A DNA stretch of 64,000 bases from Phallusia mammillata (taxonomy: Eukaryota), in assembly GCA_965637545.1 (NCBI GenBank), contig OZ281494.1:13764001-13828000 (forward strand), read 5' to 3'. Position 1 is the first letter of the stretch. Each line of letters begins with the position of its first letter. Shown here piece after piece: positions 1 through 64,000 of this stretch. The translations under genes and the position numbers were made by a program. Below the pieces are notes generated by a model that was not told where the DNA came from, did not search any database, and was given only the letters and a program-made list of their open reading frames with translations.

Positions 1-367
1 TCCCAAATCCCAACCCGCGTCGTGAATTCGTGCCATGGACTTTACTTGGCCAGAAATTTAATCTTGTCAATATTAATAAGTTTGGAGTACGACTGTAAGG
101 CGGTGACGCTAAAACGTTTGAGCTTTATTTGCAAATTTCGCCAAATACCTCATAATCTTTGAATTATATGAGGGTATATGTTGACTGTGGAAGATTGAAC
201 TATGTTGTGAAGATAAAGTAGCACTAAGTACGCGTTATTCTTGAAAATTATCATGACTGTGGTCCCATAGTGCTATTAAACTTAACTTTACTGCCTGCAA
301 TAAATGGAACCATATAATTTCGCTATCTTACCTCCTTATTTTTGTTATTTACGATTTTTCGTTGCAG

Positions 368-3300
368 GTCTTTCGATCGATCGCCAGAAAGAGATTCTTT
401 TCTGGGCCGACGCAGCCGAGGACAGGATCGAGATGATATATTTAAACGGGACTGGACGTCGTACGTTGTTGGAAGATCACCTTCCTCATGTGTTTGGTCT
501 GAGGTAAGCTATATGATGCAAGTCATTACACCAGGCAAAACAAATTGTGACTGTAAGATTTAAAAAAATCGAAGCATATTTTTGGTGACTGACATTTTCA
601 AATTAGTGATTAAAAACTAGACTCTAACTTGAAACACGAAAGTGGAAAGACGAGAGAATATAGTGAATACATGCATGTTACAAATATTACATCGTTATTT
701 ATATCGTCTCCCATAAGACACTCCTCTATAAAATTGGACATTACTAATTAATGGCCATAGTTTAAACGTTTACTATGAAATATATGCAATATTTACAATT
801 TCTTAGCAGCTTTGCGGTGACACGCAACGGATGTTATGACTAGAGATGTACCGAATATTCGGCCGAATCGGCCACTTTTGCAAAGATTCGGTTTCGGCCG
901 AATAATTTGTTGCGATTCGGCCGAAACCGAATCTTTTACGAACACACATTTAAAGTGTTAAACGTGTCTTTTCTGCTTATTTCCAACCAAAATCGCGTCA
1001 ATCATTATATTTTTTAACACATTGACGCTTTTCCCACTGCAGACAAAAAAACAGTTTATCGATGTCGGGTTGGCAATCATACTTGAGGCAATGTTAAACC
1101 CCACAGAACTAAAATAAGGACGAAACACAACCATTCTGCACTAATTGCCTGAGAGATAAACTTATGTTTTCATGTCAAACGTGAAGGGTACGACTTCGCG
1201 TGACGTCATAAATGATTCGGTTGATCCGGCCGAATTTATTCGGCAAAACCGCCGAATATTCGGTTTCGGCCGAATCGAAATTTAGCCGATTCGGTACATC
1301 ACTAGTTATGACCACATTTATGGATACATGATTAAACCTGTTGCCTGCTTGATTAAGTTTTTAAATAACTTTCCAAATCGTAAAATATCAATACCTAGTT
1401 CTTTTGCGTACTGTATTGACTAGCCTACTCAAAAATTTAAAAAGGCTCAAAATAATCTTTACCTAATGTCATTGCTTTTCATCTTCAGTTGCCTTGGCGA
1501 CTATCTCTACTGGACCGACTGGCAACGTAGGCGAATCGACCGCATGAAGGTCGGCTTTCCCAAGACGCGAAAGATGCTGATTGACAGGTTACCCGACCTT
1601 ATGGGCATAGTGGCAACTAGCATGGAGCCTCAGCCCGGAAGCAACCCATGCGCCAGCAACAACGGTGGCTGCTCCCATCTGTGCTTGTATACTCCGCAGG
1701 TGAGCGACCTTTCTGCATGTGGTATGCAGGCTAGAGCAGGTGCGCCGGTCGCCTTGCACTGACAGCTTCGACTTTTGGCTGTTGGGCCGAAGTGTTTGTC
1801 ATGTTTATGCACAGGACGGTAGGACAGATGGTGCTGTTGTGATCACGGCTTTGTGACGTTTTTAGTGTTTGGAGCACCGAGTTCAAAATAATATTTGTAG
1901 TTGAAAATCCCCTTTTGGCCTGATTAAAGGGTACTTTTAATTTTTATAGCTAAAGAAGCGTTTTTAAATATCCATTTAGTCACTTATTTTGCCTGAAAGT
2001 TAAGTTCCTAATATATCAACTTCCTATTTTCCAACCACTTTAAATATCCTTATATGTCTTGAACCATGGACCACTGAGGTGATATAGTGTTGGAATGGCG
2101 TTGGAACCCACAAAAACTGTTGTTGAGTAAATAACGTAATTCAGGATAAATTTCGAGCTTTGTCACCTGAATAGCAGCAGTTTGTCACCTTTGCAAATTC
2201 CTTCAAAATTCTCGCCTGCGAGCGTCTTCTCATTAACGCATCGTCTGTCGCTTGTTTTTTGTTTGTGGTGCTCTCGTGTTCAAGTTGACCGTGTACACGA
2301 GGTTACGTTTACGGTACGATTCGGTAGATGGAATTTGCGCCATGTGCCATGTTATATCCTCGCACGGTTAGGCATTCAAAAACATGGAACGCGATAATTG
2401 CACGGGCCGATGTTGCGGGGGCGATAACAACCAACAGTCAGACGTCGTCGTGGCTTTCCCCTTTCTCCCATAATATCGTTTCGTCGTAATGACACATCCC
2501 GCTAGAAAAACAGCATCATCCTAAGTTCGACCTCTTTTGAGTGGCATTAACCGTACGTTGTAGGCTGTTAAAGAATTTTTCTCGGCGACATTTTTTGCGC
2601 CTGTGTCAACTCTATCCTTAACCTTCCGAGTTCACCAGCTTTGTTTTATCGCGTGTTTCCCGTAATGAAGCTGCCGACACATTCGCATGCGCAGTTTGTA
2701 TCACTGACATCAGCGTTGAAAAAGCTCACCCGACCTCTTGTGTTGTGAGAAGCGAAATCGAACCCCACGGCGCCTGTCAAAACAGTCTGTCTGCATGAGG
2801 TTATTGTTATCACCAACAGACTGCGTGCCCCTCGATTTTTTAGCACCTAAACGCAAAACCAACACTTTCATATTCCCACACCGCTCGGATTTGAACCCTG
2901 ACCCTTGTGTTTCCGTTGTGTTGCGATTTGTTTGGAGCACGCTTGTGTAAGTGTTGGGGCAGTGATCTGTTTTTGACTGCATGTTAGGTCGAGTTACGAC
3001 GAACTGCTATAGTGTACAGCGCCATGCTGACTGAGGTTTTGTAACGTTAAGCCTGGTCGTGTTAGTGTTGCAAATATCCGAGTCACACTATTAGGTAGTT
3101 TGCAAGTACGTGTTCTCAAATGTTATGAACGCGCTAACGAACTTTGACAGGAGGAAATCATATTTGTGCCTGTTGTAACCTGTATATTATTGGCATGGCC
3201 TGTAAACGGTTTTAAATAGATGCAAATTCTTAATCAGTAAGTTAGTGTCATTTGACTATATTGGCAAAAGATATATATACTTCTTGTTACACCGATCGCT

Positions 3301-6300
3301 AATTTACTACACCAGCTACATTCAAGGGTAGGCGTAATGCGTTCCAGCAACTTTTTCTGCAAAGGTCTGTTTGCACGGGCGAGCCACTAATCCCATATTA
3401 AGCCTTACAAATTCCTAAATCGCAGGTGTGGCTCACAACCTGTCGCTCAATGCCTCGTTTCAATTCAGCTGCTGCTCCTCCCGTCCGTCAACGCAAAACT
3501 TGATGTTAGCCGCTTCACCTGCAGTCAATAGGCCGATTTCAGAGCCCCTGGTTTATGATTTAGCTTCAGTCGGCCGCGACCCTATCGTGTACGAACTTAT
3601 CGTCGGTGCTAATTTCTCTGTCGCGGGATCGAGTCTTGCTTGTGTTTTCGTTCGCATGAGCGACGGCTGAGATTCTTGGCGCCCCTGTCCGTCTTGTAAC
3701 CCCAAACCTCGCCCCGTTGTGTTAGTTTGGCGAAAGTTCACTGGCAAATGCGCAAACGCTAAAATTAGAAAGCGACCCCTTATGTACCAGTACGCGTTCA
3801 TAAAAGGCGTGAAATTGGGCGATATTACCTTAGCACAACTTCTAGCTAAATATGGACTCTTCAAGGCCTTAAAATACATTTTCAATGTATGTTTTTCCAA
3901 ACCTGTCTACAAAATCCTTAAGAAACAACCAAACCTAATCTTCACACGAATTGCTTTTTACAGGGACCTCGCTGTCAGTGTCCTAATGGCCTGGAATTGG
4001 CTCCCGACATGCTCGGCTGCATCGTACCGGAAGCTTACTTGCTCTTCTCACTTCCGGCCGTCGGAAGCATCCGCGGAATTTCGCTCGACACAGCAGCAGG
4101 GGACTCTCCCATTCCGTTTACAACGTCAGTTGACGCCAACGCGCTGGATTTCTCGGTGGCCGACAACATGATATACTGGATCGACGTAACAAACAAGGTA
4201 TGATTGTGTTTAAATTACGTTTGATTTTTGTTGCGTCGTGGTTGGGCTAAACTTACCGCAGTGGTATATATCGTTATAGATCGGAGTTCTCAACTTTTTT
4301 GACGAAGGGCCTTAACGAAAGTTCTGCGGCCATTTTGATTTGATAATAATAACAGTACGCTAACCGTTCGTGGTTCAAAGGTTGGGATCCGGTTTTTAAT
4401 GACCATACATTCGCATCAATTTTTTTCTCGTGCCTGTTTGACCTCATCCGCCCCGCAGTCTCTAACTTGAAGACTCCGAATGTAGACCAATGCTCATTTA
4501 ACAAAAGCGACTTTTGAGAGTTGTTATACCTTGCGTACGTAGCGTTTGCGTTCACCGAAACAATGCGAAATATATGACAACAAGTTTCAAAATCTGTAAT
4601 TTGGATTGGTAAGAAGTTTTGCAAAGCAAAGCATTACGCAATTTGATTCAATTGTACCCGTAAGAAAGTCACACCAGGCGTTTGTCCAACAAAATGGACT
4701 ATAAAATTTACATTAGAAAATAACTTATTTCCAGTCCATACTCCACATACCGGTTGTAACAATTTTTAAAATGTCGCACAATAAAGCATTTCTCAAATCT
4801 TGCTTAACTTGCGTGAGCAGGTGGGTTTTGGTGTTGATGGCAAACGCAACCTCAAATATTTTCAACGACAACAAATTAACACGAGATTCTTGCGAGAACC
4901 CCAAACAGACATGTTTATTGCTTACGGGCAACGACCCACATACTGAGTACATGTTTTGGATTTACGGTCGTATTATTTATCGTTCATGTTTTCTGTACAC
5001 AGAGATGCTAGGGTCTTTGTTTACTCATCTGGGTTTGGGTTTAGGAGAAAAACACACGTTTTCCGTTTTCTATAAACGACTCTCTTTGTTCTTCTGGACT
5101 TATTTTTACTTGGTTACTTGGCAATCGAACTAAAATGAAACAGCTTTCCGAAATAATTTTGCAGCCACAAAAAAGTAGAAACGATTTATTGTCTAGTGCA
5201 GTGATCTGGTGTTTCGAGAAAGATCGTCTATTGTTCCTCAAGAAATTCGTTGGTTTGTCTTGTTCCATGGAACAGTTGTCAAAAATCACAAATATTAATG
5301 CATACTGTGTTCCGTGGCTTTTTTTAAAGATTAAACAACGCTGGCTTTAATGTTCACAACCTAAAAATCTTAGCACACCCCTTTTTAATGCAATGTTTTT
5401 TATTCCATCGTTTATCACTTTTCGGCTTATGTAAGTCAAAGTCGTCTGCAAACTCCTAGCAACCGACATTATCGAATGCCCAGAATCGCCCATAACCTCG
5501 GTATCTATAAAACACTCGCCTTTTCAGTCGCCCCGACAACCCACCGTTAGCCGTGAGATACACTTCAACTTTTCAACTCCCTTTATTTCTATCTTATGTC
5601 GACGATGTGGTCCAGACCCGCTGTGGACCACCCACGATACAGACGACTATATGGAGGTTTCGAGCTAATAGCTATATTTATAAGGGACCCGGTACAGACG
5701 GCGGTTAAAACATTGAACGTAAGATGTTACATTCACAAGGTCGTGGAGGAAAGCTATTTGCGGCAGCATTAGAGCCTTGCGTTTCGTTGAACGAGCCTTG
5801 CGTTTCGTTGAACGAGCCTTGCGTTTCGTGAAAATTAAGCTAATAACGGCATTTTTAGATTTCCTTTGAATATGGTGAATCTTGACCCTTCTTTCAAATC
5901 TCGAACCTTTTTTAAATTTATTTAAGCAATTGTGGTGCTGTCGTGTATCGACAATTGTAAAGCAAGAGTAAAATATTGGTAAAAATAACACTGTCATTAA
6001 TATAATCAAAACACAGGTAATTAAAAAACACGCTTCTTTTCTGATTCGGCAATTCGATTTTTCGGATAATCGTTTGTGCGTTTTCTGAAGCTTTATTTAG
6101 CAATACGAATTATAGTTTATACCGAAGTCCAGCTGGTACGCAAACTTACTGTTAACAGATCGTTTCAGGGGTGCGAAAAACTATCATGCCAGTATCCACT
6201 ACTTCCGTCATACACACCAACCCTAACCACACTTAACAATTGTGGTTGTAAGTACCACCAACACTGGCAGGCAATTACCAAACAACAAGTGGTTATTTAT

Positions 6301-9300
6301 CATCTTGCCTGTCTCCTGTTTCCGATCGCATTACACAAGTTTGCGCATTCGTTCTTCTACCGTAACGCCCCGAAAACTTGAAGGTTGCTTCTCGTTTGTC
6401 TTACTCGCAGGAATTCCAAAGTTGACAGGCGAAATCTCCCCGTTCCCGCGCATTTTAACTGCCTCGTTTGGTTTCGACGGCTTGTTGTCGGTTTATGAAT
6501 GCGCACTTGACGCCGCAAATGCATCGCACTTAGTGTATATGCCTGTGTACGCTCGTGAAAATTCCGAACTAAAAATCGCTTCAGTAAATTTGTGCGTTCT
6601 AAAAATATAGGCGGAAATCTTTGAAGTGAAAAATTAAAGAGCGTCTACTTTTCAGAATTTTAGTCGATAATATTTTCCTAATTTACTTTTTAAAGAAACT
6701 TTGAAGCTTTTTCTTTGTAAAACGCAAGGACTTGAGCTTAGCCAACTTTTTTGCCTTACATCCATAGCTTACTGCTGCGCTATCACGTTATATACCTAAA
6801 ACACAAACATTTGTAAATGGTACTTGTGATTATCCTTGAAGTTTTATAACGTAAGTTTGTTCTGCAGAAAATCTCGCGCGCCTACATGAACGGCTCTCAC
6901 GTGGAAGATTTCATCAGTGTTGGACTTGAATCCCTCGAAGGTTTGGCTGTTGACTGGATTGGACGCAACGTGTATTGGTCCGATGCTGCCACCAAGCGGA
7001 TCGAGGTGGCACGAATGGACGGTACCAGTAGGAGACCTATTATCTGGGAGAACTTGGACGACTTGCGCAGTTTGGCAGTGGACCCAAGTAACGGGTTAGT
7101 ACCAACTTATTGTCATTTCTTTCAAATTAGATCGCAAGATTTTAAGCGGCTTTCGCTATTGAAAGATGCCTTGCAGCCTGTGTCCACATTAGTACTATAC
7201 AGTCAAGGTTAGCAAATTAATTTGCATAATATATGTTAATATGTGAGTGTAAATACAGGGCCTGTGTTTTTCACCCAAATACTATAAAGCACCGACGTTT
7301 TAACTATTTTCCACAATTTTAAACCATTTCCTCATGTCTACACATTTCTTCCTTTGCCTAAGCATAGCATAAAATATTTCAAAAGGCGTTCAGTCTTTTT
7401 TCCACAGGTAAAACTCCCTGTTACAATTTACCCCACTCTTTAATTTTAACTTGTGTTTTTTTGTGCAGTTACATTTACTGGTCACAGTGGGGTCCTGACC
7501 CGTGTATAATGCGAGCCGAACTAGATGGTTCAAACCCGGTAGAAATCAATGAGAATCCGGTGGGTCGACCCAACTCACTCACCATCGATTATGCCGAACA
7601 GAGACTTTACTTCGTGGATCTTGAGATCAGAACAATCGTTTCAACCAACATGAATGGTCAGTTTCACGTTTTTACTTGCAATTAACCATAGTGTAAAATT
7701 TTAGTGTCCTTGTGACATGTTGATATTAGTTTTTGCTATCTTGAAAACTTTGTCCTTTTTTGTTTTTAATCCCTTACATTCCGAAAAATTTCAAGCGGTA
7801 GTTTCTGTTAAGACTTAGTTAAATTTACTACAAAAGTTGAAGTATCTGTGTTGATTTTTGCCACATTTACAATGAACATTTACTGCAAACAATTCAAGTT
7901 TTTACTCTATTTACATTTATGCAGTAACTGTAGACAGTTTTTCCACACTTAAACGTTGCAGTGATGGTCAAGTGGTGGCCCATAAAGATCGTTTGCATTA
8001 AGTTAACTCTTCTTTGTTTTCTTTTTTCTGAAACAGGTAGCGACCTTCGAGAAGTCGTTCGTGGCAAAAGCAACCAGACTTTCTTCAGTCTAACCTTATT
8101 TGGCGATTACATCTACTGGTCAGACAGCACCAAGAAGTCCATAGAGAGAGCCAACAAAATCACTGGCAACAACAGGTAAGCTTAAGTTGAAACAGTTTTA
8201 AGCTTTCGTGCATATTTTAGATCCAAATGTCTAGAATCAGTACTGTGTGTCTGTTTTGAAGATTGTATTTACCAGCTTGATGTTAAACATTAGTTTGTAT
8301 GAATACAGTCAACCTCGGTTAATCCGGACCCGTTTGGAACAAAAAAATTTCCGGGTTGGGCGAAGACCCGAATTAACCGATAGAAACTAGTTGAAGCGTC
8401 ATTTGTACCTGAAGTTTTGTCTAAATTAGGCGAAGATCCGGATAAACCGAATCCAGATTAACCGAGGTTTACTGTATTGCGTATCTAATGTCGCAGACTT
8501 TGCCCCTTGTAGATGTAAAAAAGGGAATATATTATTTTGTCGTATTTCTAAGCTACAATTTATTTGTGTTAAGACTGGCCGTACTGTCACATTAGTCTAA
8601 AATTGTTTTGCACCAATTTATTCTGCAAGTTGACTTTATTTTCACCATGCTTTTCTTTTACAGCCGTGTCATTGAGAAAGGTTTGAGTGACTTGGAAGAC
8701 ATGCTGGTGTACCATGCATCTCGTCAAAGCGGCGTTACAGCCTGCTCCCATCTCAACGGAGGTTGCCAACATCTGTGTCTGAGTTTACACGCCGGGCGAC
8801 ATAAGTGTTCCTGCCCTGCTCACTACACTCTCAACCCCGACAATGTTACTTGTGCTGGTACGTTGTTTTGAGTTTGTCCTTTATGAAACAGTAGTGACAT
8901 AAAATACGGTTAGAGTTATCACTTTTGAATGCGGTTAGTTGGCAAGGTGAAAACTGCCATAACTATGTCCCAAATTTCTGGTTATATTAGAAATTTTGAT
9001 ATATATGCCTGTCTTCACGTTATATTGACTTAATAATCGGTCAAGACTACATGACTACAAGCTTAGCCCATATGGGCATACAATTCTGCATACAAGATTA
9101 CATATCAGTGGAATGTTAGATTCTGTTTTCAAATTTCTTACGGAAACGGTCAAATTTACGTTGCATTATCTTGCAATGATGTAGGTTTCCATCTAACGTT
9201 TTTTTTGCTTTACAGCCCCGAAAAACTTTCTTCTTGTGAGTCGCAACAAATATATTACCCGCATCATCTTCGAGTCATCGAACGGTCAAGTTGGAGTTGT

Positions 9301-12300
9301 GCCCGGTGGCGTTATGGGCAACAGAGGCTCGTCAAAGAGACAACAGCCCCAACCAGTCACCATCAAACCTGGCCCTGACGCCGTGCTACCAATCAGAGGC
9401 ATAAAGGTAACTTACTTTACCTTACGTTACGTTACTTACCAGTTTTACGGTACCTCCTTTTTTATTTATTTTTTCACGGAGTTCCAAACTCGGACGTTTG
9501 ACGAATCGCGATCAAGTTTTTTATGTCTTTATATCAGTCAGGTGCCCTGGACCATTCGGCCAATTTTCTACCTACATAAAGGTTACTCCTAGCGCCTTAG
9601 GTGGTTGTCAAGTATCCATAGAATTCATCTAACTTTTTTTCCAAAGAGCAAATTATCTAGATGCTATGTTACAAAACTTGACCGAGTACCATTACTTAGT
9701 TACTTGTAGTTTCAAATCACAAGATGGACTATAAAGTAACGCTCTGAACTCAAACTCACATGCTCTTTTGGTGTAACTTTGTTTAACCGTTACAGGAGGC
9801 ATTTGCCATTGACTACGACCCGATTGATCAACGAGTTTATTGGTTAGATTACAAACTCGCTCAAATTTGGAGTTCTCGACCAAACGGAACAGATGTAAGT
9901 TGAAATATGCATCCAGCACAAGCGCCTGATGTTACCTTTTGTGTACGCTGTATTTATTTTATTTGTTCCTGTTTAGCGTCGAATTCTGTTGGATGGAAAT
10001 CGCACTGGCCACAAGCCCTACGACATAGCAGTGGATCCTTACAGCAGGGCAATGTACTGGACAGATGCGGCTAACAACACGGTATGTGTATATGTGTGAG
10101 AAGTTTGTTGTGCTTAACCATAGCCAGCGTACATTATTGAAACACACCTTGCAGTCTTTCAGTGGAAAAAGGCTGAATCTTACCAAAACCCAAATGTCCT
10201 TTTTCGTGGTTCCCACTTTTATGGGGTGAACTTTTATAGGGGTGGATGAACTGATGAACTAATTTAAACAGCACTTGTTGAATTTGTGGCACGAAGTATT
10301 GGTCTTTATTCAGTACAAATGCGGTTCGCTTTTTAATGCAAGGCGAACTTAAACCTTTTCAGATTAACTTGATCAAGTTGAACGGCACTGTGGTAGGAAC
10401 GGTACTGACTGGCCCGATTAAACCTGGTGTATCTGGTCGTTCATCATTTGAAGCTATGCCAAGAAAGTTGGCCGTCGATCCAATGAGAGGGTGAGTACTC
10501 AAAATACTGCAGAAGTAGCGAATTGCACGGCACAATTAAATTCAATTTCATTTAATTTTACGCAAATTTGGTGGCATGTATTTAAACCTAAACTATAAAT
10601 TTAAATAACCCTTTTTTCCGCCCAAACTTATTTTATTTTCCCCAAAAAATGTAAAATGTTGAGACGAGTGTCGATGTTGTTCTCTTTATTTGAGGGATTA
10701 ACCAAGAGTTTTTCCATCTTACAGTCGAATGTACTTTACCAACATTTGCCGGGACGTTAAGTCGTGTCGTCTCAAAATCGTGGTTGCCACAATCGACGGT
10801 TCAGATCCAATTGTTCTCATTCCACGCAGTTTGCGCAACGTCACTGCACTTGCGGTCGACAGCAAATCGAAACAGTGAGTTGAAATTTAAACTAAAACAT
10901 AAAAAATAACGGTATTTCGTATCTTACTCATGTTTCGAAGGCCATAAGCTTAACTTTGAATTTTTTGTATTCAGACTGTTTTGGGCGGATCGTAATATCA
11001 TTGAGAAGTCGACTCTAGATGGAAAGGAACGTACCGCGTTCATACAAACCGGTCTTCTTGCCCCAGTCGGTCTCACTGTGTTTGGCGAAAACCTGTACTG
11101 GGTCGACGCGGAGGTAAAATTTACTTTTAGTAGTGATGTAAACAATCTATTAGTACGAAATTTTCGTATTTGGTCCGAGTCTTATTTAGACCATTTGATG
11201 CATAACTACTTCACAGTATACGTTATGCACCCACAGTATAGCAGTTAGCGAATTGTTTTAGGCGTTTGAGATATACTCCTGGACACTTTACAGTAATACT
11301 TCCAGCATTTGCATTCAATGGTGTTTTTGTTGTTTAGTATATTGGCATCTATATACTTGCAGGCGAGTGGCGGTTTGATCGAAGGAGCCAACAAAATGGA
11401 TCGAAGCAACCGACACAAGATACAAGGCCGTGTCGACCACTTGCGTGACGTTGTCGCTGTTACGTCGATGACCCTGGATGACCTCAGTAGGGACCTTACT
11501 TGTTTTAATCCATACTGTTGTTGTATACTTGTTGTGTATGGTTCTCAACCTGGGACATCTAAGGAGTTTACGCGATAGGTTCGGGGGTCCGTAAATGTAA
11601 ACAATGATTTTTAAGTACCTATAAACAGGTTGAACTTATAGTAGGGGTCCGTTGCTTAAAAAATCTTTTGGAAACACTGTTTTTTGGAACGCATGTCAAT
11701 TGTGAATGCGCCGAATAAATTATAGGTTCCAAAAGTTAGGAATTCTGTCAAATAATGGATTCAGTCGGTAACCACTATGATATTAGGCCTAGGGTTCAAG
11801 AAGGGTATCATTATTCAGCTTACGTTCCAAACAACCTAACCTAACTGCTGGTTAACATAGGTTTCCTACTTAAACCGTATGTTTTTAAAAAGAGAGCAGC
11901 AATTTGAAAGTCGGTGTTTTGTTACAACAGATAAACATCCGTGTAAGACTGATAATGGAGGATGTTCGCATATTTGCTTGCCCAACGAAGACGGAACAAG
12001 TAAATGTCTTTGCCCAAACCATCTCACCAAGTCTGATGAGTTTGTTTGCAGTAAGTCATTGTTGTTTTGTGTTGATTAAATAAACAACTTGAAAGATCAA
12101 CACATAATAGTTACGGTTGCAGTCTAATATAATATGCTGTGTGCTCGTTCAAATGAGCACGTGTTTTATTTGGGTTCCAAACGTTTAAAATGTGTATTTG
12201 TACAGCGACACGCATACATTGCTGATGTTTAGTCCTAATCGAAAATCCCCAAAATAGTGCGGCCTATTTTATTGTTTCCTTGCAACGTCGAACACTTTTT

Positions 12301-15300
12301 TCTTGATTTAAATACATGAAATTCGGTTACGATAATATATTAACATTTGATTTTCGATGCACTGCAAAATATAAAACCTGCAGATTTATCTTTTTAAAAA
12401 TTAAACGTCAGCGTTTTTATGTTTTATTTAAAAAAAAACTTGTTTATTTTCAGTTGAACCACCAACTTGTCCTCCAAACCACTTTACGTGCAGTAGCCGA
12501 AACGGGTGTGTCCCGATCAACTGGCTTTGCGACGGTAAACCCGAATGCGACGATAAATCCGATGAGATGGACTGTCCACCTTGCGCGCCTGACCAGTTCC
12601 AGTGCGGGTCCATAGTGTCCACTGCTGACCACGCCGGCAACAACAAACTGCTACTTGACAAGCTGGTTGAAGCCGCTGGCAGTCAGTGTGTGCCGAAGGA
12701 CGCAAGGTGCAACGGTCAAATTGACTGCAGAGACAGCAGCGATGAAATTCATTGTGGTGAGTTGTAGAAAAGCAGGCAAATATCAATGTAAAAGCGTCAA
12801 GTCATCATAGCTCCAGGACTGATATCAGTATGAATATATTCAACTGCACTGATGAGACATTATAGGTCGAAACTGTGTACATAGTCTGCAGCTTAGGCAA
12901 ATTTCAAATTCTAAAAAAATCGTTTCCTTTTTGGCCTATTTTGAGGTTTTGTTTTTAATGGATTTTTCTGTATTAAAGATTGCCTTGAAAACGAGTTTGA
13001 GTGTGCATCGGGTGAATGTATTCCTCTATCGAAGAAATGCAACCAGAAGAAAGATTGCAGTGATGGATCCGACGAAATATGCTCATCTCAAGGTACTTAT
13101 CGCCGTTTTGTAATGCTGGAACGAGTTAAATACAGCACGATTGTTCCCTACCCTGAAAACGTTCTGCTAGTTCTTTTGATCACTAAGCTGCAGACAGTGT
13201 TACCTATCAATTAATTGCTCCATTCATAAAAAGAACAAAATACATTTTGGGGTAATTTACTTTTTTGCTGTTTTTCTCGAAACCCATTTTCTCTTTTTTG
13301 CGACTTTTTCTCTTACTTTCTTTTTCTTTTTTCTCTCTTTCCATCTGACTCAGCTCTTTGGCCTCTATTTCATGGAACTCAATACTTGGTTCAGAACCAG
13401 CAGCACAACAACCGTTCTACTCCACTAATCGGTACTTAAAAACAAAACGCTCTTTAGCGACCTCAACCGAGTATTAACAATGTCACGTGACTTTACCAGG
13501 TACCGCCCAGTCAGACCCTGACAACACGTATGTGATTGTGATCGGGATTTTCTGTGGATGTGTCTTACTCATCGGGATCGTTGTCTTCCTTCGTCATTGT
13601 ATGGTAAGTGAGAAACAGTCAGTACCTTGCACCTTTGCGCCGAACTTTCCAAATTGCCTAAAATGTCGATAGCAAAATTAGGGTGATGGATTGCTTGTGT
13701 TGGAGAGTTATGTATGAGCCTTAGTATATAATTTGCAATTTCATTGACAATAATCGCTTTTTTCAGCAGATTTGTATTGTAAAATAACTGACGCCTGGCA
13801 GCAACATCCTTTTATTGGGTATTTTTGTGCCCTTCTTAAAACTTATCTGCCTCAACATTTGAAGGAGTTGATTTTATAATATTTGAAGTCCAGCTTGACG
13901 AATAGAAAAACTCTCTCTATGTTTCATCATAAGTGATCAAAAGACTCCAGAATAACATATGGTCACTTCTACCTACGATTTTCTCATAAACAAAAGAAAC
14001 GCACAATGTTGTAAATACAGAACCTACTGTGTTTCGTGTACAGGCGCACAACAACTCTTCCTATTCGACTCCGGTGTTTCTGTGGTCACCGGGTAATCTC
14101 AACTCGAACCTCAACGTCAATCTCGAGTTCCAACAGCACGTGGATCCCGCGGACCCGGCGAGTCATCGCACAAGCGCGAGTGGCAACAGTGGAGACGCAG
14201 GCCACAAGAAAGCATCAAGCAACGGGCCTTCCCATTCAACTACATCATTTAACGTGTCTATTGTCCACCCCAGAGGCCGGTCTGCGGCCCATTCTAAAGG
14301 CATTCCGTTGCGTGTAATACACCCCGGAGTCAATTCGGCGTTGGCGGCTCCCTGGCCCGGTTATCCCTATGCTGTAAGAGGCAACGAAACTGTGGTAGTG
14401 GATAGACCTGGAATCCCCGGCGCGTCGAGCAGTTCAAGCTCCAAAACGGTGGTGAATTGCTTTCCGGAGGTAAGACTTTTGCTTCTCTGGATCTACGTAC
14501 AGTTATATCTAGTGTTTTCACTGTGGGTCTTGAAAGGGTTTCAATCAGACTCATTCATTTTAATAGCAAGAGTCCCCTTTGTTTGTTCGTATGGTTCATA
14601 TTGTAATATTTTACCACTTACCGCTGATTTGTTCCCACGTTTTTGTCAAAAGAGTGGTTATGACTTAAAATTTTGGCACATAACGAGTAAACATCAATGC
14701 ACTCTACTCTTAACTTTTGTATGTCGATATGCGGCTGTCCACAAACTATTGTCCTGTGCAAGAAATTCCACCTTGACATATGCAAGGCCGTTTATCTTTG
14801 TGCCCCGGTGTATAAACTGTTGCTTTTTTCCAGACCTGGAACCCACCACCCTCCCCCGCAACAGACAGGTCTGAAGGAAAGAGTGGTGAGTGTTATTACC
14901 CTGAAGCTCCTCTACCACGCCCTCCCTACCACCACAAGTGCAGGAGCAGTCGAGGACACAGGTAACTTTTGCTATGTTCTTGATGTATGTAATGCAACAT
15001 TTAATTCGATAATACGAAATGCATTGATTTGTACTGATTAAGGTTTGGTTCGGTTTTATGTTGCATGGCTGACAAGGGTTTGAAAAAAATACGATTCGTA
15101 ACGTTTTGTGCACCAGGTTATAATTATTGTTAGAAAACTTGAACGGCGCGCGCACAAAGGTTAACGAGAACTGAACATCATTACAGACGCCAACACCATC
15201 GGAATACTGGACCACCGCCACCAACACCTTGTACCACTGAAGACAACTGCGACGACGCTGAAGTCTGCAGCAAATCACGCGCGTATGTCAACACAAGCAA

Positions 15301-16060
15301 ACGTGGGGCTGCAGGAAGTCGTTCTGGTGGTAGCAGCGGCGGTAGCGTTCCCCATGATCCACCGCCACCCTATTTCCGCCATCACCACCATCAGTGCTGC
15401 TATCATTGCCCGCAACACTACAGCGGTCACCAGCAGAGAGGATGCCACCACTTCTCGCCTGCTTACCACCATTCGCGCTGTGACGGTATGGAAAACTCGT
15501 CAAGCTCGTCGTCGCGTTGCCAATCATGCGACTGCCAAAACTCAGATACGGCTGACTGTTCGTGTACTGAGGCATCGCAGCCGTCCTGTCCTCCTTCCTA
15601 CCACGGCAGGCAGCGATCCAGTAGGAGGCGCTCGGCGCGCAAATACACGAGCGATTTGAATTACGATTCGGATCCGTTTGCGCCGCCGCCCACCCCACAC
15701 AGTCAGTATTTGTCCGAGTGCTGCTATACGCATGGTGAAACGACAGAGGCCGACGAACCCTTGGAGGACGACATCCCTGAGCAGGCCAATCGGGAAGTGG
15801 AAGAGATCACATCTCGGATAGACGAAGGGTCGGAATCAGATAGACTGCTTGAAGGCGCTGCGGAGCCAGACTTTTTTGATCCTAACGAGTTGGATGAAAT
15901 TGAAGAGGAGGACGAGGAAGGAAGAACAACGGATGATGCAGACACAGTTTTGCTCGCTCCCAGACAAGGTGGGGATGTTTCCGCCCGGACGTCCCCATCC
16001 ATTACGGAGCGGAGCTTTTTTGCTCGTAACCCCCCACCATCTCCAGTGTCATCTTCCTAA
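368..16060 (+). CDS. LRP5/6: LRP5/6 (Arrow) Wnt co-receptor, 5'-truncated by the window; end of YWTD propeller 2, propellers 3-4 with EGF modules, 3 LDLa repeats, TM, PPP(S/T)P tail
   Basis: Phase-consistent GT-AG exons: 368-503, 1489-1699, 3964-4197, 6868-7094, 7469-7656, 8037-8175, 8664-8857, 9216-9406, 9796-9894, 9977-10081, 10363-10490, 10725-10874, 10975-11113, 11363-11486, 11931-12050, 12454-12756, 12979-13092, 13500-13603, 14044-14469, 14834-14961, 15187-16060 (TAA). Motifs: [96 protein letters not shown], terminal [10 protein letters not shown]. Confidence 0.96.
841..1304. mobile_element. Non-autonomous hAT-type MITE in an LRP5/6 intron
   Basis: TIRs TAGAGATGTACCGAAT / ATTCGGTACATCACTA (1 mismatch). 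Perfect 8-bp TSD GTTATGAC at 833-840 and 1305-1312. Subterminal clusters of TTCGGCCGAA-like motifs at both ends. Confidence 0.93.
5607..5634. promoter_or_regulatory. Candidate GLI/Zic binding-site cluster in an LRP5/6 intron
   Basis: CCCGCTGTG (5617-5625, ZicL-type site) directly abuts GACCACCCA (5626-5634, canonical GLI consensus), inside an inverted repeat GTGGTCCA...TGGACCAC. Motif match only. Confidence 0.3.
5772..5829. repeat. 21-bp tandem repeat (GAGCCTTGCGTTTCGTTGAAC x ~2.8)
   Basis: Two exact units at 5772-5792 and 5793-5813, plus a partial third at 5814-5829. Confidence 0.9.
8306..8474. mobile_element. Tc1/mariner-pogo (Tigger-like) MITE
   Basis: TIRs CAGTCAACCTCGGTTAATC / GATTAACCGAGGTTTACTG, with TA on both flanks (TA TSD). 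Confidence 0.88.
11537..11679. mobile_element. Degenerate Charlie-like hAT MITE remnant
   Basis: Left end ATGGTTCTCAACCTGGG, right end GGAAACACTG, internal GGGGTCCG motifs. No recognisable TSD. Confidence 0.4.
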
Positions 16061-17073
16061 CTTGTTCATTTTGCCAATATAATTTCGCATACACCTCTTG
16101 CGCATTCGTGTTTGGTGCCCACGTGTTGCGCCCATTTATAAATATTGCATTGTTTCTCATTTTTAACCCTATCTCCATTCATTGTAGGGTGCTTTTTTTA
16201 AGCAGTTTTCGAATGATAACATTCACAGCTCAAATCTTGCAGAAAGTCTTTAATTTTTTGGTCGCGTTTTGTATATTGTTTCTTGATCAAGTTTTTACAG
16301 CATCGACGTTTGTGTTTTTTGTTTTCCTGCCACCCATCGTGTTTATTGTGTTGCCGTGTCTTACTTCTACGACCTCATGCGTCGCGCGGAGTTCGTTTGA
16401 TTCCCAGACTTCATGATGCCTTATCATCATCGGTCGTAAGCCTGTAGCTGCCTGTTACACACCACGTAACCATCACTGGCCTTTGTTGGGACTTGAATAC
16501 AAAACTACATAAAATCGCCTTACAAGTAAATAACGCACATGTGTTGTTATCTTTGTTACATGCAGCATATGGCATGGTTTTCGAAAAAAGAGTAAATTCA
16601 ATAGCTTTGCGAAATACATACCTCACTTGCCTAAGCAATTCGCGTCCAACAATGTAATTGCGCCCTTTGTACATATTTTTCGCCATTGGACGGTTTATTT
16701 TTGTTTACGTGGCATACGAAAGCACACCATCCACTGAGCCCTGAATGATTTGGTGAAACTGAAGGCGTTTCCTGTTTTATGGCATTCGCCCTTCCTCTAG
16801 GACTAGGTGACATAAATTCTAATGCAGTTCCAGTACAACGCTTGTTTTTACATCTTTTTTGGATGTTTTTATTCTGTCGAAGCAACCTTAATTTTGCAGT
16901 TTTATAAAGCTTTGTAATTTTTCACGAATCGCAGTTCTCTTGAACTCGAGGTTGTTGTCGATTTTGGCCGCAACGCCTCTGGTCTCTGCAGTTTTTATAC
17001 GTTTGCCGTATTATCACACGGACTTCTGTACAAAACTATTGTGTGTGTGTGTTTTCTATTTTACTTGACTTTG

Positions 17074-17079
17074 AATAAA
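17074..17079 (+). terminator. Candidate polyadenylation signal of LRP5/6
   Basis: AATAAA about 1 kb downstream of the stop codon, followed by T-rich sequence. Not unique evidence. Confidence 0.35.
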
Positions 17080-17271
17080 ATCCACTTTTCGGTCGTATTT
17101 GGCTTGTCCTTAACCTCCATTCATTATCAACTTAGCAAAGTGTGTCCCAAATACAATTATCGGGATTTTTTAACTTGAAGCAGCAACAAAAGTGCTACGA
17201 TTTGAAAATACTCAGTTTATCGTCGGTAGCAGCTGATATGACTTAATTGCAGTCGTAACTGTCGCTTACAA

Positions 17272-18112
17272 CAGTGGTTCTCAAAGTATGGGTCGCGACC
17301 CAAACATGGGTCGCGCAGGGTCAAAAAATGGGTCGCGCTATGGTGATTCAATTCTGAACGAACTATTACTGCATTAAGTAAACACAAACAAATTTGCCTA
17401 ACGTAGAAGTAAAGTCACCTCACCACGTTGTACAGTAAAGTGACCTCATCATTACCACATACAGACGACAATAGGCTTTCAACTTTACTGTTAGGCAAAT
17501 GGCGATTGTAACATCGTAGCACGGGAAATAATAGGACAGGTTAATCATGCGAAACCGAACTTGGAGATGTAGCAGTAAGCGTTTAAGGATGAATAAGCAT
17601 TCGTACAAGGAAACATTTTTAGATTTGGGATTCACTTCTATCAACGATCATAGTGCTGCAAAGCCACGATGTGTGTTATGCAGTGTTGTCGAACGAATCG
17701 ACCTCGTTAAGCCTGCAGCCATTTTGACATGGGCAGACTCCTATGCGGCGACGACGTGGCCTCAAAATTTTTGTTATCGAACAGCATAGTTAAAAGTCGA
17801 ATCACAGACCTTTTACTGAATATAAAATATCAAGTGGAACTCTCTTGAATGAAAAATTCCGTGCATTGAAAAGAGCCGTGTATTGAACATTTATGAAGGA
17901 AAAATTTCAATTTAATCAAACACGCTAAAATCAATCAATCATTTGTTTGTAATAAATCACTGTTTCATGGTACTGTGTACTACAACTGGCCGTCAGCGTC
18001 TTTTTTCATGCATATCAGAAAAAAATACATTTTTTGATGTTTGAGGCTTGGGCCGTGAGATGTTCATAAAACTCAGATTTGGGTCGCGGTCAAAAAAGTT
18101 TGAGAACCACTG
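17272..18112 (+). mobile_element. hAT (Charlie/Buster-type) internal-deletion derivative with a transposase N-terminal remnant
   Basis: TIR CAGTGGTTCTCAAA / TTTGAGAACCACTG. Perfect 8-bp TSD GCTTACAA (17264-17271, 18113-18120). GGGTCGCG subterminal motifs. Internal ORF 17547+ reads KHSYKETFLDLGFTSINDHSAAKPRCVLC, resembling the BED-finger N-terminus of Buster/Charlie transposases. Confidence 0.92.
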
Positions 18113-18521
18113 GCTTACAACAACAGAAGTTGATCATCACGCTACATCTCCAATAGCCACAATTTTGGATGCAATGCAAATCACAAGTATTTTCCAGATA
18201 CAATAAATAAAAGTTAATGTATTGTAAGACTTGTACTTTGTTGTCATGGGATTACATTTTTCTGAAACAAATATTATTTGCTAAGATAAAAAAAATCTGC
18301 CATTGTAAATAAATAATTACATGTCAGGACTGAGAAATTCCTTTTTTCACACAAGAGTTCAGTAAACCTATTATTATAAGTACCCTGCTTGTTACGTTTT
18401 GTAAATTGTCGTACTTTGCTACATCTTGTTAAGCTTTTCCCAAATCAGCGTTTGTCCGAATTCATTTCGCACCCTGGGTTATTTTGTCATGGTTCGTGAG
18501 CATAACGGCTCGAAATCGCAA

Positions 18522-18667
18522 CAGGGGTTGTGACTTTTTCGTGACACTTGTCACTGTTAGTGACAGGCGTCAATGACAGGGCTGGGGTGTCACTAAATCG
18601 GTGACAGGGCGCCACTAAATCAGTGACAGGGCAAAAACAGTGACACGGCAAAATCGGTGACAGGGCG
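18522..18667. repeat. Left GTGACAGGG-motif block with outward TIR-like end (CAGGGGTTGTGAC)
   Basis: Several GTGACA(G/C)GG units with 22-bp periodicity (CACTAAATCAGTGACAGGGCGC). The first ~55 bp align by eye with the reverse complement of 24800-24858. Confidence 0.7.
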
Positions 18668-20232
18668 TTCTTGCGTTCTTCTTGCGATAGTATGAACACA
18701 AGCGAATTTATTAGGTCTTTGCTTGTAAGGGTTTTCTTTAAAAATTGCAAGCAGCAAAGGTTTTAAATCTAAATTTCGTGCAAAAATGTACCTCATGACT
18801 TTTTGGTATAATCTTTAAATTCTGCAAGCAGCAAAGGTAAGTGTGTTTTTGAACTTTCATTGCCTGCCAGGCAGTCTGATGAGCTCTAACAGGGCGAAAA
18901 AGTTCAATCAATTTGTTTTAAGTAGTTTTTTTTTATTATGTAAACATGTCTAACCTCTGTTTTGTGCCACATTGTCATATCTGAATATTTAACAATATGT
19001 AATGTTATGTGCAAAAAGAGGAGATTATCTGAGTTTCCAAACAAAAAAACGTTTTGTACACATGAAGATCAACACGTTTAAAGCTGCTCAAAAAAATAGT
19101 GCATCTAGAATTTCCTAGCTTCAGGACAATGTTACAAGTGGTAATGTCTTTTTACCCATTTAAACTGATTCTGCCATATTTACACAAAAAATTGTTGATG
19201 TTTTTTGTTTTATTTTTTTTTGCAGACAGCCACAAACATTTAACGATTGGAAACCCAAGATTTAAAGATAACCAAGATTAACACAAGTATTTGGTTGTTG
19301 TTATTGGTGTTTGAGGTGTTGTATTTAATTGCACCTTTGAATTGTGTGCACATATTTGTAATTGTCAATGTCTACTTGGAGATTTAAGTTTATACATTAT
19401 ATAACCAGAGATTTTAAAAAATACTGTGTTTCGACAAAATAAAGAAAAAAACAACTGCAAATGAATCACCATGTTTCGAGTTTGTTAAAAGGGGTTAAAT
19501 GGCTAAAAAACAAAATTAAGTTTAATATGGTTCATTATTTTAAAGTTATTTTGTGGCCAACTTAGCCAATTATATTCGCTCTGTGCGATAAATTTCTAAG
19601 TGTGTTTAAATTGGTATGGATGTTTTATGTGTTTGTTAGGTTAGGAATTCCATAGGTTCTGTAATTTAAATAGCTTGTTACCTGGTAAACAATCAAATTC
19701 ATTGAGTTCGCAAATTTCATTTGGAAACATGGGCAGGAAGAGTCCAGAAGCTTTGATGAAAGCTGACCAGAAGCAGAAACGCTCTACTGATCTTTCACAT
19801 GTATGTGTTCGAGCAATCAATAATTGTAGTTCTGTAGTGAATAATGTATTATTGATTCAATAATTCTTGTGTATAACAGTATTTTACTTTAAAATCTCTT
19901 ATTTGTTGAAATATTTTCAAGTCCGAGTCAGAAAATGCTCTTTTTGTTCATTCTACAAAAACGTTTTTATTACACACAGTGATTTGTTACCAAATGTGTT
20001 ATTTCAGGATGGTGTATCAGCAAGCAAGTCAATATCTTACAAGATGCACGTGTTTTAGACTCTCCACAGAGTATGAGGTGTGTTGAAGGTTTAAATGGTT
20101 CAGTAAATTTAAAGTCCATTTTTCAATGGTTTTACTAGCTCTGCTGTAAAATATTGTCATGTGATGAGTTTTATCAAAATCCTAAATTTAACTATAAGCA
20201 TGCACTAATGGGTTGTGCAAATTTTGTTTTAG

Positions 20233-22400
20233 TTAAGCATTTGCAATTGCAAGCACATACTGCGCATGACTATTGGTGAACGTCATTCAGTTGTCAACCC
20301 ACAAAGATGGCTCTGCAACACTTGCCTTACAACTGAGTCTGTTTGGACATGTCTAAGCTACCCTAATGTTGCTTGTGGAAGGTAGGAACCATGGTCAAAA
20401 CACAAAACAAAATGTTCTACAGTCTATAAAAATGAATAAATAATGTGTGGACTGTTTTGGATGACCATTTGAATATTTATAAAATGGTATATAACCTACA
20501 GATATATCCATGAACATGCATTAAACCAGTGGTTCCTAACCTTTTTGGTGTGGTTTCCCATTAAAGTAAATCACCAAGTTCGAATTTCCCCCTCTGTTAT
20601 TTTTATAATAATGTTTTGTGCCCAACATTAACAAAAAATTATTCTTTAATCAAAAAAATTTTGTGAAGTGATTTTGTCGGGACCTTAAAGGTATACTGCA
20701 ATCTTATTTATATGTCATGTACTTGCAATAGTCATTTATCGCATCACAATCAACAGACCAAATGCATTTATTCGCGAACAATAACAAAGTCATTGATACT
20801 TTTAGTAATGTCTGTGACGTAACAAACGATTGTTGGATTTTTATGCGCCTTGCAAAACTAGGTGAAGTTAATCTTACATGTTGTTGCGGAAAATATTGTA
20901 TTAAATTAACTTTCAACGGTTAATTTAATAAAAAAAGCCCAAGTTTGGTGACTTCTAACTCACATAATTTCCCTCTAAAAACATTAAATTTCCCACTAGT
21001 GGGAAATTTCCCACCGGTTAAGAACCACTGCATTAAACCATTATTTGGAATCTGGTCATCCATTAGTGATTGATGTCAATGAACTCTATGTATATTGCTA
21101 TGCTTGTAAAGAATATGTTCTCAATGACAACAAATCGGGGAACATCAAGGTGCTACGTGAAACTTTACAGGTAGGCAAATTTGCGTTATTATCTTTTTTA
21201 AATTGTAGTTGTGTCAGTCCAAACAATTCTGTGGCATGGTTTCTTGGTCGGAAATTGCCTGGAAAATAATTTATGTTGTATCATGTGACAAAAAGTATTA
21301 GCCCATAAATTTTGTTTGTAAAATTTCAATAATATTAAGTTAAACAATTTAGGCTGCTTTTGTGCAGTAGGTAAAATTTGAACAGTTTATGTATTGTGTG
21401 CCATAGTAAATATTAAAACTTCAATCAGAAATTCTTAACATTTCTCCAGGCAATTAGATACCAAAACTTTACTGGCACAACTCGTAGTGGACACACACAC
21501 TGAGGACAGCCACAATAAGTGCAGATGAAGATGTTCAAATGAGGAGAAGATTACAGCAGCAACAACTTGATAGAGATGATACACTTTTCACTGCCATTTG
21601 GCATTCAAGGTACTTTTTCACACCGTAAAAGTGCACAAAATTGTGTTACTCCAAAAATTCGATGCCCAAATTTGCCAATTTTCATAAGATTACATAATTT
21701 TAGTTTTTTTTGTCTTTACTATGTAGGTTTGTTTGACAAAGAAAAACCTTCAGAAACTGGCAGAACTATGTTCGTAACAAGGACCAACACTGTCAGAGTG
21801 ATGACGAACAACCATGTGCTACAGTCACACTACAGTGAAACACAGAACTACAAGAAGACTTCATTGGAAAACTCGATGACCACCTTGAAACCTTGTCAGA
21901 ATTAAAGATCTGCAACAAGTTAATGCTGATTTTCCATTAAACACAGAAAGGAAGGGGATTGATACAAGGTTAATAAGGGAAATTACACTTGATCCTGTTT
22001 AAGGTGTTTTACCAGCATTATCTGTTGTGTGGCAGTGCAAGGTCTGATTATGTGGAAAAAATCAATACTGGTGTCTTATTTCAGTAAAACACCATCTCCA
22101 GACTGTTCTGTATTTACTCTATCCAAATTGAATACCACATTTCATTTTTTTAGGTGCTCGGTCATTTGCAAAAGTTCCGCCGATGTTTACTTGCCGTTTG
22201 TGACATCGAAATGGATGAAACCACTGGGTGCTACGAAGATCCACAAGTTTCGCCATCAAGCAAGTTATGAGTCGCTGGAGGAAGGTCCACCATAGAAATA
22301 AGAGCCATGGCATTTTAGCAGGCTAGTCTTTTGCCAGAAACAATCTATTCGAGCAACTGCTTGTATACAGAAAATACTTACATCTCATGACAACTCAGGT
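20233..22400 (+). pseudogene. USP44/49: Decayed, intron-containing USP44/USP49-like deubiquitinase copy (ZnF-UBP plus start of the catalytic domain)
   Basis: Exons 20233-20381 (CKHILRMTIGERHSVVNPQRWLCNTCLTTESVWTCLSYPNVACGR), 20502-21170 (YIHEHALN[MITE]HYLESGHPLVIDVNELYVYCYACKEYVLNDN), 21450-21609 (AIRYQNFTGTTRSG...FTAIWHSR), 21727+ (V*QRKTFRNW) and ~22152+ (VLGHLQKFRRCLL). Lesions: MITE inside an exon, +2 CA slippage at 21491-21500, in-frame TGA at 21734-21736, no Cys-box exon found. Confidence 0.9.
20527..21030. mobile_element. hAT MITE (family A, copy 1) inserted in a USP44/49 coding exon
   Basis: TIR CAGTGGTTCCTAACC / GGTTAAGAACCACTG. Perfect TSD CATTAAAC (20519-20526, 21031-21038). Removing the element plus one TSD restores the frame E-H-A-L-N-H-Y-L-E-S. 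Confidence 0.95.
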
Positions 22401-23082
22401 TTACTTGTAGTAGGGATTTGACTTGAGGACTCAAGTCTAAATCAATGACATTTCTTAGAAATAAGGAAAATAAACTTTTTAAAGACCTTGCCTTTCAAAA
22501 TAAGGTCAAGTCTTCGAAATAAGAATAGGATGGCGACCCTGAGTATAAGATATACAATATAATTAAGGCAAGTTTAAATCGTTTTATGTAAACAAGGCAC
22601 TAAACTTTACCAGTTTTAGTTCAATTCCACACAGACTATTAAGATTTTACTTATAGCCTCACTCGGGTTGGTAGTGTACCTCACACTGTGCTTCATGGAC
22701 AAAGCGCCTCATGGCGATATCCCTGACATATAACTTCTCAATATGGCTGTAGACTAGCCTGCTAAAATGCCATGGCTCTTATAAAGGCAAAGCTTTGTTT
22801 CATTTGGTATGAAAATGTATTGGTAAGACCATTAAATATTTTCTAGTCTTGGCAATGTCCTGTTTGCTTATAAATTGTGATGTTATGGATGTGTGTATTG
22901 GTTTATTCTATTTGTTGTTTTCTTAACTGAAGTCTGTCCACGCCAGATGGTAGATATGGTCATGTAAATGTGCCATAACAGCTCCAGTATTTAACCCACT
23001 AGCAGCCCAAGTTATAAACCTTTCTTATAATCCGACACACTCCGGGCTGGTTGCTTTGGCAGTTTTGACAGCCTGAAACAAT

Positions 23083-23355
23083 GGGTGGTACTAAATACTG
23101 CATGTTACCGTATGTTATTCTGCTTAAAATACTGCATGGTATGTGAAATGCGAGAATACAAGCCCCAACAAGGGAAAATTAGACCAGATTATAGCATTGT
23201 TTTAATTACAAACCTTCACCCAACCAGAATAGCTCTAACCGTTAGCGCTTTCAAAAGTTCGCAAAACTATATTTTCGTAAAGGCATATTCAAGTCCTTTA
23301 CAACTTCCTGCCATGTTATAACATGCGGTATACCATGCGGTATTTAGTACCACCG
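23083..23355. mobile_element. MITE with 8-bp TSD, superfamily unassigned
   Basis: TIR GGGTGGTACTAAATAC / GTATTTAGTACCACCG. TSD GAAACAAT at 23075-23082 and 23356-23363. Subterminal CATGCGGTA-like repeats. Confidence 0.85.
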
Positions 23356-23749
23356 GAAACAATCGCCTATCGGCGTTACAATTTAAAAGTGTTGATTGGG
23401 TGATTGTGGTTTGATTTTTTATTATTTTGCACGTAGCATCCCCCCTAAGATGGGTATTTTTTTTTGAATTTTAAGTGTCAATTGCATTGTTACAGGAGAG
23501 TATTAATCTATATACTGAAAGCTAGAGAATATCGTGTGCTTGCTTAGCTTTTTAAGTTCTTTATCACACCTTGTCTTCACTTTAAGCATTCATAAATTCG
23601 TTGTTTTTTGTTCAGTAATAAAAGCTGTCTGAAATAGTTTGTCATGCTTTAGAATTACTGTAAAAGTTTTTGTACCAACACCAATATTTTTGGAAAACTC
23701 AAAACAAAAGCTAGTTAAAACAAACAAAAGAGTCATTTAACACAGTAAG

Positions 23750-24560
23750 TCACTGCTGTAGTCCGGGGACCCCTGGGGCAATTTCTCCCATCTATCTTGA
23801 TTCTTTGCTAGTCTGTTGTATTCCATGATCTATTTTCCTGTCCACCCCTGAACATTGCCAAAGCCAGTTCGTTCTGGGCCTGCCTTGTCTTCTTATTCCC
23901 TCGTCGGTCCTGTGCATGATGGTGATGTAAGAGTTCTATGGCGACATGTTACATGGCTAACCCATTAAAGCTATGTTAAACAAGATTGGCAACAGTATGC
24001 ACTCTTGAAATACTCCAAAGTCTTAAACTATTTTAGTGCACTTCCATTGGTTAACACAGCATTGATGACCTTTATATTATACAGTGATTTGATCAGGAGG
24101 ATCAGGAAGAGACTGATCCTATGTTTCTTCATGGTGCTCCACAGGGCCTCTGTGACTAAGTTCTTGATGGTGGTCTCTTTTTTTCACCTAGTATTCAATC
24201 TGTTAGACCAGTGGTTCACAAGACTGTAGACTGTACCATCATGTCCTTCCCTTGTTTGTTCTTCAGATAAGACACTCTTGATTTGAGGTATTAGTTTACC
24301 TTTTTTGGTATCATGACTATCAAATATTGTGTCCACGTGGGCCACACTTATCTCATATGTATTCAAGATCTCCTGTGTTATCCAGCAAGGCTTGTTTCTG
24401 GTTCCAGTTTTCATCACAGTCGCATTCATGATTTTAGAGAACTCAGATGTTAATTCTTGAACATTATTTTCCAACAGTGCATCAAATCTGCTTTCAATCT
24501 TTATTTCAAACCCCTTTCTGCAACCTGGCTCTTCAAACGACAAAGGAAAAATACTCTTTT
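23750..24560 (-). mobile_element. Degraded, internally deleted RTE-clade LINE fragment
   Basis: Minus-strand peptides FEIKIESRFDALLE...RNKPCWITQEILN (EN-RT linker-like) and TIMHRTDEGIRRQGRPRTNWL (resembles the RTE ORF C-terminal GKRRRGRPRTRW motif). Stops and frameshifts present; ends approximate. Confidence 0.65.
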
Positions 24561-24573
24561 TAAACAAAAATAT

Positions 24574-24858
24574 AAATCAGTGACAGGGCGTCAGTGAATC
24601 AGTGACAGGGTGTCAGTAAATCTGTGACAGGGTGTCAAAATCAGTGACAGGGCGTCAGTGAATCAGTGACAGGGCGTCAGTGAATCAGTGACAGGGCGTC
24701 AGTGAATCAGTGACAGGGTGTCAGTAAATCTGTGACAGGGTGTCAGTAAATTTGTGACAGGGTGTCAGTAAATTTGTGACAGGGTGTCAGTAAATCTGTG
24801 ACAGGGTGTCATTGACAGGCGATAGGTGACAGCCTGTCACTGAATTGCCACAACCCCG
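24574..24858. repeat. 22-bp tandem array (~11 units of AATC(A/T)GTGACAGGG(C/T)GTCAGT(G/A)) ending in a TIR-like GCCACAACCCCG
   Basis: Tandem units directly visible at 24574-24811 in two sub-variants, followed by the palindrome GTGACAGCCTGTCAC and an end related to 18522. Confidence 0.92.
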
Positions 24859-25171
24859 CCTCCGAAATCGCGCCTGATTTCGTGACATGAAAAAGGCTAA
24901 AAACTGTACAGCAAGTGGCTTCCGCACAAGGCAGTTTATTCAGCTAACAGCTTATGTTATTAAAAGTGCTCAACTGATCAAAGGTACGTTGTGTTCAGTC
25001 TATAAAAAGTTGCTTACCAGCACCCTTAATACTTCACAGCTACTAGTGATTTTATTAAAAGACAGTTGTTTTACACTTTTTACTAGGGCAACTTTGGTTG
25101 CAGCAGTCACTCGATCTTTCCGTGTTTGTGGTGTATAAACAGCAACAACACAATCTACCTACTTTGGAAGC

Positions 25172-28100
25172 ATGGTGGAAACAGAAAATGTTGATAGCCC
25201 TGCGGAAAGTCACCCATTTATTGGCCTGTTGCTTTCAGTCGTGTCGGCCATCTTAGTGGGCAGCAGCTTTATACTGCAAAAGAAAGGCATTCTGCGCACG
25301 AAATTACATCCTTCAAAGCAAGGTACCTTATGTTGTGTCTGGAATTCATGAAATATATGAGTAGACTCTCTGGTCTAATAATGAACATTACTTTACTGCC
25401 AAAGAACTGATGTATAAAGAATACATGAGTGAGTAGTCTAGTTGCATAAAAATATTCAGGACAAATTGCTTGGGTTTGCTATATAATACTAACACTAACC
25501 ACAAATGTGTTTGAATTTGAAAAACGCGTATACACGGGCCCAGTTCAATGAATCACAGACAGTATGTTTTCTAATGTGGATGCTAAAGCGCCTATAATCG
25601 TTTGAACGTGAAAGAAAGCTCGGAATGCAGGGCTGAAATGAGTACATTTTCCTTGCATACAGTACACATAACCATCCCATTCATTTTCAGATGTTTCAAG
25701 TCATACGGAATTTGGATACTTGTTACAGTGCACCTGGTGGCTTGGAATGCTTTCTAGTTAGTGTACCTTCGTTATTTTTTTGTCATCTGCATGCTGTTTT
25801 CGTGGTTAAGTTTATGTTTACCGCTTTTTCACGTATTATATAATGGTTGATTTTTAGTAGATAGGCACATAAAACCGCAAAACACGTGTCATATTGAAAT
25901 TTATGTTTTCCACAGTGGCCGTAGGAGAAATCATTAACTTCGTCGCGTACACGATAGCACCAGCTATACTGATAACTCCGCTTGGAGCACTTCGTGTCAT
26001 CGTCAGGTGAGTTGTACCGGTATTTATATTTTGCTTGCTTGTCACAGTCCCATGATGCTTTACCGCAATGCCAGACATTGTGTGAAGACCTTGTTGGACA
26101 AATTTGCCTCAAGAACTATGTGATAACTTCAACCGTGCGAAGACTAATTCTAAACTTTGTACGAAAGTTTTACATTTTTATTTTTTACCTTTTCTGATTT
26201 CATTGTGGTTATGAATTTATACCAATCTGGTACCTCTTATAACTTATATCTGTCAAAACACGTTTGTTACACACCGGAGATTTTGTGTTGTATGTATTAC
26301 GCAATGCTGGGCAAAGCTGTGATTAAGGGCGACGGTTGTCGCGAATCAGTCCTCTGCAAACGCGACCTCTTGACGACAATCTTGTGGCCTGCTTCGTTTC
26401 TTAGCACGCCTTCCTTTGCAGTGCCAATCACAGGCAGTTTTATTGTCTTATTCCCTGTGCCTAAGTCCCTTCTTGGCAGCACAATGCTTGGGGATTGCTT
26501 GGTTGGTGTAAATTTGCGTTTGTCGATTTGCGGAAGGTTGGAATTTCGACGGAGAGCATTGCTAGCCATTATTTTGCGTTGTGCAGCGTTGAGGGCATTT
26601 CGTGCCGTGTTCCTCTCCCTTTGCCGCCTAATGTGCTCAGGTAACTGTATATCCGTTGGTGCCGTGATTTTTGCGAAGGGCAGGGAGTTATAGATGACGG
26701 CGTGTTTGTTGCACCATCTAAATAACAAGTGACACCCAAAAATATTACTTGGGAGTTCCGAACTGTACAAATGTTTGTCGTGGAATATAATGAATTTCGT
26801 GTTAAAACAAAATTTTAGCCCCTTATGGCAAGTCATTATGTTTTTACGGGTTATTGTTTAAAAAACTTGAATAACCGTTGATTTTTGGTCAAGTTTGTAC
26901 GTTTAATTCAAAAAGGCTATGGCCCATAGCTTACTTACAGGCTTTGTGGTTTAGGTATTTGCAGATTTGTTACCGATCTACCTTATCTCGGTGTCGATCT
27001 TTGCTCGTCGATGACGCTTTTTCGGTTTGTAATTTATTTTTCCGAGGATTTCGCTGCGCATGCCCTCGGATTGTATTCTCAGAAACGTTTCCTCGACCTT
27101 TAAAACAAACAAAGCCGTTAGGCCGCAGGTTAGTAATGCCTACAACCCACCCATGCCTCGTCAACTGGTTCTGGTTGTACAACGATCGAATGAGGTATGT
27201 CTTCCATCCACACGGTGACGCTACCGCGCCGTTGACTCCTGACTCCAAGTGGTGACGACTCCTGCAAAAAGTGAAACCTTTGTCTCACCTACCACCTCTT
27301 GCTGGGAGCTTTAGTAACGTGTTCCCTCAGCACTTACCAACACAATTAGCACCTGTCGCACCCCGAATGTAAACGCACAAACGTTTTTTGCCGTATTTAC
27401 GAGGATTTGTTTTCCTCGAACCATCAGTGTATGACAAATAACTTTTTTTGATTGGAATAGTCAGCGGATTGCCCACCGACAGCATAGTATAGTTATGGCT
27501 AACCTTTATTTTACCAAACTGCGATCATTGTTGAACAGAAAGTTTCATACCTCTAGTAAGCTTTTTCTGACTTCTTTGAGCCTCTCCTGGATCGATTCAC
27601 GTCTTGTTGTTTCCTTTCTAATTAAGTCGGCCACCTTTGGCATGGTTTTTTTCCTTCCCGATTTATCGTGCGCGGTAAGGTTGAGAAAATTGACCGCGTT
27701 TTTGACTTGTTTCCACTGCGCATGAACTGTTCCCTTTGCTGTTCGAAGCGTGGTGGTCGAAGCCACTCTGCGCACGTCGCTTGGCATATCCACCGGCAGA
27801 TTCTTTACCTATAGAAACATTATACAGAACAGGCAGACTTTACTAAATTTAATTACTGCCTAATAGCCAACATTTGCTTTTTTTAAACGGTAATAAACTG
27901 AACGTTCGTGTGGTAATACCAGTCTAAACTTTACTCGATAGAATTGTCAGTTTTTGCTTATTTCGTGCTCAGAACACTTTCAAGTGTCAAGTGCTGCTCT
28001 GATTGATGTTGCATTCGATTCGCTTACCCGCACTGGAAGCTGAATGGACCAAGGTGTAGTCTGTCCGAACGTGCCCACGTATCTCCCGATGTCCGTCCAC

Positions 28101-31100
28101 AAACGCACGCTGCCGTCAACACTCCCGGATGCGATTAGCCGGTGGTCATCTATGTAGGCCAGGGACGTAACAGAATGAAGGTGTGCTCGTACAGACATCT
28201 TTAACTCCGGTGGTTCCTTACAGGGCATGTAGCGACTTACCTGCGTTAAAATAAACTAGTGACAAAATAGTGACATTTTGAACCGCTCCTAGATAAAACT
28301 CCTGGGTTGGTATTGGTTGCTGGTTGGTGATGTCCATCTTAACGAATATATGTTTTTTGTCATAAATTGTGGGACTCAACATAACGACGAACTTATACCT
28401 GGTTTATTGACCTAAACACTTGTTACTTTTCTTCACTTACTACTTCATCGACGTCGCTATCGTCATCATCCATCTCCATTCTTGACGACTGATTTTTGTA
28501 CCGTCTGGACACTACGTCCGGACCGTTGCAGTAACCTTCTATCTTCCACAGTCGTATGTAGCCCCGCGTGTCTGCAGTTACCAACGTGAGGTCGTGCTTG
28601 TCTACCGCCATCGTGGTCACAAAGTCGCACAGATCCTTCCTCTTGCACGCCTAAAAATTGGCGGATGAAACATACATCTTCACACGTGTTAAATGTATAA
28701 AATTAAATGGTAGTTTTCTCACGAGTGGGAAATATTTACTACGATGCGGCTTGATGCTTGGAATCCCAACACCAAGTTATACCTGCATAAACCACTGCAA
28801 AAGAGGAAAATACTTGGCACCAAAATCGCCTCATCGCTTTTTACATGCGCCGAGCGTACCGGTCGGCGGTTGCAGTCACTTAAGCAGAGGAGCTTTAGTT
28901 TGCGTGTTTTTGCAGTTTTAGTGGTTTTATTTCGCCACAACATTTCTTGTTTTTCAGACACTGAAGGTGCTTATAAAAACGAAACGCATTGTGTCTTGTG
29001 AGACAATAAAAATGTTTTAGTTTAGGGTTTTCACTCCGAAAGAGCATTCATGATTTCTTTGTTTTTTGCAAAGGAATTGGATTTTTTATCCTATCAACGA
29101 AATATGTTGCAGTTTTACCATCATAACATTTTTCGAAACCACCAATCTTTGCAGGATTCAAATATCATTGATAGATGCTTACCTGAAAATATCCGAGCAA
29201 ACCGCCACGTTGGTGAACCGACCATGTGCAAATCCACCCGCCCGAACAAGATGTCACCAGGTTGCCGATCGTTTCTTTGCATTTGCGTGTCTGAAGGAAA
29301 ATAATTTTGTAGACTGCTTGATCTGTGATCTTGGAAATACCCTTTTGGCCTGATGATGATAGTTGCTCTGGTGTGGCTGACGATGTGCGACTGCTGCTTG
29401 TTGAAGTCTCCATGCCGTCTGATTCCGAGGAGTCGCTCGAGAGAGGCATGTTCGGATCTAAGAATACTTAGCAGAAATGAACCAAGAAAGCTAAAAAGTT
29501 AAAACACCACTTTATATACAGTGAATGTTAGATTACTTTTTTTTGCAAAGCATTGTTTCTGTAGAAATTTCAGGAACTCGTATCAGCCTCAATTTTCTAA
29601 GATTTGAAACTGCAAATTCTGCTTAAAAGATAAAGCTGCAATTTCACGACATACCATGCTCGTAGAAGTTCTTTTTCTGTCCGAGCCAGGGAAGATGTTT
29701 TGGCAGCCAAACATCGGATCGTCGCACGAACAAGCGGTTAGTTGTTGCCGATCGACGACCGTGACGTCTGATAAACTGTTGTGCCATTGGGTCTGAAACA
29801 AGGATCGAACGTTTGTCTGAAAAATCCTGATAAAACAGAACCAACTTGTTGAAATTTATTCTACTCGATGTGAAAACATATAGAGTGTCTCCACTTTCAT
29901 TGAAAACTTTCAGCCTTCAGGTGCCAACGAGACCTCTTTGGCTAATAATATTGGGATTTCGCCAGTATACTGGCTAGGTGTCAACAGTACCGTGTCGGTC
30001 TTATTTGCAAACCTAAGTAAGTAAAAGCTGCTGATGCGATACTTACCTGAATCATTAGAGTTGGTGCTTGGTGTAGAGTCATTACCAGGGATCGGACTCC
30101 GTTTTTCTGTCTTTATTGGGGTGGCCATAGGACCAACGGTATGTCTCCGCTTATTGTCAGGAAACCGTTCTTCTAGGTGCAGGGGAAGAAGGCTTACGTG
30201 CATGTTAAAGACCATGTGGACATCGCCGGTCTCAAGCGACCATAGAAAGATGTCGCCGTCGTACGAGGCCGAAGCGAATGTGGCATAGCGATCGTAGTAG
30301 TCCATGCTCAAGACGTCGTCATTGTGGGTTTGTTTGAGCAGTTGGTACCGGTCGTCGCCATACGAATCAAGGTACACGCAAACATGGCGGTTCCATCCCG
30401 CAGTCACAATCCGTTGTCTACAAAATATACCTGTTTGGAAGGAATCTTATGAATATTACGTCGGGTTCTTAGGACGACTGAAGCCCAATCATCGAAATAG
30501 TCTCCCTTTCTTTTTTGTTTGCTTTATCGCATACCAACTCTCGTATTGTGTTTTTACACGTTATGTTTAAGTTTTGCATTACACTTTAGTTTCCCAACAA
30601 GGCACGGATTTTGGTGATATCAAATACCTTGTGAAGACAACATCAGAAATTTCTTGGCTGTCCATTTTCTCCAGACTACGCAGCTTTGCACCGTTGTTAA
30701 AGTTCCACAAGGTTGCTGTTCCGTTTCTTCCTCCTGTTTGTATGAAACAATATGTCAAGTTTTTATAGGTCATCGAGGACGTTGTCTGTCGTACCTGTCA
30801 ACAAGCGCCTGTTAGTTGGATCAAAAGCCATGCAGGTGATCTCTGCTTCGGACCCTGTGCTAAACTGCATCTGTTTTACTCCAGTCTTAATGTCCCACAG
30901 GCAAACCATCGAGTCGTCGCCTCCGGTCACAATCTATGATAAGAGTACAAGCAAGTTTACAGAAAGACATACTTTAAGGTCACGTTTGTTTTTGACAAAA
31001 ATATATTGCTTTTCTTTGTCGAAAGTCGAACCACATAAACCGCCATGGCTGTAGTCGCCAGTGCAAATACAAACGTGCATTTCAAACTTCATCTTTGACA

Positions 31101-34100
31101 AATTTATGCAGACCAGTGAATACTCGAGTAAAATCTCAGTACACCAAGCAACACCAAAATACCTGATTAAACAATGGATTGTAAAGGACCTGGACCACTG
31201 CTTTCTGATGGCTTTTTGCCATTTTTTGCTTGTATCCAGACAAAGATCCAGTGCGGGGATGTAAGACAGCAATCCGGTTTGTTGCAATCACCAACTCCGC
31301 ACGGCGTTCGTTGAAATATGCTGCACTGATGTCAAGTCGCCCAATAGTGAACTTTCCTCCGTGGATGTTCTGTTTGCAAGAGTAGTCGCGCAGATCCCAG
31401 ATCCGGACGTTTTTGTCCTTGCTTATGCTGCGGATAAATTGTGGAGGGCACAGTTTTGTGATATGCAAGTTGCTATTGATTAGTAAGCAAGCGAATGAGA
31501 TTACTTTTGTTGGTTTACCCCTAAGTTGTAAATATGTGCTTTTAGGTTGGGGATTTAAAACATATTGAAATGCAAACTTTCAATAGTGTTGAAGCAATTT
31601 CTATGTCAGTCTGTATATAATCGAAAAACGTTTCTCTTAAAAAGCTGTATGTAGGTCTGATTAACGAACAGCCAAGTGCATACGATGCAACGGTATTTCA
31701 TTTTACAATAATCATGATTAACATTACTCAAAGCCAGTTTGAAAACCCAGTTCCAAGGTTCTGCTTTAAACCAACTCTATCTGCAATCTCACCTTATAAT
31801 CTGATGGTCGCACATTCTCACAAGAACATGCAAAACTGCTGTGTTGTGGCCTTTCAGTACCGCGGACGATTTGGCCACCACATAGGGGTTCCACACTCTG
31901 ACGTCACAACCCCGACTTCCGGTCACTATCAGGTTCCACTCAGGGTCGTAAGCCAGACACAAAACTCCCTTGCGAGCGTGAAAGTAGGAACGTCTGCAAG
32001 GATATTTGTTTTTGAGAATATTAGAATTTTTCGATCTGTTTTTGCACACAGATTCATTTGGACCTGGATTTGTTTTGGAAAACGATCTCAGATTTAGATA
32101 CAATTTTGTTTTGATGTTCAAAAGTGAAAACGCGGTTTTTAGTCGGCGCTATTTTGAGCCTCTTTCCTGAAGCAGATATTTATCCCCTTGCGGTATTTTT
32201 AATATCTAACGCAGGTTTGTTTCCACATTTTGACGAAGGAGTGACTAAAAACTTTTAAATTTACACAAGTGTAACCAAATTTAACATTAGAACGAGTGAT
32301 ATTTAAATCATTTATGGCTTCTTTAGTTCCTTATTAACTTTTGATTTTGCTTAATACCTGTTCACTGTAAATGTTTCTGATGGGCTTGTTTTCACTTTCT
32401 CGGTGATATCAGCAAAAAACAGAGCTTGCTTTTCCTTCACACATCCGGAAATAAAACACTCCTGACCCTGAACGGATTCAAAATATTAATCGCAGTATGC
32501 TATCCCCTGTTGCTGTAAGCTTCTCCTATAGTTTCTTATTGTTTGTGACAAACATCCATGTTTAGTTTTTTGGTGGTAAAGTAGTTATTAGTTGTCATGA
32601 CAAACCGAATCAGGACAATGTTTTTTAATAATTCGTTGTTTTGCCATCAGCGCGACGTTAACGGCACGCAAAACGTAAAGTTTGCGGCAGCTGAATGCAC
32701 TTTAAGCTGCCGATCGTAGGATCAAACTCACCTCTTGCGAGTTGTGTTTGCGTGGTGAGTTAAACCCCTTAAATCGAGCTTTAATTGAAAAAAAACTTAT
32801 CAGGTCAATAAAATAATGCAACTGGGCAAAACACAAGGTCTCATTTGTAAAAATCGTTAAACCTCAAACTCAAAACTTAAAACTCGCAATGGTCTTACCT
32901 TTTTATTGACAAAATATCGCACTTGCTGTACCCAATCACTGTGCACGTTGCGAAACTTTACCGTCTGTATCCCTGGAATTCGGCCGCGTAAAAGACGAAG
33001 CATGGACATGCGGTTGTTTGGACAGAGAGGCGCTGCAAACAAACTCAGATTGGGGTTGTCGAAAAATCGTACGATGATCACACTGCCGCTAGTGTCGCCC
33101 CAGAGCAAGATTGCGTGACGTGGATCCTTCAAGTCGTAGCTGTAGTCGATTGTCAACGCGCAGTTTTTCATATCTGTGGTTTTTCACAAAAGTTTTTAGA
33201 AGTTTTTTAACTTAAATGCTCTTCAAATTTGTCACGTGATTCTCAAGAAAAAAATTTGAAATGAAGTATTTCGTTTGAAATGCGTATTTAAAGTTTCACT
33301 TTTGGTTATGATTTTTGGTTGTAGGTAGAAAACAGTATGTTGCAGAACTGAACGAAATCAGAATTGGCAAGCACATGATTCTTTACCTCTGATTTGAAAT
33401 CGCTTTTTGATCATGTTTGACGTCATGGTGTAGAAGGACATCTCATAATCAGTAGTTGCGACTGCCAAGGTGTTGCAGTTTGTCATGATCACCATATCAG
33501 TCACAGACACAGACTTTGTAGCAACCTGGTTGCCGCCCGGTTGACCGTGACGAACGCTATCTAGTGTTGTGGATTTTTGCAGGGTCCAGTCAAGATTCCA
33601 TATGTTCAGCACGCCCTCACGTGACAGAGTAAGGTAACGGCTTGACGAGTCGTCAGGAGCCTGGACTCCCTGCATGTGGTGGCGAGTAGACAACGCCTGG
33701 AGAATTATTACTATTCGTTGCACTTTTAACACTTTGATATCAATTTTAAAATTGTGTCCTCTAAAATATTGGGCCTTACGCAGATCGAAAAATGGCCGTT
33801 TGTTTTCTTGCGTGTAATGCAAAACACATGTTTAATAATAATATTAGTTGATTGAAAATGGATTTAAAACAAGATCTTGTCAAAAAAATGGAATCCAATT
33901 GTTTTAACCTGCCAAGAAGTTGGATGCATCTTTGTGCGTTTTTACGCATTTACATAACTTGCTCTAAAACACTTTTTTGGGGGTAATTTGATGTTTTTTT
34001 GATGATTGTCCTCGCCTGGGTAACTTTGTAAAAACTAAAACGTAATCACAAATGAGCAAAAACACGTTTTGCATCCATCATGATAAGTCTGCTTTTTTAC

Positions 34101-37100
34101 AACTATGCTCTCGTGTGAGTAGTAAAATGCAAAAATTTAACACAGCTGAAAATATCTTACCTGCAGCATTCTGACACTGCAAATCGAATCAAGGTGATTG
34201 CTTGGTTTGTACGAAGGGGGGCTGGGAAAGGGACAGTCCTGGTCCAAAGTAAACATGTTTTTCTTCTCCTGGTACTCGAGTAGCATGTAAGATAAATACT
34301 CGTCCCAATCCACTGTTCCGTCGCAGTTGTTGTCCACCTTTGTTGTCATAAATTATTTTGCTAACATTTTATGGTGCGGGCAATTTTAGAAAAAATGTTT
34401 TGTAATGCGACTAAAAATCGATAAATTTGGTAATGTTAGATTCCTTAATAATTGTCTATTTTACAAATTGTTTTGTAATTGAACTAAAAATCAGCGTATT
34501 TGGTTAACTTTTACGCTTGGGTTAAAAAGGTCGGCGACGCAATGAAATGAAACGATATGACGTCTAAACGTGGTTGCATAAAACTCATTTGCCAAGAAAG
34601 CTAGTCCAAGTTTACACAATGCTTAACAGCAACGAATTTATATACGTGAAAAGACATTTGACGAAAAAAGTGACTATAGCATTTGAGAAAATGAAGTAAT
34701 TTTCGGACACTGTGTCTTTCTAATAAGTCAAGGTCAAATACTGTTCTTTCAATGTACGCGCTCAGTTGTTCCTGTCACATCATGATTACTTTACCTTCAT
34801 AAATATCATGTCGAGTTCAGTATCATCGATGTCGTTGCCCATCGTTTTCTTCATTGCAATACGAAACTGCTCCATATCAAGTCCTTCTTCGCCAGCGGAG
34901 CCTATATTTGTTTGTACGAGTTGGATATATATCATTCAAACCCTGACGGTCTAAAGGTGATACTTTGGAACAGTGCTTTACTGGCATTTTTTGTACCTCG
35001 CTACATTCCTTTTTTATTTTTTTGCTTTGGCACAGTAACCAGTAAACTTTTTCAAAGACACTGTTTTTATAGCGAAATAAATTTGTCTAAAACAAAAGAG
35101 CTATGAGATGTTAACCTAGAAATAAATGTTTCCGAATTTGTGATGTATTATATGAAAAGTGCAAATCGTGACGGGAATTGCAATAGAATTGGGAATGATT
35201 CTCAGAATCAGTTTACTAGTACTGATTAAAGTTTAACATTTTTTAACACATGAAGGGCATTAAGAACACACTGCTTGGCTCAACACCAACTTCCAACTTT
35301 CGACTCGGTTTGACGGGATTTAGCATTATCCGTACATTCATGTTGCAAACATTTAGAAATTATAACAGGGCGCAATATAGCATTGTTCATGACAGACATA
35401 CTATACTATTCCTACTTCTATTCTCACACCTTCCTTAAATATCTTCTCCAACTGTTGCAAGTGTTCGTGGTTCATCTGGTCGTCAACTTTCCTTGGTATT
35501 TTCGCTTCCTTTCCCGACTAACAAAACATTTGCTGCAATTAACCTTCGGACTATACAATGTGTTTAGCTCTCAGGACACCTCAATTACTCTTTGTTAATC
35601 AAAAAGTTACCTTCTTTTTGCTTGAAGATTTCGCCTGTGCATCTTCAGCAAGCATGTCAGCTTTACTTTTGCTTCGCTTTTGCTTGTCAGCTGAAGATTC
35701 GTCCACGTTCGTTTCAACTCCGGACGACCTGATTCAACTCTCAATGGTTTTACATCTTGGGCCAGATGTTTTAATAAGAGCTCTTACATTTGTAAGATTT
35801 AAACCCAAGTTTGTTACCACAACCTGGTTATAATCTGTTGGTGTTGTGTTTGTTTTGACCATTTCACTTGTTTAAACTAATGGACCTCCAATAGGTGTTT
35901 GTTTGGGCGTTTCTGCTATTTGGTATCCTAATTGTTCACTTTATCATTACCTGCGTGACTCTAGCTTGTTTGAAGAGGACATTTCGGCAACAGGCAAAGA
36001 CAAAGTGTCTTTAACAACTTCATTTGCTTCGCTTTTCTTCTGCTGAGAATTGGAACTCTCCGTTTGCAAAGTGTCGGTAGGCGATGATGGGGATTCCCCT
36101 ATCGCCCCGACATTGTCGGAGATCACTTCGCTCATTTCCAGTTATCTGCATAAATGAGCTTTTTGCTATGCATAATGACGGTTAAAGAGGTAAAAAGATA
36201 ACTTTTTTACAACTAAACAAATGTTAAAGGCCGTCATTACGAATAACATTGCTTTGGATAAACCTATCCTATCATTCTATTCATGCTCGGTTTTGAAACC
36301 TATCAAATACACCTTTCTTGTATTTTTAAAGTATCTAAGATGCATGAAGCTTTTGCTAGCCCTAACTGCAGTTAAGGCCTAAAAGTGAATCATATATCAC
36401 ATAAAGAGGTTAAAATATCCACGCCACTTACCTTTTTCCCTTCTATAAAATTTTTGGTGCAGTTTTGCCGCTTTCGAAGCCGCAAATCCAAGAAATCTAT
36501 ATTTTAGCGTTAAAAACAAAAATGATAAGATTACTTTTATTACCATGTCGTCTCCGACTAATAATTGTCTCCCAAAAAGCACATTGATACACTTTTCTAT
36601 TGATTAAACTGTTGCCGTCAACATTTTTGTGATGTCTAGGTAACGTTTCCTTACCAAAGCCATTGTCTGTATTGATTGGCTTGTGTCGTAACAATGGGCT
36701 TTCTGACGTTTCTTATGAGGTGGTTTTACATGCTATTTCTTCACACCCAGCATTTTTTGAGCAATTTAAGCAAGGTTTTCCTTTGACATTTACACATTCT
36801 ATTTTGTGCAGTTCTCTAAAGTTTGCATAGTGTAGGTTTTAGGGATATGACTGTGTACGGAATTCGACACTATTTAGAAAACCTGCCAGATTTGATAATG
36901 GATCAGTTCAAAGCTTTTACAAACTCTCATGCTTTTTGCAAACCTTACACAAGTTATGTCAGTTTGGAGTTATAGTTTAAAAATCCACAAATTACGTGTT
37001 TCGGGTCTAATCAAAAAAATACAGTCTAACATATGTGCACCTATTGTGATAACTGGGCGTTTTTAACGTAATCAATAAAATGATCCATGTTAATGTAGTC

Positions 37101-38196
37101 TTTTTATCCGTATATTCCACGTTTGTTATAGCTACCTCCATTTCCTTAATGTTTCTTGTTTGAAATAGTCTAATTACTTTCAATACTATGTTTGCAGTGC
37201 ATTGCTGTCGTCCATGTTTCTCAACGAAAAACTGAACAAGTTGGGAAAAATCGGCGTCCTGTTGAGTTTGGTCGGATCGACAGTGATCGTTATCCACGCG
37301 CCCCGACAGGAAAAAGTGTCAAATTTTACGGAGCTTGTCGACAGGTTTACAAACTGGGGTAAGTTCCCGGTTTCAATCAGTTTTTTTTTTCTGTATTATA
37401 GAACCAGCTATTACATAGCTTTTCAACGATTTATAGAAATGCTTCGTACTAAACACTTCGATAGGTTATCATTGCGCCCACCATGTTGGATTTGACTGTG
37501 TGGAAAAGCTAAAACGTAACATAAATACGTATAAACTTCAAAATAAAAATCTTTACACCAGCGCCTATTTCACATGTCAACACACAAAACTGCTTGCATT
37601 TTGAAGTTACTTTGCTTAAATTGCACGAAATATTGATTCAAAAAAATTGTGCTGTCAAAAGGTAAATGCTTTTCTGTCTTCCAGCATTTCTCATCTACTG
37701 TTCTGTTCTCGTTCTCGCCACACTCTACCTCATTATCTACCTTGCGCCACGCCGCGGACACCGTGACATGCTTGTCTATGTCACTATAGGAAACATCGTC
37801 GGCGCGCTGACTGTGCTGTGCGGCAAAGGTCTGGGCATCTCACTTAAAGACCTTTTCTCCCCTCCAGCGGACAGTCTACCGGTGTATATGCATCCGCTAT
37901 TCTGGGTGCTCGTCCTAGCTAATGTCGTGGGCATCGCCGTGCAGATTGTGTATTTAAACCGCGCACTGGCGTTGTTCAACACAAGTGCGGTCATCCCGGT
38001 AATGTACGTCTTTACTAACCTATTTTTGGTGGTCGGCTCAATCCTGCTTTTCCAGGAGTTTGCTTACCTCCGGATGGAGGACTGCGCTGGTCTAGCGTGT
38101 GGCTTTATCACTATAGTAACTGGTGTAGTGTTGCTAAACTCATTTAAGTCGCCTAGTGGAGATTTTTCGTCGACGCCGGGTGAACGCGGAGTATAA
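25172..38196 (+). CDS. NIPA: NIPA-family magnesium transporter (NIPA2/NIPAL-like), ~326 aa
   Basis: Exons 25172-25322, 25691-25756, 25916-26006, 37198-37358, 37685-38196 (981 nt, in frame). Motifs [80 protein letters not shown]. Confidence 0.95.
26297..36135 (-). CDS. EF-hand plus WD40-repeat protein (WDR49/CFAP337 / EFCAB8 / WDY family), nested in NIPA intron 3
   Basis: Exons resolved by hand: 35951-36135, 35611-35728, 35430-35517, 34795-34901, 34161-34337 (EF loop [12 protein letters not shown]), 33387-33696, 32899-33173, 32358-~32461, 31793-31993, 31163-31427, 30795-30933, 30628-30733, ~30047-30417. Further, approximate exons lie near 29655-29827, 29184-29460, 28440-28640, 27980-28240, 27550-27810, 26930-27260 and 26297-26720. 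WD motifs: [35 protein letters not shown]. The linker near 29830-30047 is unresolved. Confidence 0.9.
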
Positions 38197-39370
38197 CGAA
38201 TTCTTGTTTATTTGACGGAAGTGGTCTTTATGTCGGCAAGACAAGTGCACTTTTATCCATGCCAGATGCTGCATGCATGGCATCTGCGCACATGTACCAG
38301 TTGTTGTTTTATGGCTTTTTTTAGCTTTTTAACCTGACCTAATTGAGCCCTCGTTTCCCTTTTAGCAGAAATAATTCCATTTTAGTGTTTGTCAAAGTTT
38401 TGTGTTATTTGATGAGCCTTTTGTGAACTGTGTGAAGCAGAAAATAATTCAGAATCGTGCTGACTTCAATGTTTGTTATTAGTACTTGAACTTTCCCATT
38501 GTCCGATCTTTCTTTGAAATTAAACTAACTGTACAACTGTTGTTTTACTTAGTAGGTGGTAAACATGTAATTTCAAGCCATATATATATATTTTTTTTTT
38601 ATTCTCTAAAAGTCGTACATCCAGCTTTGTTCTACATGTATTAAACTTGTCTGTGTTCTGTCGACATCCTTTGCAGCAAAAATGCCGAAAATCTATTATG
38701 ATTGATGTTGGTAGCATTATTTTTGGTTGATTTTTGCTGTATTTTGCTCGAGTGTGTCCATGTAGTTTTTTTACAGTGTTTGAGCATTGTTTACAAGTTT
38801 AGCCGCTATGCATAAAATGTCACAGTTATAGTCCTAAAGGTTTTAAAAAGCGTTTCAAAATCTCAACCTTTGATATTTTCAACCGTTGCACTTAAGGGTA
38901 AGTATTCTGCTTTTGTGCTCCATAAATAAATCCTGATGAAAGTACTACAGTACAGTTTCGTGCATTGTTAATGTGTTGTGTTGCACTTTTAGCAGCTCCA
39001 TGAAGCTTTTTGTAAGTACAAATAGTAAACCGTTTACGCTATTGTTTGTGCCAAATATATTATAAACCAAGGTTGATGCACAGAAACAGAAAATACGAAA
39101 GTAATGAATACTTTTTCATCACATAAACGTCTGTTTGGGTGACAAAAAAGCACTTGCAGTCATCCTTTTTTTGCAATCGCAACGATTAAACGTTTAAAAG
39201 CTAGCCTAATTTATATTACATTGTGAAATAAAAACAGTTATAGATTTAATATGTACATATGCAATAGAAACAAAGACACCAGTCACTTACATAGCAGTGC
39301 AGATATTGGTTTTGCATTTCAAACGTTTCTGTGTTAATTCGAAACACGGCAACCTATGAATGGCCCAAGC

Positions 39371-39927
39371 CAGTGGTTCTTAACCTTTTTGGTGTGGTTT
39401 CCCACTAAAGTCAATCACCAAGTTCAAATTTCCCCCCTGTTATTTTTATGCTGCTATTGTGTGTCCTACATTAACAAAACAGTATTCTTCGATTGAAATA
39501 ATTTTGAAGCAATTTGGTCGGGACGTTACAGGTACACTGCAATCTAATTAAGTTTAAATTGCGCTTTCGCGAGGAAGTAAAGTTGTGTGAAATATTGGAG
39601 AGTCTCATGTGCTTGCATTAGTCATTTACTCCATCACAATCAACAGAGGAAAGGCATTTATTCGTGAACAATAACACAGTCATTGATACTTTCAGTATGT
39701 GACGTAACAAACAAATTTCTGATGTTTCTGCGCCTTGTAGAACTAGGTGATATTAATCTTACATGTTGTTGTGGAAAAAAATTGGATTAAATTAACTTTT
39801 AATGGTTAATTCAAGGCCGGATTCGACCCGCGGGCACGAGTTTGGTGACCCCCGACTCACATAATTTCCCTCTGAAAACGTTAAATTTCCCACTAGTGGG
39901 AAATTTCCCACCGGTTAAGAACCACTG
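39371..39927. mobile_element. hAT MITE (family A, copy 2) between the convergent NIPA and aGPCR 3' ends
   Basis: TIR CAGTGGTTCTTAACC / GGTTAAGAACCACTG. Perfect TSD GCCCAAGC (39363-39370, 39928-39935). Colinear with 20527-21030. Confidence 0.95.
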
Positions 39928-40238
39928 GCCCAAGCAATGACACGCTTTCACCGAACAGTTACGGTCGTCACGTGTGTGTTATATTGTAATGCGCATCATG
40001 TCACACAGGCAAATGAAATGACACAGGTTCATTTCTTTTCCGCAAACAATGGTGACATGGTACTGTACCATTGGTATAGCCTACAGTCTTTGCGGAAATA
40101 CGTAGTAGTCGACCTGTCTTTTTCCAGTTGCATCGTTGTCTTGAATTGTTTAGTGCCAAACCAGCTAATGCTGTGATGAAGAACTATTGTTTTGGAAAAA
40201 ATGGGACTCCCAAAATGCCTTGTGTTTTTAATGCCAGT

Positions 40239-43200
40239 TTATGTCTTTTTCCTGCCTTCTTTGATGCGTCGAGCGATTTCACTTCTATTCCACATACTTT
40301 TCATGGTGTCTTGAACCTCGTTGCTGAAAACGCAGTAAATAAGGAAAACGAACAAACCCTGAAGTCCATTCACCAAAATCGACAAGTAGATGAACACCTC
40401 GCTAGTGCCTGGAACAGTTAAAAGTTAAGTTTAGAATTTCATTTTCGCCAGCAAAACAATGGTCCTGTTGTAAGGAGGTGACATCAGAAAAAACCTTCGC
40501 ATATACTTAGAGCTAACAAAGAAACTTTTAAGTTTAGACTCTACATTGCATTTCGCCAGAAAAACATGGGTTATGTAACGAGGTACCTTTGCATGCACTT
40601 AACGTGTGCTAACAAAAATTTACCTGCCAAAATGAACAGAGACCATGGGACGCTAAGCACTGGAAGAAGCATCACAATTGCCCTTAACCCTGCTTTCATG
40701 TGGGTTGTGTCTATGATTGGGACACCGTGAATCACTTCAGCAGTCGGTTGGAAGTTGACCGTTTGACTGCTCATGCGATACACAAAAGAAGCAACCTTGA
40801 ACAGGATGAATACGTTGATGAGAATTGTCAGGGCAATGGGCACGGTGGCTGTCAGCAACACTCCAATCTCCGTGGCTTCTCCTTTCAGCCAACATTTGGT
40901 GTAGACGGGAACCTGAGTAACATTAGCAAGCAAAGCAGGTTTCCTGGGCATATAGAAGTCGAATATAAACCCTGGAATCGCGGTGCCAGCTACTATGATT
41001 GCTGGAAGAAGCCAACCAAAAGCAATACGCAGCACAAACTCCATTCGAGTGATTGGGTATCTCAGGGCGTTGCCTGATGTTTTTAGCAGCAAAGTAATTC
41101 CCTCAATCATCATCCAATGGGCTACAAATAATGGGGAAGTTACTGTAAAGCAGTGGTTTCAAATTAGTGCTTCTTCATGACTTTTCGTGTGGTCGACAGG
41201 ACTTTAGTTATACTTGTCAAGTCAATATTCTTGTTGTGGGTGGTTTCTTTAACCTTTTTTAACCATGGACTATTCCACGATATTCAGTTAATTGAACTGG
41301 CGGTCCATGGCTTGAAACAATTCTAGAACCATTGCTTTTTAAAAGTGTACTTCCACGCCTTTGGGTATTTTTAAAAAGCGATCACTCGGTACTTTCGTTC
41401 TGTCGGTTTTTGCCTAGTTATACTTGCCTGGCCTAAATATGTTCAGAAATAACACTGTTATATTCTATTTAGGGCAAAGACATTTATGTAACGCACACAG
41501 AAAATCCATTTGTACGAATTTAAAATGTTCTAATGTTCGTAAAAAAACGGTTGCGGGGAACAAGAATGCAGATAAAGGGTAAAGGAAGAAACGCTTTAAA
41601 ACTCACCTGAGCTAAGCATTGAGAAATGTATTGTGACAGCTATGACTTCGCAAAGTCGGTCCCAGCTTAAGGCAGTGTCGTGGATTATGCTAGCAATGTG
41701 AAGTAGGAGTAGGGCAAAAGCTAGGTTGATTTGCACCGTGGTACGATCGTTTCTTAATTTCTTGCGCAACGGAATCAAAACGCCAATCGTGAGAAGTAGT
41801 GACGCCACTGATATCGATTCAGTGACGTATGTTAATATCTAAAACATGAATTAACAATTAATTACACGACTTTCGGTAACAGTATTTTCATCAAATAAAA
41901 CTTAATAAGAATTATAGTTTTTCCCCTGAGTTATTGTGATAGTAGGTATACCTTGGCATTGTATGGAATGACCACTGCCACCACTGATAGCAAAGCGGCA
42001 AAGATTGTCGCGTGATTTGAGTTGCATATGTATCCATCTTCCGATATTATGGTTTTCAAGCCGTCGGATAAATACTCTCCTGTCGTCGCATCAATATAGT
42101 AGCACCTAACAGTCGCTGACTTGATTTGGATCCTTTCTCCTGCGGAGACTGAAAACAAATCGTTCGCCGACTGATCGGTGATTTCTATGGTGTAGTTCAG
42201 CTGTACGGTCGTGTTTTCTAGGACGAAGATGTCAAGGACATTTCGGATCGTTGTGGTTTTCTCAATCTCCTGGTACCCATCTGATGTTTTTCTCTGTTGC
42301 GTGAGATCGCCGTCCAGTTCGTAGTTTACAGCGTTAAGTTGAAAACTGTCGTTCGCCACAAGTCCCAACAACTTTGCATGGCCCAGCTTTTTCTCCACAG
42401 TCATGTTCCGAAGGTATAGCATGGACGCGTATTCGCTTATCAAACTCTTCACCTCATTTCTTGAGCCTGTGACCGATGACATGATAGGTCAATGTTCACT
42501 AAGAACGTTTACATGAGGATTTAAGTTATGGCTTCAAAATATGTTAGGTGTATTCAACTAATCTTGGCATCGTTAAATTCTGACAAACCTTTTTCGATGT
42601 AAAACATATTCTTTTGGGAAACACTATACACGGACTTAAAAAGTAATTTACTCAAAAATATAACTACCAGAGGGCTTGTGTATGTAGAAAAGTGCAGACG
42701 TATACGGTTCTTATCTTTTCATAAATGCTACCCTTCCGTGTACTATATGTGGCTTCAATCAACACATCTGGCATTCACCTTTTTTGCAAGGGGCTTATAA
42801 ATTCCCCGTTCTATCTAGATTGACAATCTGAAGATGACAACATCGATTGTTGAAACGTCTGCGCTAAGATGTATTCTCTCATGGCAATTTTTTGGCAACA
42901 TGATTTTAATTAAATATCCAAAGTTTTTGGCAATAAAATTGAAAGCAGAATAGAGGAGAGTGTTGGTTTTTAAACAATATCCCTGCGTTCGTTAAAGCTG
43001 ATGTGATGACGCCGGGGTATCAGTTAATGTTTCAATTTGAAACGAAATGGACTGATAAGGAAAAAAATCTCTAATTTAATTTTGGTCGTGCAAAGAAGTT
43101 TATGGCCAATTTCTCTTTGCCCTTGTACACTGTTATAACTGTCCGATTTGCACCGTTGAAGGTTTCAGAAAGTGGTCAAATTTTTTGCACAATTAACATT

Positions 43201-44808
43201 AACATCTGTTTAAAAAAAACTCACCAAAGACAGGCAATTGTATTAAAGGAAGTCATTGAATGTCTACATACCTGAAGGATTTGTATGGAAACTAGGTCCT
43301 TTCGTCGCACAATGCATTTTAATGTAGTTAGTACGGTTTCAGAGGACAATCAAAATAGTTAAAAGTTTGCACGATCAAATAATTTATGATTTGTTTGGAA
43401 TCCGCAAATACCTTGCTCAATCTGACAAGCATAAGGCATTTTCTGGGAGCAGTCTTCAGTTGCCCTATCTCTTCCGCTACTTCGGGTGCAATTATGGTTG
43501 TTGTTATTAAGTTCAATAACATATGGATCGCTTGGCATCAACTCTTCGCCATCGGCCCATTGCCACGCATGCATCTCATTCTTTCTTAGGCCTTAAAAGT
43601 TGCATTGCGGTCAAATTGGATTTGTCACTTAGATAGCAGACTTTTAGTGTAAAAACCTAATCACCATAAATTGGAGTTATTTATCCGTCACCTAAACCCA
43701 TAAGTCAAAACAGTAAATGTGACGACAAATTATAAATACGTTAGACTTTTTGTACGCTGGTTGTTTGCGGTATTTTACGTATTAAATTGGTTATTTTACA
43801 GTTAATACAAATTTCAGTAAAACAGTTTTTTAGTTAGGCCTTCTTGCCAATTTTGGTAAGAATGCTTGTACGATACGCCTCAAGTTTGTTATAAGCATAA
43901 TCTTAAACGAACCGATCGAACTAGTTTTATTGTAAACTGAAAAAGTTATGCGCTCAGTAGTTGGGTTAGTTTTTGTTCGCATTCGAAGGCATCACAAAAA
44001 TGGCATACCCAAAGCAAAATCCTCCTGACAATGTAAGGCTTACATTCTAACAAAAAGTTTTGTTCTCTTCGTCACGCCGTGGTGACGAACAATATTTAGG
44101 AAGCATGCAAAATCAGAAAAAATGGGGCTTGTTTCAGAGAAAGGGGTTTAAAAACAAGCTAAAATCTAACCGATCCAAAAAAATGTTTGCTGTTTGGTCA
44201 TGTTCAGCATGCAGTCGAGCAAAATACGTTCTTCTTCAGTTTTAACAATAGCTAGACTGTTTAGAGTACTTGAACATGCTGTCTGGGCGTCATCAAAAGA
44301 TTTTGCAGACATGTGAAGCGAAAACAGCTTGTCTAGTGAAAAACCTGCAACGACCAATTAATTTACAAAGGGCACTAATTATTTATCTCATTTACACAAA
44401 CGCTTATTTGCACAACGATTTTTTGCCGTTTTTACTTACTTCCGTTGTCTTTTAAGTTCCAACACTTGCAAAAAGTATTGTAGTTTTTGCCATCTAAAAT
44501 CTGCCCTGAAACAGACACACAAAACTAATTAACATTAAGTGTGTTTTGCCAGCGTAATGTGGGTAACTAATCTTAACAACATCAAGAACTCATTTTTGTG
44601 AAGTTAGATAATGACTGTTACAAGTTGTAAGTGTTAAAAGTGAGCGTAATTAAACGGCCCATTTTAAACCTGTGCGCACAAGGAAAGACAACTTACCGAA
44701 CTCTTTTGATGGATCATTTTGTTTCAACCTGTTTATTGGACATGGTCGTTTACTACCTTCGACAGCGAAAATAAATCCGAAAACCCAAATGCTGAATTGT
44801 GGAATCAT
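40239..44808 (-). CDS. Adhesion GPCR B: signal peptide, degenerate C-type lectin domain, short GAIN/GPS, 7TM (~626 aa)
   Basis: Exons 44697-44808, 44171-44344, 43412-43591, 41952-42466, 41607-41838, 40624-41121, 40239-40408 (1881 nt, in frame). Motifs FWIGLRK, CNSNHATIFAALL, WMMIEG, CWL, NGLQGLFVFLIYC. Extra small exons between 42466 and 43412 cannot be excluded. Confidence 0.85.
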
Positions 44809-46081
44809 TTCCGTTCGTTTATTTATTTTTAAGTTGATTTTCTGTTGCATAAACGGACCGAATAATATAGTTTTTTCGCGCTTCTGAAATTTGCGAAATC
44901 GACGTAAGACGCCGTTTTACTCTCTTATGCTTCATCACTATGAAGTCCGGGAGTGTGTAAACTAACGCATCACATGGTCTGGAACAGGCAATTGATATTA
45001 AAAGATAGCTGAAATCGCAACAACGTCAAACCTCTGATGATGACACTGTTTTTTATGCAACTTGTTTGCCTCTGTGAATGAGAAACAAATTGGTGACACT
45101 GTCTGGCTTACTTGTTAAGACTTGCCTCACTGTTTATGTAGCTGGCACATTCGCTTTAAAAGCAAAGTAGGCAACGTTTTTGTGTTACAGCTGTTTGTTT
45201 CTTGTGTTTAGTCTATTGTGTAAATAGTTCTACCTTTTTGTACATTGTTTCATTTTATTTCTGCCTCCGCCATTTGTTAATAAATCTCGTTTAAAAAATG
45301 ATTGTATCCTTATCACTGTGTTACATATGGGCTGCGGAAGCGACGTTGCAGTTGTGAATTTACGTGGAACGAATTCTGATAAGGTCTCCACGCCGAAATT
45401 GGGCATCCATATGGTTTAGATTCGCGAAGATCGCAAATTTAAATACAAAGCAACGGCACTACCGCTTATATCTACCTTTATTTATGAATTATTCTGCGGT
45501 ATTTTTTAGTTTGAACAAAATCGAAGGTAATCAATCGTATCGACAAAATTACTTAATGGCGAAAGAATACTTTAAGTAAAATCAATTGGCTTGTGGTCAA
45601 TTCTTTGGATTCAAGAAATATAAATGTTAGCTTGTTAGATCACACAGCATTTTTTTTACTGTTGTACGCTTCCACTGTTACTGTTGTACGTTAACATCTA
45701 TTTAGCCTAATCGAAAAAACGACTAAAACCGTATCTCGTTATTGTGGTCCACACTTAAGCATCTGCCGTACACTTTCGACAACATAGTATTTCACCACAA
45801 ATGACAGTAAAATCACCAAGTCGTTATATCCATTAATCGTTGATGAGTTTACTTTAATCAACAAAAACGAAGTACAATGAATAAAGAGAAATGGCTAATG
45901 CATTTTGATTTATTCTTCCTCATAAAGTCCAGAAAAGAGATTGGCACTGACATTGTTAACATAAATGGGAGTTAAACTGAGCCAGTTTATGTTTAAGACC
46001 AACAATTCAAAGCAACGCAAACTTGGTCGCTAATATTTTCTTTATTGCTTGTTTGGTGCTGGTCAGCTTTTTTTGACACCT

Positions 46082-49000
46082 TTACATTGAAGAGGGTATT
46101 TTTGCGGTAACCTTGTCCATTTCAACTGCCGACTTATTGCTTGTAGTTTGACTCGAATTTTTCTTCTTTCTTCTGACAAATGAAAGTCTTCGGGCAAATT
46201 CGCTTCTCCGCCAGATTTGAAGAACACCTCTCTTAACTTCCTTGTTGCAGGCGCAATAAACGAGAAACACAAAGAAGCCTTGAAGCCCATTCAAAAGAAT
46301 TGTGATGTAGATTAAGGCCTCTCCCGTATCTGTGTACAAAAATATAGATTTTTATTTATAAGACGGAATGGTGTTACTAAAACACAGCAACTGGTTCATC
46401 TTGGGCACTGATTTTTGAGGGCTTTACAACTTACATTTGGTGCTAAAGTTTTTAACAGTCATGGCCAGTGTTTTTTAAAGGTGTTTTTTAAAGGTGAAAT
46501 TTCTCCAGCGGTTTCCCAAAATTTGCCAGTAGCCTAATAAATAATTCGTTTAAGCAAATATGGCTATTTTTTGGTATTCAAATGAAACACTTGCGGTCTC
46601 TTAAAACTACTTAGCGGTCACCCAAACCAAACCTTAATAAAAACCTGGTCATTGCAATAAATAAAATATTTAATAAAATAACCAGAAAATAAAACTAAAA
46701 TGACATCAGCCAGAAAATACAAAAAGGAAACCCTTTTCAAAAGTTTAAATGACTTACCTGCTATGAAAAACAAACACCAGGGGACACACAACACAGGCAG
46801 CAGCATGAGAACGGCGCGTGCACTCGCTTTTAGATGGTATAGTTCTCCCCACCTCAACACTATCCCCCAACCATGAGGTTTTTGCTCAGACGTGATAGGT
46901 TTGAACTTTTCTGCCTCCTTGCTTTTCGCGTTGACCAGCCAACCAAGCCGTATAAGCATACATAAGTTAGCGACAATGGTTAATCCCACTGGCACGATTA
47001 CAGCACCGACTAGCATGCCTGATGTGTTACTAAGCCAACACTTCAGGTACTTAGGTATGCCGGGTATATTGGAGAAATTAGGGTCAGTAGCCATATATAC
47101 GTCGGTTATAAAGCCTGGTATAGCTGTACAGAGGACTATGAGGAATGGAAATAGCCACCCGATGGAGAGTTGTACTGCGCGCAACTTCCGCGAATTGACA
47201 GTTGCGAGGGCGCGGTTTGAGGTTTTGATGATTAGGGTAACGCCTTCTATTAACATCCAGGAAGCTGTAATACAAAAGTAAATTGAAAGTGTTTATGAAG
47301 TCAAAATACATTAGTGGTGTTTCTTGTGCAATGTCAATGTTACTGGGTCATCCAATGTCCCCAAATGTGATGTAATAAATAGCTAGCGGCATATATGACA
47401 CAACACGCAAACAACCATTAATAAACAAAATTTAAGGGAACACTGTTGAGTATTTAAAATAAATTCGTTATTTTTTGCCCAAAAATATCAGTTAGCAGTG
47501 AGGCAAAATAGTCGAGTATTGTATTAGTTGTGCCTTGAAATTTTATAAAATAATAAAACCATCTAGCATCTGTTTTTTGATTTGCTTACCGGCACTCAAC
47601 ATTGACAGATGCAAGGTAACAGCTATGACTTCACAAAATCGGTCGAATTGCAAAGCTGTGTCGTGAAGGATGCTTGCCATGTGGAGGAGCAAGAGAGCAA
47701 AGGCAAAGTTGATTTGAACCAGGGTTCGACTGTTTCTTAACTTCTTGCGAAGTAGAATCAAAATTATTAACGTCAAGATGAGAGAGGACACCGATATCGA
47801 TTCCGTGACGTAAGTTAGGATCTGCAAAATTATAGCGAATGTTACAGGTTAGTTAATACGCTTGATAAACATGTTTGGACGTTTTTAGGTGGCATTGCGG
47901 TTAGATAGATATAGGCTCATAGGGTTAAAATTTGATTGCTGCTTTTTTACTTGCGATCTATGTATTTTGTAAATCGTACAGCTTTATCAGAATTGTATGT
48001 CGGGCCGGGCTTTTCAGGCTTAAGATTTTTAAAAAAACGGACCTGAGCTTATACTCTTTATCAGTATTTTTTTGAATGAATTTCACTAGCCAAGCTAGTT
48101 GCTGGATCTGTCTTAATGTCTAACAGCCCTCAAACTTATTGTGCAAAACCAATCGTCAATTGTGTTTGTTGCCTTGGTCTTTCCTACGGTTTCAATATAT
48201 AGGCCTGTCAAACTTTTAGCCCTAAACGCGCTTATCACAAACGATTCGGGTTCAGGCCGGGTTTCGTGCTCCACTTTCAGGTCCGTTTAAAACGTACAGC
48301 GAAATCCGAAATGGTATGATTTTGTTAAAACCGTTGTATGCTTTCTAGTTTAAAAACGATCTGCAACAGTTCGTTTCAAACAGACTGCGGACGACTTACC
48401 AACATTATGGCCTACTTATGAAATGCGGAAATTTAATGTCCGAGTTTTGAAGTCTGGTCAAACAACACCTATAGTTTACAACACTTAACAATACCTTTGC
48501 GCCGTACGGGATGACCACGACGTTGACTGTGAGTAGAGCAGCGAATATGGTGGTGTGATTTGACACGCATTTGTAAGTTCCGCCAGGTTTAGTAACTGTC
48601 TGAAGTCCCACAGCTGACAACGACTTTGTAGCGGGATCGTAGAATCGACACTCAATGGTTGCAGACAAAAACTGCACCACACCATCTTTTCCATAATTGT
48701 ATTTCAAGTCACTTGCGTTTACAGTTTTCGAGTTGACAAGTATCGTGTATGCAACCCCGACTGATAGATTTTTCGGCGGCGATATATCCAGTAGGCTTTT
48801 CAGCAGAATTTGTTTAGTTGCCAAAAGGCTATTCGCCGGACTAAACAACGAGAAAACTGCCTGTTGGTTCGATATATAAATGGATTTTGGAACAACCCTA
48901 AAGCTGGAAGTCGATTGTAACCCCAGTAGTGCTGAGTTGGGGTAAAAAGCTTCGATAAATTTTCCTGGAGCGTATATTATTGCAGATTGCCTGGTAACGT

Positions 49001-51481
49001 TGAATCTAAGTTTGCGTTGGTAACCTGCACAAAAACCATTATAATATTATTATTAATTATTCCTAGTCATATTAAACTTTGCAAGGTAAACTGTGTTTTT
49101 CACTTGCTACAACTTAGCTTTTACATTCATAAGTTTGTTTTCGCTAAAAGGTTGCGCCTTGTAAAAGTCAGTGATTTACTGCAAATATCAGTAAGTTACT
49201 GGCAATGTACATTGGAAAAACGGAGTGTTGCTGAAAATAATACTTGCAAGTTAAAAACGGAAAGCCCCTTTTCTTAATACAGACATTACCTTGTAATGAA
49301 ATGTTGATGTTTTCTGACATTCCAGGACCTTTTCTGGTTACCGAGGTGCTTGCTGCATAAACAAGATCAAAACGTTATTTGATAAGTTAAATGTTTTTTT
49401 GAATGTTCTTGTAAGACTATACCTGTCATTATACTGCTTGTTGATATAGAAGTACCCGGCCCGGGCGGTTCGAAGACATGTGCTTGGTGGTCAGGTGCGA
49501 TGGGTTGGCTTTGAGTTGCAGAACTAGTTAATGATGTCGATCCAATGCTTGTTGCATCCGTTGCGATGTCGGTTAGCTGTGCCGTAGTGCTTGGTGTGAT
49601 GGTTGTCACGCTTTTTGTAGCAGACGTAACGGCAGTTGAGACATCCGGAACTAAAAATTACCAATATACGATGGTTTTATTTACTCTGTAAAAGTTTTGT
49701 CACCATCCTGTTACCATCTTGGCAACATTGTATTCATGATGCTCCACTTACAATGCCTTTAAGAAACTTTGCAGTTTTTAACAGTACAAATTTGTTGACA
49801 TAAAAAAATCCAGATTTTATATTTGCCATTAAACAACGCGTGGTTTGTTTAAAGGAATATGATTATATATGAACTTGCTGTTTGGTTTTGATATCTATAC
49901 AAAATCAGATAATAGCAGTCGCAAATTCCCTTAAAGCATCCTGTGCATATTAAGCGATAAAGTATGAAGTTTTTTTCTGAAAAAAAAATAACCGGCAATA
50001 AGGAAAGGCCGGGTTTTGGCTAAACAAGCGTACTACTCTTTTGTTAGGACAATGTCGTTAACCAAATTTCGTTATTGAGGGGCTAGTGATGTGTAATGTC
50101 ATCAATAATATCTTTTGGTTACGTACCTATGCTGTACTATATTGTTTTGTTTTGTTTTTGTTTCTATCCACGACTTTTAGTTTACAAGTTGTACGCTTTT
50201 CAGGAACAATATAGTGTTGCGCTCCTACCTGGCAGTTCGCATGCATATGAAATTTTTACATGACATGGTGCATCGTTCCATTTCCCCGTACTTTTCCAAA
50301 GTTGCACACACTGTTCATTCCCTTTTACGTGCCTGGCGTTGTTTGGCTCGTCCTTATTCCAGGACAATCTTATTTGGTGTTCTGTAAGATTATATGGGGG
50401 CCTAAGCCAATGAAATGAGTTTCGATCCTTAACGTCTGACGTTTGGTTTCTTCTTAACCCTGTAAATACAAGATGGAGGTTTTGTTTATAACGATTCCAC
50501 CCAAAAACCAGTAAATTTCGACACGTACAGTAAAACAAACGTTGTAGGAAATCCCAAAATCAAAAGTAATGTACTTGTTTGTGATATTGAATGTTTGTTC
50601 GTTAGTGTATAACATAAACGTCTGGTTCCATTTATTTTTAAAAATGGAATACATAAACAAGGCTGAACATTAAAGTGACTAAAATCCTAAATCTAAACAT
50701 TTTTTTTACTGATTGTTTAGTAATATCTGGACATGGTTGTCGTTCTACGTGCTGTTTTCACTTCTCACACCTATCCATATTTTTTTCCCTGCTGTAGAGT
50801 TAGCAACACAGCGTAACACCTTCTCTTCGTCAAGTGTATGGGTTTGCGCTAGGTTGCCACCCATGCTAACACATCCATTGTTTGAAGTGGAAAAACTACT
50901 TTGACCATTTTCCACTAGGAATTTTGCTCGAGTGATGAAGTCTAAAAATATTCAGCGTGAATTTTTTTGTTTCTGTTTGATTTTCATCTGAAAAACAACC
51001 AAAAAAGTATGAGGACCGCTTTATGCAAACATTTCGCAAACGAGTAAGATAAACATAAAAACATACATACTACAGGCTTGTTTCTAATAGTTGGTGAAAA
51101 TTCGTGTTAAGTATGTTGTTTGAAACTACCTTGCCTGATATGGTAGGGTTAGCTATGGTAAGATTACGGTAAACATCCACTTACGTTCTGTTGTGTTGCA
51201 TTGGTCGAAAATCTGCTGCCACGTTAATCCTGCATGTAAAACGTAAAGGAAATTAAAATGCGTTAAAACGTTTGGTGAAAGTCATTCTGCTTTAAAAAAG
51301 GTGAAACTGCATTGTTTTTAGGGCAATAATAAAAGTACAGTCGCGACTTTCATAGATGATTTGTTAATTCACACGTGTCGGTGGCATCATACATAACTGC
51401 ATGACAGCATAACGTACCTTTGCAGTGTGAGATGTTTGTGATCACGAAGAAAATTAAAACTAAAACTTGAAGTTGCTTCAT
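46082..51481 (-). CDS. Adhesion GPCR A: signal peptide, C-type lectin domain (EPN/WND), Ser/Thr stalk, short GAIN/GPS, 7TM (~748 aa)
   Basis: Exons 51418-51481, 50771-50914, 50229-50459, 49423-49650, 49290-49352, 48495-49024, 47590-47821, 46758-47264, 46082-46329 (2247 nt, in frame). Motifs IWIGLRR, DEPNN...CVQLW...KWNDAPC, CVSNHTTIFAALL, WMLIEG, KCWLS, NGLQGFFVFLVYC. Confidence 0.9.
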
Positions 51482-52902
51482 GGCTACAACGTTACCTAAT
51501 GTTTTACCTAAAACCACAGATGCACTGTTTAACCTCATGGTAAATATACGAATACTGCCAGATAACGAGGTTTTGTTCTGTGTTTAAAAAATGCCCAAAT
51601 CCTGTATTTGCTGCTAATCTTAAAATATCAGCTAACATTTTTACACAGAGACTATTTAAGCTGACCTATAAACAGAACTCACACTCCATACACTTAATCT
51701 CAGGATGTCATTGTTTATGGAAGTTCCCTGTAACTGCTAATGTGTTTTTTTGTTTCATGATTTTTTTATCACTGCCTTTTGTTATTCTTTAACCTGTTTG
51801 TTTACCATCACTTTGTTAAGTTGTAGTATATCAAGTCTCACATATCTCGAGCCGCAAAATCGTGTTGTGACGCAACATTTCCGCTGTTGTAATGACGTCA
51901 CTACGTTTTCGGGTAATCTGGGGACAATGACACGTAGACGTGCGGAAACATCAAAGTTTTTTTTATTTTTAAATCAACAATTCAACGAAAAATAACTAAT
52001 AAATCTTTAACAATCGCATCTTTCAGAAAACTAAAGATTTACAAAAAGTCGATGCGAAGTTGTGCACGTTGAGTGTGCTCTGCCTAGTTTCGCGTCCGGA
52101 ACTAATCGGTTCATGCAGCCTTGGTGGTTTCAGGGACTTTAGTGGTGGAGTTGCTTGATGATAACACCCGATTATATTTAGTACTGATCGGTAATCTGCA
52201 GTAACGCCTCGTTAAAGGTTACGTGTTGCTGGAAACTTTGACGTGACGTGCCTGGCGTGCCATTTTACTGCTTCCTTGAATGTTATTGTTGCATGGCCGT
52301 GAACGCAAGCGTCTTTGGTAAACGTTACGTCCCTTACTTCGTGTGGGGGCTATAAGGGTATAAAGCACCAGGTGCCAATAATGTCTAACGGAACTTTGTG
52401 CGTTCATTAAGGTTTGCAATAAAGTACGAGCTAATACATGGGTTTATTTGGCGCTACTGGACTATGAATGTTTATTCTTAAAAATGACTCTTGAGACTGT
52501 CACTGCCACTGAATCTGCGTTAAGGTTTGTAAAGCTTGTCTCATTTGCCTAAAAGTAAATATTACTCGTAAGGCCGGACACTTTTAAATCTTCGCCTGCT
52601 TGGAAACAGTTTTGGAACAGTTTGCTTTTTTCTTTAAAGTATCGTCAATGTTGTCTGGCTGTAAAATTCTGTCAAAATCGTCTCTACGCACAATTTCATT
52701 AATGGGGTTTAATAATCAAATAAACAAACAGTGTTGCACCTGCGCAAGGAAGAGATAAAGAGAAATTAATCGAATACAGAAAAAAAGATACACTGTACGG
52801 TGTTGTGTGGATAAGCAGAAGAAACAACGCATATTATTCTACATAATAGCAAGCGTGTGCATAATTTAGTCCGAAATTCGAGAAATGCGAATAAAATGAT
52901 GC

Positions 52903-61141
<8,239 letters not shown>

Positions 61142-64000
61142 TTTTGCGCAGTGCAATAAGCAAATAAACAGCTCAGAAAACGAAGTCAACTCAATGCACG
61201 TCAGTGTAATAAAAACGACTTTTTGAATTGCCAAGCTTATAAGTTTACTTGTATTCAAATCTGAAAGATAAATTTCGTAAATTGAATCTAGCAGGCTTTT
61301 GACTTTGTGAGTGTATCGATTGGTTGATTTTAATTGCGATGCCCGATTCCGTGCCGATCAAATCAATTTCGCGGCCAAAGGTTACCCGTGCATAGACGGC
61401 TATTTGTCTAGCTATCATAAGCTTGCCCATCTTTACATGTTTAAGATAAATCACTCACGGCCGCCCCTTAAGGTGCCCTGATCAATGTATTGCTATAAGA
61501 TCTGATAGATTTATGATACAGTTTCGGAATAAAATATTTGTACAACTGTAGTTTCTGTTTCTGTTTTTAAAGCCTCAGAATTTGGACAAATTCTATTATG
61601 ACTTGAAGATAATGCTATGCTTAACATAATTACACTGCCGAAAAGGATATACGTTACAACACGTATAACTACTGCCGTGAACCCTGCAACTAAGTTCCAT
61701 TTTAGTCCAATTTGTGCTTCTATCTCAGCTCCTTGTCCTTGTAACAAAAGGAAACTCATATCTTCTGTGACATTTGGCCCGCCTGTCTACTTCTTACGAC
61801 AAGAATACCGCAGCAGTTACCCCTTTCCCTTTACGCGTCATGTGACAAGTACCACAGTGACAGTATCCTTGCAATACCTTCCTATGCGTTCGCGATAAGC
61901 CTAACTTACACGACCAACCGCGGATATCTTTCAAACCCTCCGTCTTGCGCACTTACATTCCACTGAACTGATAAGGAAAGAGTTTGAAACAAATGGAGTG
62001 GGCGTGCGCATTTTTGGTGGACCCCAAAAGCGCCAGACGACTTTCGGATTAATTGGATTAAATCCTTCGAGTTCCTGCAGCCGCCGGGAGCGCGGTCCGG
62101 TAGTTTCATTCAACTATCCTGTCCACACAATGCCCAGTCGGAAGCGCGAATTCGCCACATCTAATGAACTCGCTCTTGCACGCGTAACTTAATAATGGCT
62201 GATAATGAGCCGTGTTGGCACTTGGACAAAGCACAACATCCACACTTATTAAATCGTTACCCACTGTTCTTTAGAGCAAAGATTACTGAAATCCCGTCAA
62301 ACAAAGCAAAAGCAGATGGCGTTTTGAAACTGGCTTGATTTACAAAAACGCTTCGTGGCAACTTCGGTAATATTTTTATACTGAACTTTTATGGAAGTTT
62401 TGCAAAAGTTTTTTAAACAATCTTTCCGTACACTATTTTTTAAGTCAACCCAAATACTAAAGACGCATAAAGTCTAACTTCTTCACTGGTGATGGGTTTT
62501 ATCTGCAAAATAGAAACGTATTTCCACATGCAAATTAGGATTCAAACAAAGTTAAAAATCACCACTTTAATTTAAGCTTCCAAATGTGCATTGCAATGTT
62601 GCTTTTAATAAACTCTATCTCGTGACTAACAAAGTATCCATTGCTTGCATAAAAGACTCCGCTCGTGTAAGATTAGCTGAACCTATTTGCCTGACCTCCA
62701 ATGTAATACACTTAAATCCGGATTGTTTAAATCAACTCTAATGGACCACAACCTTATATGGATGCCCTGGGCAGCATCTGAATTCTGAATGCGAATACCA
62801 CACTCACTAGTTGCACTGGTTTCAAACAATGGAACTCCACCTGTCTTTCTAAATCGGGATTTTAAAGAGTTCGCTGCGTGCCGAGAAGCAAGTGTTTCAG
62901 TGGCGATCGCCGGTGGTGGTGACGGCCAAACAACAACTGCCAGCATTTGTCTATCAATCTTCTCACAGCAAATTGCCACCTTGCTTTGTCCTGCGTCTTG
63001 CCATTGACAATGAGCGCGCGTTACGCAGCGTGACCGGCTGCTTGGCCTGCTTTGTCAGGTGCTCTGTATTGTCCCAAAATAACATAACCCAAATATAGTC
63101 AACTCAGATGCGACCGATCATATTTTTATATTTGCGCGTGTTGTAACGCCCATGGCCAAACACTTGGACCGCAACAAACCTCTTTAACATAAGAACGAAT
63201 ACCCATTAAGTACGAAATCACATTTTACTCCGAATTCACACGGGTATGATAAGATTCGCCAATCATTCATTTTTGCAAAATTTGAACTTTGTCAGTCATA
63301 GTCAAACCTCAAATCAATTGATAGGATTACGGACAAACACAGAGACCAGAAATAGAGTAGGACCTAAACCAACATGTTGAATAAAGCAACCAGCTTGACT
63401 GACCTATAATCTCATTCGTAATGACACAAAAAGCCAGTTGACTGTGACTTGGCTGCATGACCGATATCCTGCTGCGTCAGTGTGTCCTACAAATTTGGCT
63501 TTCCTTGAGTCAAACATGAGATTTGTTTGATCGTCAGGTATTACACGATGTTTGCAACTACAAATAGACTAGCAGATAGGCTAACTAAAAACATACAGAT
63601 TAACTGAAACCGCTGCTGTCGTACAGAAACTTTCGCACAAATGCCGAAACTGACTCCTCTGAAGCGCCTGTGAACTGTGTGTTTTACTGCCTGTTGCTCT
63701 TTGCACACATTGCCTGTGAAAACGCCCTATAGCCTACTGGCGTTGTCAGGCGCCATGTTCAGCGAAACAAAACTCCCTCGTGATTCAACTTCTTGTCAAA
63801 ATTCCTCTCCGCTAATGGGTCAACAAGACCAGGCGTTCATTTAGCTAAAAACCCCAACTCGCACTTAGCATTGTAATGACAAACGTGAATTGTACATTAG
63901 CACCCTGGTGACGAGGCAGGTCTTTAAACGTTTGTCGTTGGCAACTGCACACATCCGACAGGCCCAAATGCTAGGCTTCCATTTGAACGCGAGTGTTATG

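Follow-up and report, generated by a model that had tools for sequence, protein, structure and literature searches.

A probable recent Pack-TIR insertion carrying a captured USP44/49-type gene fragment in Phallusia mammillata

Transposons of the Pack-TIR (or Pack-TYPE) kind include Pack-MULEs, Pack-CACTA and related elements in plants, and Ssk-FB4 of Drosophila. Helitrons, in contrast, use a rolling-circle mechanism and have neither terminal inverted repeats nor target-site duplications. Hammerhead ribozymes are carried by Penelope-like elements and retrozymes, and also occur in introns. In a survey of 100 animal genomes, the Pack-TIRs were mostly hAT or Tc/mariner elements with a median cargo of 224 bp, and only 4 of 370 existed in multiple copies, with three copies in one case (Tan et al. 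2021, PMC8277862). Tunicates are not covered in the main text of that report, in which 'Ciona' occurs nowhere. In Xenopus, the horizontally transferred, gene-capturing Helitron Heli1Xen1 took its captured pieces from genome-resident genes, and the gene fragments in its non-autonomous members are mostly 5′ ones that have been copied up to 17 times (PMC12001565).

We analyzed a window of 64,000 nucleotides of P. mammillata DNA, and all positions are those of this window. The segment 18519-24862 as a whole is explained, with a probability of about 0.9, as a recent non-autonomous cut-and-paste Pack-TIR insertion with a captured USP44/49-type fragment. As in Pack-TIRs, a non-autonomous element with terminal inverted repeats and target-site duplications encloses part of a cellular gene together with introns, this part has been moved and amplified by transposition, and the transcript is a transposon/gene chimera. 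Unlike the animal Pack-TIRs, the cargo is about 3 kb long, comprises seven exons and exists in about 25 copies; the first intron contains a hammerhead, and the resident gene is probably not the source of the cargo. The family is young, polymorphic and expressed like Heli1Xen1, but the element differs from Helitrons in having terminal inverted repeats and target-site duplications. The hammerhead shares with known examples the type III core, the many copies, the carriage by a repeat family and the intronic position. It differs in that it appears to lie in the first intron of a DNA transposon transcript, 14 nt downstream of the 5′ splice site; its score is below the Rfam gathering threshold, and self-cleavage is putative. 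The features are listed in Table 1.

Table 1. Features of the element and its cargo (window positions).
Feature	Position	Strand	Evidence or remark
Left target-site duplication, CGAAATCG, 8 bp	18511-18518	.	identical to 24863-24870
Whole non-autonomous transposon	18519-24862	+	6344 bp; ends paired about 6.3 kb apart at at least 21 sites
Left terminus: CAACA tip, GGGGTTGTGAC core, palindrome GTGACACTTGTCAC (18541-18554)	18519-18554	+	
Backbone exon 1 (covered from 18556)	18556-18836	+	donor CAAAG/GTAAGT at 18836/18837
Left subterminal array, about 4 units of 17-22 bp with GTGACAGGG	18591-18666	+	Tandem Repeats Finder, repeat families
Type III hammerhead motif in intron 1 (18837-19225)	18851-18905	+	Rfam RF00008
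Exon 2, chimera: backbone to about 19294, USP first coding exon region from 19298	19226-19800	+	splice joints
Cargo block 1: 5′ exon, zf-UBP exons, linker exons and introns	19298-21911	+	= C4:23010294-23008109 (minus strand)
Exon 3	20008-20077	+	splice joints, alignments
Exon 4, first half of zf-UBP (...WLCNTCLTTESVWTCLS.PNVACG)	20233-20381	+	Pfam PF02148, splice joints
Exon 5, second half of zf-UBP, broken by MITE1	20502-21170	+	Pfam PF02148
MITE1, 504 bp, hAT-like, inside exon 5	20527-21030	.	inverted repeat; TIR CAGTGGTTCC...
Exon 6	21450-21609	+	splice joints
Exon 7, chimera across internal deletion junction at about 21911-21914	21727-21968	+	
Cargo block 2	21914-22299	+	= C4:23006757-23006211; 83-85% identity
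Exon 8 start	22154-22327	+	joint 21968 to 22154; unspliced onward to right end
MITE2, 39-nt inverted arms, 92% complementary	22298-22782	.	inverted repeat
Third small inverted-repeat element, 24-nt arms	23084-23354	.	inverted repeat
Right backbone, with LINE-like ORF remnants on minus strand (about 23792-24567)	23483-24572	+	70-86% identity to L056, L057, L058
Right subterminal array, 11 units of 22 bp (TAAATCAGTGACAGGGTGTCAG)	24573-24811	+	Tandem Repeats Finder score 359, 92% matches
Right terminus: palindrome GTGACAGCCTGTCAC (24826-24840), GCCACAACCCC core, GCCTC tip	24826-24862	+	
Right target-site duplication, CGAAATCG, 8 bp	24863-24870	.	directly adjoins terminus 24862

Comparison with about 30 other copies fixed the termini at 18519 (CAACAGGGGTTGTGAC...) and 24862 (...GCCACAACCCCGCCTC). 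The start point is invariant in about 30 copies and the end point in about 25. The initial annotation had placed the tips at 18522 and 24858, 3-4 bp too far inward. The CGAAATCGC that it reported outside both ends is there, not as 9 bp offset by 2-4 bp but as the 8-bp duplication abutting the termini. The inverted outer ends and the direct orientation of the GTGACAGGG unit at both ends, in 4 and 11 units, were seen as described. The left terminus is inverted relative to 24826-24862, and the outer arms (18507-18546 and 24835-24874, 40 nt) are 70% complementary. The outermost 5 nt are not inverted copies of each other (CAACA versus GAGGC), and the symmetry begins at GGGGTTGTG. One extra 22-bp unit is present in the left array of many copies, and the right-array unit is a near-palindrome, TGACAnnnTGTCA. 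The left array probably consists of transposase-binding repeats. The terminal pattern occurred 118 times in the genome and 0-1 times for a reversed control. Thus, the pattern is not due to chance.

The whole 6.3-kb segment including the cargo is 98-100% identical at at least 21 full-length sites on seven chromosomes, with the full interior at this identity at at least 16 sites; the family has about 25 copies in all. Pairwise divergence among copies is 0.8% on average and 1.5% at most, and their flanks are unique sequence. At the corresponding two junctions, a script detected a separate, exact 8-bp duplication in each of fifteen other copies. Visual inspection added three further pairs, of which one agrees in just 7 of 8 positions. 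Some copy pairs are 3-8 kb apart, an apparent local hopping. A contig of DNA run X4 (8036 nt, single-copy depth 36) matched 18200-18519 and then continued into sequence unlike the element; the match ended where an empty site predicts, after the duplication and one base common to the right flank. Since this putative empty-site contig, from another individual, passes straight through the insertion point, the window copy appears to be polymorphic, and a candidate for the anticipated empty site was obtained. The window copy is a freshly inserted member of an already amplified young family, and its insertion is very recent; the capture did not take place at this locus. It is scarcely conceivable that two independent partial repeat blocks happen to flank a native or segmentally duplicated USP44/49 copy. 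The direct orientation of both arrays and the non-inverted outermost 5 nt would agree with that account, but a 6.3-kb unit with exact 8-bp duplications at at least 21 unrelated sites, the putative empty-site contig and the unique flanks contradict it. An ancestral position of USP44/49 at this locus is excluded by the at least 21 sites with their own duplications and by the full gene on C4.

The same ends were found with three other kinds of interior: a cargo-less family of 4.2-4.7 kb, short uninterrupted derivatives of 0.3-0.37 kb and a 3.7-kb tandem array. Both an uninterrupted short element and genome-wide copies with other interiors had been predicted. Homology to the cargo-less 4.2-kb family covers 18518-19294 and 23483-24866, giving a common left backbone of 0.78 kb and right backbone of 1.4 kb. 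The element is derived from this older backbone of about 4.2 kb, which received about 3 kb of a USP44/49-type gene; it is not a short tandem-array element split by cargo, as first thought. As Pfam returned no RT domain, the LINE call is based on visual resemblance; the LINE-like piece is a component of the older backbone, not a post-capture arrival. In contrast, MITE1 did enter later, partway through the family history, so that the idea of subsequent MITE and LINE gains stands for MITE1 and falls for the LINE. MITE1 is flanked by an 8-bp duplication, CATTAAAC, at 20519-20526 and 21031-21038, is missing from 3 of 20 copies (L076, L078, L080) and from the C4 gene, and has a stand-alone copy at C3:3245641. 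Homology to the C4 gene stops at the left edge of MITE2, whose depth in DNA run X4 is far above the element baseline. The sequences flanking L025 and L028 contain unrelated copies of the third inverted-repeat element (82-84% identity).

The cargo spans 19298-22299 and aligns with the C4 gene, introns included; the element is homologous to the 4.2-kb family up to 19291-19294 and to the C4 gene from 19298 onward. The cargo encodes a zf-UBP domain (Pfam PF02148) that is divided between exons, and its closest solved structure is the zf-UBP domain of USP49 (9yc2, E 8e-19), which confirmed the annotation as intron-containing USP44/49 cargo. The C4 gene, at C4:23.00 Mb on another chromosome, is a complete zf-UBP+UCH gene with its UCH exons downstream on the same strand. 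Thus, an intact USP44/49 locus was found as expected, but it is probably not the direct cargo source. It is the only non-transposon cargo homologue in the assembly, aligning through introns at 72-91% identity, and no gene closer to the cargo was found there. Block 1 showed 87% and 78% DNA identity, introns included, to the C4 locus, which has no MITE. Between the blocks, 1.35 kb is absent, including the exon at C4:23006794-23006931 that corresponds to UCH positions 1-45, the catalytic Cys box. Pfam and ORF searches detected no transposase domain and no ORF longer than 127 aa in the element.

Seven GT..AG splice joints were detected in X14 and X15, presumed RNA runs whose contigs were pooled over all copies, and none in DNA runs X4 and X12. 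Intron depth was depleted in X14 and X15 (e.g., 0.6 versus 121). These alignments suggest that the spliced transcript starts in the transposon backbone, loses a first intron with the conserved hammerhead motif and is thereafter spliced at sites native to the captured gene. Contigs of both runs cover 18556-18802 and join 18836 to 19226, a joint absent from the DNA runs. The hammerhead motif scored 36 bits (E 6e-5; Rfam gathering score 48.5) with CUGAUGAG and CGAAA cores, and the block from donor to ribozyme is nearly invariant between two families otherwise about 70% alike. Exon 2 carries an ATG at 19729. Exon 3 lacks 2 nt that are present in the resident gene and in an outgroup, which breaks the frame from this ATG; this state is common to 20 of 20 copies, and exon 3 has a new in-frame ATG at 20009. 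Such a frame-restoring ATG is also compatible with a transposon-borne protein under selection. One RNA contig, derived from copies without the MITE, connects 20381 with 20502-20516 and from there with 21029. The frame of exon 6 is shifted in the window copy by 2 bp inserted at 21491-21492; this insertion is private to a subfamily (4 of 20 copies) and absent from all four sequencing runs. Exon 7 has a family-wide TGA after ...ATVTLQ and, in the window copy, an extra TGA at 21734. RNA-type contigs were contiguous over 22300-24199 and beyond, and no Pfam domain was detected in the exon 8 start. We infer that the cargo of the window copy is dead, given MITE1 in exon 5, the exon-6 frameshift and the two in-frame stops. 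The recurrence of the segment with its own duplications, the lack of a transposase, the C4-gene match with introns and the splice joints therefore support the Pack-type reading, and the DNA-mediated capture originally suggested also agrees with the copy census and the backbone/cargo split.

Cargo and C4 gene differ by 35.5 synonymous and 9.5 non-synonymous changes (dS 0.35, dN 0.02, omega 0.057), whereas the variants among copies (27 non-synonymous, 7 synonymous) have the neutral ratio (Fisher's exact test, P = 4e-7). Since the differences from C4 are almost purely synonymous and the drift among copies is neutral, the captured gene was functional and already diverged. It was presumably foreign or has been lost from the genome, the resident C4 gene not being the direct source. 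No donor gene was found. We moderately favor capture in another lineage and arrival by horizontal transfer or introgression, a foreign origin that rests on absence from one assembly; the alternative is a lost or unassembled paralogue. When exons 4-6 were polarised by three outgroup orthologues, 16 synonymous and 3 non-synonymous changes were derived on the cargo side, and two of the latter three are still polymorphic among copies. This supports purifying selection on the cargo branch. That branch seems to be longer than the one of the resident gene (16 versus 7 polarised synonymous changes, P = 0.09), which was counted against the foreign-source account.

An ordinary Pack-TIR history, in which a copy from the resident C4 gene became the cargo and then decayed neutrally inside the transposon, is very improbable. 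The complete C4 gene is, as its sole non-transposon homologue in the assembly, the natural candidate for such copying, but about 85 non-synonymous differences would be predicted over 487 sites, against 9.5 observed. Moreover, old capture from C4 with neutral decay predicts at least 65% non-synonymous differences (binomial P of the observed data, 4e-9), the copies coalesce at no more than 1.5% whereas the cargo introns are 9-28% from the C4 gene, and the synonymous/non-synonymous contrast contradicts it. An old capture from C4 whose truncated zf-UBP frame was kept by purifying selection as an accessory protein, e.g., a USP44/49 decoy, is unlikely but would account for the omega value. All copies retain an open frame of about 215 codons from ATG 20009 to the exon-7 TGA, this ATG, located shortly before the 2-nt deletion, mends the frame, the cargo is transcribed and correctly spliced, and the backbone diverges from the 4.2-kb family by 23-33%, much as the cargo introns do from C4 (9-28%). 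However, MITE1 interrupts exon 5 in the most successful subfamily, to which 17 of 20 copies belong, the four-copy subfamily with frameshift and extra stop still transposed, and variation within the family is neutral. Furthermore, no cargo-bearing copies of intermediate age were found in the assembly, and the exon-2 frame and the catalytic exon are lost, as in ordinary decay.

Under the favored capture of an already diverged gene, the cargo would have been taken up shortly before the amplification burst from a functional gene diverged from the C4 gene (dS about 0.35). A transposase encoded elsewhere would bind the GTGACAnnnTGTCAC palindromes and the 22-bp subterminal repeats, cut at the conserved tips and insert with an 8-bp stagger. 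No autonomous partner of the element was found, and no Pfam matches to hAT, P, MULE or Merlin transposases were detected within tens of kb of the family ends; for hAT, 150 of 522 candidates were scored, which limits the power of that search. The exact 8-bp duplication, the short imperfect terminal repeats, the many short subterminal repeats and the apparent local hopping resemble non-autonomous hAT elements. In contrast to hAT elements, the tips (CAACA/GAGGC) lack the YARNG motif, and the target sites do not follow nTnnnnAn but are A-rich with G at position 8.

The two ends of the element and its 5.88-kb interior were used as queries against the 240-Mb genome to which the window belongs. At no fewer than 21 sites, a left and a right end are spaced by about 6.3 kb, with their relative orientation unchanged. 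Seven of the assembly's eight large contigs (C1, C2 and C4-C8) carry such sites. The interior is 98-100% identical over its whole length at at least 16 sites; the USP-like exons, the LINE-like piece and the small inverted-repeat elements are all part of what is repeated. The terminal pattern GGGGTTGTGRC-N6-GTGACA gave 118 matches in the genome, against 0-1 for the reversed control. When 20 copies were aligned over 3.5 kb, their divergence was 0.8% on average and 1.5% at most. The copies were read as loci of 3-4 kb; this reading took in a 4.2-kb family of relatives apart from about 1.1 kb in its middle, and the C4 exons down to 23007550.

About 30 left and about 25 right junctions were aligned. 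The termini of the family are CAACAGGGGTTGTGAC... and ...GCCACAACCCCGCCTC, and the window element spans 18519-24862 (6344 bp). Its target-site duplication is the 8-bp CGAAATCG, at 18511-18518 and 24863-24870. The initial annotation had set the termini 3-4 bp too far inward, as the junction alignment showed, and its 'CGAAATCGC' looked offset for this reason. In contrast, the inverted outer ends that it had described were confirmed as arms of 40 nt (18507-18546 and 24835-24874) with 70% complementarity, and the repeat units are in direct orientation at the left and right ends alike, as it had stated. A single array unit is a near-palindrome (TGACAnnnTGTCA), and a perfect palindrome of the same kind is found at each terminus. 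Duplications of 8 bp, different at each site, were found as 15 exact pairs by a script and as three further pairs by eye, one of the three matching at 7/8 positions. The insertion-target preference of the family is asymmetric; read in the orientation of the element, the eight duplicated positions are rich in A, with G at position 8 in 11 of 15 sites. With the element removed, the target in the window (18507-18518 joined to 24863-24886) reads CGAAATCGCGCCTGATTTCG, an imperfect palindrome with the arms CGAAATC and GATTTCG.

The same GGGGTTGTG-type ends are present on relatives without cargo, namely elements of 4.2-4.7 kb, short derivatives and a 3.7-kb tandem unit. The older cargo-less family of 4.2-4.7 kb has about seven copies, which are 91.5-99.7% alike. 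By BLAST segment, it matches the left 0.78 kb of the element (18518-19294) at 75-91% and the right 1.4 kb (23483-24866) at 70-86%; aligned as whole stretches, the backbone parts common to both families are 67-77% identical. Between these two parts, the element has no homology to the 4.2-kb family. The LINE-like ORF remnants sit within the shared right part. Thus, they belong to the backbone, and the earlier proposal that a LINE was acquired after the capture does not hold. An uninterrupted short element, which had been suggested as a check, exists as derivatives of 301 bp and about 367 bp (loci L052 and L054); each of these 0.30-0.37 kb elements has the two ends with the two arrays and is flanked by a duplication of its own. 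A truncated relative forms a tandem array with a period of 3.72 kb, with at least 24 units on C3 and nine on C40. The units are arranged head-to-tail (C3:19562525-19651187 and C40:597-30345; loci L058-L060) and lack roughly the left 0.6 kb. This array is a transposon-derived satellite.

Three pairs of full copies lie in opposite orientation at a spacing of 0.1-8 kb: C5:17335207-17341527(+) and 17344869-17351198(-), C4:10303391-10309700(+) and 10317684-10324041(-), and C6:15523773-15529992(-) and 15530071-15536243(+). On C5 and C4, each member of the pair has a target-site duplication of its own. Such paired copies suggest local hopping and, for the C6 pair, an insertion of one copy into the left array of the other.

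Evidence of insertion polymorphism came from X4, the DNA run of another sample, analyzed as Logan contigs. An 8036-nt contig matches the left flank at 18200-18519, and its depth of 36 is that of single-copy DNA, against 215-800 for the element. Past 18519, the contig runs for at least 0.5 kb, probably 7.2 kb, in non-element sequence. The match ends one base beyond the duplication, and this base is common to the right flank. This is exactly the end that an empty site predicts; the join to the right flank we infer. In the contigs of X14 and X15, two runs from different studies that behave like RNA, the depth at 18200-18399 is zero. Thus, the element lies in apparently untranscribed intergenic DNA. 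The last coding exon of the upstream gene (15488-16060) ends about 2.4 kb before the insertion and, by eye only, is an LRP5/6-type tail with PPPSP-like motifs. In X12, a DNA run labelled as a different organism, pieces of the element with about 99% identity occur at a depth of about 5, and the unique flank of the window is uncovered. They may stem from contamination or from a mixed sample, or the family may have another host.

The longest ORF in the element has 127 aa. Among the ORFs tested with Pfam, zf-UBP was the only domain and no transposase was found. Thus, the element is non-autonomous. An autonomous partner was sought in the census of the terminal pattern, which gave only non-autonomous groups and a third family, seen as about 15 single ends with the variant terminus GGGGTTGTGACATTTTTGGGACA, at loci such as C2:28828460 and C1:7783878. 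The parts of the 4.2-kb family that were read contain only LINE-like remnants, and a GNAT-like ORF flanks one outside the element. For hAT (PF05699), 150 of 522 candidates were scored, and none of the 150 is within tens of kb of a family end. For P (PF12017, 14 matches), MULE (PF10551, 35 matches) and Merlin (PF12762, 31 matches), all candidates were scored, and none is near the approximately 60 mapped ends. A degenerate or unassembled partner may exist. An exact duplication of 8 bp agrees best with hAT; the agreement with P, Merlin and some Mutator elements is poorer. However, the YARNG motif of hAT is missing from the tips, which are CAACA and GAGGC (GAGAC in the older family), and the sites depart from the hAT target consensus nTnnnnAn, with T at position 2 in 2 of 15 and A at position 7 in 4 of 15. 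Since none of the scored transposase candidates lies near a family end, we infer the mechanism from the anatomy of the element alone.

The cargo was compared with a resident gene near C4:23.00 Mb. A first block (19298-21911) aligns with C4:23010294-23008109 on the minus strand across exons and introns, and a second (21914-22299) aligns with C4:23006757-23006211. The start at 19298 is within 4 bp of the end of the backbone homology, and the homology to C4 stops at 22299, at the start of a second MITE (MITE2, 22298-22782). By segment, the identity to C4:23006211-23010294 is 72-95% with introns included: 87-95% in the coding exons, 89% in the 5′ segment of exon 2 and 72-91% in the introns. Between the two blocks, 1.35 kb of the C4 gene is missing. 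This stretch holds the catalytic Cys box, in an exon matching UCH positions 1-45. More UCH exons lie downstream on the same strand as far as C4:23002246. Since the C4 locus has both zf-UBP and UCH exons, it is a complete zf-UBP+UCH gene. The cargo, which ends ahead of the remaining UCH exons, is the front part of such a gene with an internal gap. With the Cys-box exon missing as well, it cannot encode an active deubiquitinase. The zf-UBP domain (PF02148) is found in cargo exons 4 and 5. The best PDB match of the exon-5 peptide is the zf-UBP domain of USP49 (E 8e-19), followed by HDAC6 (2e-8), and the protein atlas match for the cargo is 'zf-UBP' only. Exon 8 was considered as the start of the UCH domain, and this was rejected because it has no Pfam match.

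Repeats are embedded in or near the cargo. MITE1, inside exon 5, is missing from the C4 gene and from three copies that look older. Its contig depth in X4 is about 5,000-14,000, against 36 for the single-copy flank. Thus, it is a member of a very abundant family. RNA-type contigs of both runs show an internal 399-bp skip in MITE1 (20604 to 21004). At 22944-22976, contigs of all runs commonly end or begin at two points, and the depth peaks at 10,833 in X4. This is a short, highly repeated segment embedded between MITE2 and a third inverted-repeat element.

Contigs with seven GT..AG joints were detected in both X14 and X15, whereas neither DNA run (X4 or X12) gave any such joint. The introns are nearly empty in X14 and X15.

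Features of the window element. Exon and intron coordinates are window positions after the stated shifts; the X14 and X15 contigs from which they were read pool all copies.
Feature	Position	Description
Left subterminal array	18591-18666	About four GTGACAGGG units of 17-22 bp, inboard of the left terminal stretch
Right subterminal array	24573-24811	11 units of 22 bp, then a terminal stretch inverted relative to the left one
Left-terminus perfect palindrome	18541-18554	GTGACACTTGTCAC; same kind as array unit
Right-terminus perfect palindrome	24826-24840	GTGACAGCCTGTCAC; same kind as array unit
Exon 1	...18836	
Intron 1	18837-19225	
Exon 2	19226-19800	
Exon 3	20008-20077	
Exon 4	20233-20381	
Exon 5	20502-21170	
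Exon 6	21450-21609	
Exon 7	21727-21968	
Exon 8	22154 onward	
MITE1	20527-21030	TIR CAGTGGTTCC, 8-bp duplication CATTAAAC, hAT-type ends; inside exon 5

Since exon 1 and the acceptor of exon 2 are backbone sequence, the transcript is a chimera of transposon and gene. In one contig, exon 4 and exon 5 are joined without MITE1. Thus, the expressed copies include MITE-less ones. Exons were read and searched singly, and exon strings were pooled only to count differences. In exon 3, all copies have a 2-nt deletion relative to the C4 gene and an outgroup, and the frame from the exon-2 ATG is broken. An ATG at 20009 (ACG in the C4 gene) opens a frame of about 215 codons through the zf-UBP exons, which ends in exon 7 at a TGA common to the whole family. 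Four copies, that of the window among them, carry two further changes: 2 bp are inserted at 21491-21492, and CGA has become TGA at 21734. With this insertion, the extra stop and the shared lesions, the cargo of the window copy is thoroughly broken.

In intron 1, 14 nt past the donor of exon 1, Rfam reported a type III hammerhead (RF00008; 18851-18905) with a score of 36 bits, below the gathering threshold of 48.5. The alignment includes all three helices as well as the cores CUGAUGAG and CGAAA. The block at 18812-18905 opens with a perfect 5′ splice site, CAAAG|GTAAGT, followed by the hammerhead. Over about 100 nt, from the donor through the ribozyme, the two families hardly differ, against an identity of about 70% in the rest of their backbones; the changes in the hammerhead turn a G-C pair into G-U or fall at the tolerated core position 7. 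The conservation of this block argues for a functional hammerhead. Splicing of intron 1 and the putative self-cleavage would compete.

Gene-capturing cut-and-paste transposons are well documented in plants and are apparently rare and feeble in animals. To our knowledge, there is only one broad animal survey, with mostly single copies and a cargo of about 200 bp. The element is a large, multi-exon example from a chordate relative, with about 25 copies, still polymorphic and actively spliced, and the family is a usable natural system for studying the mechanism of capture and the role of captured pieces. The closest known kind is the Pack-TIR or Pack-TYPE transposon. Its features are present here: ends found on cargo-less relatives, target-site duplications, the lack of a transposase, and homology to an intron-bearing cellular gene elsewhere. 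In 100 animal genomes, Tan et al. 2021 (PMC8277862) found 370 Pack-TIRs with a median cargo of 224 bp and only four multicopy cases; most were hAT or Tc/mariner, and Pack-MULE was absent. Compared with these, the element is much larger and more prolific, and comes from a group outside the discussion of that paper. Horizontally transferred gene-capturing Helitrons (PMC12001565) are an analogy in behavior, not in mechanism.

The C4 locus was first read as the direct parent of the cargo. This reading was rejected by codon analysis. Between the majority sequence of the cargo and the C4 gene, 205 codons hold 35.5 synonymous and 9.5 non-synonymous changes (dS 0.35, dN 0.02, omega 0.057). In contrast, the variants among copies are 27 non-synonymous (three nonsense) and 7 synonymous, as neutrality predicts from 487 non-synonymous and 128 synonymous sites (P 4e-7 between the two ratios). 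Neutral decay since leaving C4 predicts at least 65% non-synonymous differences (binomial P 4e-9). The C4 gene is a relative of the source of the cargo, not the source itself. Three orthologues from other assemblies, found with the exon-5 ORF and having 72-82% exon DNA identity, were used as outgroups. In exons 4-6, the cargo carries the derived state at 3 of 3 amino-acid differences, and 2 of the 3 are still polymorphic among copies; derived synonymous changes number 16 on the cargo side versus 7 on the resident side. The synonymous/non-synonymous contrast and the outgroups thus indicate that, almost throughout the time since its split from C4, the cargo lineage evolved under constraint as a gene. 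The capture came shortly before the burst of copies. The cargo therefore preserves the coding sequence of a gene that is missing from this genome.

No source gene of the cargo was found in the assembly of the window; a paralogue that has been lost or was unassembled is a possible source. The backbone parallels the story of the cargo, in that it is 23-33% diverged from the resident 4.2-kb family and intermediates are absent. Our preferred reading, at a probability of roughly 0.6, is that the capture took place in another lineage and that the element then arrived by horizontal transfer or introgression. For a donor, the terminal pattern was absent from the metagenome contigs searched, the search with a backbone ORF gave zero relatives, and that with the exon-5 ORF gave only the three distant orthologues. 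If the element moved between species, the cargo is a possible tag of the donor lineage.

The constraint has another possible explanation, long-term selection on a transposon-borne zf-UBP protein. USP44/49 takes ubiquitin off histone H2B. A truncated zf-UBP of about 215 residues, without the catalytic domain, might have been an accessory gene long under purifying selection, either as a decoy of host USP44/49 or as a ubiquitin-tail binder aiding expression or movement, with the hammerhead tuning its output. We consider this unlikely. If the element was not transferred, it would be a case of a transposon retaining a ubiquitin-binding domain for its own benefit.

The UCH-domain search also returned many identical intron-less multicopy frames (for example C2:3043823, C2:3158375, C2:3286219 and C2:3343224, 559 aa) and about ten other sites with 636-aa frames. 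These are transposon-borne USP-type proteases, unrelated to the cargo of the element.
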